From: Octopus vulgaris | Taxonomy: Eukaryota | Length of the DNA stretch: 64,000 nucleotides | Assembly (NCBI GenBank): GCA_951406725.2 | Contig: OX597819.1 | Location: 76,322,001-76,386,000, forward strand | Direction: 5' to 3' | Shown: positions 1 through 64,000 of the stretch, piece by piece | Position numbering within the stretch: position 1 is the first letter of the stretch | Layout: the number at the start of each line of letters is the position of its first letter | The notes under the pieces: model-generated | Told to the model about the DNA's origin: nothing | What the model saw: only the letters and a program-made list of their open reading frames with translations | The model's database searches: none | Program-made: the position numbers and the translations under genes

Positions 1-59
1 TAATAGTGTAGCACAAAACGGCGGTGTATCAGCATGGCCGCAGCTCTGAACTGAAACTA

Positions 60-62
<3 letters not shown>
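1..62 (+). mobile_element. 3' tail of a CR1/L2-group LINE (cut by window start), inverted copy of 155-215
   Basis: Reverse complement of 155-215 with one mismatch; carries GGCGGTG..CAGCATGGCCGCAG..CTGAAAC tail; ends in (TA)n. Confidence 0.7.

Positions 63-154
<92 letters not shown>
62..154. repeat. (TA)n microsatellite between two tail-to-tail LINE ends
   Basis: Direct reading. Confidence 0.95.
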
Positions 155-157
<3 letters not shown>

Positions 158-684
158 TAGTTTCAGCTCAGAGCTGCGGCCATGCTGATACACCGCCGTT
201 TTGTGCTACACTATTATTACTAAGAGCCTTCTCTAATATGTGGCACTTGGTGAAGAATGTAGTTTGATATAGCTACCCTCATTTGCACATCTTGCCGTGA
301 GGTAGGTTCATCTGGGACGCTGACAGGAAGAGGTCCAGCTTTGATTTAAAACCGCTACATCTACTTTGTTGAAGTTCCTCAGGCTCTTTCGGAGAATATT
401 AAAAAGCTGTGGGCCCTTGAAACCCAGGCTGTTGTAGTAACTGGTCCTGGTGCATGATGGCAGTGCTGGATCTTTGGCACTATGCAGTGTCATCCCATTC
501 TGGCATTGGTGTAGCTTTCAATGCCAAAATTTGGCACAATTCCCTTCCAGGATCTTCCAGATATATATTACTGCATACCTCTCCCGTCTACTCTCCAGGG
601 AGTAGAGTCTTAGCTGTTTCAGCCTTTCCCAGTTGCTGAGCTGTTGCAAAGAGACGATCTTCTTTGTGAATATTCTCTGGATTG

Positions 685-685
<1 letters not shown>
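155..685 (-). mobile_element. 5'-truncated, frameshifted CR1/L2-group LINE 3' fragment
   Basis: Translations AIQRIFTKKIVS..WERLKQLRLYSLESRRERYAVIYIWKILEG and NSLGFKGPQLFNIL match the 37107-37673 ORF; (TA)n on both sides. Confidence 0.85.
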
Positions 686-736
<51 letters not shown>

Positions 737-996
737 GTGTGTGTGTGTTTTATCTTGCTTTAATATCAAAAATATAATACCTGAAAACTACTTGTATCTC
801 AATTTTAAGATGCAAACTTTATTATTACATTTTAACACAATTTCCTTCGCTGTATTTAAATTACATCTTTATTTTTTAACCTACTGTTTGTATTTCAGGA
901 GAGGTTTCCAAGCAGTTCGTTTAGTAACAAAATTCACTGTATCAGAGAACATTTGTTAGATATTCCACGCTTATCCGAATTATATGACGAGACTTT

Positions 997-1051
<55 letters not shown>

Positions 1052-2961
1052 CACAGACACACACGCACATTTATAGATACATGAATGCGCGCATATATGT
1101 ATGTGTATATGTTCTTATAACTTCTATGTTTTTTTTAATTTCTGATATATAGTTCAGCTTTAAAGACCACGTAAGTAAATAAAACTGTTCTAAGTTTAAG
1201 ATATAATCAACATAGTAGAAATATTTTTTAAACATTTTGCAAGGATTTTAAAAATCGTTATTTGCACTGTATACAGAGAGATCTAAAGCGATTATTAATA
1301 TGTTCCAGACATTCAAACACATGTTGTGTCTCATCTAAATTTCAGCCTAAACAAGCTAGTGGCTTTGTTCATAATTTCAGAAAACAAAATTGTTTGCTGA
1401 ACAGTGCTTATATCTACCACCCGATAAAAATCGTTATTTGTACTGTGTAGAGGGAAATCCTCAAAGATGATTTGCATATTCATTACTAATGTTATCCGGC
1501 AGAGTGAACGAAAAAATGCCATGTGGTCTTATATACTTCACAAGAGAATAATTCCCACTTTGTACAGATTGTATATAAAACATTTGACTTGGTTTTGATT
1601 AGCAGTTATTGATGTACATCTCGTCTTTAAAACACAATATTATGAAAACCAATGATATCATTTGGAATATAGTGCTATTTTCAAACATATAATCCAACTA
1701 ATAACATTCATAATCACTTTCCCTAAACAACCATATATTGTTGTATAGGAATTCAGTTTCATAAATCTATTCAGTACTTATATCTTGTTGAACAAGAAAG
1801 GGGAACGTTAGTCGCAATATCTAACAGCACCTAATGTCTTGACGTAAAACGCCTTTCAATATATTCAATAAAATCCGTGCTAATACATGAAAAACTAATA
1901 TATACGTACCATTTAATGATAATCCACTTTTATTTTGTTAGCTCACTCATTGGCTCTAACAAAGAAGATTATAACTTCATTTCAGATATGTTGATTTTAT
2001 TTCTTGGGGCAATTATTCTTAATGTTTATAGGCGGAATATTTTTTATCGATATTATTAGCTACTCAACTATTCAGTCGGTTTGATCTCTGATTCAAACGT
2101 TGAATATTTTAAAAGTGACGTTCATTAAATTAATGGTTCGAAAAATTAAAATTTTATTTGAGGACACATTTAGTGCTTTGCTTTGGCATAATGTAGCATA
2201 CAATCAGTGACTGAAGTTAATGATTTATGCAGCATTGAACTTAATAACGTCTAGGATGTATTTCAGTGTACGCTTCAATAAGACTACTGAAGGACATCTA
2301 CTCGGGTAGATAAATTTTCCTTTATAGTATTATGTGGTGGAAAGACAAACATTTGGTAGAACCGGATCCACCTCATCTGGTTAAAATAAATATATCAAAT
2401 CAAATTTGCAAGTTCAATTTAACTTATTAGTTACAATGAAAGATATTGCTATCCATGATAACAAACCAAGCGCTGATAATTTACTCAGTAGGTTACAAAC
2501 AAGTTATCGATTCAATCAGCTGTAAATTTCAGGAACCCAGATGAACTAATTGAATTATCGATTAAGTTAAATTTCAGCCAATCAGTCATAGTGTCTCTTC
2601 CTTGGGATTGGTGACTGACAGACAAGAACGTTTTGACGAAATTCTATTAGCAACCAATACGTTACTGTTATTTCTTAGTTAGCTTAGTAATAAACTACAA
2701 ACCATTACTATTTAAGTAACTGTTCTAAATACTATTTAAAAAGCCCAAGAGTAGACATTAGATTTTGGAGTATCATTTCTGCAAATTGGTTTTAATTTCT
2801 TCACTTGTAAGAGCTTCACTGTTGGTCTTCATAAAGTCATGCAATGGTAAACAAACTCTTTTGCCTTCAGTTAATGCGACACCACAATGGGGCATTGTTT
2901 CCCATCTCGATTGAATATACTCTATCCAAATTAGATAACACCTTATAAATGTTGCAATATA

Positions 2962-3001
<40 letters not shown>

Positions 3002-3309
3002 TATTTATACATATATAACCATCACATTTGTGTACGTTGAATTACCCAGAACAGCATTAATCATATATGAAATCGTCATTTACACCGTATACACCAAGAT
3101 TTGGAACGGGTAATTTCATATCCATTCTTAAAATGTCTAGCAAAGTTTATAAGGAAAATATGTCAATCTCGGTAGTCTGTGTCACAGGAGAATATCCTCT
3201 CGCTTTTACAACGATGTACACTACATCAATCAGCATATTTTGCGCCTGAACCTGCTTAGACGTGTCCATTAAATATATGCAAATATTAGTTGCATTTTTC
3301 ATTGTATAT

Positions 3310-3530
3310 GATGTGTGTGTCTTTTTTTCTACTGTTTGTCCCCCACCACCGCTCTAGAACGGGCTATGTTTTGTTTACATCTTTGTAACTTAGCAGTTCA
3401 GCCAAGAACCGATAGAATAGACGTCATGCCTTAAAAAACGAGTATTTGTGTCGATTCATTGGAATAAAATCCTTCATGGCCGAAGTCCAATAACTGAAAC
3501 AGATAAAAGATAAACGATAAAAGATAAAAC
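3310..3530 (+). mobile_element. Degenerate 3' half of the microsatellite-containing tRNA SINE family
   Basis: tgtttgtcccccaccacc..tttgtttacatc..taacttagcagttc..accgatagaat..ctgaaacagataaaagataaa resembles reverse complement of 58773-59000. Confidence 0.6.
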
Positions 3531-4190
3531 GATTTGTAAATATTGTTTAATATTGATTTCATCAAAGAAAAAAGAGAGAAAGATCACATATCTATGAAGT
3601 AGTTTGATATCGTGTAAACTCTATAATATTCTATAATACCACCGACATTATATACCGGAGATATAATGTCTATAATGCCAAAGATTTTATGCGTACGAGT
3701 ATTGACGTGACTCATACTAGAAATGAAATACGGCTCAAAAGCTTGTCTATCATGGGTTTAGGAGAAAAAGATAGAGGTATTCTCTGCAGTATTTACTGAA
3801 AATCAAATAGGTTATTTATTATATCGATGACTTGACTCATTTGCTGAGTTTATTCTCTGATTTATCTTTAACTTTAGAATACCGCATGTAAATGATTTTT
3901 GGTGGTTCAAATATTACGCACTTATGAGGAAATAAATGATAACATTGAAAGCTTAAGCGAACTGGGAGAAATCTTAACGTTTGAATGACATTAATGCCCA
4001 CAAGCAATTCATATATCTGCAGGGTGTTACCAATACATACACTTACACATGCACACATACATAGTTATAGAAATACATACAAAACATACAAATCTGCACT
4101 TATACATACATACATACATACATACATACATACATACATACATACATACATACATACATACATACATGTATACATACATGCATACATACA

Positions 4191-4652
4191 CTTGTTGATT
4201 TTGAAATTTCAATGACTAGTTTTTTCTTCTCGCTAGACACCTGGTAGCAAAAACATTTTCTAAATTTTCTAAATTTTTTTGCTACCCTGGAATTAATTAA
4301 TAATGATATAATGACTTCTGGCTAATTTTGAAAGAAAATCGGCATTTTTCGTACCTACTGCCGAAAAAACCGCGCTCGCGCGGTGGATTTTGAAATTTTA
4401 TAACATGTAAACACGAGGTATGTTCTGTATCACCTCGTCTTTATATGTTAATCTTGGCTTTCCTGCTGATGAGAGCTTCACCTAGCAATTTATTTTATTT
4501 GTGAAGATAGCTTGAAACCATGGTACAGGAAATAGATGGTAAATGTTTTTAGTTTTTATATTCCCTTTGGAAATTACCCCTAATAGAGGTTTAGAGTTTA
4601 ACTACTCCTTCTAGCGGGTCAACTATCCTGTTATGGCCATCTCTTATATGTT
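4191..4652 (+). mobile_element. Solo ~460-bp diverged monomer of the HHR-containing ~500-bp repeat family
   Basis: Collinear similarity to the array unit (ttgttgat, ctggtRgcaaaa..ttttgcYaccc, ttctggYtaatt, ctgccga, tttgaaa, HHR, ggtaaatgttttt, cctRttatggcc); flanked by microsatellites. Confidence 0.75.
4459..4532 (+). ncRNA. Type I hammerhead ribozyme
   Basis: tttcctg CTGATGA gagct..agctt GAAA ccatgg TA caggaaa: 7-bp stem I, 5-bp stem II, palindromic stem III, GUA site (cleavage after 4525). Confidence 0.9.
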
Positions 4653-4741
4653 TAAATGTACACTGTATTTACACACACACACATATATATATATACATAT
4701 GTATATATATATATATACATATATGCATGTATGAATGTATG

Positions 4742-4822
<81 letters not shown>

Positions 4823-5057
4823 ATATATTCTACATGGTGTACTCTTTAAATTAGCGTGTAAGTGGCTGAGTATTCAACAGGTATGTGTACACTTAGAGAC
4901 TCAGAATATATCTCAGAAAGAATCCTCAACAATTTCTATCTACGGAATAGTAAGCTTGAACTATAATAGAAGTCACTTGCACAGCATGGTACACGCTAAG
5001 TTCAATCCCAGTCCTCTTGAGTGCGCGTCGCAATGTTTAACTATTCAACGTAAATGC

Positions 5058-5213
<156 letters not shown>

Positions 5214-7254
5214 CCATGTATTTAGATTGGGAAACAATTCAAAACGGAATAATTCAAATGGTCAAAGGAAGTGTTAAATTCAAATAGTTAGTACAATAGG
5301 GGTTAATTAAAATTTTACAAATGAAATAATTAAGATCTGTAGTTTACATAATATAGGATAATTAGCGCTAAATTTAATCAAAGGGAAGTATTTAGTTCAA
5401 AGGGTGTCAATGTAATTCACAAGCTTCAGGCTTAAAGCTAAAAGTTCAACGTTGTCGCTTTTCTATTACGGACCCCAATATTTATGGTATAATTTCCTGA
5501 ATATCTAGAATATCGATCACAAGGTTACTGAAATAATTTGTGCGACATCGCTTTCTGTATCATTGCGCTTACTGTGGATGTAATTCCGTTTTCTGATCAC
5601 GCATTGCAAGGACAGCGGTTTGAAAATAAAGTGTATAATCTCATGAGTGTCTGCGTACTTTGAATGTAACTGAAATCAACTGTTGCTTGGATGTGCAACT
5701 TATAATTTTAATAGGCTGACTGACATCCTCATTTAATCCAATTTACCTTATCATGTGTCATGTTAAATGATGTGTTTGCATGTAGTTGATTAAATCGGTA
5801 GTTCTGGCTTATTCCGCTTGAGAACTCTTCATATGTTTAACCAGTGTCAAAAAGTGGTAGCCGAAATACAATGCCTGTTCATATAGTGAAATAACTTTTC
5901 AAAACTTACGTTAAATGATAGCTTCAAGTGCCGACATTCATGATTGTGGATCCAGGATTCAAGTATTCCGCCGGTTTTTAATTGGAATATATGCAGGAGG
6001 ATAATGTGTTGAAAAGACTGTGATTTAGATTTAGTTGTATCAACATCTCAGTTGCTTACAATTTGCAATTACTAGCGAGCAATATTTAATCTTGCACCTT
6101 TACAACTAACCTCAATTTGATTGTAGACATGTCTACTATGCTGTGGTTGAGATACCAAATATATGTTGAAAATGACTCAGTGTTTTCTCCATCTTAATTT
6201 CTGAAATAATGGGTTTCATGAGTAATCTACCTTGAATGTGTTTTATAAATATGTACGGACGATAAATTACCGTCTGTTTATGCCTGCTATCAATGTAGAG
6301 GCAATTAGTTATGTTTCATTAGTTTCTGGATGATTGTATAACATTTCTGCATTTTGTGTTATGGGTGCAAATTGCTTGCCCTCCATTGTCTAAGCTGATA
6401 ACTCTTTCTATAATAGAATTACTATTAAAATAATTGGTAATGTCATAGTAGTAATATTTTCAATATAAATTTTGATATATTTGCAACTGCTTATCGTATT
6501 GGCTCAATTGACTGCAATAATGAAAAATGTATATAAAAACAGCGGGTATATAGGGCGCGTGAGTAATTCACTAATCTCGCATTTAAAATACAGACATACT
6601 GGATTACTGCAACTGCATTCAAAGCCCGATATCAACACTAAGGCTATGCTTTGAGAAATACGAACAAGTGTAGCATCACGTCATTGTTAAAATATATTTG
6701 GTATCAAAAGGATGGAGATACAAACAATTAATCAAATAGCAGTAAACAGCAAAGGCGTAAGCAAATCACGGCGGGACAGTATTTACGACTTGTATGTGAC
6801 CAAGAAATATATGATACCCAAACACTATATTGAGATGGAGGAAATGAACACTTTGCTTATATTTGTATGCAAGAAAATTCAAATTACAATTTTTCAAACG
6901 CATGTTTGAAAAATTCTAGTTACCTGCTGGTTCTACACAAGATTCAATGTTAGTAAGACTTAACGTTTAAGGATAAGCGTGTAAGTTCCTTCAGGGATCG
7001 TTGTTTTTTTCAATGTTGTAATTACATCAAGTAATACTAATTAACTTTTATTTACCAGTTTAAAGATTTCTATTGAATTGTTAGAGTTTTAAACTTGTTT
7101 ACTTTTGCATGAAAAACAGTTATTTAATCTAGTAATATTTAAATTACCCCCACGCGTGTTTACTCAACTCTGTGTTTAAGAAGTTTGCTTTGCAAACAGT
7201 GGTGCAATGCTCTTGTGGTAGAGGCTAATATGCGGAAACTGCAGATAGCAGCCC

Positions 7255-7288
<34 letters not shown>

Positions 7289-7771
7289 GTGTGTGCATGT
7301 GTGTGTGATTGCAGGCACCGTTTCAAACAGATGATTGAAACAAATATGAGTACAGGCGTACAGTACGACGATAATTTATGCTATCCAATTTAATTACATA
7401 TTTGTAAATATAAATTACACACCTTATTTTAATAAATAATTTATATGCAAGACTCACGTGAGCACAGTTAGGTGTATTTCATTCGAGTGATATTGCCGAC
7501 TCCACGAAACGTACAATTGGTGAAGACAGAGGAATAGCCTGTCTAAATACACACAAAGGCACACATACGCGCATGCGTATGTATATTATTGAATGGAAAG
7601 TACAAGTTGTGGAAACATTCAGGAGCGATAGATATACGTAAATACACACGCACATGCACATACGTATAAACATAAGTAAATATGCATATGTATACATATT
7701 TGTGTTTGTGTGTATGTGCATGTATATGAATAGACATACACATCCACATATATACATACACAGAAACACAA

Positions 7772-7802
<31 letters not shown>

Positions 7803-7818
7803 TACACAAACACATACA

Positions 7819-7860
<42 letters not shown>

Positions 7861-8008
7861 TATCGTAATTAAAACAAGTATTAGTGTATATGTATGAAAA
7901 ATAAAAACGTAGCGATACTTTCTCACAGAAAAAAATGTTTACATCATATTTCAACTCGAGTTATGTTGGTACATGTATTGATAAGCTAAATCTGGCTTAT
8001 ATAATTTA

Positions 8009-8387
8009 CTAGCAGTATCGCCCGGCGTTGCTCAGGTTTGTAAGGGAAATAACTATAAAGCATTTTTAGAGTTATAGCCAAAAAAATAGCAAAAAAATGG
8101 GAAAAAAATGGTAAATTTTTTTGAGAGTTAAAAAGGTCGAGTTGCGTCCCCTAGACAGTCTGTGGTTTGTGTTTCTGATTCTCGACCCCATGTCGAATTT
8201 ATCGATTTTTTTCAGAACTGGGGGAACTTTTAAAAATTTTCGCTGCGTTAGTTTTGAATTATGACATTGGGCTATGTGTGTGTCAAGTTTCATCAGAATC
8301 GGTTGAAAGCCGTGGTCAGGGTGAGGGTACAACCAAACAGACACACAGAAACACTCACAGACAAACTGCCGTTTATATATAGAGAGA
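8009..8387 (-). mobile_element. Non-autonomous Helitron
   Basis: Minus strand starts TC, ends CTAG after a cctgagcaacgccggg hairpin; inserted between A and T; no TSD. Confidence 0.75.
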
Positions 8388-8599
8388 TATAAACATATGG
8401 GAACATATGGGTCTTTATATAAGAAAAGGCTTTAGTATAAATCTTTTTGAGATGTTATTTATGTATTATAGGAAAAAAAAAATTAAACTGATCTGGATCT
8501 GGTTTCATCTTGATTTCATTTAAAACGTTCAATCTATATTTCTATATTTTCGATTTATCTACATATATAAGAGAAAAAAAGTGTACATACGCCGCTATA

Positions 8600-8641
<42 letters not shown>

Positions 8642-8760
8642 AAATACAAAGTGGGACAAGAACGCAAAACATCCAGATAGACGATTACAAAACAACAAGG
8701 ACGGGTCGTTCGAAGCATTCTATCCTCAGTCAGGAACCAGATCATCTTCACAATTTCGGC

Positions 8761-8794
<34 letters not shown>

Positions 8795-9435
8795 GTTTAC
8801 ACATTTTATAATCTTTCAAGTAGAAGTTCATCAGAAATGAGCTATAAAAGCAATTAGCAGCCGGAAGCACCTACTGAGACCGATATTATTGGCTAAAATC
8901 TTTAAAGACAGTACATTAGCACAGCAGAGGACCGGTTACTGAAACGACTAACAGAATAACAGAAAATACACACACATATACACATACACACGCATGTATA
9001 TTTATATATGTATATATTTATATATATCTATATGATATATGTGTATGTGTGTATGTACATATAAAACGAAGTGTCAACGCTAAGCAGTGTGTAAATTTGA
9101 GCAGAATCAGGTAATTTGAAACATGTTTGTCACATATTTCAACTGCTAAAAGGTTAGTACACTGCAGCTGCAGTGGAGAATATATCTGTCTCATGGTGAA
9201 AAGGTCCGTTCAGTGTCACCATCTATTTGGAATCTGAGATGTTTCGAGTTTATTGACTTGTATCCATGAGATGTACCTAAGAGAGGCAACTGTAAACGAA
9301 GTTAATAAATTTGCAGCTTTATACATAATTCAGTCAACACGTTGACGGATTTGCGTTAGTAGATCGCCCGACCGAGGTAACTAGCGAAGAGTCAGCGCTA
9401 AGCAGCGTGTAAGTATGAGTAAAGTATATATACAT

Positions 9436-9492
<57 letters not shown>

Positions 9493-9756
9493 ACACACAC
9501 AAGGGTCGGCTATGGGACTAAGCTCTTTATAGATGCGAAACGATTGTCCATTATATGGCCGGACACATATTTATCTTATCAGTATATAAATACATTACTG
9601 CTATATGCTTTAGAGTTGCTTCTCTTGGATATATGATACATTGACGATATATATACATACATATATATATATATAAAAAATATATATGTGTGTGTTTGTG
9701 TGTGCGTGTGCGTGTGCGTGTGTGCGTGTGTGTGCGTGTGTGTGTGTGTGTGTGTG

Positions 9757-10030
9757 AAGGCGCATGGCTCAGTAGATAGGGCGTGGAGCTTATGATCATG
9801 AGGTTGTGAAATTCGATTTCCAGACCAGGCTGCGTGTTGAGTTCTTGAGCAAGACACTCTATTTCCTGTTGGTCCAGTTCACTCAGCTGTAGAAACGAGT
9901 CGCGTTGCGAAGTCATTGGTGCCAAGCTGTGTCGGCTTTTGCGTTCCTCTTGGATAAAATTGGTGGCGTGGAGAGGGGATGCTTGGGCGACTGCTGGTCT
10001 TCCATAAAATCAACCCTAGGTCGTGTGTTT
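9757..10030 (+). mobile_element. tRNA-derived SINE with CORE-like central domain
   Basis: A box-like TGGCTCAGTAG, B box-like ATTCGATTTCC, ttcttgagcaagacac..cactcagctgtag; homologous to 31112-31442. Confidence 0.8.
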
Positions 10031-10865
10031 GCCGTTGAGCTGTGTGTGTGTATGTATATATGTATGTATTATTTGTGTATAATGACAAGCTAATAAAGTG
10101 CATTGTATCATTCAGTGACAGTTATCATACGGTACCGAAGTTTTCAGATATATTTCTTGGGTAAATATCCCTGTAGCTCAACATCGCTCTTGATGTCACT
10201 CATCGAGGAAATAATGTGTCTGCCTCTGCGTGTGTCTACAGCTATAATTAAATTTCTGTTTCAAAGAATTTTCCTTGCCGATTCCTCCAACTATAGTACA
10301 CTTCTCAAATGGACTTACAATTGATGTCTGTCATTCGTTTTCTTTCACGTATTATTTTTTGTATGTCAAAAGGTTTTTTCTTTTTTCGTTTTGCTTGTTT
10401 GAAAGTTTGAACTTTCTTGTTCCCTGCTTCTTTTGTAATGAGAATTGTTTTGTCTTGTTTTCTTATAGGTCGCTGAACATTATCAAGTGAAAATAAGTTT
10501 ACCTATAGGCTATTTTCGTATTATATACGTGCAATAAGATATAATTAGAAATATAGAAACAGAAAGGAAACAAATTTATTTGGCCATTGTATATTCTCAA
10601 TGTAGATATACAAAGCACATCGGCATATATGTATATATATATCTGTGTGTGTGTGTGTGTGTGTGTATACAGGGACAAAGAGAGACAGAGATTTATTATT
10701 ATATATGAAATATTTAATCATAATGAAGGGTACTTGGAAAAAGTACCAGCATGCTAGAAATAGAAGTAAAAAAAACTCTAAACTACATATTTCACTCTAT
10801 TGCACAATGGGAATGCAAAGAAACGAGCAAAATAATTTTGACCACATTTAACGTATAAATAGATA

Positions 10866-10920
10866 ACCTATATCAAGCGATTTCAGGCTCTGTAGTAAAT
10901 ACTCAACCCTCTTCAGTGAG
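10866..10920 (-). ncRNA. Degenerate type I hammerhead ribozyme
   Basis: Minus strand: ctca CTGAAGA gggtt..agcct GAAA tcgcttga TA tagg; core and stem II intact, stem I eroded. Confidence 0.5.
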
Positions 10921-11133
10921 ATTCACCATAATTAGTACATATACGTGAATATATATATACATACATGTACATATACATAGATATACAGAAACTAACATAC
11001 ATACATTCACACACATATACGCGAGGCCAATCAATCCGCCCATATACAATGATCGAAGTGATAAAACAGGTATATAAAAATATGTATAAAATATACATAC
11101 ATATCTATCTATCTATCTATATATATATATATA

Positions 11134-11625
11134 TAGTGGTTCATCCTATAAATAATACGAGTTTTCCAATTGCATTAACTAAAAGTCGGAGGAGGACCGG
11201 ATAAACTACCTGCTTCAACTTGCTATAAAAGCAGGTAGTCATTGTACCTTGTAATTATTCTTAGTCCATATTTTGAAGAGTGCAGTTCGATTTTAACAGT
11301 TATTTTTTCATCGCTTTAATGGGAGTGACAAAGAAGCATATTCGGCATATTTTCCTTTATGAGTTCAATAAAGGCAGCAAGGCAACGGAAAGTGCGAGGA
11401 ATATTAATGTAGTATATTGAGATCAGACAATAAACGTAAGCCAGTGTCAACAGTGGTTACAGAAATTCTGAGTCGGAAGAGGGGCCTTGCAAGTCTACTA
11501 GATAGATGGAAGAGTATAGTAGAAAATAAAGGAAAGCATATTTTAGGCTAAAAAAGAAATTTCTTTATCCCACTTTTGAAAAATAAAAGTATAAAAAAGC
11601 GCATTATTTATGGGATGACCTAATA
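11134..11625 (+). mobile_element. Internally deleted mariner transposon
   Basis: TIRs tagtggttcatcctataaataatacg / cgcattatttatgggatgacctaata in TA context; translation MGVTKKHIRHIFLYEFNKGSKATESARNIN..QWLQKF (mariner HTH) and C-terminal LLDRWKSIVENKG. Confidence 0.85.
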
Positions 11626-11931
11626 TATAAAAAGATAAAATTATCATTATAAAATAACAATAATAATATCAGTGGCCAGCATGCAAGTAAAAAATAAAGA
11701 GGCAAAAATTAACATAGATTTATAATTATATATAAATATATAATCATAATGAAGGATACTTGGTAAATGTACCAATATGCTAGAAAAACATTCTAAACCA
11801 CATATTCACTGTAATTTACAAGGGGAATATATTTTGTATAGAATTATAAATCTTTATTAATTTTTCTTCTATGGTTTTTAATAGCAAGCTGGTCACTGCT
11901 GTTATTATTATTATATTATAATAATTTTATC

Positions 11932-12012
<81 letters not shown>

Positions 12013-12019
12013 GCATATA

Positions 12020-12172
12020 TGGCTACAGAACGTCAGAAACAGTAGACAACATGATGTGCGAAAACAAATGAGTTAAATACGCAAACGACGAAATAAAAAT
12101 CGAAAACCGGGCAAGTAACACAAAAAACGACCCTTCATCAGTTTTCGGCTGTCTATCTGCTCCTTATTTCGA
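12020..12172. repeat. Dispersed repeat fragment, paralog of 12685-12830
   Basis: Shared acaacatga..aaatgagttaaatacgcaaa..acgacccttcatcagtt..tcggct; next to (TA)n. Confidence 0.6.
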
Positions 12173-12680
12173 TACAGTTGCTCCCATAAATATCAAAATA
12201 AAATTTTGGATTTACGGGAGGCCAAATTTGGGAGCGAAAACAGGACAGTGGAGTCATACAAAGAAACCGAACGAAAACAAACATAGAGGGTCGTTAAACC
12301 AGAATGAGGGGAAATAGCGAACGCTGAGAGAAATATCTTCTTTAAAAAGAGAAAAGATAGAACAGAGAAAAATAGAAGACGTCCAGTGCTTAGGATGTCG
12401 TGGAGAGAAAGAAAGAGGTTCACGTGAGGAAAAGAAAGATGGACGATGGTCACTTTTGAGCAACGACAGAGAAAAAGTGAAAGAGGCGAAGAGAAAGAGA
12501 AAGAGAGAAAGATAGAAAACGGTGAAAGGAACAAAATGGAATTCTAGAAGTATGGGTAGAAAACAGTATAGATTAGAGTCGCATCAAAACGGTGTAGATA
12601 ACCTCGCTCGGAATTGGATGCGTTGTGTTCAATTAAATAATGATATAAATAATGTGTATATATATATATATATATATGCA

Positions 12681-12948
12681 TATATGGGTACTAGACGTCA
12701 CCAACAGTGAACAACATGAAGTATGAGAAAAATGAGTTAAATACGCAAAACAACGAGAGAAAAAATGGAAAACAGGACAGAACGAACGACCCTTCATCAG
12801 TTATCGGCTATCTATCAACTCATTTCGAGCATTCAACAAAAATGTGTATCGTCCTGTTTTTCATATTTTCACCCGTTGTTTGCATGTCTAACTCACTTCT
12901 TTTCGTTCTTCATGTTGTTTACTGTTGGTGAAGTCCTGTACCCATATA
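12681..12948. repeat. Imperfect foldback (inverted arms ~100 bp) between TA tracts
   Basis: tatgggtactagacgtcaccaacag..gaaaacaggac pairs with gtcctgttttt..ctgttggtgaagtcctgtacccata. Confidence 0.7.
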
Positions 12949-13102
12949 TACTTATATATATATATCCGTAATAATGAAGGGTGAAATTAATTAATTTGGA
13001 ATAATTATCAATTACACCAAGTAGTCCTCGGCATGTATAAGCCACATAAATTCGGTATGTGGTAAGGCAACTAGTTGCTAAACCCTTTATTGCTTAGTAT
13101 TA

Positions 13103-13146
<44 letters not shown>

Positions 13147-13147
<1 letters not shown>

Positions 13148-13678
13148 CTACAAAATTAGAGAATGGAGAAACATACTTAAATCAGTAAAACATCAACTAT
13201 CCGATGATACTCAATCCATACTTTAATACACCATTACATATGAGTAAAGGCAATATATAAAATGAAATGAGATATACAGTAATAGTAAAAGTAAAAAGAT
13301 AAAGAGATATAAGTAAAATTTCAAATATAATATGCAAATAAACCAAAACTGACAGCTGTTTCGGCAGTGAGGACAGTCATACCTCATTTAACCTATAAGC
13401 CATAAAGGCAGGTCTGCCTTTATGGCTTATAGGTTAAATGAGGTATGACTGTCCTCACTGCCGAAACAGCTGTCAGTTTTGGTTTATTTGCATATTATAT
13501 TTGAAATTTTACTTATATCTCTTTATCTTTTTACTTTTACTATTACTGTATATCTCATTTCATTTTATATATTGCCTTTACTCATATGTAATGGTGTATT
13601 AAAGTATGGATTGAGTATCATCGGATAGTTGATGTTTTACTGATTTAAGTATGTTTCTCCATTCTCTAATTTTGTAGT
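13147..13678. repeat. Perfect 532-bp palindrome (265-bp arms, 2-nt GT spacer at 13412-13413)
   Basis: Arms read as exact reverse complements; each holds a hammerhead half-core GAAACAGCTGTC (13463-13474 on +); right arm continues uniquely to ~13850, then (TA)n. Confidence 0.9.
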
Positions 13679-13873
13679 ATTAATTTACGGTAATATTATT
13701 ACCTTTACCCATTTAATACAATAGATGAACTGATTGCTTGACAATTTTTAACATCTATGTATTATTTTTGTTGGGTACCTATCTAGCAGTATATTGGATA
13801 TATATTATCCCATGGTGGGTTGAATTTTCAACCCCTATCTCATTTTAACCTATATATATATATATATATTTTT

Positions 13874-14278
13874 ATAATTAATCAATATAGGGTGGCAAAA
13901 AATTTTGTAGAATTCTTTTGCCACCAGCGGCCTAGTAGGAAAAAATTAAAATAGTCAAAGACCATTTTTAAGTTCAACATCAACAATAAAGGAACGGCCA
14001 TAATAGGCCATTCACCCACTAGAAATAACAGCCAAAGCTTCAACCGCAAATAAAAGTTAATTCAGTAAACCAGGAGAAAATTAAAAAAAACATTTACCCT
14101 GTAATTTCTTATACGATATACCGTTTCATCTGCTGATTAATGGTAAACTAACCTGATTAAATTAAATCAAGCCAATCTTCCACAGGCCCTCAGATTCTTC
14201 AGTAAGAAATAGCCCAAGACGGAACAGATATTTTCACGAGGCATTTCCGACGTTGCCAAGTTAATATCTGACCTAAAA
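13874..14278 (-). mobile_element. Inverted partial (405-bp) copy of the array unit, head-to-head with the array
   Basis: Near-exact reverse complement of the unit from ttttaggtcaga to gattaattat; abuts (TA)n on its outer side. Confidence 0.95.
14104..14210 (-). ncRNA. Type I hammerhead ribozyme (inverted copy)
   Basis: Reverse complement of the array HHR. Confidence 0.88.
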
Positions 14279-14582
14279 AGGTGAATGGCCTATTATGGCC
14301 GTTCCTTTATTGTTGATGTTGAACTTAAAAATGGTCTTTGACTATTTTAATTTTTTCCTACTAGGCCGCTGGTGGCAAAAGAATTCTACAAAATTTTTTT
14401 TTTTGCCACCCTATATTGATTAATTATGAATTTTCTGGTTAATTCCGTAATGGAATCGACGGCTTATATTTATTTGCTGCCGATAAATTTGGCGCGAGTG
14501 CGACGATTTGAAAATTTTAGGTCAGATATTAACTTGGCAACGTCGGAAATGCCTCGTGAAAATATCTGTTCCGTCTTGGGCT

Positions 14583-14689
14583 ATTTCTTACTGAAGAATC
14601 TGAGGGCCTGTGGAAGATTGGCTTGATTTAATTTAATCAGGTTAGTTTACCATTAATCAGCAGATGAAACGGTATATCGTATAAGAAAT
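14583..14689 (+). ncRNA. Type I hammerhead ribozyme, unit 1
   Basis: atttctta CTGAAGA atctg [56-nt structured loop] cagat GAAA cggtatatcg TA taagaaat; 8-bp stem I; cleavage predicted after A14681. Confidence 0.92.
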
Positions 14690-15078
14690 TACAGGGTAAA
14701 TGTTTTTTAAATTTTCTCCTGGTTTACTGAATTAACTTTTATTTGCGGTTGAAGCTTTGGCTGTTATTTCTAGTGGGTGAATGGCCTATTATGGCCGTTC
14801 CTTTATTGTTGATGTTGAACTTAAAAATGGTCTTTGACTATTTTAATTTTTTCCTACTAGGCCGCTGGTGGCAAAAGAATTCTACAAAATTTTTTTTTTT
14901 GCCACCCTATATTGATTAATTATGAATTTTCTGGTTAATTCCGTAATGGAATCGACGGCTTATATTTATTTGCTGCCGATAAATTTGGCGCGAGTGCGAC
15001 GATTTGAAAATTTTAGGTCAGATATTAACTTGGCAACGTCGGAAATGCCTCGTGAAAATATCTGTTCCGTCTTGGGCT

Positions 15079-15185
15079 ATTTCTTACTGAAGAATCTGAG
15101 GGCCTGTGGAAGATTGGCTTGATTTAATTTAATCAGGTTAGTTTACCATTAATCAGCAGATGAAACGGTATATCGTATAAGAAAT
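15079..15185 (+). ncRNA. Type I hammerhead ribozyme, unit 2
   Basis: Same sequence as the unit 1 HHR. Confidence 0.9.
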
Positions 15186-15572
15186 TACAGGGTAAATGTT
15201 TTTTAAATTTTCTCCTGGTTTACTGAATTAACTTTTATTTGCGGTTGAAGCTTTGGCTGTTATTTCTAGTGGGTGAATGGCCTATTATGGCCGTTCCTTT
15301 ATTGTTGATGTTGAACTTAAAAATGGTCTTTGACTATTTTAATTTTTTCCTACTAGGCCGCTGGTGGCAAAAGAATTCTACAAAATTTTTTTTTGCCACC
15401 CTATATTGATTAATTATGAATTTTCTGGTTAATTCCGTAATGGAATCGACGGCTTATATTTATTTGCTGCCGATAAATTTGGCGCGAGTGCGACGATTTG
15501 AAAATTTTAGGTCAGATATTAACTTGGCAACGTCGGAAATGCCTCGTGAAAATATCTGTTCCGTCTTGGGCT

Positions 15573-15679
15573 ATTTCTTACTGAAGAATCTGAGGGCCTG
15601 TGGAAGATTGGCTTGATTTAATTTAATCAGGTTAGTTTACCATTAATCAGCAGATGAAACGGTATATCGTATAAGAAAT
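15573..15679 (+). ncRNA. Type I hammerhead ribozyme, unit 3
   Basis: Same sequence as the unit 1 HHR. Confidence 0.9.
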
Positions 15680-16070
15680 TACAGGGTAAATGTTTTTTAA
15701 ATTTTCTCCTGGTTTACTGAATTAACTTTTATTTGCGGTTGAAGCTTTGGCTGTTATTTCTAGTGGGTGAATGGCCTATTATGGCCGTTCCTTTATTGTT
15801 GATGTTGAACTTAAAAATGGTCTTTGACTATTTTAATTTTTTCCTACTAGGCCGCTGGTGGCAAAAGAATTCTACAAAATTTTTTTTTTTTTGCCACCCT
15901 ATATTGATTAATTATGAATTTTCTGGTTAATTCCGTAATGGAATCGACGGCTTATATTTATTTGCTGCCGATAAATTTGGCGCGAGTGCGACGATTTGAA
16001 AATTTTAGGTCAGATATTAACTTGGCAACGTCAGAAATGCCTCGTGAAAATATCTGTTCCGTCTTGGGCT

Positions 16071-16177
16071 ATTTCTTACTGAAGAATCTGAGGGCCTGTG
16101 GAAGATTGGCTTGATTTAATTTAATCAGGTTAGTTTACCATTAATCAGCAGATGAAACGGTATATCGTATAAGAAAT
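16071..16177 (+). ncRNA. Type I hammerhead ribozyme, unit 4
   Basis: Same sequence as the unit 1 HHR. Confidence 0.9.
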
Positions 16178-16569
16178 TACAGGGTAAATGTTTTTTAAAT
16201 TTTCTCCTGGTTTACTGAATTAACTTTTATTTGCGGTTGAAGCTTTGGCTGTTATTTCTAGTGGGTGAATGGCCTATTATGGCCGTTCCTTTATTGTTGA
16301 TGTTGAACTTAAAAATGGTCTTTGACTATTTTAATTTTTTCCTACTAGGCCGCTGGTGGCAAAAGAATTCTACAAAATTTTTTTTTTTTTTGCCACCCTA
16401 TATTGATTAATTATGAATTTTCTGGTTAATTCCGTAATGGAATCGACGGCTTATATTTATTTGCTGCCGTTAAATTTGGCGCGAGTGCGACGATTTGAAA
16501 ATTTTAGGTCAGATATTAACTTGGCAACGTCGGAAATGCCTCGTGAAAATATCTGTTCCGTCTTGGGCT

Positions 16570-16676
16570 ATTTCTTACTGAAGAATCTGAGGGCCTGTGG
16601 AAGATTGGCTTGATTTAATTTAATCAGGTTAGTTTACCATTAATCAGCAGATGAAACGGTATATCGTATAAGAAAT
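16570..16676 (+). ncRNA. Type I hammerhead ribozyme, unit 5
   Basis: Same sequence as the unit 1 HHR. Confidence 0.9.
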
Positions 16677-17075
16677 TACAGGGTAAATGTTTTTTAAATT
16701 CTCTCCTGGTTTACTGAATTAACTTTTATTTGCGGTTGAAGCTTTGGCTGTTATTTCTAGTGGGTGAATGGCCTATTATGGCCGTTCCTTTATTGTTGAT
16801 GTTGAACTTAAAAATGGTCTTTGACTATTTTAATTTTTTCCTACTAGGCCGCTGGTGGCAAAAGAATTCTACAAATTTTTTTTTTTTTTTTTTTTTTGCC
16901 ACCCTATATTGATTAATTATGAATTTTCTGGTTAATTCCGTAATGGAATCGACGGCTTATATTTATTTGCTGCCGATAAATTTGGCGCGAGTGCGACGAT
17001 TTGAAAGTTTTAGGTCAGATATTAACTTGGCAACGTCGGAAATGCCTCGTGAAAATATCTGTTCCGTCTTGGGCT

Positions 17076-17182
17076 ATTTCTTACTGAAGAATCTGAGGGC
17101 CTGTGGAAGATTGGCTTGATTTAATTTAATCAGGTTAGTTTACCATTAATCAGCAGATGAAACGGTATATCGTATAAGAAAT
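17076..17182 (+). ncRNA. Type I hammerhead ribozyme, unit 6
   Basis: Same sequence as the unit 1 HHR. Confidence 0.9.
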
Positions 17183-17573
17183 TACAGGGTAAATGTTTTT
17201 TAAATTTTCTCCTGGTTTACTGAATTAACGTTTATTTGCGGTTGAAGCTTTGGCTGTTATTTCTAGTGGGTGAATGGCCTATTATGGCCGTTCCTTTATT
17301 GTTGATGTTGAACTTAAAAATGGTCTTTGACTATTTTAATTTTTTCCTACTAGGCCGCTGGTGGCAAAAGAATTCTACAAATTTTTTTTTTTTTTGCCAC
17401 CCTATATTGATTAATTATGAATTTTCTGGTTAATTCCGTAATGGAATCGACGGCTTATATTTATTTGCTGCCGATAAATTTGGCGCGAGTGCGACGATTT
17501 GAAAATTTTAGGTCAGATATTAACTTGGCAACGTCGGAAATGCCTCGTGAAAATATCTGTTCCGTCTTGGGCT

Positions 17574-17680
17574 ATTTCTTACTGAAGAATCTGAGGGCCT
17601 GTGGAAGATTGGCTTGATTTAATTTAATCAGGTTAGTTTACCATTAATCAGCAGATGAAACGGTATATCGTATAAGAAAT
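17574..17680 (+). ncRNA. Type I hammerhead ribozyme, unit 7
   Basis: Same sequence as the unit 1 HHR. Confidence 0.9.
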
Positions 17681-18079
17681 TACAGGGTAAATGTTTTTAA
17701 ATTTTCTCCTGGTTTACTGAATTAACTTTTATTTGCGGTTGAAGCTTTGGCTGTTATTTCTAGTGGGTGAATGGCCTATTATGGCCGTTCCTTTATTGTT
17801 GATGTTGAACTTAAAAATGGTCTTTGACTATTTTAATTTTTTCCTACTAGGCCGCTTGTGGCAAAAGAATTCTACAAAATTTTTTTTTTTTTTTTTTTTT
17901 TGCCACCCTATATTGATTAATTATGAATTTTCTGGTTAATTCCGTAATGGAATCGACGGCTTATATTTATTTGCTGCCGTTAAATTTGGCGCGAGTGCGA
18001 CGATTTGAAAATTTTAGGTCAGATATTAACTTGGCAACGTCGGAAATGCCTCGTGAAAATATCTGTTCCGTCTTGGGCT

Positions 18080-18186
18080 ATTTCTTACTGAAGAATCTGA
18101 GGGCCTGTGGAAGATTGGCTTGATTTAATTTAATCAGGTTAGTTTACCATTAATCAGCAGATGAAACGGTATATCGTATAAGAAAT
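18080..18186 (+). ncRNA. Type I hammerhead ribozyme, unit 8
   Basis: Same sequence as the unit 1 HHR. Confidence 0.9.
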
Positions 18187-18306
18187 TACAGGGTAAATGT
18201 TTTTTAAATTTTCTCCTGGTTTACTGAATTAACTTTTATTTGCGGTTGAAGCTTTGGCTGTTATTTCTAGTGGGTGAATGGCCTATTATGGCCGTTCCTT
18301 TATTGT

Positions 18307-18310
<4 letters not shown>

Positions 18311-18375
<65 letters not shown>

Positions 18376-18434
18376 TAGATAGATAGATAGATAGATATAG
18401 TAGATAGATAGATAGATAGATAGATGGATAGATG

Positions 18435-18499
<65 letters not shown>

Positions 18500-18510
18500 G
18501 ATATAGATAT
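18311..18510. repeat. Compound (AT)n(AG)n(ATAG)n microsatellite
   Basis: Direct reading. Confidence 0.95.
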
Positions 18511-18989
18511 ACCAGTTAAATAAATTTAAAACGTGGTTTTCTCATTTTTTTATTATTGTATTTAAAATTTTCCTTTTTATAATGCTGAAGTGTGTTAAGC
18601 ATTTAAGAAATATTTTGTAATGTTCATAAAATTCAATTAGTATTTTCATACATTCGTAGTAATCAGCAGATTTCAAAATGTATTTAACTGATAGTTGAGT
18701 TCTTGATAACTCTTGTAAAATGACTGACTTCTTCTTGTTTATACCTCTTAGAATTTTTCGAATACGGTTTTGACCAAAATGCATGCAACGTAAATGTCAC
18801 TGGCTTAGATCCCGCCTTTATTTTAACCAATTAGCTTGCAGTTTACATGTAATGGTTTTCTGAGTGAGCAAACTTAGTTGGTTTCCATCGTTTTTATTTC
18901 AGATGCTGGGAGTCTTCTGCAATTTCTTTATATTCATATGTTAAATGTATTTTTTAATTCACATCATTAACTGGTTGTTATATTATTGC

Positions 18990-19626
18990 TGTAATTTCCG
19001 TTCAGAACAGGTTTGATCATTTTAATAAAACGTTTTTCTTTTATCTTTCTTTCAACCTTAGTTGTGTCATGTGGTTTTTGGAAAGGAAAACTTTTTAACA
19101 ATTTCTGACCACATTTTTCTTTTGTATATTCGCTCGATGGAATTTTGCGAACATTAGTTTTCCTGATCTATTGTCTGTAGACTCGTGAGCGTTTCAATAA
19201 CGCATTTCCTGTCTCACTAATATATAGCTCCTCTCAATTAGGGCATTTATTGTAGTAGATCAAATTTCTGCTTTTGCGGTTCATATCTGCATTTCCGAAA
19301 ATCTGCCCTGTTTCTGTTCTAATGGATCTACCAGTATGTAAGTATTGACACGTCGCAGATTTATTATCATTACACTTGGATATTGTGAATGCTTTATCCT
19401 GTTCCTGCTGAATTTTGCCTTTGTAAATTTTGCTTTTGATGAAGTTAAAAATGTTTGGGTGATGCGGATTGTGTGTTACTAGAAATGGTATTTTGTTCCG
19501 TTGACGGGTTCGTCTTTCTCGTGTTGCCCTAAGTCGTTTAGTTGGTATCTCTTTCTTGTTTGTAGGAGAGTGTATTTTTGCTTGACCATACATCTTTGAG
19601 TCGTATGTTCCTGGTATTTGGATCAT
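18990..19626 (-). pseudogene. Penelope-like element relic: linker, Zn motif and GIY-YIG endonuclease
   Basis: IPFLVTHNPHHPNI..KCNDNKSATCQY..SRNLIYYNKCPN, continuing past a stop into YISETG. Confidence 0.7.
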
Positions 19627-19838
19627 CTACTATACTACAAATATTCCTGGAATGACAGTACGGGATGGTGTGTTTTGTTTGTGGTGTATGGTACGATTTG
19701 ATATTTAGGTACTGGTGTGTATAGTACTAAATATCAGTTGTGAATTTGGTGTTGTTTTTAATTACCATTTATGAATATTACAAAATATTTTTGAATGTTT
19801 AACTCACTTCAGCAATGTAATTTTTCTTTCAAATACAA

Positions 19839-19979
<141 letters not shown>

Positions 19980-20134
19980 GGCTCCCAAATAAGGAAGCTT
20001 AGTGCTAGAGACACAAAGAGGGATAAATTCATGGAGTGAGTGAAAATCAAAAACATTTACCATTAACGATATATCCCGGACTAATCAGTTTCTACCACCT
20101 ATGTTATTACCCTTTTTTTTATGTTTATATACAT

Positions 20135-20176
<42 letters not shown>

Positions 20177-20447
20177 TTATATATATGCATTGTATATTGC
20201 ATATTATATATACGAAAGTGTGGGAGTCTGTGCTTGTGTGTGTATGTGTGTGTGTTCAGCCATTAGAAGCACTAATTTGGACAGAAGAGAACAAGGAATC
20301 TACTAATGGAAACTAAAACACCGGTCTAGTACTTGCCATAAGGAAGCTTGAATCAAGGGAGCTCTTTATTAAAATTGGAAGTTTGTCATGTATACATCAA
20401 GGAATCGATGGTTAGATGGATATATGGATATATATTAAGCACTGAGT

Positions 20448-20686
20448 ATTTATTCTATTCTTTTATTCTTTTATTTGTTTTAGTTATGTGATTGCGGACA
20501 TGCAGGATCACCGCCTTTAGTCAACAAATCGACTCAAGGAATTATTCTTAGTAAGTCTAGTACTTAATATATCGGTCTCTTATAACGAACCGCTAGATAA
20601 CGGGAACGGAAAAAAAACCAACATCGGTTGTCAAGTGATGCTGGTGGGACGAACATAGACACACAAACATATTCATGTGTTTATAT

Positions 20687-20732
<46 letters not shown>

Positions 20733-20899
20733 ATACATATATGTACACGATGGGCTTCTTTCATCTACCAAATCCACCCACAAGGCCTTAGTCGGCTCGA
20801 GGCTATAGTAGAAGATATTGCCCAAGGTGCCACTGCTGTGGGATTGAACCCGCAACCATGTGGTTAGAAACCAAGCGCCTTACTACCCAGCCACACCTG
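20448..20899 (-). mobile_element. tRNA-derived SINE with internal (TA)n and LINE-like tail
   Basis: Head gtggctgggtagtaag..gggttcaatccc, caccttgggcaa; tail ggcggtgatcctgcatgtccgc..(taaaagaa)n; homologous to 58773-59246. Confidence 0.8.
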
Positions 20900-20951
20900 T
20901 AAATATATTTTTTCTATGGTCTTTCGAGAGAGACTGACATATGCCTATCTA

Positions 20952-21089
<138 letters not shown>

Positions 21090-22019
21090 TTCTTGCTTTC
21101 TTTCTTTCTTTATGTGTGTATGTATACATGAGCCTGTATGTTCGTATGGCTGCTAATACACATCACTTTGGCTATAGAAACTGCAAGTTTCACATGTATT
21201 AAGAAGCGAAGAGCAAAATTTTCGTTAGGATTCTATGAATAAACGTATCAAACACAAAGTTCTGTCTTCTTAATGGAATTCCAAAGACAACGACGGCACA
21301 GGATGCCCAAGTCTTTACGTACTTCTATTGCAGCCATAGCTGTAGCTGGAGGACTGGACTTGGCAGCCATCTCAAATATTGCTCTTCATTTTCTGCTTTA
21401 TCAGACACACTTAATAGTCTGCAAGATTGTCGATGCGAACAATGTATACATGAAGATGAATAGCCATGTATAAATTATTGGTATTTCAGGCCCTGTCATT
21501 GTATAAAACATACGCATTGCGACATGTTTTTTTTCACTATGACACACCAAACTGATGTTGATGTATGCTTTAGTCTGATTGTTGCTGTCGGCACCACTCG
21601 TTTTCTTTTTACTATGTAATTCTAGAAATTCGCGTCTAAACTAAATCAAACTGAAATAACTTTACATGTACTGAGTTTTACTTGGTAATATATACGCTGC
21701 GTGGCGCCTTCTGAAATTTTAAACCGAAGCCATCAGTCTTTGTCTTTTAAAATAAAGTGTCAATAAAATTGTTGACACAAATACAATGTAGACTTTTACC
21801 GCAATGTATGTTTTTTCTATTGAAATCTGTCGGAGAACAAATTGATTGTTTTCAACATGATTGATGAGACTCCAATCTTTGTTGTTGTTACAACACAGTT
21901 ACTTCACCTCGTATATTTCTACGTCACTGTATAGGTCAGGAATCTTACACAGCTTGACTAAAATGTTGTATTTAGGTATTTCTATATTGATTTAATGAAT
22001 AAAATGTGATACGCACACA

Positions 22020-22072
<53 letters not shown>

Positions 22073-22226
22073 GTTTGTATGTATGAATGAACGTATGTAT
22101 GAGTGTATGTATGTATGTATAAATTGTAAATTTCATTTAATTCCCTGAGCACTGCGATGTAGATGAAAGCTTTCATTTACATGAGTTTGTAATTTGTGAT
22201 TCTCAAAGTGATATTACACCTACGCG

Positions 22227-22258
<32 letters not shown>

Positions 22259-22763
22259 CACACAAACATATACATACTTTATTAAAAAGCATCAACAATA
22301 TCACAAAACTGTTTCACGTTCCCGTTCGACAGACAGTTTTGTTTAGAATGCAGCAAAATAAAGTTATATGCAGAAATACAATTAGTTTGATAGATACACA
22401 TTTGAAAATGGCTTTGTTTCATTGGGCCTTTCAACTAACGGTCTTTTCAATAACCGTTCGTATGAAATAAAAAGAAACTGCAGTTTAAAATCATACTAGT
22501 ATAAGAATAGAAGAAAACCTCATGTAGCTTATGAAGAAGGAAAAAAGCCTGAATACCCAGGGTAAATAATTAGTTGTAAAAATAATAAATTAAAAGATGT
22601 ATCTGTTGAAAAGATTTTCACGCTAAAATACACATCTATTTAGCAATACATACACATACCAAACAATTAATAATATAACTATATACAATAAACATACAGA
22701 CGTAGGTACATGACTACATGCATATACAGACATATATAGGCAAACATAAATAAGTATAAATGC

Positions 22764-22887
<124 letters not shown>

Positions 22888-22967
22888 GGACACAAGTGTG
22901 TATTTAGTCAGGATAGTACAGAAGTATATAAACTTTCCCGAAGTGAATGTGTTACCTTTAAACATAA

Positions 22968-23228
22968 TTAAAGGATAAAAATCATTAAAATTAATGAATT
23001 ATAGTCAGTCTGCTTGCCCGCATTCAGCCTGTATATATGTGAAGTGAAGATATGAAGTGGCTGGACGTATTTGACGTCTATTTTCAGCATATAGGCATGG
23101 TAGCTCCCGTGCCTTTGAGTATAATTGCATCCTATACATATATCTCTATATATGTATTTTACCTTAAAAGTTTTTTTATATGCTAGGCACTGTTAAAATT
23201 CATAAATTTTAATGATTTTATCCTTTAA
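22968..23228. repeat. 260-bp segment with ~33-bp terminal inverted repeats, internally related to the 34220-34856 unit
   Basis: ttaaaggataaaaatcattaaaattaatgaatt / aattcataaattttaatgatttttatcctttaa; shares gacgtctat..agcataYaggc and tatgctaggc(c)actg with the minus strand of the 34.2-34.8 kb unit. Confidence 0.55.
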
Positions 23229-24350
23229 ACATGTTTATACATACATACATACATACATACATGAATACATACACATACACATATGCGCGCACATAGACAC
23301 ACATACACACAACACACACACATACACACACACATATACATATGATATTCGCAGTCGTATTTCAAAATGCCAACTATAACACTCAATTGATTTTAAACAT
23401 ATTTAAAGTATAGAGCGTTAGCATATTAGTAGAAATAGATTATCAAAATCAATATTAGACAATGACTAACATATTTTAAGTATTTTTATAACAGTCTTGT
23501 TTTCATCCAACTTGAGTCGATAAAACAATGTGCCTTCAAGTACCTTAGACTCTATGTAACTGACAATAAGAAATGCTTTCAGCACGCAAGGGATGCATTT
23601 CGACTGCTTGTAACAAGTGACACAACATGTGGCATCCAAATATTTCCAAATCAACAAAGCCTGCCTTCTTCTGGATGTATGTAGAGTGTTCTTATCTAAG
23701 ACCTCAAAATGTTGAAAAGCAAATTTGGCCTCAATGGAATAAGAACTCAGATTGTAAAGCTAGTAGAAATGCGAGAATTCCATAGGGGGTGCTAAGGACT
23801 CTGCCAGCGCACCACCTTAGTATTAAAAAAAATAATAAAAATGAAGATGGTGCTAATTTGATTAACATAACATCCTTCCCGAAAGATTCGCAATAGTGTA
23901 TTTATATTAAACACCAATAGCAATTCAATATTTCTCGTAACTGTTGGTTCATATGAGAGTTTACTAAGCAAGGCCCCTCATAAAATACGTTCTTGACGTA
24001 TTTTAAAATGTAATGATGAAAGAATAATTAGAAAAATAGTTTATATTTAGTTTATTTTTATCAGTATAGGAAAATAGAAATGTTTGAAGATAAATTAACT
24101 CACTTACTGAATATTTTCTACATTTCAACTTTTTTCAGCTATTACGAGAGACAATTCATGTCTTATTGTGAACTTGTCAGCAAACTGTAGTAATGATATG
24201 CATAACTCAATGTAGTAGTGATACGTATAACTCGGCAAATGTAAAATCTTTTACGCTTATTTGTATAGGTAATACTCTGTACAAATAAAATATTTGGTTA
24301 TTCACATACATATTTTTTCGGATCTTTTCCCTTTGAACGGCAGATCGAGA

Positions 24351-25109
24351 AATTAATTTTTTGTATCTAAACACTTTCAAACTTAGGACACTGGTAGAAC
24401 GTGTCATTTAAAACATTTATTTACTCTTAGCGTTTCTGAGAAAAGTTTATATTTACGAAGTTATTTCGTGTTAAAGTTGTCTTATTTTGGTAATATCAAC
24501 CAATCAATGATGTGTATTCAGCAGAATAAACTTACTGCCGTTGTATCGGCGATGTATATTTTGTTTGTCACTGTTATTTATGACATCGTTCGTGCGTTTG
24601 TACTGGTTTTAGCTTTAAGCTTTGAGGGTTAGGGTTGGTGTTTTAAGGTTAGCGTTTGGGGTCTTAGGGTTAGAGTTACTGAAAAAATGAAAAATGAAGA
24701 AATTGGAGGGGGCGGGGGCAAAAAGTCTTTCCGAAAATACCTGAAAAACAGGAAAAAAACTAAAAGCAGTAGAAATGCACGAACGATTATGGTGGTGCCA
24801 TGAAGTAAACATGCTTCAGATACACTCGTTTATTCATACAAACGTAACTGTGATGAAATATGTCATAAATAACAGTGACAAACGAAATATGCACCGCCGA
24901 TAGTTGTTGTTGATAAACAACAGCTGTAAGTTTATTCAGTTGAATACACGTCATTGATTCGTTGTAATTACCGAAATACGACAACTTTAACACAAAATAA
25001 CTTCGTAAATATAAACTTTTCTCAAAAACGCTAAGAGTAAAACATGTTTTATATGACACATTCTACCAGTATATGAAGTTTGAAAGTTTTTAGTTACAAA
25101 AAATTCATT
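24351..25109. mobile_element. Non-autonomous foldback/MITE-like element with ~235-250-bp imperfect TIRs
   Basis: 24351-24586 is an imperfect reverse complement of 24859-25109; core contains degenerate TTAGGG-like repeats. Confidence 0.75.
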
Positions 25110-28069
25110 TTTTTCTTCTCACTGCAAGACAAATTAATTCTAGTAAGATTTCTCAGTATTAAATGTGCTAACAATAACAAATGTTTTATTTTATTTTGTT
25201 TTTCATGTGGTGAGATTTTCTGAATCAGTATACAATAGAATTTTTCTATCCCAATAAATACACTGTGTCCATACAATACTTCATCAGCATATACGTGGAG
25301 GTTATGCTTCATAGATAAGGCCAGAATAAAATTTTATCGAGATACTTTCACTTTTGTACATAAACAATACAAAATATTTATAAATGAGCAACATGGTTTT
25401 GTTTTTGTGTTTTCCGCAGCTTAATTTTAATTTATAGCTTTTTACAATTCCATGAATAAAACATCTTAGCAGTGACTTATCTTTTATTTTCCACGTGCAT
25501 TATTCCAATTTCTCTGAATTATTTAAATGCTAAATATAAGTTTGATTATTTTCGGCAATGCTATTATAACTTCATATTAAATGCCATAGAGTTTTATAGA
25601 ATTTAGCTATATATTTATTATTACCAAAAGGAATATAAGAAGATTCCAAGAAACTTAAAAATTCTTACTGATAAAATGAATCAATATTTTATTCATCACA
25701 TGCAACATGGATACATAATGCAGTTATTTATGTTTCTTCAATAAGCGTTACCTGTTATTAGCGTCTATTCATTTCGATAAAATCGTAGAATTATATTCGT
25801 GATGTTTATTTATTTATTGTAATGATATTAAATATATACGTGAAATAATTCAAATTAGATCTAAAGTGAATGGCAGCATTAGTTCCCCAAATAATGACAA
25901 TGGACTACAAACTTTCAGCCCAGTAAGAATCTAATCATTACAAGGGATTTGATTGCTCTTTCTATTAGGTTTGTAATAATTCTATCAAGCATGTGTTGTC
26001 TTGTTGAGTCGCGAAATACTCCGGTGTTTAGATGCTATTTACATCATCAAGTTCGAGTCGCATCATGCTAAGCCGTGCTTGTCTTTTCTTTAACATAGTT
26101 GCAAATTATGTACATGTTGCGCAGAGCAATGAATCAATATTAAAGCAACGTATCTATATTAAAGTAATGTATCTATATTAGAGCCCAATAATCCATCAGC
26201 TACTCTAAAAAATGTAAGCATAAAAAGGATAAACATAAAAGCAGTTATATTTTATCAGTTATATATATATATATATTTTTCCTGGATATTTCATATCAAC
26301 CTCTGCAATGAAATAACATTTAATGATGTTGTTAGGGTGTAATTTAAGGGAAATTGAAATTATATTTCTCAATCACATTGAAAACCCGTTGACTTTCGCT
26401 GAATAAACGATGAGAAGGTGGGTAGCAACTGTGCTGATTTTGAACATAGGACTGCTCTTGATCACAAGACTGTGTATTAAAAATGACAAAATGTCATACA
26501 AAGTTCATTTTGTGCCATTGGGATTGTTTACCTTAAATAGCCCCAAGTTATTCCATATTATTCGATGCGGTTAGGCAGAACTCAAATTATACTAGAGTGC
26601 TTGGACGGTACCTATCTGAATCTATTATCCCTGTCGAGTCCATTATTGTATATTTGCTTTGTTTTAAATCATGGTATTGGCATATTTAGTGTATTTCTTT
26701 TATTTGCGTTCAATATTATGCAAATTACTACTAAGTCGAAATCTTGAAAAGTATTTTTCTATACGCAAGCACTCCTATCTTCTAATTAACCAGATTTATG
26801 CTAAATATATGCTCAATTAAGAAGCTCTAATGATGCTAAGGCCAACCCATTGCAGTTAATATCTCTGCTACTAAAGACCAGATTTTCCCTTGAGCATGAC
26901 AAATTACTTATATTTATTTTTAATTAATTATTAATTTCTGGAAATTATCTCTTATTTTATGTCACTATTGATTGTTGCTATGAACTTGATTTTTGTCTCC
27001 AACTAAAAGGTAAACTAACATATTTTTGAGTATTTTTTATGTGTACATTATTCAGTACATCGGCACTTGATTTATCTTAATCCATACCATTGGCTTATTA
27101 GAGTTATTTCCCTTGGCTAAATTTGTATAATAATCCTGATAAGCTTAGCTTAGCAATTTCGATTTTTGCATGTTATTTTTATCTCGTTTGGCTTACATTC
27201 AAACAGAAATATAGATTTAATGGGACATCTATAAGATTGCTGGCAGTTAGCTAATGCTATCGTATATATCTATAAGACGGCATGAACAAGAAAGAGAGAA
27301 AGGGAGAGAGTACGAGGAAGGAGGGAAAGAGAGGGACAAAGTAGGAGAGAGAAAGAATCAGAAGAGAAAAAAAGAACGAGCAAAGGAATGGAAAAGAGAA
27401 AAATGGAAATAAGCGCACAGCTCTTAGTCATGAAAATGCATAGAGATTCGACTGAACTCCATTCGCAAATATATATATTGTTCAATATTTTATCAAACAT
27501 TTACTGCTGAATAGCAAAGCTAGCTGTCATAAGCTTTTAACTCAAATCTATTAAGACTAGTAATTTTATATGGCAAAACGTGAACTACAGCGTCTTAGTC
27601 GAGATGATATGAATCTATTATGCCATTGTAATACTGCGAAACAAATGTCGCAGACAGGAGAAATCATGCCAGTAGGTCAAGAGCTGGAACTTGGTGGTAG
27701 GAACACTGTAAGCTAATCAATAGGGCGGCCCTTTTATGGATGTGGTTCAAGTACGCCATCTTGATTCTGAACTGAGCTTTGTATTACTGGAATGTGTAGT
27801 AACTTCTGGCTTTGAAAAGAATGTCCAGTTATTCAGATGCGGTTTTAGCATTGTTAATGATGTGGTTTAGCCAGTAGAGATCCTCAGAGATAGAGGCACC
27901 TAAAAATTGGAGCAATTGTGAGGGATGGAACTAAATACTTAGTATTCATGATTAGGAGGTGGGGTGAGATAATGTTTGGTTGATACGTGTGGCATATGGA
28001 TTTTCTTGTTGTTGACAGAGTTGTAAGATAAGCATACTCAAATTGCAACATATATCAGTTTTAAATGGT

Positions 28070-28270
28070 GGTACAAGGCCAGCAACTTCGGGGAGAGGGT
28101 GATGTCGATTACATCAACCCCCGTTCTTAACTGGTACTTGTTTTATCGACCCTCCAAGGGTTGAAATTTTAAGTTTGACCTCGGCGGAATTCGAAATCAG
28201 AACGTAAAGGCATCGAAAGACCGGTAAGCATTTTGGCCGACGTGCTTACGATTCTTCCAGTTCATCGCCT
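28070..28270 (-). mobile_element. tRNA-related SINE with Meta-domain-like core
   Basis: ggcgatgaactgg..ttcgaattccgccgaggtc..gggtcgataaaacaagtaccag; homologous to 59600-59769. Confidence 0.7.
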
Positions 28271-28339
28271 TCAACTGGCAACGACTATTGACTGGCCGAT
28301 GAGAAATTAAAATGATTCGACCGGCTATCATCTGACACG

Positions 28340-28543
<204 letters not shown>

Positions 28544-29334
28544 GTGTGCGTGTGTGTATTTGTGTGCGTACGTCTGTTTGTGTGCGTACGTCTGTTTGTG
28601 TGTGCGTGAGTGAGTGTGTATGCACATATATCAGCGTGTATATGTATAAATAAATTTAATTACCATAGACTAAATACTGCAAAAATAAATTATCAATCGC
28701 CTACCGTTTGAGATTTGGTTGTTATTTATAGTTCCTAGTGTGACTATGTAGAGGCATGCTCGATGACTCGAATATGATGACTAATTTGAAGATTGTGTAT
28801 ATGACTTAATTAAATATATTGATTAGAAACCATTAATTAATTTCCAATTTACGGTGTTCTTGTTTTTAAGTTTTGTTTATTAAAGTATTTTGTTCAGTAA
28901 CAGATCAATGAAAGGCAGCTGAGATGCAAATAGAAACACAACACACATAAAAAGCTACGTATCTCGTTTAAATATCTGTTTGTTTGTGGTGTATGTACCA
29001 TGTGAATCAGCAGAGTCTCCAGATTTTAGTTTTATCCTCGAACTTTTGAATCTCAGAAATGTTTAAAGGTAACTTAATGTAATTGACAGAGGTTTTTCTA
29101 ACCCTAATAGACTCTAACTTTGAGCAAAACAACATGATTACTCTCCAAGCTCACCAGAAGAAACATGATGAAATTGATCATTGGCGAAAATGATAGTTTC
29201 ATAAATAATTAACCATAGTTCAGGACTGGGAGCTCATAAATGATTGGAATAAAGTTCGAATGGAAGCTTAAGATTTTATTTTAAAGTCTCAGAGAGAATC
29301 TTGGCTGAAATCCTGCCTGTTATGCATCAAGAGT

Positions 29335-30270
29335 TGCTCCTCTTTTGGCAATGAATTCTTCAACCCTCTTCCTGACTGCACCACAAGCTGACTTAATGAA
29401 TTCTTCATCAGTGTCTTCCTCTCACATCCTACGCATGGAGTCTTTGAGATTTTGCATAACAAACTCCGCTCAGTCTTTTATCTTGTCAAACGTGATCACT
29501 GACATCTTGCCATCCAAGGCCATGCAGGCGAAAATTATCATGTTGGCAGGGTTTCTGCATCTAAAAATGTCATTTTTGGCTCTCTCCTGGAGAGCTGAAA
29601 CTAGAACGCTGCAGTTACGCCTGTTTATGTGCATATCTTGGGAGAAATTCTTCTCATCTGTGTAAAAGATCACTCTAGGATGTGTTTCACCATGTCCAAG
29701 TTGATCTTTGTCCTCTCCAACGCTCTAACCTTTTGTCCTGAGTGACAAGATGTCACACAGGTCTCATGTACAATTTCATTTTCAGGTTTTCTGCCACCAC
29801 GCTTTGAACTGACATAGCTGAAACCCCTCTTTAACATGCCAAGCGACTTATTGATGGAGCTGGATTGCTTCTGATTGATCTCTTCAGCTCGAGATTGAAA
29901 TGGTAACCCTTCTTGTGGTTATCACCTCCTGATCCAATTTTTCTCTCCATCATCCTCTCTTTCTCAGACGTTTTCACAATTCTGTTGATGGTTCTTGAAT
30001 GAACTTTGAAGATGGAAACTAGGAAATTAATGTTGGTACCACTACTGAATTTCCCAGTTGGAAAGACATGATGAGGTTGGCGCAAAAGGATTTCGGTTTG
30101 TTCTGTTTCTAACTAAATATCTCAATGGGTATATCACTGATTCTTTCAAAAACTGGTGTCAGTATGGCCAGTCGTCTTATCGGGAAAAGATGGAAAATTG
30201 CAAATCGATAGGAATTATTGACTTTAAAAAGTTTCAAGATTTTGTAAGCGTGACAATTTTGTTGTTACAC
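29335..30270 (-). mobile_element. Degenerate Tc1/mariner-superfamily transposase relic
   Basis: HTH-like VHSRTINRIVK..ERKIGSG..IRSNPAPSISRLA, first catalytic Asp motif YTDEKNF, C-terminal EEFIKSACGAVRKRVEEFIA; broken frames and an internal deletion. Confidence 0.75.
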
Positions 30271-30362
<92 letters not shown>

Positions 30363-30364
30363 TA

Positions 30365-30518
30365 TCAATTTCGGGTTGTGGGGTGAAGTCGATTACATCG
30401 ACCCTAGTGCTCAACTGGAACTTATTTTATCGAACCAGAATTTGAACTCAGAACGTAAAGTGAAGTGAATTGCTGCTAAGCATTTTGCCAGATGTGCCAA
30501 CGATTCTGCTAGCTCGCC
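30365..30518 (-). mobile_element. Deleted copy of the Meta-like SINE
   Basis: gtcgattacatcgaccc..aatttgaactcagaacgtaa..agctcgcc. Confidence 0.65.
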
Positions 30519-31111
30519 AACTTCCTTTGTTAAACTCATAAAGAATTATTCACTCTTTCCTACTCTTATGCTTCTCTCTCTCTCTCTCTCTCTCTCCCTC
30601 TCCCCTCTCTCGCTCTGCGTTTTTGTCGCTTACACTTTTCTTTCTTCGTTGGTTTGCCTGCTTCTGATTTGTATTTCCCCAGAGAATACCTAATCAACCT
30701 TGTTTCTTGCTTTTATAAATTAAATTTGATAAAAAAGGCTGCGTCTCTCTTTCTTCCCTTTCAAGAGACACCCTCTGTGAATTTCCACTCTTCATTTATC
30801 CTCCTGTCAGCATTACCTGACTGATGAACTGCTGTTCACTGTTTGTAAGTCTTGTAACATTAGTTAGAAGACTTAACTCTGTTACTGTCATTGTCTCTTT
30901 GCCTCCTGTTATTTTCATTTTAGTCTTGAAGCTAACTATATAATAAATCGTTATATTTGCGGATGGTCATTTCCTTTTCTTTCTTTTTTCTTTTTTGCAA
31001 ATAAACACTCGTACAACAGTGCGGTTGTGTATCGACACAACAAAAACAAAATGACAATATCTGTTTCAACCCACGATTTCACGTCAAGATTCCTGCAAAT
31101 ATATATAAACA

Positions 31112-31436
31112 AGCATGGCTCAGTGGTTAGAGCGTCGAGCTTACGATCGTGAGGTTGTGAGTTCAAATCCCGGATCGGGCTGTATGTTGTGTTCTTGAGC
31201 AAGACATTTTATTTCACGTTGCTCCAGTTCACTCAGCTGTAGAAATGAGTTGCGACGTCACTGGTGCCAAGCTGTATCGACCTTTGTCTTTCCCTTGGAT
31301 AACACTGGTGGTATGGAGAGGGGAGGTTGGTATGCATGGGCGACTGCTGGTCTTCCATAAACAACCTTGCCCGGACTTGTGTCTAGGAGGGTAACTTTAT
31401 AGGTGCAATCCCATGGTCATTCATGACCGAAGGGGG

Positions 31437-31442
<6 letters not shown>
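31112..31442 (+). mobile_element. Full-length tRNA-derived SINE with CORE-like domain
   Basis: A box TGGCTCAGTGG, B box GTTCAAATCC, gtgttcttgagcaagaca..cactcagctgtagaaatg; 3' hairpin ggtcattcatgacc; ends in (TA)n. Confidence 0.85.
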
Positions 31443-31477
<35 letters not shown>

Positions 31478-31839
31478 TATAATATATTCTAAATTATTTT
31501 TTACGAAAGATTAACTATCTGTCATACTAATTTGTCGCTATTTTCTTTCATATTCATTTATTTTCATCTACTTGTCATTCTCAAATACTTGTTGTCATTA
31601 CCCTTAGTACTCAAACCAGAATTATCTAGATGATAATTAGAGACGCCGTAAGTTTCCTCGGTCTCACGTGTTCATTTTCTTTTATTTGTGAACTGATGCA
31701 CATTCACGTTTTTGGATCACGGCTTTATACTTCTATTAAGTAACATATAACTTTTATAGAAACAAAACAAAAATGTGTTGTCTACATTATTTGATGTATC
31801 GATTTATCTATCCATCCGCCTATCGATTTCGCTTGCTAT

Positions 31840-32090
31840 TACTGGGATTGTCTGAGGGGAAAATCTTCATGTAACTCCGCTATAAGATCCTATCAGAAGG
31901 AATTGACGTTAGACTTTCTGGATGGATCCCCAAGCGTGAACCGTTGAGACTTTGGACATTACCCAACCACCTGGAAAGACTCCATGATCTTCGTGCTACG
32001 CATCCTATCAAGTAACATTAATCCAGAGATCCGTTGGAGAAGCTCCATTTCGGCCATTTGTGTTTGATCGGCAACAAAATTAGTTAATGA
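31840..32090 (-). pseudogene. RTE-clade LINE relic
   Basis: Translation QMAEMELLQRISGLMLLDRMRSTKIMES resembles the RTE post-RT region. Confidence 0.55.
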
Positions 32091-32200
32091 TGTGTATTCT
32101 ATTAAACACATTCATAAAAAAATTACATGGATGTATAATGCCATTTTTTAATACTTGTTTGCTTCTGTTATTGTACTTTTGACTGTTAACTTACATTTTA

Positions 32201-32560
32201 TGCCATAACTTATTTGATGATAAATAAATAGTATGGAATATTATGAGCGTAACACAGACCGTTGAATTTTATTTCGTGGAAGTGCTGTTAAGCTATTTGT
32301 CACACTATTCCTTTTTACTTATTAATAGCCCACGACATGCACTGTATAATGTTTTGTTTTACAAATGGATAATACCTTGTTCATAAAATTATGTAATAAA
32401 TGCTATAACTCACATTATGAATATAACATGATGGACCTTTGAATTTTATTGCTTGGAAATGTTCCTAAAATATTCGTAACACTATTCCTGCTTATTTATT
32501 AATTACCCTCGACACGCACTGGATATTATTATTTTTCAGCTGAGTTATACTTTGTTATAT
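32201..32560. repeat. Old diverged tandem duplication (~180-200 bp unit)
   Basis: gcYataact..gacc.ttgaattttatt..acactattcct..cgacaYgcactg occurs twice. Confidence 0.6.
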
Positions 32561-32619
32561 AAAATCATATACGTAAGAATGCATGCATACATCCCGTGTC
32601 AAGAGCGATAGCAATAAAC

Positions 32620-32674
<55 letters not shown>

Positions 32675-32896
32675 TTGTGCCAATGTGGGATAACGTGATA
32701 GGGAACGAGCGAACGAATTAACGATAGTAATTCATTATGCTCCATATTCTTTCGCTTTTATCAATTCTGATTCATATTTAATTGGGTTAATTTAAACGCA
32801 GCTCATGTTTAACGAGCAACAAGACTTCATTGATTATTCATAACAATTGCTGAAACCATCTAATGGCTCTTTGAAGAGGGACATTTTATCTCGTTA

Positions 32897-32897
<1 letters not shown>

Positions 32898-32949
<52 letters not shown>

Positions 32950-32962
32950 GTTGTAGTGGTAC

Positions 32963-32994
<32 letters not shown>

Positions 32995-33050
32995 ATAGTA
33001 GTAGTAGTATTGTTGTTGTTATCATTATTATTATTATTACTATTACTAGC
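32898..33050. repeat. (ATT)n/(AGT)n trinucleotide repeats
   Basis: Direct reading. Confidence 0.9.
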
Positions 33051-33980
33051 ATTAGTGGGTTGCTATTGCTACACTACTACAGTAACTAACAATACAACCA
33101 CCAAAACCCCCACCCTCACCCCAACTACTACTACTACTGCTACTACTACTACTTTTATTCTTTTTAGGAAGTACACATTATGTAATACGTACCCTGAGAT
33201 TAAAAAAAAAATTGTATGTCTGTTTGATCAGGGCTTTCCTAAGACTAAGCGAGGAACGAAGTCAGGTTTATCTGCTGAATTTGATGGAGTCTATTATTTT
33301 AGTCTTCAATATGGCCATATCCGCTGGATAAATATCATTTCACTTCCCTCAGAAAACGATCCAAAGAGCCTCTATGTGAGCGTTCAACCTGCTAGAAATA
33401 GAATCGAAATCTTCATTAAAAATCACATCATACCGTTTTAAATAAGTAAAATAAATCCACATTATATAATTAATTTCTGATTTTGGCGCAAAACTAAGTA
33501 ATTTTCAGGGATGGGGAAATCCGATTATATCGATGTCAGTGATCGACTCGGAAAGGATGAAGTGTCCGCAGAACATAATGCACCAGAAGAAATGTCGCTA
33601 AGCATTTTGCTCGGAGTGGTAACAATTCTAAAAGCGCATACTCTTAAAAAATACATTTAACAGACCTCTAGGTTATTGTCCCAGTACGCTTGCACTACGC
33701 TTCTTTGCTGGCAAGTCGTGTTATAAAATCTTTAATACTTTCATTCATTGTTATGTTATTTTACTTTATATAGTTCTTAGATACATCTAGTGCCATATAT
33801 GCTTGTGTTTCTACTATTTCAGCTATCTTAATCTCACCTACCAGATCCTTTGCTGCTCAGGATGTGGTTTAACTTTGTACATCCATAGCATCAAGCCTGT
33901 CTTTTAACCGAGATATTTCTAGTTAGTACAAAGTCAGTCTTAATCCTGCAGATTAATATAGATTCTGTTATAACAATATA

Positions 33981-34135
<155 letters not shown>

Positions 34136-34140
34136 ATATT

Positions 34141-34183
<43 letters not shown>

Positions 34184-34219
34184 GTATGTATTTATGTATG
34201 TATGTATGTGTATGTATGT

Positions 34220-34856
34220 AAAATTTAGAGGATTGACCACTATAAGTGTACAGCCTGTATGCTAGATATAGACGTCAAAATCGCCATTTTTCACGAGGAA
34301 TGTGTTCTCAAGAAAAAATTCAGCAAAAACCCAGTGTGAAAATAACAAGACAAATGAAAATATACGAAATAAAAAACGATTACCTATGTACTAATTAGTT
34401 TCGCTTGTAAATATTTACGTATATGGGTACGTAAACATCAGCAAGATCATCAGCATAGTCTGTCGTTTACGAAACATAATTTCCAGAACTAGATACAGGG
34501 CGCTCAACCGAAATCCAGCATGTATAAAGTTCCACAAATTATATTTAAGTGTATCTTTCAAATGCCTTCAACTTGGCGCGCTGGGATAGGAAATTACTCT
34601 GCAGTTAATAAACTACAGCAGTCAGTTTACCGGCTAGAGAACATTTTTTAAATTTAAAATGAATTAAGGGAAGAAATTGATATTAATCATTTAAAACCAG
34701 TGGCCTAGCATATTTAAAAAATCCGAAGATTATAAATTTTTTACATACAAAATTTAGATGATTGACCACAAAAAGTGGACAGCCTGTATGCTAGATATAG
34801 ACGTCAAAATCGCCATTTCCACGAAAAATGTGTTCTCAAGAAAAAATTCAGCAAAA
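34220..34856 (-). mobile_element. ~1.2 copies of a 529-bp HHR-containing tandem unit
   Basis: ~108-bp direct repeats at 34220-34328 and 34749-34856 with an HHR between them; 3' end abuts a long TA/TATG tract. Confidence 0.75.
34384..34458 (-). ncRNA. Type I hammerhead ribozyme
   Basis: Minus strand: ctatg CTGATGA tcttg..tgtttacgta/tacgtaaata..caagc GAAA ctaattag TA catag; first stem II pair mismatched. Confidence 0.8.
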
Positions 34857-36841
34857 TTTCATTTCAGCTGATTCTAGCACTGGCTCAACGGGGTGTTCAT
34901 ACCGTTTTCTTGAGTAGTTCAGCTTGTGTTTCTAGTACAGTCGAGGGAATACAGCAAATCTCCTGTATCATTCTTTTCTTTTGAACTACTTCTACAATAT
35001 GACTAAATATTCCCCATCTCAATCCACAGATTTTACATAATGATGGCTCTAAGGTTTCCTTGATAATATATTTCGCATAATTAGTTCTTAGGGATTACTC
35101 TCGTGCTGTACATAATGCTTTATTATCGAATTTAATGTTTGATCTTCACATCCATTCGTGAAGTGCTTGCTTTTCTGATCCACTATGTATGAACTATATG
35201 AATTAACCATGCATCACTTTATTCATTCATTTTTCTGTCTTCTCAAAACTTTTCCTTCTTATAATCATGTTTTCAATGGAAATTTCAGTTTGTAAAATGC
35301 TACATTGTTTGACTTTTGTTAGCCAGGACTTCTCATTTATTTATGTACCCACCAAAAGAAATACCAAGATCAAGTAATAACGAGTTGACAACCGATGGAG
35401 TTTAGTCAATTGCGTGGGAAGAACAGTCTCTGTACCTCCGAAATATGGTTTCTAAATAAATAAATAATTGAAAGAAAAAATAATTAAAGGAATAAAAATA
35501 ATTTCCGATAGTTGGGTAACCTTCAATTTTCTGATGAAAAATCACGACAATGAGCTATAAAATAACAATGTCAATAAGATTAGAAACAACGCTGGAGGTA
35601 TTCGTCCGGTATATATTATATTGTGTAGCAGGAGGACTCTGTCCTTACCCTGTAGCTACAAGTAATCAGAGTTGAGTATTAACCGCAAGAGCGTCAGACA
35701 AAAAATATGGTATAAGTTCGGCTCTTTCTATTATCAAATCCATTCGACTTTAACTTTGACTTTCACCCTTCTACAATTGATAAACAGAGAACCAATTAAA
35801 TAATTCAGACGGTGGTACCGCTCGATGTAGGCTACTCAAAACTGCTAACCTTGTGTATAGATTTAAAACAACTATTATTATTTACCAGGGTGACTCGTTA
35901 GAACATTGAGAAATGCTTTGCGGTGTATGTTTTATGTTCTGAGATCAAATACCACCGAGGTCAACTTTGACTTTTATTCTTTCGGGGTGAATAAAATAAT
36001 TACCAGCCAAGAATAAAGATCGATGCTATCTACTAACTATTCGCTCTGAAACTGGCAAAATTTAAAACAAATAATTTAATTGGGTGAATCGTTAAAGCGT
36101 TGAAAAATGCTTGGCAATATGTGTTTTACGCAGAGTTGTGTTTTACTGCCTAGTAAAAGCTGCTTTTCATTCCTCCGTGGTTCATGTAGAATCCGAGTTG
36201 ACGAAAATACATGTTTTATAGGGAGAACGCAGCAAAAGGTCTTTTCTATGTTAGTGTGTATACGGACGTGTGAAATATCAATGTGCACAATATAATAATC
36301 ACTGATTACCGGATTTTTATTTGCCACAGATACACGCACTACTGTGTATGTGTGTGTATGTATTTATACGTACATGCATACACGCATGCATGTATGTATG
36401 AGTCATTTTCTCCCTGTTTGCATGAATGTTGGTGTGCTAGAGCAAAATCACACTAAAACACTTTGTTCCTACATTCTATATCAACATTCGAAAATGTCAT
36501 TATTAGTTACATTATACAATAAGTTCAATATGAAATGAGTCAACAATATTCTGTTTATAAATCTATAGACATCTAAACACTGCGCATACATTCATACATA
36601 CAAACATATGTATATAAGTATATATAGATATATGTATTTATGTGCACACGCACACACACACACACACTCTCTCTCTCTCTCTCTCTGACTACACTTTGAC
36701 AATTTTTGATATCTTGGCATCTGAAGCAGCTGGTGATGCGATTGTTTGATCACAAGAACCGGCTATTGTAAGCGAAAATAAATATTGAAAAAAGCGCATT
36801 TGGCCAAGTTTGGAATACGACATTTTAACATAATAGCAACG

Positions 36842-36982
<141 letters not shown>

Positions 36983-36989
36983 ATATATA

Positions 36990-37755
36990 TTGACATGAGC
37001 AATGATGCATCTTTCCAAATGCATATTGCTAATCTGGTGATAAAATGCAGACGGCTAGCTGGATGGATTCTCCGAACTTTCAGAACTCAGAGAGAAGGAG
37101 ACACTGATGGTCCTATGGAAAACATTCGTCCTCAGCCGCTTGGACTACTGCTCCCAACTTTGGTCACCACACAATATAAAACTAACAGCAGAACTCGAAG
37201 CAATTCAGAGAAGCTACACAAAGAAAATCGTCTCAATGCAAAATATCAGCTACTGGGAAAGACTGAAGGTATTAAACCTCTTCTCCCTAGAGCGGAGGCG
37301 GGAGAGATATGCGGTGATATACATCTGGAAAATCCTGGAGGGTCTTGTCCCAAACGTTGGCATTCAAAGTTACTCCAACCGCAGAACGGGGCGCCACTGC
37401 ATGGTGCTAAGGATTCCAACATCACCATCAAAATACAGGTCCAGATACTGCAACAGCTTGGGTTTCAGAGGACCACAGCTCTTTAACATCCTCCCTAAAT
37501 GCCTGAGAGACTTACATGGTGTGGATGTGGGTTTCTTTAAAACTAAACTGGATCTCTTCTTGTTGGGAGTCCCAGATGAACCTACCTCACGACAGGAGAC
37601 GCGGATGCGGGCAGCAGCATCGAACTCCCTTGCTGATCAAGTGCCACGTATCAGAGGTGGATTCACAAATTAGTGTAGCTCATTCAGCGGTGGTGCCCCA
37701 GCATGGCCGCGGCCTTCGGGCTAAAACATTTTTAAGGATTTAAGGATTTAAGGAT
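36990..37755 (+). mobile_element. 5'-truncated CR1/L2-group LINE (RT C-terminus, 3' UTR, (AAGGATTT)n tail) in (TA)n
   Basis: ORF 37107-37673 LWKTFVLSRLDYCSQLWSP..SYWERLKVLNLFSLERRRERY; frameshift near 37090; TA tracts on both sides. Confidence 0.88.
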
Positions 37756-37769
37756 ATATATATATATAT

Positions 37770-37814
<45 letters not shown>

Positions 37815-37823
37815 TAACAAAAA

Positions 37824-37861
37824 CTGTCTGATGAACGGCAACGAGAAACTCAGAGTAACAG
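37824..37861 (+). ncRNA. Minimal type I hammerhead ribozyme (slightly degenerate)
   Basis: ctgt CTGATGA acg gcaa cga GAAA ctcagag TA acag; a degenerate paralog lies on the minus strand at ~22303-22343. Confidence 0.65.
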
Positions 37862-37963
37862 AATTTGTTGAATTTCTGCTGCTTTAAATAAAGCATATTA
37901 CTCTACCACTGCTATTTGTGTACTCTTTTTTTCCACCTTGTTTCACATTTATGTGTTTACTCC

Positions 37964-38024
<61 letters not shown>

Positions 38025-39583
38025 TGACAGAGATGAGGGTGTGTGTGTTTGTGTGTGTGTGTGTGTGTCTATATGTGTGTATATATATATACGACACCAT
38101 CCAGATAGATGGAGGCGTCGAAAGAGAAAGAAACGAAATTATGGGGAGATAACACCGAGGGAAACGCAACAAGTATGCACAATATAGTACAAGGGATTAG
38201 GAGAGTGATGTAAGTGCTGAAACAAGGAGTTGAAAAGTGATTAACAGAAAAATTTAAATCCAAGAGAGATTAAAATAAAATGAATACAGTGTAACGTAGA
38301 GAAGTGGAAAGAAATAAGGATCATATCAGGTAAATAAAATAAGTAGATAACATTCATGAAGTCTTTATAAAGTAATACAAAGCAAAAAGAAAAAGCATCG
38401 AGTGAAATATGAATCCCGAAGTGTCGTGTGCAAATCTGTTTGAAATATTTTAATCTAATTAGTTATATTATAACTCATTGCAAGTGTGAAAACTTTATAA
38501 AAATTCCTGCAGATGTTCATTGATATTTTTCGAAAAGGAATGAATTAACCTTTAATGACACCCGGAACGTGTAACACATCGAAAATGGATATTTGTTGTT
38601 TTTGTTTTCGTCATTGTTGTTATTGATGCTGTTATTGTTTTTGAGGTTATTGTTTTATTTTAACAGAAACGGACGTCTGTTCAGAAAGCTCACAGAAAAT
38701 CTGATTAGGACCAAGTTTTACAGGATAATGTCACAAATAGGGTACTTTGAAGCTTTTGTTATAATGCCTACGATAGACAGAATCCCAATATGTATCGGAA
38801 GTAAACAAGTTGTATTTTAGACATTAATTCATTGTCCTAAGTTCTTTTGTTTACATTCGATTCAGCATATGTTCTACTAGAGACGCTAGAAACTGTGCTC
38901 TAGTCACGCTTACAAGAGCGAAATAATTTTCGAAAATATGAAAATGCATATGAAAAAAATATAACAAACAGAATTTTAAGGTAGACAGACACAACAAAAT
39001 TACAGAAGAAAAAACAATAAAACTGGTCGCACTGAGTAAAACACACATCTGTTTCATGTGTAACAATAAGTCTTCGAGTATGTCTGTCTTGAGGAGTTGG
39101 AAATGCAGAGACAGAGCAAGCGAAAATCATCAGAGATAGTAGAAACTGCAAAAGGTCTCAAAAATTGTTTTAGGGATCCACCAGTTGCCGCTTGGAAAGA
39201 AATTCCTAGCGTAGCGAAAGATATTCACCTAGTCTTAATATATGGAACCAACAACGAAGATTTCCGTTCTTCCCTACAAACTATAGTACCAGTCTATCGT
39301 CTTGCTATGACAGTAGAAAACGCGTCAACTGTCGGAGACAGTGGAAAAATTGAATAAACAACTGATTAAATTCTAGTATCGAAACATATAAACCGGAAGA
39401 TAAAATGTCTGAAGAGAAGCTCATCTCAGCTTGTAACTGTATACAGCTAATTTCTTTTGAAATAACCAATGGGCAACTGATAGGGATTTTGAAAAAAAAA
39501 AACAAAGGAAGAAGGTACAATTATGTACAGATTAAGGAGAAGAGCGTTCATATAACGTCAGCTGGGTTATATTACTTGTTTTA

Positions 39584-39958
39584 TCTATTATATAAAATCC
39601 GTTCTGTCTGTCTGTATGTGTGTGTGTGTCTTCTAGGATCTAGAGCATCCTCCAACCGATTGCGCTCAAATTTGATATGTAGATACCGACGGTATCAGGG
39701 AGGGTATAAGTCTTGAACAAATTACAAAAATTGATTCCAGGTGAGAATGCGATCGATAAAGCCGTGGAAACGTGCATATTTGTGAGAATAAAATCGTTTT
39801 TCTTTGGAATAGAAAAAAAGGCTATCTTTATTTCTTCTTTTGCTGGTGTGTCAAATTTAGGTTAAATCAGTGGGACGGTCGTTTTGAGAAAATTTGGCTT
39901 GAATATTTGGCAACTCAGCACCGTCCATTGAACGGACGCGGGGGAGGCGTTTTGCTGG
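39584..39958 (+). mobile_element. Non-autonomous Helitron
   Basis: A|TC start with (TCTG)n/(TG)n, subterminal ccgt..acgg hairpin, CTGG|T end. Confidence 0.6.
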
Positions 39959-40359
39959 TCTATATATATTTGTCAATTCTGTGATGGCTTATTCAATGTT
40001 TTGTTATTAGATAATCTATGCAACCTACATATTATATTTTTTTAGTACCCCAACAAACAGTAAATGATTTAACTGGGATACACAAATGAGTAACAATGGG
40101 ATTCGTTATCTTCCTCTGTAAATTACTCCTTGGATTTGTTGTTTTTCTTAAATCTGTGTTTTTCATGGGATTTACTTTAGAATAATACACGTATTTTAAG
40201 AATTTGTTAATACAGGTTTCATCAGTTTCTTATCATATTGCTATGGAGTTTTGTAATATTCCATTTATATCAAAGGCCAGATTTGCTACTAAAAAAACAA
40301 GGTATTTGGAAATGGCAATATACCATTAAGACTGTTAGGCTCAACGCTAACGGTAATAT

Positions 40360-40750
40360 TATTTCTAATTTTGGCACAAGGCCAACAGTTTGATAGGAGG
40401 GCACAAGTTAAATACATTGACTTGTAGTGTATTTTATTGACTTTAAAAAGACGAAAGACGAAGTCGTTCTTGGTGGGAGCTAAACATAAAAATTCGGAAG
40501 AAATGACGCTAAACATTTTGTCCGACAAGCTACCGTTTCTGGTAGCTCTGACTGAAACACTAACAGTAATGTAGGTTTCAAATTTTTGGCACTAGGCCAG
40601 AAATTTCGAAGGAGAGGGAAGTCGATTACATCGACCCCAATACTCAACTGGTATTTATTTTATCGATATCGAAATGATGAAAGGCAAAGTCGACCTTAGA
40701 GGAATTTAAACCCAGAACATAAGATGGACGAATTCCAGCTCGCCGCCTTA
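40360..40750 (-). mobile_element. Two adjacent degenerate Meta-like SINE copies
   Basis: ttggcacaaggcc.. and ttggcactaggccag..gtcgattacatcgacccc..aaggcaaagtcgacc..agctcgccgcc. Confidence 0.65.
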
Positions 40751-41418
40751 ACACCAACAATAATATTACTGTCACTTTATAATTACTACGATAATTATGA
40801 ATATCATTACCACACTTTCTCCTGTTTACAGCGTCACCTAATAAATTGCAATCCCCACTTTTTACGGCATCGATTTCTAACACCGTCGGTCGGATTCCTG
40901 ATTATTTTTGTATTGTCCGCATGGCTGATTATTCTTTGTATCAGCTATTCGTTGTGCAGTACATCTGTTTATGTTTCTTTCCAATATTGATATATCGATA
41001 GTCTATTTGACGTGGGAGTTGTTATGACGGGGCTGAAAAAAAAATAGCTTCGGAAAAAGATTTAAATTTATTTCTTTTGTCTATCTTCTTGCTGCTGTCT
41101 TCGTATTAGCATATCTGGAAAAGTCAGGCGCCATGCTTTTATTCAGTTTTTATTTTAGTTATCATTGCGTTAGTTCTAGTAATAATTTTCTGTAATATAC
41201 AACGCAGCAACTAGACAAGAACCTCACATATATGTATCAACGGCTAGCTAGAGACCTGGCCTTCAAAGTGTAGCATTCAGCGAGGTTATACTTTAACCGT
41301 GAAGAAAATCCATAAAAAGATTATTTCCATGGCTAATAGTTTCCTGAAATAGATGCACATATATACATACATGCATATAATTTTTTATCACTTATATATG
41401 AAGTACGTATATGTACGC

Positions 41419-41481
<63 letters not shown>

Positions 41482-41619
41482 GGGTATATGTATATATATA
41501 TAGATATAGATATGCATACACACATATATATGTGTGTGTGAATATCTGTAGAGCTATGTGTATGCATATTTATTTATACATATATATACATACACGCACA
41601 TAAATATACATACATACAA

Positions 41620-41675
<56 letters not shown>

Positions 41676-41697
41676 TATATCTTATATAATGTATGTG

Positions 41698-41860
41698 AAG
41701 GTACGTGGCTTAGTGGTTAGGGCATTCGATCGTAAGGTAGTGAGTTCAATTCCCGGCGACGTATTCTGTCCTTTATTTCACGTTATTCCGGTCCACTCAG
41801 CTGGCAAAATGAATAGTACCTGTATTTCAAAGTGCTAACCTTGTCATAAACCGAATTCCG
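41698..41860 (+). mobile_element. Truncated tRNA-derived SINE
   Basis: tggcttagtgg A box, gagttcaattcc B box, tttatttcacgtt..gtccactcagctg. Confidence 0.7.
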
Positions 41861-41889
41861 GTATTTCAAAGTGCTAGCCTTGTCATAAA

Positions 41890-42691
41890 CCGAATTCCGG
41901 GTGAGGAGCGCATGTACAAATCGATTGAGCCCCCAAGACATTGTCAATTACCGTTTCGAGTTTCTCAATTCATTGGAGCCAGCAGGGCTTCCACCTCACA
42001 TTCTTAGGCTAAGGGTTCGATGCCCAATTATGCTAATCAGGAACTTGCTTCCGCCTAAATAGTGCAATGGAACCCGCTTAGTAATCAAGTCCTTGAAGCC
42101 CCACTTGTTACAGGATGCGAGAGGAGTGAAAATGTTTTCACTTCAAGGATGCAGCTTCATCCCTTGGGGTCAGACATGCCGTTTAACTTCCGCAGATCGC
42201 AGTTCCCAGTGAGACCATGCTTCGCCATGTCCATCAACAAATACCAAGGCCAAACACCATGGCATCCATTGGGAGTTTTCCATTCAATCAGGATAAAAAA
42301 AAAGTTGATAAACTGATTCCTTATAGGATTTCCCTCTAAAATTGGCTATACCCTATTTTCAACCATAACTGTTACCAATTTTGACATATTTTGCTCAAAC
42401 TTGATGCCAGCATTACTTAGGACTCATGGGATCTTTGAATGCTTTAAGTTCTCAAAAAACAAAATAAAACAAAAAAGAAAACAATCGATGAGTGGAAATA
42501 ATCGATAAATCGATTCCTTATGAGATTTCCCAATCAAATTGCCTGCAACCCATTTTCAGCCAAACGTTTAGCAATTTCAACGGTTTTCGCTCAAATTTGA
42601 TGTCGGTGTCACTTATTTTGGTTTGAAATCAAGCGCTTGATCACTTAATAATCCTAACTTAATCCCGGGCAACGCCGAGCTGTACTGCTAT
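41890..42691 (+). mobile_element. Helitron relic: RepHel PIF1-helicase C-terminal fragment and 3' end
   Basis: [59 protein letters not shown] (41.9-42.26 kb, with stop and frameshift); ~200-bp internal duplication; 3' hairpin cccgggcaacgccgag..ctgcta. Confidence 0.88.
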
Positions 42692-45526
42692 TTGCATATA
42701 TTTTCGGTACCCAGACAGTAACATGCTCTCATATTAAACATCCGCAATGTTTTCTTATACTCCGTTGTTCTCGCTTATCATTATTATTATAATCTTAAAT
42801 CTTCAAGATGTTTTGATTCACCCTTGGTAGTAGTTCTCCAGTTATAACACATCATTTAATACCTTTTGTATATATTTCTTTTCCATACAGTATTATTTTT
42901 ATAATGCATTTTGCGCAAACCACCCCTGTTTTTATAGTTTGTCCTTGCAATTTTTCCTCTTTCTGCTACCCTCTCTTGCCGTCACTCACACAGCAAATAA
43001 TAGAAACCAATTATTTTGTGATTGACTATTTATAAGAATAGATCATTAGAGTTACCGGCTTTAAACTTGGAAAAATGTGGAGGAAAATTATAGCAATCAT
43101 ATTCATGCTTTTTACAAGAGCATAGAAGATAAATGACAAAACAGAAACGGAAAATGAAACAAGGAGAAAAATACTACTCAGATTCTCTCATAAATATCGG
43201 TGACAAAATACATTTTTATGTAGTTGACAGCTCAAGTAGGATTTAGATTCTCGGCTACATATGAAAAATACATGTTGATGTCAAGAGGACATGATTTGTG
43301 ACAGCACTAGTTTACCTACCATAATTTCATCATTTGTTCGAAATGAATAGTCTTCCTCGTAAACCAAGTTACTTTAACTATGGATATCAATCACGAGCAA
43401 TGAGAACGTAAACATTCTCAACTCGTTGCACACATTTACGCATGAATGTCAAATCTCGTGTTTAATATTTACGTGCTATCAAGAGTGGCGATAAAAATGT
43501 ATAGTGTCTATAACAAACGAGACACAAAAATAATAGTTTTAATTATTTTTTTACGTTGCTTTACAGAATATTTACAAACTAATTTATGTAACATTATGAT
43601 ATATCGAAAGTATTCATTTGTAACTGAGTTAACATAATGTTTCCTGATGTTCTCCATTGTAAGCTTTGAAGTAGCGTATTTTATTGAGCAGTAATTTCAT
43701 GCAACATATACTTGTGAGTAGAATTACATTCCTTTTTATTATTAGTTACTGATAGCAGCAGGCAGTCAATGATCGGGAGAAATAAACAGAAAACGCAAAT
43801 GATGGTAACGTAATTCCTGGTTTAAACCATTGCTACGCTTATGCTATTTTCAGCGAAACAGCATTAAAGTCTTTCCAGTAACTCTGCAAAAATGCTTAAC
43901 GATACAAGTTACTATTGATACATATTCTGGCACGGTTGGCTGCACTTCCTTTAATTATAACTGAAAAAGAAAAATAGAAATCTAATTAAAATATTGATGC
44001 ATTTAAAGTGTAGATATCATTAAAACGCGTTTTCTTATTTCTCTACATGTACATAAAACAAGCTGGAGCCAACGACAGATCAATTATGTTTTCAAACGAA
44101 CTGTTAGTAATAGTAGCCTTTTCACATTCAGATCATACTTTCTTAACAAAGGAAGAACATATGAGGCTAAAGGATTCTTGAGATAGTATGTATGAAAATC
44201 ATATGTAATAGACGCGTTTAGGAGGTCTGTGATGAGGGTTTTTCCTTTATTCTAAATTAAGTCAGAGCTGATGCTGAATTAAGGAGAAATGACTGCAATA
44301 AGAATTACATTTACACACATCCATCCGTACAAACAAACATACATGCACACACACACACATACACATGCATGTATGTATTTATGTGTCTGTATGACTGTGT
44401 GTGCGCGAAGTATTCATGGGGGTATGTATGTATGTATGTATGTATGTGCATTTATGTGAATATATATATATATATTCTTTTATTCTTTTACGTTTCAGCA
44501 CCAAGACTGTGACCATAGTGGAGCACAGCCAGTGGTGTATATATGTGTGTGTGTGTATGTGTGTGTGTGTGTATGTGTGTGTGTGTGCGTGTGAGTGTGT
44601 GTGTACACACGCACACACACACATACACAGAAACACACACACACATACACACACACACATATATATATGTGCTCAGCCACGTGCACGTTAATTTCACGAA
44701 CAGGCTGTTCCGTTGATCGGAAAAACTGGAAACCTCGTCGTCGTAACCGACGGATTGCCTCGATGTATATAAATAAACACACACACACACACACATGCAG
44801 CCACTTAAGCTTGAAATATAAACATCTGCCTCGATTACGTGAAAGCTTCATCGCTATTTTGCCAGCCTTTTGATTTTTTTTTCTCAGTCTTTTATTGCTT
44901 CTACTCACGCTGTTGTACAATTACGCGTTACTAGTATACATGTCGTTTCACTAAGCTTTACGAATTAGTCTAAGAATGTGTGTTTATGTGCGTGCGTGTC
45001 TTTGCATGTTGAACAGTAGATATCAGTATATCACTGAGCTTATGTGAATATTTTCAGTATACAGAAGAACTATGCCTAAGTCACAGTATATTAAGATTTG
45101 TTATGTAGAGTACGTTACATATAGTAATGTTCAGCACTGAACAGGTATGGTAATAACATCTATGTTGTTCAGTTAATGACATGGTGTATTGCAACTTCTA
45201 AAACACATCTATTCTGGTTTTATTTGCAGCTGTTCCTTCATTTAAGCGCACAACGCGACGTACAGCTACATTCTATTTCTGTGGTCCGGTCTTCTATTAA
45301 GTTAGAATAAAAGTGTCTGGTGTCCGTTTCTATGTTTTATTCTCCTGTTATTATTTATTTTAGTCATGTGATGTTACAGCTGTAACAGCTAGACAGAAAT
45401 AAATAAAAATAAAAAGCCTGCGCATATACAACAAATAAATTGCGTATGCAATGTATCTTTAACAGTTTGAAGGATTCTCTATCGCTTTCGATATGTGTGC
45501 GTATATATGTATGTAAGTACTATACT

Positions 45527-45578
<52 letters not shown>

Positions 45579-45727
45579 CATGTATGTATGTATGTATGAG
45601 TATAAGTATATGTAAATCGTTCCAATTTTCTTCTGAAAGTTTTTAGAGAATATCTTGATGCAGACATGCCTATGGTTATGATTCATACTAAGACCTTCCT
45701 ATCGCTCTACTGCATATGTATGTGTGT

Positions 45728-45790
<63 letters not shown>

Positions 45791-45917
45791 GTGTGTGTGT
45801 ATGTATACATATACATACCTATATATATATATATTTATGTATGTTTATGTGTATATATACAGAAATATATATGTATGTGTATATATATAAGCATATCGAT
45901 ATATACCTATGCATATA

Positions 45918-46009
<92 letters not shown>

Positions 46010-46751
46010 GTATATATACATATATATATATGTATATGTGTGTATATATATATATATGTATATATATATATTAAATATCCGTATATAAATCGAAGTATAC
46101 GTGTATGTTCACAAACACACGCACACAAACACGTACATGCACACACACATGTAGTTGAATATGTATAGTTGAACATACATAGTTGCACACACACACACAC
46201 ATCTCCCTCTTTTTCTCTCTCTGCATCTCTCTAAATATATATGTGTGTGTGTGTATTGAATTTTCCCCCTCACATAAGTGTCTTGCCCGTTAGGTATAAC
46301 GTTTTATCTATGAAATCTTTCTCTGGCACTTTCCTCCTTCTCTTTCTCTCTCTGTCCCTCTATATATACACACATATATATAGAGATAGATACGTACATA
46401 ATCTCCTATATATATATATACACACACAGAATCGATTGATCTGTTCGATCTCATTGTATATTAATCAAAGCAGTGTCTCTAGACAGTCTTAAGGGGTTAG
46501 CATCCATTGCGATATAAACATTTCATTATATTGACACGAGGTTCTCATAGAAACAAGAATAAGCATAGCTTTCTCTGTATTCAGTATATAAGCCTCTTTC
46601 ACACATTTATTATTTACTGGACAGTCAGGAAAGAAGAGAAAGGAAAAATAAATTAATTAAAGAGGAGAACAGAGAGAGTAAAAGACTTGAAAAAATTTAT
46701 ATCGATATGCAGCGCATACACACACATATATATGTATACATACATGCATAC

Positions 46752-46801
<50 letters not shown>

Positions 46802-46941
46802 TTATATACATATTCATATCTTCACAGACTCATACCTAAACATACACTCACAAATGCATACACACATACCTCACATACACACACTCATACACTCATACCT
46901 ACACATACACACGCACAAAGAAACACACATAAACATGTATG

Positions 46942-46997
<56 letters not shown>

Positions 46998-47185
46998 GTG
47001 CATATGTGTTTGTCTATGCATCTGCGAGTCTGTGTAAAAGTACATATTCTTTCGGACTGCTAATTACCTGACGTAAAGGAACAAAACACAAGCTACACTG
47101 AAGCGGGAAAAAACACAAAACAACAATGTTAACAGCAATGTATTGCCCCAAATTAGTTTACAGACACACACATATATAATACATG

Positions 47186-47220
<35 letters not shown>

Positions 47221-47296
47221 ACATATATAAGTAACTGCAGGTTTATGCATACATGCATACATACATACATAGATACATACATACATGGATTCATAC

Positions 47297-47347
<51 letters not shown>

Positions 47348-47366
47348 AGACTAAAACAGATAACAA

Positions 47367-47446
47367 AGTCATGGCTCTGGGGAGTTTTCAGGACATTTAT
47401 AAGGATAGAGATATAGTCTGGGATAGATGTCCCTTCTTCAGCGACT
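47367..47446 (-). ncRNA. Degenerate type I hammerhead ribozyme
   Basis: Minus strand: agtcg CTGAAGA agggacat..atgtcct GAAA actccccagagcca tgact; NUH site mutated. Confidence 0.5.
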
Positions 47447-47864
47447 ATGTGAGAGAGGCAAATGTTTGTGTTCGAAATGAAGAATTCTTGTGGAGGAGGA
47501 TATAGAGAAAATAGAAGGAAATAAGTGAATAAATGTAGAAATAACATAAAATATTGTAGTTGTAGTTTCATTATTCGAGGAAAATGGTGTATAGAAGTGG
47601 TAAAAAAAGTTTCCTGTACATTGTATGTAATTTCCGAGAGTAGTTCATGTTTAGTCATTTCAAAGTATGGAACCTTGGATTCTGTGTTATCCATTCGAAG
47701 GGGTTATGTGGTGTGAATGAAAATTTGAGAATGTATTGGTAATATTTGTGGATAGATGGAGGGGGAGATGTATATAAGATTAGAGTGAGGAGATAGGTGA
47801 AAATGATGAGAGGACGGGAAAATGAGAGGAAGAAAGAGAGAAGAAAGAAAACAGTTAAAAGACT

Positions 47865-48170
47865 AATGGCATCTAACCTCACTCGTGTTTCCCAAAACCT
47901 CATTTACGTAATCCGATGCTCGGGCTACCATGGAAACTATTTTGGCTCAACAGGAAATACAATCCGAAGATATACTGTCCACAGACAACAAATATCTACC
48001 CCACAATATTACCAAATATACCTCAATCAACACATTGACGAATGTGAAGAACGAATACAACAACGATTCGTAATTTTCCCATTTTATCAGCTTGCCTTCT
48101 GGACCTCAACACAAGTAAAACTGAATAAAAAAAGCCTCATTTATCCAAAAGTATAAACCGGAATTAAATA
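47865..48170 (+). pseudogene. Penelope-like GIY-YIG endonuclease relic
   Basis: SNLTRVSQNLIYVIRCSG..NYFGSTGNTIRRYTVHRQQI..HIDEC..IFPFYQ. Confidence 0.75.
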
Positions 48171-48587
48171 TGAACCGATATTAAAAATAAAGGACTTACT
48201 TCATCTAATGAAAGATATAAGCTGGAATAAAGTAGAGAACACATAAGAAAAATGAAAATCAAAGATTTGCCTTCCCTTTACTGCAAAATAAATGAGTGAA
48301 CAATTATCTCCCCAGCAACATTTTCCCCCAAGCAATTTATCTCTTTCAACTCTCAGTTTGATGAGCAATACGAGACCGCTCATTACTTCATTTATGTTGA
48401 AAAAACAAAACCTTATTTTGTACAAAATTATATAATAGCTATATTATCATGGCTCTAATTATATTCTTAAATCCTGTTAAACAAATCTGTGCATTTTCAT
48501 ATTTTCGCCTTCTCTATATACGTCCACCATGTGTTTTTCCCTACTAAAATATTTTCTACCCTATACATACACATACATACTACACAT

Positions 48588-48622
<35 letters not shown>

Positions 48623-48919
48623 GTGTGTGTGCGTGTATGAAAGTTATACATTTGCTTTAAAGGTACCGTTTCTCATGTTGTTCTTTTTCACTTGTCTATT
48701 TCTCTTTTGATTTACTTTTGTAAAAGCTTAAACCGAAAGGTCTGTCTACATTTCTTTCTTCAGGATTTGGTGTACAGTTCTCAGTACCCAACATTTTTTC
48801 ATTATATTTATTATGCTTACTTTTGGTCCACCAGATATTTAATTTTTGTCTACATAACTTCTAACGTTTTCCAATTGTCCCTTTACACTTACTTTTTTTT
48901 CATTTGTGATATTTTACTC

Positions 48920-49003
<84 letters not shown>

Positions 49004-49021
49004 TTATCTATCTATCTATTA

Positions 49022-49068
<47 letters not shown>

Positions 49069-49069
49069 C

Positions 49070-49107
<38 letters not shown>

Positions 49108-49178
49108 ATATATATATATATATATGGCAGCCCAGAAAAATAGGACGAATACTGTGGTTGATTAGTTCCAAGTGGTAT

Positions 49179-49402
49179 GTGAGACATAAAACCAGTGTCA
49201 ATTACAACCTTCGAACAAGAGAGGTCATTATATTTCCTTTGCTGTTTCAACAACCACAGTCTAGTTTCGTGGTATTTTCCCCTTTATACACATTAATAAG
49301 GGGGGAATAGCCCGAAACTAGACTGTGGTTTTTGAACCAGCAAGGGAAAGCTGATGACCTCGCCTGTTCGAAGGATCTAATGAACACAGGTTTCTGTCTC
49401 AC
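49179..49402. repeat. Imperfect ~224-bp foldback
   Basis: gtgagaca..ccttcgaaca..gaggtcat..aaccacagtctagtttcg pairs with cgaaactagactgtggtt..atgacctc..tgttcgaagg..tgtctcac. Confidence 0.8.
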
Positions 49403-49567
49403 CTAGCTAAACAACAGCAGCAAACACGGTCTCTCAAAGATGTTTCAATCCATCCATACACACACATATACATACATATATATGTATATATATATAGAAA
49501 TTCGGGGTGAGTACTTGATAATTATAAGCACCTGTGTATACCGTTTGGTGGTGTAGGTGGTGGAGTA

Positions 49568-51167
49568 AATTGATCAAAATAAAAATAAAAACATGAGGCG
49601 AAGGATTCAGCGGTACATATGTTTCGGGCCTTTATTAGACAGATTTATAACAAAGCATAATGTATGTCTGTGGCCTTCTTCAGCCGCGCACAACAGCTTC
49701 CACAAGGACATGTGTTACATCAAAAATTCTTGGTTGGGGATGCAAATCCTCTCGTTCACGTACGACATAATGCGGCAGCAGCATAGAATTGAAGCGTCCA
49801 TCTCTTTCTTCTCTCAATGTAGAATGAGGAAACTTGGATGTTGAGGTAATGTAAATAAATAAATACGTATATAGAGGTGAAGATGGAGGGGCGAGAGTTC
49901 GGGACGAGGGATAAAAAATATATATAAAAGATGTACGTATAGAATAATATAAAAATGTAGAGGATAAAGATATAAAGAGTTGTAATGAGATGTAAAGGGG
50001 GTATAAAGAAATATAAAGAAATATAAATAAATGTAAAGGCATAAGGTTGTAAAGTAAAAATAGAAATGGAAATAATAGTAAAAGAAGTAAAAGAACCTGA
50101 TAAAAACATGATAAAAGTGTAAAAGAATGTAAAGATAAGGGATGTATAGAGGTCGCGGACCAAGCATGGTGGTCAGGAGATTGATAAAACTTAGTTGTAG
50201 AACTGTCAGTAAATTAACAGTTTCGTCGTAAATCAGAGCTGATGAGAATTTAATCTGGTTCCTTGAATTAAATGGACTTCCAGTACATACATATCATCAT
50301 GGATACATACACCCACATACACGTGTACATACACGTCTCCAAGCCTATAAGCATACACACGCACTCGCGTGTAAACACGTACATAAACACACACGCACCC
50401 ACACGCACGCGCGCACACACACATACATACAACAGAATATCCGCATATATAGACGGACATTACGCGCGTACACGCTCACATGTATATACGCGCGCCCCTC
50501 ACTACATACACACACGTATATGCCCACGCCCCTAGGTCTAGGTATAAGATATTAAAGGATGTGTATAAGAACGTATGTAAAGAATCCCGTACTCATGTTA
50601 ATACGCGCACGCACACACGGCTGTGTGTCCGTATGTGCGTGCACATATACACTCATACACACACACAGAGACACACGCGCACATGGGTATAGCCATAAGA
50701 TATCGAAGTATGCATGTACATATACGCGCGTGCATATGTATGCATGCGCATACACACGTACGCGGACGCTCGCATACTCAAAAGGCGGATCCATAGGTAA
50801 GTAAATAAACATATATAGAGGTGTAAAGCGATAAATTAGGGGTAAGAATGAGGGTAAGGGTAAAGATTAGAAATAAAAAAATACAGTATAAACTAAGAAA
50901 TACAATGTAATAGTTAGAAATGAAATATAAGAATTATAAGGGTTATAAGAGTTAAGGTAAGGGATGAAAATGAAAATGAGAGTAAATGGAAGTAGAATAA
51001 AAGTAAAAATAAAATTAAAAATAAAAATAAATGGAAGTAGGATAAAAGTAAAAATAAAAATAAAAATAAAAATAAAAATAAAATAAAATAAAATAAAATA
51101 AAAAAAAAATAAGGTAAAAATATAATTTTGTAAAGTTTAACATGAGATGGAGGTGGCACACATATAT
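49568..51167 (-). repeat. 3' pseudo-LTR arm (1600 bp), sense to the ORF
   Basis: Reverse complement of 53768-55364 with only a few substitutions and a 3-nt poly-A length difference. Confidence 0.95.
49610..49687 (-). ncRNA. Type I hammerhead ribozyme in the 3' pLTR
   Basis: gcgg CTGAAGA aggcc..ggccc GAAA catatg TA ccgc. Confidence 0.85.
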
Positions 51168-51330
51168 ATATATATGTATATGTACACATACGTACACGTA
51201 TGTGCACATACACACGCACACACACACACACACACACACATACACACGCACATATAGGAAAGCGGGATGTGCTGGAGCCGACAGGTTGCACCGGGTGGGA
51301 GGAAATAGCATGGGGGAGTTGGTATAAGAC

Positions 51331-53793
51331 CTAAGCATTATAGTATTTGAAAGTATTAATAAGTTTATGTATACAGGATGGTTTGAACTCTGACCTTTTG
51401 TTAATAAGATTGTGTTTGTCTTTGAATTTCAAGATGTTCAGGAGTTCTACACAGCATAGTTGGCATCCTGCTCTATTATTTAAATAAGGTGCAGCTGATC
51501 CGATGATGGACCATCTGAGTTTGAAGCCTATGCATTTGTCTTTTAATTCCCAAATTCTTTTAGAGAGGGAGGTGCTGTTAGCCTTATGTCTATGTCTCAG
51601 CGAGGACCGGTGGTTGTAGTATCTGGATTTCCAGGAGGTTGAGCAACCAATATAGGTGAGTGTGTTAAACTGAGTACTCACCTCACATGAGTATATTACG
51701 TTTTTCGCCCTGCATGCGCCCTGCAGCGGGCACTCTGATGCACATCTGCAGTTGCATTGCATTGCATTATTCGGTCGTGTGCTGCTAATCCCAGGCGGAG
51801 GTGTTGCAATACGAGTGGGGGCGTTGGTATCCTCCTGGTTGTTGATGGGTGTAGTATTTCCTCTGTTGTGTTGGCGGGTGTTATTACTAACTGCTTGGGT
51901 AGTATGGCTGCCAGTCTGGTTATATTGCCTACTGTCTAGATGAGGGGGGTTCTGTTGGTCGCTATGGTTTGCTCTTGATCTAGCTGTTCTAATATTAATA
52001 TAGTTATGTTTAGCTAAGAGGCAGCTCATGTTGGGCAGGGTAGAGTAGGAAATCCTAATAGTTTTGTTGGAGAAGATACTTCTATATTTGTGGGTGGGTG
52101 GGAAGTTGTTGGAAATTATAGAGAATATTCTCTTACATAACTTACCCCTAACTGCTAAGTTGAAAGGTATGTTGAACCATATATATTTGCGTAATCTACT
52201 ATTATCCCTTCTATTTCTCCTAATAGGATCTATATTGCTCTCGTCGGGAGGGTTACTATTGTGTGCTGTTCTATTAGTTCGCCTATTTCCTATACGTTGT
52301 TTGGAGTTTGAATTAGACTTATCGGTAGTGTGAGTTGAGTGCTGAGTTCGATTATAATTGGGAGTCTTATGGTCGACGGACGCTCCCGGTTGGTCTACAT
52401 ATGATATTCTCTGGTTATACCCGGCACTATAGAGAGCTTGGTTGTAGTGTTGTGCATGATTATTGAAAATTTCTCTATTAGAGGATAGTTTTGTCAGTCT
52501 GTCTGAGATGGCTTGGACTGTGGTGCTAATTATACAGGGTGGATGGTTGGAAGAGGTATGGATGTATTTGGTAGTTTCTTCTGATTTCCTATACGGGTAG
52601 TGAAGGTGCTTATTCAAATCTAACGTAACATCTAAGAAGTTAACTATTTTAGTATTGGTCATAAATTCTAGTTTAAGATTGAAGGATTTGAAAAAAAGCC
52701 TGATCTTTTTCCTAATTCTTTCTAGTTTACTCCTATTGTTGGTGGGGTATATGAAGAGAGCGTCGTCTCTGTATAGACCCCCCTGAAGATCCGGTACCTC
52801 GGAGAAAAGCTTCTTGAGCAGGTAGGCCCCGACCAAGTCAGTCACCTGAGCTGAATCGCTCGAGCCCATAGCCACATCGAAATTGTCGGGGGTATCGGAT
52901 CTGGTCCAGAGTCTACCGTCGAATTCTATTATGGTTTTTCTAGCTAATAGAATTATGTCAATTTTTTCTCTGTCTATGAGTGAAAGGTTGCGGGCAAAAA
53001 TAAGGGATTTGTTAAGTAAGATGGGGGATATACTGGCGTAGTAGCTAGCTATGTCGAATTGGATGAATGAGTAGTCGGGCCTATTGGTGATAGTGTTAAA
53101 CCATTCTAGCACATCGCTGGTATTAATCCATAGTTGGAGTGGGATGTGGGGTTTGATGTGTGGGATCACCTTGTCCAGGATGGTCTTGCTAAGTCTGCCG
53201 ATATCCGATTTAGTCGGACAGATTAATCGTACTCCTACACTATCTGGGAAGTCTTTCTTATGGTCTTTAATAGTAATTTTGGGTACTTGCGGTTTAATAG
53301 GTTCTGTTCTGTCCAGGAGGTCTAATTTGCTCATAACTTCCTTGATTTTGTAATTAATTTCCTTAAGGTTATCCGTAGAAGTAGTTTTATACTTTTTGCT
53401 AAGTTCCCTCATGATGAGCGATTTGTAGGTTTGGTAGTCTAGCCTATACCAGTTCCCAGTCTTGTCGGCGGGTATGATAAGACTATCATCGTTCCTGAGT
53501 GAATGCAGGAAATCTTTAAGGCTCCTTAAGTGGGTGTTGGAAATGGTCTTATGTTTACTAATGTTGATGTTGGTAATGAGGTCGATTAAGTGTTTTTCAA
53601 AATTTTCCAGTGCGTAGTTAGAGGGTGGGTTTCTTCTGCTTTTAAATATCTTCCTGTGTGCTATTTCTTCTTGGTTAGAGTTGGGGTTGCTTTTCTCCGG
53701 GTTATCGAAATGGTAGGCCGCCCACCTAATTCTTCTAATAAAGTCTGTGGTCCGGTGGATGAGAGTCATATATGTGTGCCACCTCCATCTCAT
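51331..53793 (-). CDS. Penelope-like reverse transcriptase with C-terminal GIY-YIG endonuclease (820 aa)
   Basis: IPADKTGNWY; RT motifs QFDIASYYASI, AMGS, LYRDD, VNFLDVTL; thumb YIHTSSNHPP; CNCRCASECPLQGAC; VIY..YIG; RYYNH; CQLC..E; NKRSE. Confidence 0.95.
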   Translation of the reverse strand: MRWRWHTYMTLIHRTTDFIRRIRWAAYHFDNPEKSNPNSNQEEIAHRKIFKSRRNPPSNYALENFEKHLIDLITNINISKHKTISNTHLRSLKDFLHSLRNDDSLIIPADKTGNWYRLDYQTYKSLIMRELSKKYKTTSTDNLKEINYKIKEVMSKLDLLDRTEPIKPQVPKITIKDHKKDFPDSVGVRLICPTKSDIGRLSKTILDKVIPHIKPHIPLQLWINTSDVLEWFNTITNRPDYSFIQFDIASYYASISPILLNKSLIFARNLSLIDREKIDIILLARKTIIEFDGRLWTRSDTPDNFDVAMGSSDSAQVTDLVGAYLLKKLFSEVPDLQGGLYRDDALFIYPTNNRSKLERIRKKIRLFFKSFNLKLEFMTNTKIVNFLDVTLDLNKHLHYPYRKSEETTKYIHTSSNHPPCIISTTVQAISDRLTKLSSNREIFNNHAQHYNQALYSAGYNQRISYVDQPGASVDHKTPNYNRTQHSTHTTDKSNSNSKQRIGNRRTNRTAHNSNPPDESNIDPIRRNRRDNSRLRKYIWFNIPFNLAVRGKLCKRIFSIISNNFPPTHKYRSIFSNKTIRISYSTLPNMSCLLAKHNYINIRTARSRANHSDQQNPPHLDSRQYNQTGSHTTQAVSNNTRQHNRGNTTPINNQEDTNAPTRIATPPPGISSTRPNNAMQCNCRCASECPLQGACRAKNVIYSCEVSTQFNTLTYIGCSTSWKSRYYNHRSSLRHRHKANSTSLSKRIWELKDKCIGFKLRWSIIGSAAPYLNNRAGCQLCCVELLNILKFKDKHNLINKRSEFKPSCIHKLINTFKYYNA

Positions 53794-55361
53794 GTTAAAC
53801 TTTACAAAATTATATTTTTACCTTATTTTTTTATTTTATTTTATTTTATTTTATTTTTATTTTTATTTTTATTTTTATTTTTACTTTTATCCTACTTCCA
53901 TTTATTTTTATTTTTAATTTTATTTTTACTTTTATTCTACTTCCATTTACTCTCATTTTCATTTTCATCCCTTACCTTAACTCTTATAACCCTTATAATT
54001 CTTATATTTCATTTCTAACTATTACATTGTATTTCTTAGTTTATACTGTATTTTTTTATTTCTAATCTTTACCCTTACCCTCATTCTTACCCCTAATTTA
54101 TCGCTTTACACCTCTATATATGTTTATTTACTTACCTATGGATCCGCCTTTTGAGTATGCGAGCGTCCGCGTACGTGTGTATGCGCATGCATACATATGC
54201 ACGCGCGTATATGTACATGCATACTTCGATATCTTATGGCTATACCCATGTGCGTGTGTGTCTCTGTGTGTGTGTATGAGTGTATATGTGCACGCACATA
54301 CGGACACACAGCCGTGTGTGCGTGCGCGTATTAACATGAGTACGGGATTCTTTACATACGTTCTTATACACATCCTTTAATATCTTATACCTAGACCTAG
54401 GGGCGTGGGCATATACGTGTGTGTATGTAGTGAGGGGCGCGCGTATATACATGTGAGCGTGTACGCGCGTAATGTCCGTCTATATATGCGGATATTCTGT
54501 TGTATGTATGTGTGTGTGCGCGCGTGCGTGTGGGTGCGTGTGTGTTTATGTACGTGTTTACACGCGAGTGCGTATGTATGCTTATAGGCTTGGAGACGTG
54601 TATGTATACGTGTATGTGGGTGTATGTATCCATGATGATATGTATGTACTGGAAGTCCATTTAATTCAAGGAACCAGATTAAATTCTCATCAGCTCTGAT
54701 TTACGACGAAACTGTTAATTTACTGACAGTTCTACAACTAAGTTTTATCAATCTCCTGACCACCATGCTTGGTCCGCGACCTCTATACATCCCTTATCTT
54801 TACATTCTTTTACACTTTTATCATGTTTTTATCAGGTTCTTTTACTTCTTTTACTATTATTTCCATTTCTATTTTTACTTTACAACCTTATGCCTTTACA
54901 TTTATTTATATTTCTTTATATTTCTTTATACCCCCTTTACATCTCATTACAACTCTTTATATCTTTATCCTCTACATTTTTATATTATTCTATACGTACA
55001 TTTTTTATATATATTTTTTATCCCTCGTCCCGAACTCTCGCCCCTCCATCTTCACCTCTATATACGTATTTATTTATTTACATTACCTCAACATCCAAGT
55101 TTCCTCATTCTACATTGAGAGAAGAAAGAGATGGACGCTTCAATTCTATGCTGCTGCCGCATTATGTCGTACGTGAACGAGAGGATTTGCATCCCCAACC
55201 AAGAATTTTTGATGTAACACATGTCCTTGTGGAAGCTGTTGTGCGCGGCTGAAGAAGGCCACAGACATACATTATGCTTTGTTATAAATCTGTCTAATAA
55301 AGGCCCGAAACATATGTACCGCTGAATCCTTCGCCTCATGTTTTTATTTTTATTTTGATCA

Positions 55362-55364
<3 letters not shown>
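53768..55364 (+). repeat. 5' inverted pseudo-LTR arm (1597 bp)
   Basis: Reverse complement of 49568-51167; joins the ORF at an ATATAT microhomology. Confidence 0.95.
55245..55322 (+). ncRNA. Type I hammerhead ribozyme in the inverted pLTR
   Basis: gcgg CTGAAGA(55249-55255) aggcc..ggccc GAAA(55307-55310) catatg TA ccgc; cleavage predicted after A55318. Confidence 0.85.
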
Positions 55365-55435
<71 letters not shown>

Positions 55436-55866
55436 CATACATACAAATATACATAATATATATATCTCTGCATCTACATATATCTACCTATATATATATA
55501 TATATATATATATACACAAACGCATAATAGTAGACATATACACATATATATGTGCATGAAGCATGTATGCATGTCTCTTCCTCTTTCTCTCCTCCCCTCC
55601 GCTGTCTCTTTATACACAAGCACACACACACATATGTGTATGCGCAGGCAGACACATATGTAAATATATTGCTGTAAATATGTTAATATTCTTAAAGTAT
55701 CTGTATCTATGTAGGTTACTATGGACATATCCACTGGGGAAAAATACTAGCTTCACGCAAATACATTGGGGAAGAATCAAGTAACAAATCTATATGTATT
55801 CGAAAAGCAAGTTTCAAGTATTTTCGTGTGTATGTAAAATGTTTTTTCTCTCTGCTGTTGTTTGAA

Positions 55867-55929
<63 letters not shown>

Positions 55930-57004
55930 ACATGTACATATATATGATTTTGCAATTATTCATTTGCATCCATGGACATCATTATGTGCCGGAAACCGAG
56001 AAGCAGTGTGCTCTGATGATGTTTGTGAGCACATAAATATGTAGGTATATGTATATGCATTTTTGTATGCACCTGTATGTATTTATATATATACCTGAAC
56101 ATATGTACATACAATTGTTATAATGGTCGTTATGCAGGCAGACACGGAGATAAACTGCCTTGCATTTGCATAAACGCAAAACATGGGAACATGCACATAG
56201 GAAAGTGATAGTTCTAATCGCTAATCTACAACTCGGTTGCTTGATCCGCAACTATCAATTATTCACACCGATGTCATTACATTCGTAGAGAAATGCTTTA
56301 TATCTTTTTAATGCTGACTTAATCTAGGCGCTTTAGCAAGGAAATTTTTATGATTGCTTTTTAAGCCTTAGCGCCGACAGTCAGTCACGCCTTATCGCCA
56401 TTTATATGTACATCAATACTTCAACAAATGTATTAGCACGGTCTCCTTCGTGGACAGAGCAAATAGAATTTGGTTATTTTCTTGAGAATCCAAAACGTGA
56501 TAACAAATTATTTGTTTGGGGGCATGATTTTTCATTGCAGAGATTTGACCTAGTTTTGTCCTTGCCATTGTTATTGTTACTATTGTTGTTTAACCACAGG
56601 TAAGTCTGGAACAATCACATATTTTTCATAAACGTTTCAACAGTAATCATGCAGTCTTTTATTTTCACTTGTTGTTACTGTTGTTTTCGTCGACTTCAAT
56701 GTCACTGGTGTCATCGTTGTTTACTTTATTTTTGTGGATGTTTATGACTTTTATTTACTGCAATGTAGACTTGGCCATTGAATCTTAAATATATTCCCTG
56801 CAAGATACAGCCTCATCGTGGCTCTTTTTACTTTTATATTTTATTTTCATTAAAATTTGTTGTTGCTGATTTTAATTAGTTATTATAATGTTATAGAGTA
56901 TCACTATTATTAAAAGATTTCAGCCATGACTATTTCATTATCTTTGAAAAAATACTGCTTATAAGTCTACATTTTCCAAAGTAACCCCTCCTTTTTTTAA
57001 GCAC

Positions 57005-57510
57005 GTATGGTGAGAATCGCAAACTGTTAAATATATGAAGTCAAGGATTGGTCAGGCAAAGGCCGTTTTTGCGAAATGAATCGTGTATTCACAAGTAATC
57101 GTCTGAAAATAAACGCGACGAAAAAAAATAGAAAAAAACTATGGGTATGTATAGCGCCCGTCTTCATATATGGCTGTAGTTCTTGAAATATAAAGGAAAA
57201 TTATAAAAGTTTAGCAAGATATGGTTCCTCACACAAATATGAGAACAACTTATGCAGACAGGGTACCGAATGTCGAAGTCCTTAGACTTCTTAACAATAT
57301 AAAGAGGCAACAGACTAAGTTTAGTGGACGTTAGAAGGGCAAACTATGCATTGAATGCTCGCTGACAACTATAATACTGGAAAGGAGCGGTAGCTGAAGA
57401 ACTCATGAAGAGAAGAGGATCAATACCTTTACTAGCTGGCTACAGGAAAAGCAACCGACTAGCTGCAGGACAGGAAGGGGTAATGGTCCATGACTCCCGA
57501 CACCTACAGA
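57005..57510 (+). pseudogene. RTE-clade LINE relic
   Basis: KSRIGQAKAVF..MNRVFTSNRLKIN..IAPVFIYGCSS..DRVPNVEVLRL..KRQQTKFSG, with frameshifts. Confidence 0.7.
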
Positions 57511-58772
57511 TATAATATATATAAAAAAAGAAGGGTGAATTCTAAAATTAATTTTACAGCTATTTATTGCAAGAGGAGACAAGAAAGCTTGTATGTTCGA
57601 TTTTATTTAAATTGCAATCGTTAACGTTGTTATTGATAATATAATTTGTATCAATTGAATTTTCGTCTATAGCCTTTATCAACAACGCAAATTCTGTAAA
57701 AAAGAAAAAACGATATTTAACAGATAAATATTTTCATCAATCAACAGTGGCATATTCCAATCAAGAATATCCACTAAAATGAGAATCGCAGCTTGTTATT
57801 TATTGGATTGTCAGACAAAAGGTCGTTTGTTTGCATCATTTTCACAGCACTGAAGCTGTATCTGCAGGGAATATATTTAAGGTTCAATGGCTAAGTCTAC
57901 TTTGCAGTAAATAATTACAGTAAGAGTAATACCTCGATCATTTAAGTTGTAGCGATAGTTTACAATTCTGTTTCGTTCGTTCTCCTCTGAATCTAAACTA
58001 TGGCATAAATGTTAAACCTACGCTTTTACCAGAAATATAAAACAACCGAAATGCGCATAGTAAAAGAAGTAGTGGTTGTTTTGTAGTAACATTTTCTTTA
58101 TTGGTCACGCGTGTACGTAGTTTGAATACTAAACGCATCATACTAAAGGAATTACACCACACATCCACACATCCACACACACACGCAGGCACATGTTCAC
58201 GCACGCAGGCATATATATTAGGGTAAGTCAAAGCCTTAATGTGTAGTAAAGCAGGTTAAATATTAATTAAGGGCATCCATCCTCAGAAGAAAGGAAAACC
58301 ACCGGAAATATTACAAAAGGACTACACTACTCTAACAACTGACTTAATCATCTGCGAACGGAGGACTCCGAAATTACCCGTATTTTTCAACATTAAAATA
58401 AACTATGAAATCTATTCCTATCGCTTTCCTTGAGGTCAATCAGGCCAGAATGTAGACTACATTTTCTAGGAGACTTCCAAGATATTTCATGGCTTTAGTT
58501 TGGACTCATTTATCTTGTTCTTTCTATTCTTGAAGTCTCTGAAAGTTGACCTTCTTTTTTCTACTCTTTACTTCCTCTCCATTATCGGGAAGTAATGGCT
58601 TAGACCTCTTGCTGATAGACTCGGGACAAATCTGTGCTACAGGAGGAAGTACTACGCTTTCTTGGTGCCCGTCGGTGACGATATCATTTAGATTGTGGCG
58701 TCTCTAAAACCACTCTAAATATCCCTGAAGCCATGTATGGAATTGGTTCCGGGAAAATTCTGAAGCTTTATA

Positions 58773-59024
58773 TTTACTCTTTACTCTTTACTCTTTTACT
58801 TGTTTCAGTCAGTTGACTGCGGCCATGCTGGAGCACCGCCTTTAATCGATCAACTCGACCCCGAGACGTATTCTTTTGTAAGCCCAGTACTTATTCTATC
58901 GGTCTCTTTTTGCCGAACCGCTAAGTAACGGGGGACATCATAAACACACCAGCATCGGTTGTCACGCAATACTAGGAGGACAAACACAGACATACAAACA
59001 CACATACACACACACACACGTATA

Positions 59025-59070
<46 letters not shown>

Positions 59071-59246
59071 TATATACGACGGGCTTCTTTCAGTTTCTGT
59101 TTACCAAATCCACTCACAAGGCTTTGGTCGGCCCGAGGCTATAGAAGAAGACACTTGCCCAAGGTGCCACGCAGTGGGACTGAACTCGGAACCCGGAACC
59201 ATGTGGTTGGTAAACAAGCTACTTACCACACAGCCACTCCTGCGCC
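58773..59246 (-). mobile_element. Full-length tRNA-derived SINE with internal (TA)/(TG) microsatellite and LINE-like tail
   Basis: Head ggcgcaggagtggctgtgtggtaag..gagttcagtccc, caccttgggcaagtg; tail ggcggtgctccagcatggccgcagtcaactgactgaaac, then (gtaaaaga)n. Confidence 0.88.
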
Positions 59247-59409
59247 TATTTGTTAAAAACATTAAACAAAAAAATTCCAACAAGTAATATTATAAGAAAT
59301 AATTTTCCAAAAGGAATCATATAATACGTGAGCGACTATGACAGGGTTTCTGTCATTTACCAAAAAGGCGACGGAGTATACGGAGAAATTATAAACAAAG
59401 GCTTTTGGG

Positions 59410-59769
59410 ACAGGGTGCCAGTGGATTATATCGACCCCAGTACGCATCTGGTACTTAATTTATCGACTCCGAAAGACTGAAAGGCAAAGTCGACCTCGGC
59501 GGAATTTGTACTCAGAACGTAGCGACAGACAAAATACCTATTTTTTTACTGCCCGCGAGGGGCTACACACAGAGGGGACAAACATGGATAGACAAATGGA
59601 TTAAGTCGATTACATCGACCCCGGTGCGTAACAGGTACATGATTTATCGACACTGAAAAGATGAAAGGCAAAGTCGACCTCGGCGGAATTTGAACTCAGA
59701 ACGTAACGGCAGACGAAATACGGCTAAGTATTTCGCCCGGCGTTCTAACGTTTCTGCCAGCTCGCCGCC
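59410..59769 (-). mobile_element. Meta-like SINE with internally duplicated core
   Basis: Head ggcggcgagctggcag..gagttcaaattcc; gccgaggtcgactttgcctttca..gtcgataaat..gtacc block present twice (59425-59520, 59605-59703). Confidence 0.75.
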
Positions 59770-60519
59770 TTTACAAGATAGGATATTGCTGAATAAAACT
59801 ATCGCAGAACTTCACTTGTACTTTTAGCATTTTCGAAATCTAATTTTTCTCCTCAATATTTTCAATTATATAAGTAGTCAAAATATTTTTGATGATTTAT
59901 CTTTTTTACCACTGGTCAACCCAAGCAGATATACGTGAAACGGATACATCTGGTTAGTTCAGAGCAATTAATAAAACTAGAAGTATTAGCAGAAAGTAGA
60001 GAAATACCAACAGCATCATCCTTGACAATGATTAATTAATCATGGAAATGAACGATCAATGACTATTTGATTAGAAAATAAATATTCATCACTGACACCA
60101 ACACCATCAACAACACCATCAACAACACCGTCACGGACACAAACACCGCTGCCGCCGCTGCGAACACCACCGCCACTACCATCACGTCCTTCGACGTCGT
60201 TATCATCATAACCATCATCATTATCATCTCGACATCGTTGTTCTAATCGCTCGTATAGTGATAAATGAAATGTAAGGAAATAATCTGGATGAAAACCAAG
60301 AAAGGACCCAGTTTTAGACGGTCTAGGCAAGCTCTGATCAAGCAAACCTATAATAAAATGACAGCTTGGCGGTGGTTGTCCTATCCTGTTTTCTTGTATT
60401 TTTATATGGCGTATTTCGGATCACAGACAAAGTGCTCTTCCAGTCATAAACACTACCATCAACATCGTGGTACTTTTCAACATAGATTGTATGAGCACAG
60501 GTATGACTATGATAAGAAA

Positions 60520-60697
60520 TTCACTCTCCAACCATATAGTTTAGGGCTCAGTCCCACTGCGCGACACCTTGGGCAGTTTCTTCTACTTTAACTCCAGACC
60601 GAGCAAATAACCGTGAGAAGACATGGTAGACAAAAACCGAAAGAAACCCGTCGCGCGCGCGTGTTTGTCTGTTTGTTTGTTTGTTTGTTTGTGTGTG

Positions 60698-60732
<35 letters not shown>

Positions 60733-61030
60733 ATGTGTGTGTGTGTGTGTGGACGTGTGTGTGTGTGTGTGAACGTGTATGTTTGTTTTATTCTCCCACC
60801 ACCGTCTGATAACTGGTATTTGTTTGTTTATGTCACCTGCGGTAAAAAAAACCCGCTAGAATAAGTGTTAGGCTTCAAAATAAATACCGGGTTCAATATA
60901 TTTGACAAAACCCAAGGGACCATCAAACCATGACCACTGTGTTATTCGACAAAACCCATCAAAACCCGCAATGTATTCGACAAAACCCATCAAACCATGA
61001 CCGCAGTGTTCTGATTGAAACAAGTGGAAG
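60520..61030 (+). mobile_element. Degenerate copy of the microsatellite-containing SINE
   Basis: ctcagtcccactgcgcgacaccttgggcag, internal (GT)n, tail catgaccgcag..ttgaaacaag; local repeats of ttcgacaaaacccatcaaa. Confidence 0.65.
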
Positions 61031-61363
61031 TCAAAAAGTAGGTAAATGAAGATTTATTTTAAATTGTTTTTAAATTGATAAATGCATTCAAACACGCATG
61101 TACATATGTGTATATGTGTGTATATGTCCGTCTATGTGTTTATATGTGTGTATTTCTTTGTGTGTGTGTGTGTGTAAAATTATGTTGTTGCTGTTGTTGA
61201 TTAGCTCCCGGATAGTCTTGATCCTGCGTTCAAAAAATGTGCGACTTTGACCGAGACATTGCCATGTTGTCCTTTTTTTGACCACGTCCAGTTTAGGTCT
61301 TCTGTAAAACAGTATGGAATTACCACGGGTATGTTTGGTTGGTATTAAGATTTGTCCCTGTCC

Positions 61364-61397
<34 letters not shown>

Positions 61398-61421
61398 ATT
61401 GTGGTGGTGGCAGTGGTGGTG

Positions 61422-61456
<35 letters not shown>

Positions 61457-61482
61457 TTTGGAAGTGGTGGTGGTAGTAGTTC

Positions 61483-61538
<56 letters not shown>
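61364..61538. repeat. (GTA)n/(GTG)n trinucleotide repeat
   Basis: Direct reading. Confidence 0.95.
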
Positions 61539-61540
<2 letters not shown>

Positions 61541-62914
61541 TTTTTACCTTTTAACGTTAGTTCTTTCGATCCAGCAGATCCAGCTATGATTAAAAATATT
61601 CCAATCCTGAATATCTTCTTTAGTTCGAAGTGTATCTAATTTTATATACATAGTATTTAATATTTTCACTTCTTAACGCTGCAGAGAATATTTTTGTAGG
61701 AAATCGAACTAAGGGCTCCTCGTTTGCTTGAGGGAAAAGTTGCAGAAACATATTATTATATTTTCGTTTAATACTCGCTCATTCATGACTTAAATCAATT
61801 TTGATTTGTTAGTATATTTAAGATGACATTTCATTGTGTAGCTTTTCCTTCCTTTAACCCATTGATCGCGGAAAGCGAATATATCCACTCAAATGTTTTA
61901 TTACTGGTAACTACAGAACACAGTTTTACCTAACGTTTTTTGGAAGAAATAAAAACCCTCTCAAGAAGCGAAGACATCCCCAGTGACACTTTTTTATAAA
62001 CGGCAATTATCTTAACTGTTTTGTCCGCATGTTTCAGTAAATATCTAATTATGGAGCAAATACAGTTAGCGTTGGGTATGAAAACGATATCTACATGAGA
62101 TAGTGAAAAAAGTATTGCATAAGTAGAAAATATCAATTCTATTTCTTGGTGATAGTTATCATTTCGGAAATAACCATGGAATTTCATTACGCTGTCAAAG
62201 GAAATAGTGATGCGGAATAGTCTGCTAATTCTAGGATTTCAGACCACTTTGTAAAGGCTTTCTCATCGGTTTGTCTATTTAGAAAATTACTGTAGCCAAT
62301 GGACCCTGATATGGCGAATAGGGAAGTTCGCTTTGTTATCACGAAGTTACTGGTTCAATCCCACTGCGTGTTATTTTCGGTAAGCTTTAGGTGACCCCCG
62401 TCAGTGAAACTAGGTAGACAGCAATTGCATGTCAGTTCTATCGACCGTTCCATGCACCGTTCTTAGAAGTTAAAGGGGTGGCCTTGCCGCATTTTGTTTC
62501 TCTGATTCTCTCAGAGAATAGTATTAATGGTACACATGGATGAGGAAGACTCAGTCACTTATATGCTAAATCAAACAAAAGGTCGTCCTGTTGATCGAAC
62601 AAGTGGAACATGCATTGTCGAAAACCGAAGGAGACCCATTTCCATTTCACATAGATGATAGGCTTCGGCTTCATTAGATTATAGGTTTTACGTGGTTAGT
62701 TGGTTTGCTAGAAATAGGAACTCGTACCTCCCTCAAATTACATCCTTCCAACCGATACACAATGAAGGATGAAATGGAAATATGAAACAAGATAGGCGAT
62801 ATCTCGAACAAAATCTGGGAGCAGTAATGGCTCGACAGAAATTCGATTGATCTTGGACCTGATTGATTATGGTTTACCTCAACAAGTTTGGTACTTTATA
62901 TTTTACCTAATATT

Positions 62915-63290
62915 TTATCTTTTATTTGTTTCAGTCATTGGAATGTTACCATACTGGCGTACTGCGTTGAAGGACGTAGTGTAATGTATAGATGTCAGTA
63001 CTTCTTTTTCTAAAACCTGGAACTTATTGGTATCATATTCTTTTGCCGAACCTCTAGGCTACGAGCATGTAAACAAAACCAATACCAGTTGGCATGTGGT
63101 AGTGGTGCGGCAAACACAAGCACTAAGAGACATAGATACACACATAGAAACACATACACACACATACGCAAATATATATATTATAGGCTTTCAGTTTCCG
63201 TCTGTTTGGTCGGCCTAGGGCTATCGAAGAAGATATTTGCCCATTGTGCCGAAATCATGGGACTGGGAAGAAACTTCTTGTCACACAGTT
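62915..63290 (-). mobile_element. Degenerate copy of the microsatellite-containing SINE
   Basis: ttgtttcagtcattg..cttttgccgaacc..ggctttcagtttccgtc..gaagatatttgccca similar to 58773-59246. Confidence 0.65.
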
Positions 63291-63616
63291 TTAAAATTTG
63301 TTATTTTCATTTCTCTATAGACAATCTAAGAACTTTTAGATGAAATATTAAAAATACAAATGCCCCAAGACAGAAAACGTGATTCCAGATTCCGAATTTC
63401 TATTTCTATACACGTAACAATAAACCAGAATAATTACAAAGCAATAAATGAATATATAAAGCAAATGAAATAACATGGGAAAATGTGGAAGGGCCATTAA
63501 ATGGAACTGTCCATACTGTAGTATGTCTTTTCGCATCATCATTAAAGGGAAGAAAATTCGGCAAAGAAACTAATGTACATCGTTGACACGACAACAAAGA
63601 ATTCGTATGCAAATCG

Positions 63617-63653
<37 letters not shown>

Positions 63654-63821
63654 TGTCAATATTATTGTTATTATTATGCAGAAGGTGATGTTTCTAAATA
63701 GAAGGTATCATTAATATTCCGAGAAAGAAATCAGCCATCAATCACTTACACTTTAAAACATTTAATGAAAAAAAAAAGAGATAGACACATAAACACAAAC
63801 ACAATTACAGGCACATACACA

Positions 63822-63867
<46 letters not shown>

Positions 63868-64000
63868 TACACACACAAACAAACTCACACCTGACATACT
63901 TACGCAGGTACACACATACTTACAAACAAATATGTCTAATTCTCGATTATTCAAAATTCAAGAAGACAACTCTTTTAAAAAGCCTTAAGTTTTCAAATGC

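Follow-up and report, generated by a model that had tools for sequence, protein, structure and literature searches.

Non-LTR retrozymes of metazoans (Cervera and de la Pena 2020, PMC7229834) are tandem repeats without coding capacity, each unit of which contains one type I hammerhead; they have a low GC content and occur in thousands of copies and in several families per genome. In the part of that report available to us, the units are 150-450 nt long and circular RNAs of 170-400 nt are demonstrated; the folds given there are predictions from single sequences, and it describes neither covariation across families, nor a conserved non-ribozyme motif, inverted arms or two fixed ends. Animal retrozymes have also been presented as PLE derivatives (Li, Clavereau and Pollet, 10.64898/2026.07.22.740005). 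The accessible part of this preprint covers 31 vertebrates, 3 insects and one coral, reports solo monomers, dimers and multimers together with co-occurring PLEs, and proposes mobilisation of retrozymes by PLE enzymes on the basis of this co-occurrence and of homology to PLE pseudo-LTRs (pLTRs). Both retrozymes and their link to PLEs are, as far as these two sources go, already published (PMC7229834; 10.64898/2026.07.22.740005).

The hallmarks of PLE insertions, as given in the consulted sections of Craig et al. 2021 (PMC8557442, 10.1101/2021.04.23.441226), are partial tandems, an arm that is both inverted and 5'-truncated, and a tail present at a single end; Hydra-clade PLEs target (TA)n (Craig et al. 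2021, PMC8557442). According to the portion of Frangieh et al. 2024 (PMC11167929) at hand, PLE reverse transcription starts at two internal sites bounding the tail, the PLE nicks AT-rich DNA on both strands, and hammerhead cleavage is dispensable in vitro. Non-autonomous Chlamys PLEs, e.g. MRC1 (PMC8557442, in the same sections), are non-coding PLE parasites inserted head to tail, which have 3' sequence in common with their autonomous partner and mostly lack hammerheads.

The segment studied here occupies positions 4213-4669 (forward strand) of the window, i.e. the whole 64,000-nt stretch of Octopus vulgaris DNA that was analysed, which is microsatellite-rich and has 26-42% GC. It is an old, decaying genomic copy of a ~480-base parasitic RNA predicted from its sequence to cut itself. 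About 457 of the ~480 nt are present; the copy is truncated at its 5' end and its 3' limit is the register called X below. The original prediction had placed an element of about one unit at 4191-4652, ending in the register of the 3' end of a nearby array; the length and the X-site end stood, and the limits had to be moved to 4213-4669. The copy is preceded by an (ATAC)n microsatellite (4102-4190) and followed by an (AC)n/(TA)n/(TG)n microsatellite (4670-4828), its insertion target. The 22 nt of the 5' junction (4191-4212, forward strand) fall outside the homology to its own family; they resemble the array unit at equal register (15/17) and the copy's own positions 4386-4400. Their reading as the mark of an array-like subfamily was rejected, as they are unique in the genome (a single match at ≤2 mismatches).

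The array in question (14280-18310, forward strand) consists of 8.1 units of ~496 nt with 98% matches and ends at an X site beside (AT)n. It is joined by an inverted, 5'-truncated arm with its own hammerhead (13871-14278, reverse strand), which ends beside (TA)n at a second register, Y, 241 nt past the cleavage site. That the solo copy is collinear with the array unit and yet diverged from it was borne out, every string quoted for the two being present at its position. The local alignment of 4191-4652 with the array unit scores 248.5, against 75.1±9.3 (maximum 117) for 300 dinucleotide shuffles, and the portion 5' of the ribozyme alone scores 162.5 against 52.6±7.5; 299 of 439 aligned bases (68%) are identical. 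The solo copy is, however, not a diverged monomer of the array. It belongs to a separate family, B, which is older and dispersed, with many copies that are 78-90% like the solo, whereas the array represents family A, which is young.

In the 2.8-Gb genome (227 contigs), family A has 262 matches on many chromosomes, the full-length ones being 97-100% identical. For family B, 40 relatives of the solo were scored from 1878 candidates; the long matches are 78-90% identical and lie on many contigs. In several B copies a second unit follows head to tail, or an inverted arm is attached, and B is therefore built like A; the flanks of 30 B loci have no common sequence beyond the unit. With 28 departures from the column majority of 22 B copies, the solo is an ordinary dead copy, and its value is that of an outgroup which revealed the conserved fold described below. 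A decayed fragment of another superfamily member, which begins in the 3' part of the hammerhead and stops at the X end, lies at 19996-20097 (reverse strand; E 1e-6 and 4e-5).

A strict hammerhead pattern matched the genome 2668 times (reversed controls 0); 68 of these matches have a short loop II and are mostly from B, but also from C and D. A pattern that avoids the ribozyme, the module CTAGRCCRCTGG-N18-48-ACCCT, matched 9080 times (reversed controls 5) and exposed additional families beyond A-D; the first array unit carries an intact module of the form CTAGGCCGCTGG-hairpin-ACCCT (14361-14412, forward strand). Full units, each taken from one locus, represent six families with lengths of 447-505 nt and identities of 54-72%, and clustering of 200 units gave 7 clusters, two of them 92% alike. 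The superfamily thus comprises at least six families and ~9,000 motif copies in the genome. Family E, with units of 505 nt and a two-armed array, and family F, with units of 473 nt, are both young; their loci include L150:7000-7570, L232 (G000:C1:13046754-13049697) and L225. Runs X17-X20, which bear the labels of four other organisms, also contain sequence like that of family A (33-51% of words); this family therefore spans related species. Run X2, with a sixth label, contains variants of <90% identity.

These elements share the traits of non-LTR retrozymes. They consist of short units in tandem, every unit having one type I hammerhead (the solo itself being less than one unit), and are non-coding (no ORF of ≥120 aa in the unit), without LTRs and with a GC content of 32-35%, i.e. 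below 50%; they are dispersed, of high copy number and divided into several families. The unit contains no ORF with the RT and GIY-YIG endonuclease of an autonomous PLE, and no linkage of units to a PLE or other RT ORF was found, with 4 stray fragment matches among 139+30 loci. Compared with the retrozymes in the available part of PMC7229834, the units are longer and are known from genomic copies.

The hammerhead of the solo copy (4459-4532, forward strand) is formed by stem I (4459-4465/4526-4532), the core CTGATGA (4466-4472), stem II (4473-4477/4509-4513) followed by GAAA, and a minimal stem III with a palindromic CATG loop; cleavage is predicted after A4525. All features of type I are found, i.e. 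the CUGANGA core, GAAA, UH, stems I-III and the open end of stem I, and the stems covary across families. Between solo and array, both sides have changed in 2 of 7 pairs of stem I and 4 of 5 of stem II, in agreement with the original prediction that pairing is kept there. When the two strands of the window were scanned with a descriptor, 10 hammerheads came up, in the solo, 8 array units and the inverted arm, and none elsewhere at the settings used. The Rfam hammerhead models gave no match in the window at gathering or up to E 5; the 102 weak Rfam matches were mostly to microsatellite-driven miRNA models and included no relevant ribozyme. A loop II of 41-68 nt is the likely reason for this miss, and the ribozyme assignment accordingly rests on the core consensus and the stems. 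As loop II measures 41 nt in the solo and 68 nt in the array, stems II and III cannot be aligned by sequence. On the opposite strand of the unit the scan found no hammerhead, and Rfam, through which other ribozyme classes were checked, gave none. As in axolotl HHR_Amex1, which according to the consulted part of PMC7229834 cleaves well only as a dimer, stem III of family B has a single pair and a palindromic tetraloop.

Loop II of family B also contains a second CTGAAGA just upstream of GAAAC (4498-4525), resembling the core of a nested minimal hammerhead; the solo has lost the C of this motif. Within loop II the B subfamilies covary (GCAAAT/ATTTGC versus GTAAAT/ATTTAC). Two further hammerhead-bearing repeats (L143:295 and L195:5698, both on the reverse strand) proved unrelated to families A-F by the tests run.

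Outside the ribozyme, the predicted fold comprises a long-range helix, P0, whose forward-strand arms at 4323-4333 and 4566-4576 pair with each other and close a domain holding the ribozyme and three hairpins, H2 (cggc..gccg, 4339-4364), H3 (4370-4383) and the long H4 (4401-4450, with 5 both-side changes relative to the array), all on the forward strand. In the consensus fold, P7 and P6 build a three-way junction that closes H7 and H8 and is followed by H1. The 5' strands of P7 and P6 together with H7 occupy 4586-4643 (forward strand), where private changes of the solo have disrupted both H7 and P7. P6 pairs 4610-4616 with 4231-4237, which is part of the conserved motif strand (4231-4241, forward strand) reading CTAGRCCRCTGG in the superfamily and having two bases swapped in the solo. 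The hairpin H1 (4243-4286, forward strand), followed by CT, is the terminal hairpin of a module located between the X and Y ends.

In nine hand-placed helices with 70 non-ribozyme pairs, the solo differs from the array by 11 both-side and 9 one-side changes, and 12 of the 70 pairs are broken in one of the two. The hairpin at 4243-4286 shows the predicted both-side change relative to its array counterpart at 14371-14410 (1 of 10 pairs), while the cggc..gccg hairpin, likewise put forward in the original prediction, is present in both without any both-side change between them. Two alignments of families A-D, made by sequence only from real copies (18 and 17 rows), were then scored. The RNAalifold consensus energy was -55.0, against -13.1±3.4 for 60 column shuffles, and the half without the ribozyme gave -33.4 against -10.7±3.2 (60 column shuffles). 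The non-ribozyme pairs were paired in 83.6% and 82.2%, slid partners in 34-50%, with the scored structures being derived from the same alignments. The covariation score and the paired fraction exceeded 500 of 500 shuffles. Both-side changes were present in 19/43 and 16/47 non-ribozyme pairs, a number that did not beat the shuffles (119 and 155 of 500 reach it).

For the six families, 40 alignments were simulated along the tree from the column-majority sequence with no structural constraint. The observed energy was -31.4, compared with -11.8±4.4 in the simulations. There were 19 compensated non-ribozyme pairs against 9.3±3.3 (maximum 18), a value reached by 0 of 40, and 11 nearly unbroken compensated pairs against 4.9±2.0 (maximum 9). 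Among loci picked regardless of pairing, H1 folds in 30 of 30, the search pattern fixing only its base, and P7 reads CCAC:GUGG in 17, CCGC:GCGG in 4, a G-U variant in 1 and a mismatch in 3 of 25. The leave-family-out comparisons, a stricter test, gave a mixed outcome. With a slid background of 45%, the B model applied to A had 13 of 17 double changes paired (p 0.009), the reverse comparison 12 of 22 (p 0.26, not significant), and all family pairs together 129 of 234, family C being misaligned by one base in places. Single units folded as circles (25 shuffles each) had z values of -4.8 for A, -5.1 and -1.3 for B, -2.1 for C and -4.0 for D; the solo, folded as a linear molecule (25 shuffles), had -4.1. 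When the A unit is folded by itself, its minimum-energy structure retains some of the consensus helices but misses several others, and it lacks the active ribozyme. RNAalifold run on the 22 B copies alone gave 4 of 56 pairs with both-side change and no hammerhead fold, since these copies differ mainly by decay. Taken from comparisons of sequence, a conserved branched fold outside the ribozyme is likely.

The original prediction attributed the kept pairing to selection on the fold of the whole RNA. For the RNA this stands, the whole-unit fold being conserved with compensatory changes; for the solo copy it does not. In the 22 B copies, private substitutions per cell amount to 0.024 at paired and 0.026 at unpaired A/U sites, and to 0.028 and 0.035, respectively, at G/C sites, and 55 of 78 private substitutions at paired sites break their pair. 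The solo has 9 changes at paired sites, 6 of which disrupt a pair, mostly within H7. Depletion of common B substitutions at paired sites is weak (p 0.037 for A/U, 1.0 for G/C and 0.29 pooled). Since private changes hit paired and unpaired sites alike and break pairs, the compensatory changes are differences between family masters. Selection acted on these masters, and the inserted solo decays neutrally.

The ends of the insertions adjoin (TA)n or similar repeats at the two fixed registers. X lies 132 nt past the cleavage site in family A, 144 nt in the solo and ~135 nt overall, and Y lies ~240-241 nt past it, directly after H1, so that the conserved module is situated exactly between the two. 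Family A has 19 X and 18 Y ends beside microsatellites, and in 14 of 14 insertions with both ends visible an X end is combined with a Y end. B, C and D follow the same pattern; their counts of X and Y ends are 31/13 in B (where a few of the X calls are internal AT runs), 4/3 in C and 14/9 in D. No end coincides with the cleavage site, and within microsatellites a target-site duplication is indistinguishable from the repeat. The insertions thus carry tandem units, inverted 5'-truncated arms, a tail on one end and a microsatellite target, as do PLE insertions in the consulted parts of PMC8557442 and PMC11167929, and the X/Y ends are the PLE tail signature, the two internal starts of reverse transcription downstream of the hammerhead in PMC11167929 being alike. 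In contrast to the PLE insertions of these sources, the retrozymes lack an ORF and reach up to 10 units per insertion, and their tail is ~100-110 nt rather than 30-40 bp; in this genome the tails of Hydra-clade PLEs measure 70-118 nt. Relative to the part of 10.64898/2026.07.22.740005 available, the link to PLEs is drawn here from tail and inversion signatures, with no pLTR homology found.

The genome holds young, intact Hydra-type PLE families with DKT and CxCx5C motifs. Their pLTRs have canonical type I hammerheads with a long loop II and a short palindromic loop III and end in (TA)n; in three families the tails are 112-118 nt long and close with a hairpin, a layout close to that of the retrozymes. 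An abundant young family of 775 aa has DKG and CxxCxxC motifs, and we take it to be Neptune-like from these motifs; it has a 4271-bp tandem period, and no hammerhead was found in the scan. The Hydra clade is somewhat favoured as the partner, with the 775-aa family ranked next. Among 30 PLE loci (Hydra-clade loci and the 775-aa family, a sample of the PLE families of the genome) no homology of the unit to pLTRs was found at E<0.01, except for inserted retrozyme copies; unlike the Chlamys elements in the available part of PMC8557442, the units show no homology to a partner in this sample and keep the hammerhead. The best match (E 0.06), 17 nt between family D and the Hydra-type pLTR of L140, is a lead only and is not kept in sister PLE copies. 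In Hydra family H6, an ACTGG-hairpin-ACCCT stretch lies ~96 nt past the X end, at an offset as in the retrozymes. As a common Y end this hairpin was rejected, since none of the arms sampled (with a query biased towards longer copies) stops at it and a search of the genome for the hairpin followed by (TA)n had 0 matches.

The window itself contains a young Hydra-clade PLE (49568-55364) with an intact 828-aa ORF (51331-53817, minus strand) that has DKT, CxCx5C and, at the C terminus, a GIY-YIG-like motif. Its inverted arm of 1600 bp is 99.6% identical, one end carries a ~70-nt tail, and close to either outer end lies a type I hammerhead whose loop III is palindromic; there are ~25 copies at 97-100% over a 100-aa part; an apparent antisense hammerhead was explained by the inverted arm. 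A short palindromic insertion at 13147-13851 consists of two arms derived from the 3' end of a second young Hydra-clade PLE, of family H6 (~99% to L151), and the family A array sits in its 3' (TA)n. At 18500-19700 (reverse strand) lies the decayed 3' part of a different PLE, with linker and GIY-YIG region and a degenerate minimal hammerhead, which is related to the abundant 775-aa family. The stretch 37059-37673 (forward strand) is similar to 70-686 in reverse and resembles the 3' end of a LINE-type ORF; Pfam gave no significant match for three window ORFs, this one included.

Based on our observations, we consider it likely that the solo is the dead remnant in the genome of a non-autonomous, non-LTR retrozyme, copied by a PLE reverse transcriptase starting inside a conserved structured module. 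Transcription of tandem arrays would give multimeric RNA, which the type I hammerhead is predicted to cut into unit-length RNAs; family B would be expected to cut as a dimer, given its weak palindromic stem III. A host ligase would probably close the units into circles, by analogy to coral, mussel and axolotl retrozymes. The RNA would adopt the conserved branched structure, which has about ten helices and is backed by covariation. A PLE protein would then nick (TA)n DNA, and reverse transcription would start from two fixed internal sites, which follow the cleavage site at distances of ~135 and 240 nt. On the best reading, the module CTAGRCCRCTGG-hairpin-ACCCT is where it starts, and the P7/P6 junction, CTAGRCCRCTGG, H1 and CT between the sites would most likely be the recognition element. 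Copying through the cleavage site and round the unit would yield the truncated monomers, tandem arrays and inverted arms that are observed. Selection on the fold would act on the RNA masters that get copied, and the insertions decay. The common fold of the families together with the PLE-type insertion marks probably points to an RNA shape that the PLE enzyme recognises.

Only tentatively do we propose a fuller version, in which the RNAs are circular, the whole 450-500-nt fold is conserved, and the three-way junction with CTAGRCCRCTGG and the terminal hairpin mimics the tail of a Hydra-clade PLE. This would recruit the PLE in trans and fix the two starts of reverse transcription, and the enzyme would roll round the circle, so that a single event would lay down multi-unit arrays in both orientations. 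In the solo and similar copies the sequence continues across the cleavage site, and the template was therefore either a circle or an uncut multimer. It is possible, though we rather doubt it, that the same element is copied in the PLE manner from the uncut multimer of an older array, with a dispensable ribozyme and no circle. This would fit with the insertion ends, which never fall at the cleavage site, with the one PLE studied in vitro, whose hammerhead mutants transposed normally and whose main substrate was unprocessed RNA (PMC11167929, consulted part), and with the 8 of 9 Xenopus retrozyme dimers that were uncleaved in vitro (10.64898/2026.07.22.740005, accessible part). It does not fit as well with the catalytic core and stems I-III, kept in all six full-unit families at 54-72% identity, nor with seven variants that are fixed across all units of one array, in some cases across both arms, and absent from the others among 20 arrays compared out of hundreds. 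Such array-private variants are what a one-unit template predicts, and in this sample of arrays we lean towards it.

That the units are instead solo or tandem pLTRs of autonomous PLEs, i.e. orphan 3' ends later expanded as satellites, with the fold being that of a PLE UTR, appears improbable. An origin of retrozymes from pLTRs by local expansion has been proposed (10.64898/2026.07.22.740005, as far as available), and PLE ends that are 5'-truncated and carry an inverted arm are frequent here, as at 13147-13851; yet the units run head to tail into themselves and not into an ORF, the 30 B flanks share nothing, 169 loci show no ORF linkage, and 0 of 30 PLE loci carry a pLTR like A-F. Moreover, unequal crossing-over would not yield near-identical arrays on many chromosomes with precise X and Y ends. 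It is very improbable that the non-ribozyme pairing is an artefact of AT-rich sequence, kinship and hand-picked helices: column shuffles, slid partners and majority-sequence tree simulations all stay below the observed values, and P7 and H1 covary in loci picked regardless of pairing, even though the A-to-B leave-family-out test was not significant and two single copies fold weakly. Least credible of all is a viroid-like circle that also copies itself RNA to RNA, with the genomic copies as by-products. The conserved structure of the whole molecule would suit it, but the opposite strand has no hammerhead, the fold is branched, the GC content is 32-35%, the needs of retrotransposition account for the fold, and thousands of genomic templates explain any RNA. 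Among the listed runs that contain family sequence, none is annotated as RNA. The contig sets X1, X2, X18 and X20 all contain the unit with a head-to-tail joint, and in X1, a run guessed to be RNA, one 523-nt self-overlapping contig with one variant gives a weak hint, a pattern that a circle, a tandem transcript and DNA produce equally. Of the structured replicon with subfamilies in the original prediction, the subfamilies and families, and a replicon in the sense of a retrotransposed RNA, are retained; RNA-to-RNA replication is not indicated.

In the main texts of the open literature searched we found no description of this superfamily, of covariation across families over the whole unit or of an X/Y rule for retrozymes. 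The proposed copying of this retrozyme by a PLE enzyme bears on how animal retrozymes move, on whether the circle is the template and on what PLE reverse transcriptases recognise. In the superfamily one fold is available in at least six natural variants, together with a motif that does not vary and two precisely mapped start sites, and the young intact PLEs in the same genome make each step directly testable. The superfamily provides a candidate, already mapped, for the cis-element through which PLEs would mobilise retrozymes. If the fuller version with circular RNAs were true, this would be the first defined cis-element for the mobilisation of retrozymes and a natural, covariation-mapped substrate for the unsolved mechanism of PLEs.

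What the first reader, a model, noticed from the sequence alone, without database searches (positions are those of the whole stretch)
13874..18310. Eight-copy ~500-nt hammerhead-ribozyme tandem array (retrozyme-like, predicted circRNA source) with an inverted ninth HHR
Seen: every 494-506-bp unit has a complete type I HHR (8-bp stem I atttctta/taagaaat, CUGAAGA, stem II atctg/cagat with a structured 56-nt insert, GAAA, stem III, GUA site). Units are nearly identical apart from a poly-T tract, the array has no credible protein, and both ends sit in (TA)n. Established: HHR-bearing tandem repeats (newt satellite 2, schistosome SMalpha, metazoan non-LTR retrozymes) self-cleave to monomers that can circularise and are thought to be mobilised by Penelope-like RTs. 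Inference: this is a young, relatively large retrozyme family, and the head-to-tail array could be the direct product of rolling-circle reverse transcription of a ~500-nt circular RNA.
Basis: partly seen in the sequence, partly recalled or inferred. Interest (0 to 1): 0.92.

Follow-up and report, generated by a model that had tools for sequence, protein, structure and literature searches.

The report
Twin-armed hammerhead retrozyme, Penelope-type insertions
This array is one of hundreds of scattered, nearly identical copies of a protein-free repeat carrying a predicted self-cutting RNA motif; the copies mostly sit as two back-to-back arms ending at two fixed points, which suggests that a Penelope-type jumping-gene enzyme likely copies one RNA, probably a circle, from two start sites.

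Summary
In detail: eight tandem hammerhead (HHR) units plus a 405-nt inverted arm with a ninth, between (TA)n runs. It is one insertion of a young dispersed family (805 exact HHR-core matches in the genome), an animal non-LTR retrozyme.

Across 119 loci, 88 of 94 two-arm insertions have one arm ending about 132 nt and the other about 242 nt past the HHR cut; none has two alike. Penelope-like elements (PLEs) of this genome leave the same scar. Arm 5' ends pile up at the HHR cut (hazard ratio 4-10 in three sets), an indirect sign of cleavage in vivo. Common family alleles are never mixed within a locus (0 of 42), and private variants are fixed across both arms, so each insertion likely stems from one monomer sequence. 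Subfamilies vary at free HHR positions and by compensatory stem changes.

Not shown: the RNA, the circle, in vitro cleavage, and the partner PLE (Hydra-type favoured, a Neptune-like family possible; no sequence homology to either). The scan noted the same pattern earlier on other DNA of this genome. The kind is known; the value is a testable footprint of how retrozymes are copied.

The parts
13851..13869 (.). Left (TA)n target run, shared with the end of a neighbouring Hydra-type insertion; 4 extra T at 13870-13873
13874..14278 (-). Inverted arm, 405 nt: unit position 330, through the HHR cut, to the fixed far end B (+242) at 13874
14104..14210 (-). Ninth HHR in the inverted arm; predicted cut after A14112
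14279..14279 (.). Head-to-head junction of the two arms, one extra base
14280..18310 (+). Forward arm, 4031 nt (8.1 units): unit position 95 to the fixed near end A (+132) at 18310
14583..14689 (+). HHR 1: stem I 14583-14590/14682-14689, core 14591-14597, stem II base 14598-14602/14661-14665 with 58-nt structured insert, GAA 14666-14668, stem III 14669-14672/14677-14680, predicted cut after A14681
14682..15177 (+). First cut-to-cut monomer, 496 nt, 35% GC: the predicted linear or circular RNA; the reference unit for all positions in this report
15079..18186 (+). HHRs 2-8, predicted cuts after 15177, 15671, 16169, 16668, 17174, 17672, 18178
18309..18345 (.). Right (TA)n target run, followed by (GA)n and (GATA)n to 18503
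13147..13850 (.). Separate neighbour: 5'-truncated two-arm insertion of autonomous Hydra-type PLE family C (265-bp palindrome plus a tail of about 172 nt)
49497..55364 (-). Separate element: Hydra-type PLE family A, 828-aa open frame at 51331-53817, inverted arm 53768-55364, HHR cuts at 49614 (-) and 55318 (+); an example of the candidate mobiliser class

Best explanation
This is one insertion of a young, dispersed, protein-free repeat family with a type I hammerhead motif in every unit (an animal non-LTR retrozyme), likely pasted into TA microsatellites by the enzyme of a Penelope-like element, which likely primes DNA synthesis from both target strands at two fixed internal sites of one unit-length, probably circular, RNA. 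Steps: (1) tandem copies are transcribed (inferred) and the HHR cuts them to ~495-nt monomers (inferred from the pile-up of 5' ends at the cut and from covariation); (2) some monomers are ligated to circles (inferred from other retrozymes); (3) a PLE RT-endonuclease, likely acting as an asymmetric pair, nicks both strands of (TA)n and starts one cDNA at about +132 and the other at about +242 (fixed ends shown, priming inferred); (4) on a cut linear RNA both cDNAs run off at the cut and give ~350-bp palindromes, on a circle they run round and give arrays such as the 8.1 units here (both products shown, templates inferred); (5) the two cDNAs are joined head to head. The partner is unidentified; I put Hydra-type at about 60% and the young Neptune-like family at about 30%.
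For: Dispersal and youth: 39 scored loci of 919 candidates, full-length matches 97-100% identical; 805 exact HHR-core, 181 exact A-junction and 836 exact B-junction matches, reversed-pattern controls 0. End rule: A+B in 30 of 32, 32 of 33 and 26 of 29 two-arm loci, A/A or B/B in 0 of 94. Autonomous Hydra-type loci show the same: 7 of 7 simple two-arm loci with both ends in view have one short and one long end, family B at +35-46 and about +149-164. Frangieh 2024 (PMC11167929) shows in vitro that a PLE protein cuts and extends both strands and starts at two internal RNA sites. 5' ends within -2..+20 of the cut: 12 of 71, 24 of 73 and 11 of 68 arms, hazard ratios 4.1, 9.9, 3.8, p 1e-4, 2e-14, 4e-4. 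Both arms stop at the cut in 18 of 58 junction-selected loci, Fisher p 4e-6. No locus mixes the common alleles at positions 153 or 345 (0 of 42 each; 28 and 29 with both arms); 51 variants are fixed within a locus against 4 partial; five private variants are fixed across both arms. 193 of 204 passes over the cut are exact over 35 nt. HHR variation falls on N7, H17 and loop III, with compensatory pairs in stems I and II; a 67%-identical sister family keeps the fold and both end sites with different stems.
Against: No RNA, circle or cleavage was observed. A homogeneous uncut multimer would also give uniform arrays and exact junctions. One source locus active in one cell could supply two identical RNAs, so 'one molecule' is not proven; the both-arms-at-cut correlation is absent in set 1 (1 of 30, p 0.68). 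The 5' pile-up could partly be RT stalling at the folded HHR or microhomology in the A/T tract at +16..+33. The unit shows no convincing DNA similarity to the pLTRs of any PLE family tested (Hydra A and B by blastn; Hydra C by tail alignment only; Neptune-like). 24 of 119 loci have a single arm (one of them a parsing miss) and 6 have one non-standard end. A palindromic insertion of the 67% sister family has both arms ending near B (L049). In Frangieh 2024 HHR cleavage was not needed and unprocessed RNA was the main template; in Li 2026 only 1 of 9 predicted Xenopus retrozymes cleaved in vitro.
Confidence: 0.68

Rival explanations
1. Same element and enzyme, but no circle: long arms are copied from uncut read-through transcripts of an already homogeneous source array, and the HHR only trims 5' ends.
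For: Exact junctions and uniform arrays fit a multimer too. Frangieh 2024 found unprocessed RNA the dominant substrate. 10 of 80 single-copy substitutions recur in another locus.
Against: Private variants fixed in all units of both arms (L034 5/5, L065 4/4, L068 3/3, L153 3/3; L051 2/2) need a one-unit bottleneck followed by re-amplification. 70 of 80 single-copy variants are private, and only 4 variants are partly spread.
Confidence: 0.2
2. The second arm is made by copy-back (self-priming on the first cDNA or an antisense template, as proposed by Arkhipova 2013), and the two ends are set by endonuclease resolution rather than by two priming sites.
For: In 9 of 29 loci away from the cut the two 5' ends lie within 10 nt (1.7 expected), as a fold-back centre would give. 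PMC3846280 proposes self-priming for head-to-head PLE palindromes.
Against: In several loci neither arm contains the other, and in L158 and L179 they are disjoint, which needs extra deletions. In vitro data show both strands extended from two RNA start sites (PMC11167929).
Confidence: 0.07
3. Monomers insert and then expand locally as minisatellites by unequal crossing over (the scenario discussed by Li 2026).
For: Four partly spread variants exist, one of them in this array (2 of 8 units), so some local turnover may occur.
Against: Arms begin and end at non-integer unit positions fixed by the A/B rule, both inverted arms can be multimeric, and most variants are not homogenised.
Confidence: 0.04
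4. An amplified pLTR of an autonomous PLE, or an assembly artefact.
For: HHR architecture and ends resemble the local PLE pLTRs. No raw reads of the source individual were laid.
Against: Two-arm insertions are closed by (TA)n on both sides with no ORF inside. The Hydra A protein hits 0 of 79 loci in sets 1-2 and 1 of 40 in set 3, about 3 kb from the arm. Arrays of up to 9.3 units occur on many contigs with unit-specific variants. Contigs of other runs show unit-to-(TA)n junctions.
Confidence: 0.02

Closest known systems
Animal non-LTR retrozymes (Cervera and de la Pena 2020, PMC7229834; Li, Clavereau and Pollet 2026, 10.64898/2026.07.22.740005)
   Same: Tandem non-coding units, each with a type I HHR, GC below 50%, strongly self-paired, co-existing with PLEs; rolling-circle reverse transcription and a PLE partner were proposed there.
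   Different: A 58-nt structured insert in stem II and a 4-bp stem III; 492-506 nt (above the 150-450 of the 2020 paper, inside the 51-972 of the 2026 preprint); two divergent arms with two fixed ends in (TA)n, not described in the parts I read; circles were shown there, not here.
Hydra-clade Penelope-like elements (Craig et al. 2021, PMC8557442)
   Same: (TA)n targets, HHR, inverted 5'-truncated arm, a tail at one end only; local families have HHRs with 51-61 nt (families A, B) or about 100 nt (family C) between core and GAAA; the family B tail of about 115 nt is close to the 110 nt here.
   Different: No RT-endonuclease ORF; no detectable sequence homology; the tail is far longer than the 30-40 bp described.
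Poseidon element PAc of Anolis (Frangieh et al. 2024, PMC11167929)
   Same: Two internal RT start sites downstream of the HHR cut, both strands of AT-rich DNA cut and extended, predicted dimer.
   Different: Autonomous; sites 30-40 nt apart; no sign of HHR-cut ends in RNA-seq and cleavage dispensable in vitro, whereas here genomic 5' ends cluster at the cut.
Newt satellite 2 / axolotl retrozymes (as described in PMC7229834)
   Same: HHR-bearing tandem repeats transcribed and cut to monomers.
   Different: 330-350 nt with a 1-2 bp helix III that needs dimers; here a 4-bp stem III is predicted to allow monomer folding.

Membership tests
Animal non-LTR retrozyme | Tandem units each with a complete type I HHR (two or more consecutive) | tested here: met
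   8 consecutive units plus 1 inverted; covariation
Animal non-LTR retrozyme | Non-coding, no RT, low GC | tested here: met
   Longest ATG ORF 66 aa, 35% GC; no ORF inside insertions
Animal non-LTR retrozyme | Dispersed multicopy family, monomers to multimers | tested here: met
Animal non-LTR retrozyme | Unit size within the known range | tested here: met
   492-506 nt; inside 51-972 bp (Li 2026), above 150-450 bp (Cervera 2020)
Animal non-LTR retrozyme | Highly self-paired monomer | tested here: met
   z -4.81, 0 of 100 shuffles as stable
Animal non-LTR retrozyme | HHR self-cleavage | tested here: inconclusive
   Indirect only: 5' ends cluster at the predicted cut; no assay
Animal non-LTR retrozyme | Accumulates as linear and circular RNA | not testable with these tools
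   Only assembled contigs were available; they cannot show ends or circles
Animal non-LTR retrozyme | Target-site duplications longer than 4 bp | tested here: inconclusive
   Both flanks are (TA)n, which hides any duplication
Animal non-LTR retrozyme | No PBS or PPT | not tested
   No search for tRNA complementarity was run
Autonomous PLE (Hydra or Neptune clade) | RT plus GIY-YIG ORF between pLTRs | tested here: not met
   tblastn used the Hydra A protein only, plus an ORF scan of sets 1-2
PLE-type insertion (works like) | Inverted 5'-truncated arm, tail at one end only, (TA)n target | tested here: met
   88 of 94 two-arm loci; same scar in local PLEs
PLE-derived (pLTR origin) | Sequence homology to a pLTR of an autonomous PLE | tested here: not met
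   None convincing to Hydra A/B, Hydra C tail or the Neptune-like family; other families were not sampled
Rfam hammerhead families | Score above the gathering threshold | tested here: not met
   0 matches in the window; E-value mode was not run

The most novel reading that the evidence does not exclude
The genome records the whole retrozyme cycle: one Penelope-type RT dimer loads on a single ~495-nt RNA, primes from both target strands at two sites 110 nt apart, and yields a short palindrome when the RNA is HHR-cut or rolling-circle arrays when it is closed. That would be a direct record of rolling-circle reverse transcription of an animal circular RNA and would give the PLE tail and inverted arm a single cause.
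Probability: 0.5. Interest if true: 0.8.

Novelty: new variant of a known kind. Interest (0 to 1): 0.6.

Why it matters
Which enzyme spreads animal retrozymes, and whether circles are the template, has been proposed but left open (PMC7229834, PMC7761336, Li 2026), and the role of the HHR in PLE biology is called unclear (PMC8557442). This family gives nucleotide-level predictions (start sites +132 and +242, run-off at the cut, one haplotype per insertion) in a genome with intact young PLE ORFs, so the question can be settled in vitro with the assay of Frangieh 2024. An RT that copies a small RNA circle into tandem DNA at TA repeats would also be a useful tool. Long-stem-II hammerheads that Rfam thresholds miss may be under-counted elsewhere.

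Tried and rejected
Rfam scan at gathering thresholds: nothing. Pfam on the 828-aa PLE frame: no relevant family; clades were assigned from motifs, not from a tree. Expression: no RNA holder listed, 14 holders only guessed to be RNA; in one such run a single 523-nt contig covers one whole unit, which a tandem array or a circle would both give, so I draw nothing from it. The locus-specific head-to-head junction was not bridged in contigs of 4 other runs; a hole proves nothing. Partner search by homology failed for four PLE families; one 62% match at E 0.007 in L110 lies beyond that element's end and was set aside. Shared short motifs before the ends were not significant against shuffles. My recalled figure of about 130 nt for the Anolis start site was wrong (111-118 nt into the ORF, cut at 26) and was dropped. 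I first took the window's PLE for a Naiad; its C-terminal endonuclease and DKT motif point to Hydra. The excess of B over A junction counts looked like a break of the end rule but traced to older subfamilies with variant A ends. Look-ups of earlier findings by sequence and nearby place gave nothing. Supplements of the papers were not read; the Hydra consensus and HHR files of PMC8557442 and the retrozyme tables of the 2026 preprint may bear on novelty and on the partner.
Full report
OBSERVATION. The array is real as described. TRF reports 8.1 copies of period 498 at 14280-18310 with 98% matches. Eight forward hammerhead (HHR) motifs have their cleavage base at 14681 to 18178, spaced 494-506 nt, and a ninth lies on the minus strand at 14112. 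All nine fit a type I descriptor: 8-bp stem I, CUGAAGA, 5-bp stem II base around a 58-nt structured insert, GAAA, 4-bp stem III, GUA site. The catalytic fold is 1.8 kcal/mol above the minimum; the 496-nt monomer folds with z -4.8. Rfam finds nothing at gathering thresholds. The longest ATG ORF is 66 aa. The ninth HHR belongs to a 405-nt inverted arm (13874-14278) joined head to head with the forward arm, and (TA)n closes both sides. Unit positions below count from the first base after the cut.

FAMILY. The window lies in a 2.8-Gb assembly of 227 contigs. A DNA search scored 39 loci of 919 candidates, full-length matches 97-100% identical. Exact patterns give 805 HHR cores, 181 near-end (A) junctions with (TA)n and 836 far-end (B) junctions, with reversed controls at 0. 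The B count includes older subfamilies about 84-99% identical that carry variant A ends. I examined three sets. Set 1: the 39 scored loci including the window, biased to long arrays. Set 2: the first 40 listed A junctions not in set 1. Set 3: 40 of the first 41 listed B junctions, one skipped as already in set 2.

TWO FIXED ENDS. In set 1, 30 of 32 two-arm loci have one arm ending at about +132 and the other at about +242; 2 have B plus another end; 7 loci have one arm. In set 2, 32 of 33 are A+B; the last (L155) was parsed as B plus other because its A arm has a deletion at the cut; 7 are single. In set 3, 26 of 29 are A+B, 3 are B plus other, 10 are single B and one (L215) was incompletely parsed. 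No A/A or B/B case occurs among 94. Ends fall on short shared AT letters with the (TA)n flank, as expected for target priming (inference). The forward arm here ends at A, the inverted arm at B. One counter-case lies outside the family: a palindromic insertion of a 67%-identical sister family with both arms ending near B (L049).

THE SAME SCAR IN LOCAL PLEs. [quoted passage not shown] This is a motif match, not a tree. Searches showed three Hydra-type families with intact frames. Their HHRs also have long stem II regions (51, 57-61 and about 100 nt). Their ends lie at +47/+117 (A), about +35-46/+149-164 (B) and about +203/+375 (C). Seven of seven simple two-arm loci with both ends in view have one short and one long end; L104 has three arms. 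A fourth, very young family (775 aa, DKG, copies mostly 99-100% identical; Neptune-like by its motifs, a label from my reading of PMC8557442) has a short HHR with a CCGAAGA core, targets (TA)n and ends at about +136-143 and +170-189. The unit shows no convincing DNA similarity to any of the four, so the partner is open. The long stem II and the 110-nt tail favour a Hydra-type enzyme; youth and the position of the near end leave the Neptune-like family possible.

NOT AN AMPLIFIED pLTR. Two-arm insertions end in (TA)n on both sides with only unit sequence inside. The Hydra A protein hit 0 of 79 loci in sets 1-2 and 1 of 40 in set 3, about 3 kb from the arm. The ten ORFs of 250 aa or more in sets 1-2 lie in flanks and look like LINE, integrase or low-complexity frames (labels from recall).

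SIGN OF CLEAVAGE. Arm 5' ends within -2..+20 of the predicted cut number 12 of 71, 24 of 73 and 11 of 68. Corrected for the bases each arm crosses, stop rates there are 4.1, 9.9 and 3.8 times background (p 1e-4, 2e-14, 4e-4). In the junction-selected sets both arms stop near the cut (window -2..+28) in 18 of 58 loci, Fisher p 4e-6, giving ~350-bp palindromes; set 1 does not show this (1 of 30). The simplest reading is run-off from a self-cleaved 5' end. Stalling at the folded ribozyme or microhomology in the nearby A/T tract may add to it. Across subfamilies, core changes fall on N7 (all four bases) and H17 (A, C, U), loop III varies, and stems I and II show compensatory pairs (the descriptor selects for intact motifs, and its counts include overlapping loci, so only the types are used). 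The 67% sister family keeps the fold and ends at +128-131 and +223-225 with different stems.

ONE MONOMER PER INSERTION. In sets 1-2, two common polymorphisms (positions 153 and 345) are never mixed within a locus: 0 of 42 each, with 28 and 29 loci covered in both arms (one locus has a single private third base at 153). Of substitutions at positions covered twice or more, 51 are fixed in the locus, 80 single and 4 partial; 70 of the 80 are private. Variants private to one locus and fixed over both arms occur in L034, L065, L068, L153 and L051. Jumping among a mixed RNA pool is therefore unlikely, and a one-unit bottleneck followed by repeated copying is the easiest source of fixed private variants. 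Of 204 passes across the cut, 193 are exact over 35 nt; 3 have a duplication, change or deletion at the cut itself, perhaps rare template jumps, and 8 have scattered point changes. This fits a ligated circle, but also an uncut multimer from a uniform source array.

MECHANISM. Shown in sequence: dispersed two-arm insertions, two fixed ends, (TA)n targets, 5' ends at the cut, one haplotype per locus. From the literature: a PLE protein cuts and extends both strands of AT-rich DNA, starts at two internal RNA sites that define the tail, and is predicted to be a dimer (PMC11167929, abstract and main text read); animal retrozymes self-cleave and accumulate as circles, and PLEs are proposed as their movers (PMC7229834, results and discussion read; PMC7761336, passages). 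Inferred: transcription, cleavage, circularisation, and paired priming on one RNA. Copy-back synthesis (PMC3846280, passages) is a lesser rival, since some arms are disjoint (L158, L179), though 9 of 29 loci away from the cut have matched 5' ends. Against my reading: HHR cleavage was dispensable for the Anolis element, and only 1 of 9 Xenopus retrozymes cleaved in vitro (10.64898/2026.07.22.740005, parts 1-3 of 5 read).

KNOWN AND NEW. The element meets the sequence-level definition of an animal non-LTR retrozyme; the RNA-level features are untested. It works like a PLE insertion but is not a PLE. A tail at one end and an inverted arm are known for PLEs (PMC8557442, PMC3846280); HHRs in pLTRs are known (PMC4209133, part 1 of 4 read). 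In six full-text searches and the parts read I found no description of retrozyme insertions with two fixed ends, of 5' ends clustered at the HHR cut, or of the one-haplotype test. Subscription papers and supplements were not covered. The scan's own notes report the same two-end pattern for several HHR repeat families on other DNA of this genome; I had reached this reading before that look-up, and those notes are not independent support. They call the host a cephalopod, which I did not test.

VERDICT. A new variant of a known kind. Interest 0.6: the class is known, but the insertion footprint turns a proposed mobilisation route into exact, testable predictions.

Noticed in passing
window 13147-13850: 5'-truncated two-arm insertion of an autonomous Hydra-type family (962-aa frame, 5.6-kb pLTR-ORF-pLTR in L213; 2405 candidates), with a 265-bp perfect palindrome and a tail of about 172 nt. 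It shares its (TA)n run with the array.
   Followed up: yes
window 49497-55364: Hydra-type PLE with an 828-aa open frame (5'-truncated against 842 aa in other copies), a 1.6-kb inverted arm and its own HHR; ends 47 and 117 nt past the cut.
   Followed up: yes
window about 4460-4660 (+): HHR with cut at 4525, followed by sequence that by eye resembles the unit's first 130 nt: probably an older relative of the same retrozyme group.
   Followed up: partly
window 34220-34856 (-): Partial tandem of about 530 nt with an HHR (cut at 34389): probably another retrozyme or PLE remnant.
   Followed up: partly
L049 1417-1899; L200-L212: Sister family of about 467 nt, about 67% identical, 2548 candidates, with fully changed HHR stems and the same two end sites; the L049 copy has both arms ending near the far site.
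   Followed up: partly
L255-L270: Very young Neptune-like PLE (775 aa, 4270-nt unit, over 100 near-identical copies) with a variant CCGAAGA hammerhead core and (TA)n targets; a lead for the partner of the 359-nt CCGAUGA retrozyme noted earlier in the scan.
   Followed up: partly
window 14682-18178: The T-tract is 9-22 nt in this array against mostly 7-9 in other loci; slippage or a sequencing effect, unexplained.
   Followed up: no
window 37059-37673 (+): 204-aa frame that looks like the 3' end of a LINE reverse transcriptase (label from recall; no Pfam hit).
   Followed up: partly
window 24350-25110, 49176-49405, 56751-57914: Further degraded inverted repeats that may be older two-arm insertions.
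   Followed up: no

Follow-up and report, generated by a model that had tools for sequence, protein, structure and literature searches.

Animal non-LTR retrozymes are described as non-coding, low-GC units, typically ~300 nt long, that carry a type I hammerhead with a weak palindromic helix III and are repeated head to tail as dimers to multimers; for these elements, circles and cleavage have been demonstrated (Cervera and de la Pena 2020, PMC7229834). Vertebrate retrozymes, as presented in the available text of a preprint (Li, Clavereau, Pollet, bioRxiv 10.64898/2026.07.22.740005), are non-autonomous PLE derivatives with homology to pLTRs, co-occur with coding PLEs and include many copies of monomer size. 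In both sources, as far as their accessible text goes, PLEs are put forward as the mobiliser of animal retrozymes by way of proposal only. PLE ends are described with a partial tandem, an inverted 5'-truncated copy and a tail, and PLEs of the Hydra clade, which encode a reverse transcriptase (RT) and an endonuclease, insert at (TA)n and carry canonical hammerheads (Craig et al. 2021, PMC8557442). The same work describes non-autonomous Chlamys elements, for example MRC1, as non-coding and PLE-dependent, with pLTRs and head-to-tail copies, and reports Naiad and Chlamys as mostly without canonical hammerheads. In vitro, the anole element Poseidon PAc starts reverse transcription internally at two sites that define its tail, extends both strands, uses uncut RNA and has AT-rich targets (Frangieh et al. 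2024, PMC11167929).

By what enzyme animal retrozymes are copied, and with or without a circle, is the question on which the family described here bears. It offers a strict rule for the arm ends, a clade of candidate partners whose intact ORFs occur in the same genome, and a single chimeric locus. In the entries listed by our literature searches, which covered mainly open-access papers, cephalopod retrozymes are not described. The main text of an O. vulgaris repeat annotation (PMC13282606) mentions neither ribozymes nor retrozymes, and a review (PMC7761336) does not mention cephalopods.

We analysed a 64,000-nt stretch of Octopus vulgaris contig OX597819.1, here called the window, and in it an insertion whose parts are as follows (E1 and E2 are fixed 3' end sites of the family; the array and the monomer are two other repeats of the window).

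33976 to 34219, strand not assigned: (TA)n/(TATG)n tract adjoining the RNA 3' end, the presumed target
34220 to 34856, minus strand: entire insertion, a single arm of ~1.2 units and 637 nt, with the RNA 3' end at 34220 and the 5' break at 34856
34220 to 34748, minus strand: single 529-bp unit without an ORF, 6.4% off the family majority
34220 to 34328, minus strand: terminal repeat, RNA 3' copy, ending at the fixed site E1
34373 to 34468, minus strand: type I hammerhead motif, read from the sequence, whose stem I is extended
34556 to 34581, minus strand: GCGCG...ATTTGAAA motif pair, common to the array and monomer families
34646 to 34748, minus strand: 'tail' segment of ~105 nt between both fixed 3' end sites
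34697 to 34708, minus strand: CTAG..CTGG motif, common to the array family at equal distance from E1
34749 to 34856, minus strand: 5' copy (in the RNA sense) of the terminal repeat, broken off at an A-run

The earlier note on this DNA had described direct repeats 529 bp apart that enclose a minus-strand type I hammerhead with a palindromic stem III and a GUA site. Re-measured, the repeats (34220-34328 and 34749-34856) agree at 92.7% over 109 columns with an offset of 529 (E 1e-40), and all of the named hammerhead parts can be read between them. The RNA 3' end abuts the TA tract, as that note had said: the TA/TATG tract called by TRF at 33976-34207 continues to 34219, and the insertion starts at 34220. 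E2 is internal in this copy, mapping near 34646-34650. Neither an inverted second arm nor a target-site duplication was seen on the 34749-34856 side, and a poly(A) tail is absent from the window copy.

The window copy is an aged copy of an abundant ~530-nt non-coding repeat with a predicted hammerhead. For the family, the reading that we favour, at a probability of roughly 0.8, is a non-coding 530-nt repeat, present in many copies and with a type I hammerhead predicted, whose retrotransposition was likely carried out in trans by a PLE; among PLEs, the Hydra clade is the most likely source. In the mechanism we propose, the PLE enzyme would nick (TA)n DNA, and reverse transcription would begin at an internal site of the RNA, E1 for one DNA end and E2 for the other. 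Copying would then pass the uncut ribozyme and exceed one unit, giving rise to the terminal redundancy; at the window copy, the E1 arm of 637 nt is the only one seen. Carrying a single ribozyme, this copy could release no monomer and is probably inert; it also falls short of the rule for 'active' retrozymes given by Li et al., namely two consecutive intact hammerheads. The copy itself is old and ordinary; what gives the finding value are the E1+E2 rule, the read-through of the cut and the chimera with a Hydra arm described below, through which partner and template become testable in vitro.

The family combines a type I hammerhead motif, a short, non-coding, low-GC unit and PLE-type insertion, and would best be filed as a new family of a known kind, the animal non-LTR retrozymes, with hammerhead cleavage and circles as predictions. 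It resembles the retrozymes of PMC7229834 in its non-coding low-GC unit, its type I hammerhead, its weak palindromic helix III and its head-to-tail repetition. It differs from them in unit length (530 nt against ~300), in its dispersed arms, mostly 0.3-1.9 units rather than dimers to multimers, and in a long stem II insert with a U.U base; circles and cleavage, demonstrated there, are predictions here. As in the vertebrate retrozymes, coding PLEs co-occur and many copies are of monomer size, but homology to a pLTR, reported for those elements, was not found here among the sampled coding PLEs, and the available text of that preprint gives no account of fixed end sites or of insertions with two arms.

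To place the window copy in its family, we searched the 2.8-Gb, 227-contig assembly. A first look returned 3,144 candidates for the unit, and the 40 that were scored showed 85-90% identity. Loci were gathered with four probes (the whole element, an internal segment, the 991-nt arm and the 3' end); after 16 duplicates were dropped and 6 of 25 long-probe loci retained, 80 loci were kept, which are top hits rather than a random sample. The 36 full units among them lie 5.9% off their majority (6.4% for the window copy), the GC content is 31%, and the longest stop-free frames in a tandem reading are 48 and 80 aa. With divergence of ~6% and only short stop-free frames, the family is non-coding and aged. 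Contigs resembling it occur in three runs guessed to be RNA (two species labels), as contigs that lack ends, strand and level, and in two other runs the summed contig depth exceeds that of the flanks by a factor of hundreds to thousands, a ratio that is not a copy number.

A sister family with terminal redundancy is found at L288 2586-3311 (minus strand; z 19 against the window-copy family). It keeps stem I through changed pairs, has a different stem III palindrome and retains the U.U at the base of stem II. Further related fragments lie at L064, L119 and L149. Within the window, positions 22860-23260 hold a short insertion between TA tracts with a weak match to the end region of the unit (profile E 0.02), probably another sister family.

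The predicted hammerhead has its core at CUGAUGA (34453-34447) and GAAA (34402-34399) on the minus strand. Stem II is CUUG/CAAG with a long hairpin insert, stem III is palindromic (34390-34399), and stem I, CUAUG/CAUAG, continues past a 4x4 internal loop; with GUA as the site, cutting is predicted to fall between positions 34389 and 34388. At the base of stem II, where hammerheads have a G10.1-C11.1 pair termed highly conserved (PMC4209133), the window copy has U.C and 39 of the 46 copies parsed from the 80 loci have U.U, not G-C. Folding of the region gave a z of -3.3 to -3.5 over 200 shuffles, and the plus strand likewise gave -3.6. In the minimum-energy fold, the CUGAU core is paired with stem III, an inactive form in which the core is sequestered. 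The lack of G10.1-C11.1 and the buried core count against easy activity. The palindromic stem III would favour cutting as a dimer; in the account of Li et al., eight of nine Xenopus retrozyme dimers remained uncut in vitro. Rfam returned no hammerhead match for 34220-34860 at E<=10, nor was a hammerhead among the best 150 of 210 matches over the 64-kb window; the models probably missed the motif owing to the long stem II insert.

One possibility, doubtful but to be taken seriously, is that PLEs mobilise the unit as a non-autonomous repeat and that its hammerhead is weak or only a vestige, with copying from uncut tandem transcripts only and no circle stage; the family would then be a non-autonomous PLE and not a retrozyme in the strict sense. 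Besides the U.U base and the inactive minimum-energy fold, the 5' breaks agree with it: we looked for breaks piled at the cut site and found 2 of 89 within 8 nt, against ~2.8 expected if they were uniform. The anole PLE, moreover, is described as inserting in vitro with no need for ribozyme cleavage (PMC11167929). Conservation speaks the other way. Five core positions are invariant across the 36 full units, where the background is ~0.93, and the core pattern is intact in 30 of the 36; the fold is kept by changed pairs in the sister family and by a second stem III palindrome in 2 of the 46 parsed copies. Folded as a circle, the unit reached a z of -3.8 for the window copy and -7.1 for the majority sequence (40 shuffles each).

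The favoured reading, a repeat retrotransposed in trans by a PLE, draws on the anatomy of the insertions. The 80 loci contain 113 arms, of which 50 end at E1, 39 at E2, ~105 nt away, and 24 outside both windows of classification. The 5' breaks differ from locus to locus, whereas the 3' ends are fixed. A second arm is joined head-to-head in 33 loci, and in all 17 of these in which both ends could be classed, one arm ends at E1 and the other at E2 (chance ~6e-6); the other 16, with an end outside the class windows, were excluded from this count. In L081, the second arm ends ~26 nt beyond E1. TA-rich sequence flanks 27 of 31 E1 ends and 9 of 16 E2 ends in the first 50 loci. The family thus shows 5' truncation, partial tandems, inverted 5'-truncated copies, a tail and a (TA)n target, all PLE-type features of insertion. 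By analogy, its two-arm anatomy fits the two internal start sites and the extension of both strands described for the anole PLE (PMC11167929).

The same pattern of ends bears on an origin at the DNA level, by local duplication or satellite turnover, or through a LINE-driven SINE. Local tandem amplification after insertion has been proposed by Li et al. (bioRxiv 10.64898/2026.07.22.740005, in the text available), yet fixed 3' ends, variable 5' breaks and second arms that follow the E1+E2 rule largely exclude such an origin for this family, and the window copy has neither a poly(A) tail nor a target-site duplication. We consider this explanation highly improbable.

We then considered the template. 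Of the 71 arms that come near the predicted cut, which is 172 nt upstream of E1, 63 read through. Nearly half of all arms (48/113) are longer than one unit; none reaches two, and the longest is 991 nt. With this much read-through and so many arms longer than a unit, the usual template is something other than a linear monomer released by cutting. The copies that reach the end of the unit continue into the next one in 35 of 40 cases and stop in the other five. Repeats within a locus are more alike than repeats of other loci (0.072 against 0.121 over 23 loci; 0 of 10,000 permutations), and so are the arms of one locus (0.051 against 0.090 between loci, for 17 of 23 loci tried, with no equal in 10,000 permutations). 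The run-on and the within-locus likeness support what the earlier note had proposed, a greater-than-unit copy of a ~530-nt non-coding hammerhead unit taken from a tandem or circular template. Multimeric copies elsewhere, for which that note had suggested looking, did not appear: none of at least two units was present among the 40 candidates scored with the 991-nt probe, and two intact cores one unit apart occur in 1 of 56 loci.

Between the two templates, we lean slightly towards an uncut tandem transcript, with a ribozyme-made circle at a little under even odds. The likeness within loci fits one circle read repeatedly, or a homogeneous tandem transcript. The units of the array in the window differ from one another by 0-3 substitutions, which does not separate a circle from a tandem template.

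Could the unit simply belong to a coding PLE, as its pLTR or as an end truncated on the 5' side, with its terminal redundancy an ordinary partial tandem? The partial tandem, the inverted 5'-truncated copy and the tail are the anatomy of PLE ends as Craig et al. describe them, and the Xenopus retrozymes are described as homologous to pLTRs (bioRxiv 10.64898/2026.07.22.740005). We sampled coding PLEs. A GIY-YIG search gave 148 matches, and 3' flanks were taken from 20 of 30 fetched loci, which include several Neptune-type families; five Hydra-type families, one of them known only with a short, interrupted 3' end, were recognised by their RWK, DKT and CxCx5C motifs (Craig et al. 2021). The unit has no homology to the 20 flanks (best local score 38, and none with profiles) or to the five Hydra-type ends, and a short look-alike in one Hydra-type 3' UTR did not rise above shuffles (z -0.4). 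Six of the 80 loci contain a match to PLE proteins; only the one in L195 adjoins an arm, and it does so head-to-head rather than colinearly. No copies running into shared coding DNA were seen among the loci examined, and most copies that reach the unit end enter the next unit, as noted above. Identity with a pLTR, the alternative that the earlier note had itself named, thus fails for the sampled Neptune-type and Hydra-type families, in which both colinearity with an RT and GIY-YIG ORF and homology of the ends are absent, and we regard it as improbable for the unit. Chlamys elements such as MRC1 are similar to their partners at the 3' end (PMC8557442), a likeness not found between the unit and the sampled ends.

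Returning to mobilisation in trans, we compared the family with the PLEs of the same genome. Hydra-type PLEs resemble the unit in having two end sites and E1+E2 arms: in one coding family, 29 of 29 ends fall at two sites 101 nt apart and all six two-armed loci are E1+E2. Further Hydra-type families have 70-80 nt between their ends, so tail length is a weak marker and gives a hint only; the main Neptune-type family has two ends ~40 nt apart. For comparison, a tail of 30-40 nt is cited for Penelope in PMC11167929, where PAc is an autonomous element, against ~105 nt on the non-coding unit here. This genome has abundant Hydra-type ORFs that are intact, 717 and 727 aa long. Unlike the Hydra-clade PLEs, with their RT and endonuclease, the unit encodes nothing, and because it lacks sequence homology to the five Hydra-type ends, the case for the partner rests on anatomy and on one locus.

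That locus is L195 (1495-2569; G000:C18:67305951-67309050), in which an arm of the family is joined head-to-head, with no gap, to a 5'-truncated arm of a coding Hydra-type element. The Hydra-type arm is 84.5% identical to a young family, and its 3' end is lost in a microsatellite, which leaves its E1/E2 class unassignable. The junction has the geometry of one two-armed event that used two RNAs; a later Hydra insertion with a target deletion could give an identical picture. Overall, the partner is probably a Hydra PLE; a Neptune PLE is an unlikely choice, and any other type still less likely.

A more specific version of this reading, which we put forward tentatively and consider unlikely, is that the enzyme of a Hydra-clade PLE works as a dimer on a circular 530-nt RNA made by the ribozyme and copies it at both ends of one TA break, from E1 on one side and from E2 on the other. 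L195 would then be a captured event, with the retrozyme on one side and the enzyme's own RNA on the other. Were this true, a superfamily of animal retrozymes would have its mobiliser identified, although the two lack sequence homology.

Three further PLE loci were observed. At 49496-55366, the window contains a two-armed coding Hydra-type PLE with an 828-aa open frame (51331-53817, minus strand) and DKT, CxCx5C and CxxC motifs, for which a Pfam search gave no match; its 1,542-nt identical inverted arms each carry a type I hammerhead motif and have ends ~70 nt apart in TA. Positions 37801-37969 hold a fragment (93%) from the end of the young Hydra-type family with the 727-aa ORF, including a CUGAUGA box. 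Outside the window, L061 430-5672 is a young Neptune-type PLE with a 781-aa frame and an upstream frame, ends ~40 nt apart and a minimal hammerhead-like box, UUGAUAA.

Lastly, we compared the unit with the array and with the monomer at 4.2 kb, of whose class the earlier note had taken it to be another member. The motifs that it had named all occur in the unit and, measured from the fixed 3' end, follow in the order of the array unit, at distances of 44 and 44 nt (unit and array unit, respectively) for CTAG..CTGG, 175 and 170 for GCGCG, 274 and 298 for the core, and 378 and 367 for GGTAA; the monomer has a variant of the first motif. Ends in the array family are 110 nt apart, close to the ~105 nt of the window-copy family. 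In a global alignment with the register fixed by E1, the window copy reached a z of 5.6 against the array unit, exceeding the scores of 200 shuffles and of 532 segments drawn at random from the window, and only 2.4 against the monomer. Membership of the array's class is weakly supported: motif order and fixed-register alignment, which beats every shuffle (z 4.0-5.6), speak for it, and the profile comparison that the note had proposed is borderline: with nhmmer, the array unit found the window copy at E 0.17 and a joint array and monomer profile at E 0.073, the window-copy family profile found the array at E 0.27, and the monomer profile had no match to the window copy. As a single query, the window copy gave E 6e-4 with high composition bias. 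The array unit also weakly picked 11 of 36 real units and none of 36 shuffled ones (E<=10).

The kinship signal is confined to the portion 5' of the hammerhead, where the majority sequence gave a z of 3.7 against the array and 5.0 against the monomer, compared with 0.8 and 0.4 for the 3' part. The L288 sister family gave 3.9 against the array and 5.9 against the monomer family. One Hydra-type end reached 3.3 against the array unit, with 1 of 100 shuffles as high, and was not counted, 12 comparisons having been made. A distant common ancestry of the unit with the array and monomer is likely, though the profiles do not prove it.

The array family itself (13872-18310) is very young, with copies 100% identical on many contigs; it is multimeric, often two-armed, and ends in TA. 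The monomer family (4213-4670), which forms partial tandems too, is clearly homologous to it (profile E ~1e-26; z 13), and the unit is far more distant from both. At 13147-13678, immediately to the left of the array, a perfect 265-nt inverted repeat with a 2-nt spacer lies beside a TA tract.

Follow-up and report, generated by a model that had tools for sequence, protein, structure and literature searches.

A recent 5´-truncated insertion of a Hydra-clade Penelope-like retrotransposon in Octopus vulgaris, and its doubtful partnership with a non-coding hammerhead array

Two clades of Penelope-like elements (PLEs) are of primary interest here. According to the available parts of the published description, the Hydra clade is defined by a C-terminal endonuclease (EN), the motifs RWK, DKT and CxCX5C, and CxxC and CxH pairs around the catalytic E and N; CCHH is absent, GxKF/Y is not conserved, and hammerheads and (TA)n targets are further attributes (PMC8557442). 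Naiads are characterized there by an N-terminal EN, a CxC domain, DKA, IFD and CCHH, and by absence of a canonical hammerhead. One Hydra family from an octopus, Hydra-1_Obim, was already published in that work. Mechanistic knowledge comes from a third clade. On AT-rich DNA, the enzyme of Poseidon PAc of Anolis cleaves both strands and extends them; as far as the consulted portion of that report goes, it uses two internal RNA start sites, the tail corresponds to the stretch between them, and RNA downstream is required (PMC11167929). Tails given in the accessible sections of these two papers measure 30-40 nt. For animal non-LTR retrozymes, mobilisation by PLEs was proposed (PMC7229834), and in Xenopus retrozymes were tied to PLEs by homology of pseudo-LTRs (pLTRs) (Li et al. 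2026, bioRxiv 10.64898/2026.07.22.740005), in both cases as judged from parts of the texts. An octopus repeat annotation counts 31 recently active Penelope-like families, in the part available to us without clade or ribozyme detail (PMC13282606).

The locus described here lies at 49497..55365 of the window, by which we mean the whole analysed stretch of 64,000 nucleotides. An initial annotation, made from the letters of this DNA, had taken it for a young Naiad-like element and for a candidate autonomous partner of hammerhead arrays. We consider it probable that the locus is instead a recent, 5´-truncated insertion of a Hydra-clade element into (TA)n, likely produced by two-ended target priming and likely inactive, and that it probably does not carry the array. 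In what follows, family A is the family of this element and families B-H are the other open-frame Penelope-like families of the same genome. The features of the locus, and the array at a distance from it, are:

49460..49496, no strand: left target flank, TA/CA-rich (sequence)
49497..49567, minus strand: 71-nt tail between the short and the long end of family A (followed by the 5´ UTR in tandem copies)
49568..51167, minus strand: left arm, sense copy of the distal 3´ UTR (pseudo-LTR; arm alignment)
49610..49687, minus strand: type I hammerhead motif, ORF-sense (pattern scan; predicted cut between 49614 and 49613)
51168..51330, minus strand: proximal 3´ UTR, absent from the right-arm duplication (sequence, arm alignment)
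51331..53767, minus strand: native portion of the Hydra-type reading frame, reverse transcriptase (RT) then EN, minus its first 24 codons
51369..51756, minus strand: CxCX5C linker and C-terminal GIY-YIG-type endonuclease
52630..53470, minus strand: DKT motif and reverse transcriptase core (D247, YRDD 341-344)
53768..55364, plus strand: right arm, inverted 5´-truncated copy of the 3´ UTR, stopping at the short end
55245..55322, plus strand: hammerhead motif within the inverted arm (pattern scan)
55366..55424, no strand: right (TA)n target flank
13871..18310, plus strand: 498-bp hammerhead array with an inverted arm, proposed passenger, outside the element

Most of what the initial annotation described as seen at this locus holds. 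The ORF (51331-53793, minus strand) is stop-free over 820 aa. Aligned over 1597 nt, the inverted arms of 1.6 kb (49568-51167 and 53768-55364) show 4 substitutions and one 3-nt indel (0.25%). TA-rich repeats abut both ends of the element, and the tail of 71 nt (49497-49567) is present at the left end only. A putative hammerhead does lie near the outer end of each arm, at 49610-49687 (-) and 55245-55322 (+); in the pattern scan both are of type I, with CUGAAGA core, GAAA, cleavage after GUA, a 4-bp stem I and three short stems. The minimum-energy fold of the element's hammerhead region does not contain the hammerhead (z -0.51), and the hammerhead family is absent among the 150 of 210 Rfam matches listed for the window. 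Because the motif reads in ORF sense on the left side and in antisense on the right, the left arm represents the true 3´ UTR and the right arm its inverted truncated copy. Two more type I hammerhead motifs, which belong to different and older families, occur at 4459-4532 (+) and 34384-34458 (-), and a MITE-like stretch of 250 nt (49150-49400) adjoins the element on its left side.

The genome was searched with the ORF; the best 40 of 447 candidates were scored and 30 loci fetched. The 29 loci other than ours are 93.9-99.6% identical to the window ORF, and over the aligned part the frame is free of frameshifts and stops in 11 of the 30. Variants shared between loci are synonymous and non-synonymous in a ratio of 78:45, private ones 103:162. 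Among 3´ ends, the best 40 of 1644 candidates are each 99-100% identical to that of the window, and the ORF was present in 20 of 24 listed public runs from 8 studies, one of which runs may be the source of the assembly. By these sequence comparisons family A is young and recently active. No A-to-G editing signature was seen in it (37 private A>G on 871 A, 53 T>C on 557 T). Counted from the predicted hammerhead cut, its ends cluster about 45-48 and 118-121 nt downstream, and (TA)n follows at 43 of 45 distinct ends. A short end is combined with a long one in 13 of 13 two-armed loci, which were chosen for containing the long end; the gap is 68-87 nt and typically ~72. The idea of a recently active PLE family with inverted pseudo-LTRs and (TA)n insertion sites, put forward in the initial annotation, thus agrees with both the identity of the copies and the behavior of their ends.

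Family A is accompanied by seven further open-frame families revealed by protein searches, five of Hydra type (B, C, F, G, H) and two of Neptune type (D, E); hammerhead-like motifs and ends in (TA)n are common to all seven. Since these searches scored best candidates only, further families may exist. Ends lie in (TA)n in 22/22 cases for B, 7/7 for C, 38/38 for F, 12/12 for G, 9/9 for H and 21/22 for E; for D such a count would be circular, its ends having been called at TA runs. The gap between short and long end differs among families: 70-73 nt in B (8 loci), 67 in C (1), 150 in G (2) and 139-153 in H (3), with 32 nt in D and 38 nt in E. In family F, the sister of family A at 53% identity, it is 112-121 nt in 11 of 12 loci and 131-134 in the remaining one, about 118 on the whole. 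Family F is young and abundant as well (best 40 of 1757 candidates at 97-100%). The Hydra tails measured here, at 67-150 nt, are longer than the published 30-40 nt, and our literature search found no report of Hydra tails of 70-150 nt. A Naiad probe gave one exact match, an endonuclease fragment alone.

Several side observations concern these families and their neighborhood. Hydra ORFs in this genome span about 710 to 980 codons. In their hammerhead-like motifs, families D and H have the core CCGA in place of CUGA (L111-L130, L181-L196, L216-L220), and in family E, within the same set of loci, the core is altered further. In the window itself, an isolated family B 3´ end with hammerhead and tail sits within a TA tract at 37801-38005 (96% identical), and decayed Neptune-type fragments are found at 19000-19770 (-) and 47848-48183 (+), with 46% and 38% amino-acid identity to family D. 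A perfect hairpin of 265 nt at 13147-13678, bordered by TA runs and centred on a partial hammerhead, has a 96% relative in L207 and is probably a head-to-head pair of clipped ends from another family. Elements seem to insert commonly into TA runs that earlier insertions have left behind: an 82% relative of the array (L132:6147-6797) occupies the TA run that immediately follows an end of family B, and similar nested cases are L076 and L220. Positions 3-214 hold a short inverted-repeat element in which an inverted pair of 60 nt encloses a TA run. The stretch 36995-37673 (+), without any Pfam match, we take by eye to be a C-terminal fragment resembling a CR1/L2-type LINE ORF2.

Which of these families, if any, moves the 498-bp array? 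The array belongs to a young dispersed family of its own (best 39 of 934 candidates scored) and has the same two-armed build as family A, with one short and one long end; its end gap is 102-114 nt in 6 insertions, about 110. The initial annotation argued that its insertion signature matches that of our element, and that the element or a relative could thus supply RT and EN in trans. The resemblance is real as regards (TA)n flanks and two-ended build. Nevertheless, eight open-frame families share that target, so the flank does not single out family A; a comparison of flank preferences, a difference in which had been named as a refutation, likewise finds (TA)n for both parties (43/45 for family A, 20/20 for the array) and fails to discriminate among the eight. 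Moreover, array and element show no similarity (best blastn E 0.21), their local alignment scores z -1.3 against shuffles where related pairs reach z 3.7-9.1, and blastn detects no homology between the array and any of the eight families. Matches of the array at L091, L132 and L153 turned out to be array copies or the 82% relative, not PLE bodies. A partnership with family A, which shares no sequence with the array and differs from it in spacing, is consequently not supported by these comparisons. Another Penelope family of this genome is the likelier carrier, and a relative remains the plausible half of the original proposal, family F having the closest spacing.

The alternative that survives best is that the sister family F, or an F-like family, carries the array and that the enzyme largely sets the spacing. 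We regard it as a tentative possibility, compatible with the reading of the locus as an inactive truncated insertion. Family F, young and abundant, has with its 112-121 nt the spacing closest to the array's 102-114 nt among the eight families, and related pairs have similar spacing (B/C about 70, G/H about 150, D/E 32-38). The array-F alignment reaches z 2.1, a value equalled by 3 of 100 shuffles, yet it is non-significant over the six families tested, B giving 1.9, and blastn gives nothing past 20-nt chance matches. The two spacing distributions, with medians of about 110 and 118, have hardly any overlap, the distance from hammerhead cut to short end is 131 nt in the array against 37 in F, and the family census is partial. 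A more daring version, which we offer as speculation and consider rather unlikely, states that end spacing is an enzyme-set, family-specific ruler (32-38 nt for Neptune type; about 70, 118 and 150 nt for Hydra subgroups) and that the array rides an F-like Hydra enzyme. If this were true, tail length would tell, for each non-coding hammerhead array of this genome, which family carries it. It would be the first family-level pairing of PLE and retrozyme made without sequence homology, and it would offer a direct test of start-site choice by PLE reverse transcriptases.

It is improbable, in our opinion, that intact copies of family A are the main trans-mobiliser of the array. This explanation presumes that end spacing is encoded by the RNA; were that so, spacing would be uninformative about the partner and the mismatch irrelevant. 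The difference in spacing between the sisters A and F is compatible with such RNA control, intact 836-aa copies of family A exist, and both A and the array are young, two-armed, one-short-one-long-ended and (TA)n-flanked. On the other hand, there is no sequence similarity, the target is common to seven other open-frame families, and the spacings (68-87 versus 102-114 nt) do not overlap.

Returning to the preferred reading of a truncated and likely inactive copy, its key evidence lies at the 5´ end of the ORF. Other family A copies match the window from 53767 onward and continue upstream with a common 5´ UTR and a different N-terminus. The start of the ORF is thus not the N-terminus of the family: its first 9 codons lie in the inverted arm, whose inner 26 nt supply the ATG at 53793 by accident. 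A native ATG is present in 11 of 30 family loci, located 24 codons before the junction, and the native frame of 836 aa is intact in 5 of 30. What the window copy misses amounts to 150 nt, namely 76 nt of 5´ UTR, 24 codons and 2 nt, and this stretch is absent from the rest of the 64-kb window. The lost N-terminal segment carries SxKxIP, and SxKxI occurs in 17 of 20 aligned homologs. The junction 53767/53768 is shared by none of the 29 other loci. In contigs of 3 of 4 public runs the native upstream letters were seen at 53767; among the contigs listed for these 4 runs none spans the junction, a gap that proves nothing, and the flank contigs end at the microsatellite. The window copy is 5´-truncated and uses a borrowed ATG, and it is not the full-length, intact autonomous element it was initially supposed to be.

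Judging from its sequence, the copy is likely inactive despite open frame and catalytic motifs. It lacks both a direct pLTR on its upstream side and the RNA that would follow the long site, which makes it probably dead on arrival. Translation from the borrowed ATG may still occur, as the frame is open, both hammerhead motifs are intact and the arms are only 0.25% apart. One could go further and regard this very copy as a working source element, with the inverted arm as promoter and the arm ATG as start; its frame does encode the catalytic motifs of RT and EN, and the folded part is mostly modelled with confidence (mean pLDDT 78). We find this very hard to believe, because a conserved N-terminal segment is gone, 45 upstream ATGs are situated within the arm, read-through RNA would presumably form a 1.6-kb duplex, and this junction was found at no other of the 29 loci.

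A possible course of events behind the proposed truncated insertion is as follows. If the protein encoded by an intact source copy behaves like the anole Penelope enzyme (PMC11167929), it would nick (TA)n on both strands. Reverse transcription would then start at two fixed internal RNA sites, presumably ~46 and ~118 nt beyond the point at which the hammerhead cuts. The first cDNA, primed at the long site, would extend over 4.27 kb and stop 150 nt before the full unit; the second, from the short site, would comprise 1.6 kb. Head-to-head joining of the two cDNAs, in an order that we infer, could explain inverted arms, one-sided tail and accidental ATG at once. The resulting copy would lack the 5´ UTR, the N-terminal segment with SxKxIP, and RNA downstream of the long start site. 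The whole mechanism is thus inferred for a Hydra element from an enzyme of the Poseidon clade.

Judged by the motifs of its protein, the element is a Hydra-clade Penelope-like retrotransposon of a family not previously described in that clade. RT motifs occupy residues 245-388 and the EN residues 699-809, so the endonuclease is C-terminal. DKT is found at 110-112 (ADKTG from 109), GLYRDD is present and GxKF/Y absent. The linker, initially read as CxCx4C, is in fact CxCX5C (C680-C688). The predicted EN residues are Y701, Y714, G716, R724, H728, E783 and N798, with CxxC at 777-780 and CxH at 807-809, and the EN residues are invariant across the six families compared; neither CCHH nor CX2-5CxxC occurs in the endonuclease of family A. 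At the RWK position family A has RWA, its sister F has RWK, and G and H have RWL. Two low-complexity, predicted disordered inserts (residues ~470-533 and ~614-676) lengthen the family A protein.

Profile and structure searches agree with this in part. The Pfam scan gave no RT or GIY-YIG match, and among solved structures a sequence search returned a single weak match, a retron RT (E 0.006). The predicted protein model has TERT as its top fold match (E 2.4e-9), and for the C-terminal part the Atlas lead is GIY-YIG (score 0.94, family on 11% of members). A protein search detected 29 relatives at E<=1e-10, the named ones from Argonauta and Octopus; the 20 that were aligned have the same architecture. 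A quick tree of these 20 homologs (9 of the 29 omitted) and the families of this genome, built without named clade references and without a Naiad protein, groups the family A protein with 25 Hydra-motif proteins, apart from the two Neptune-type families, with support of 100.

A Naiad, as assumed initially, the element can scarcely be: domain order rules this out, (TA)n preference is its sole favourable trait and common to both clades, the C-terminal EN, DKT instead of DKA, the hammerhead and the absence of CCHH and CX2-5CxxC oppose it, a Naiad-type endonuclease fragment of the same genome shows a different cysteine pattern, and the very motifs cited in its favor are hallmarks of Hydra in the sections consulted (PMC8557442), YRDD and CxC...CPL matching by eye the Hydra rows of Fig. 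S7 there.

Taken together, the comparison with known systems is clearest for the Hydra clade as described in the consulted parts of PMC8557442. Family A shares with it the C-terminal EN, DKT, CxCX5C, CxxC/CxH, GLYRDD, the lack of CCHH and GxKF, and further a type I hammerhead motif, (TA)n targets, an inverted truncated copy and a one-sided tail. It differs by RWA in place of RWK, by a unit of about 4.4 kb with a 1.8-kb 3´ UTR against generally <3 kb, by two low-complexity inserts and a hammerhead with a long stem II loop, and by a tail of about 72 nt where 30-40 nt are published. Compared by eye with Hydra-1_Obim, its N-terminus and hammerhead are different, which suggests a separate family. 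With Naiads it shares (TA)n preference, pLTR and inverted structures, whereas N-terminal EN, CxC domain, DKA, IFD, CCHH and the lack of a canonical hammerhead stand on the Naiad side, so far as described. Two fixed ends with an intervening tail, AT-rich targets and a hammerhead just upstream of the ends connect it to Poseidon PAc; in the available account, PAc belongs to another clade, has its start sites inside the ORF, whereas those of family A would lie upstream of the ATG, and its activity is demonstrated, while family A is known here from sequence alone. The 498-bp array fits the class of animal non-LTR retrozymes, although the pLTR homology to a PLE seen in the consulted part of Li et al. 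has no counterpart between array and element. No characterised Hydra enzyme was found in our literature search, and the families of this genome therefore present a ready panel for tests of start sites and of retrozyme movers. Taken for itself, the element is nothing unusual: its family is new, but its clade has been reported from an octopus before. It belongs, however, to one genome with at least six young Hydra and two Neptune-type open-frame families, with a common target and family-specific tails of 32-150 nt, and the same genome also holds non-coding arrays of identical two-ended build.
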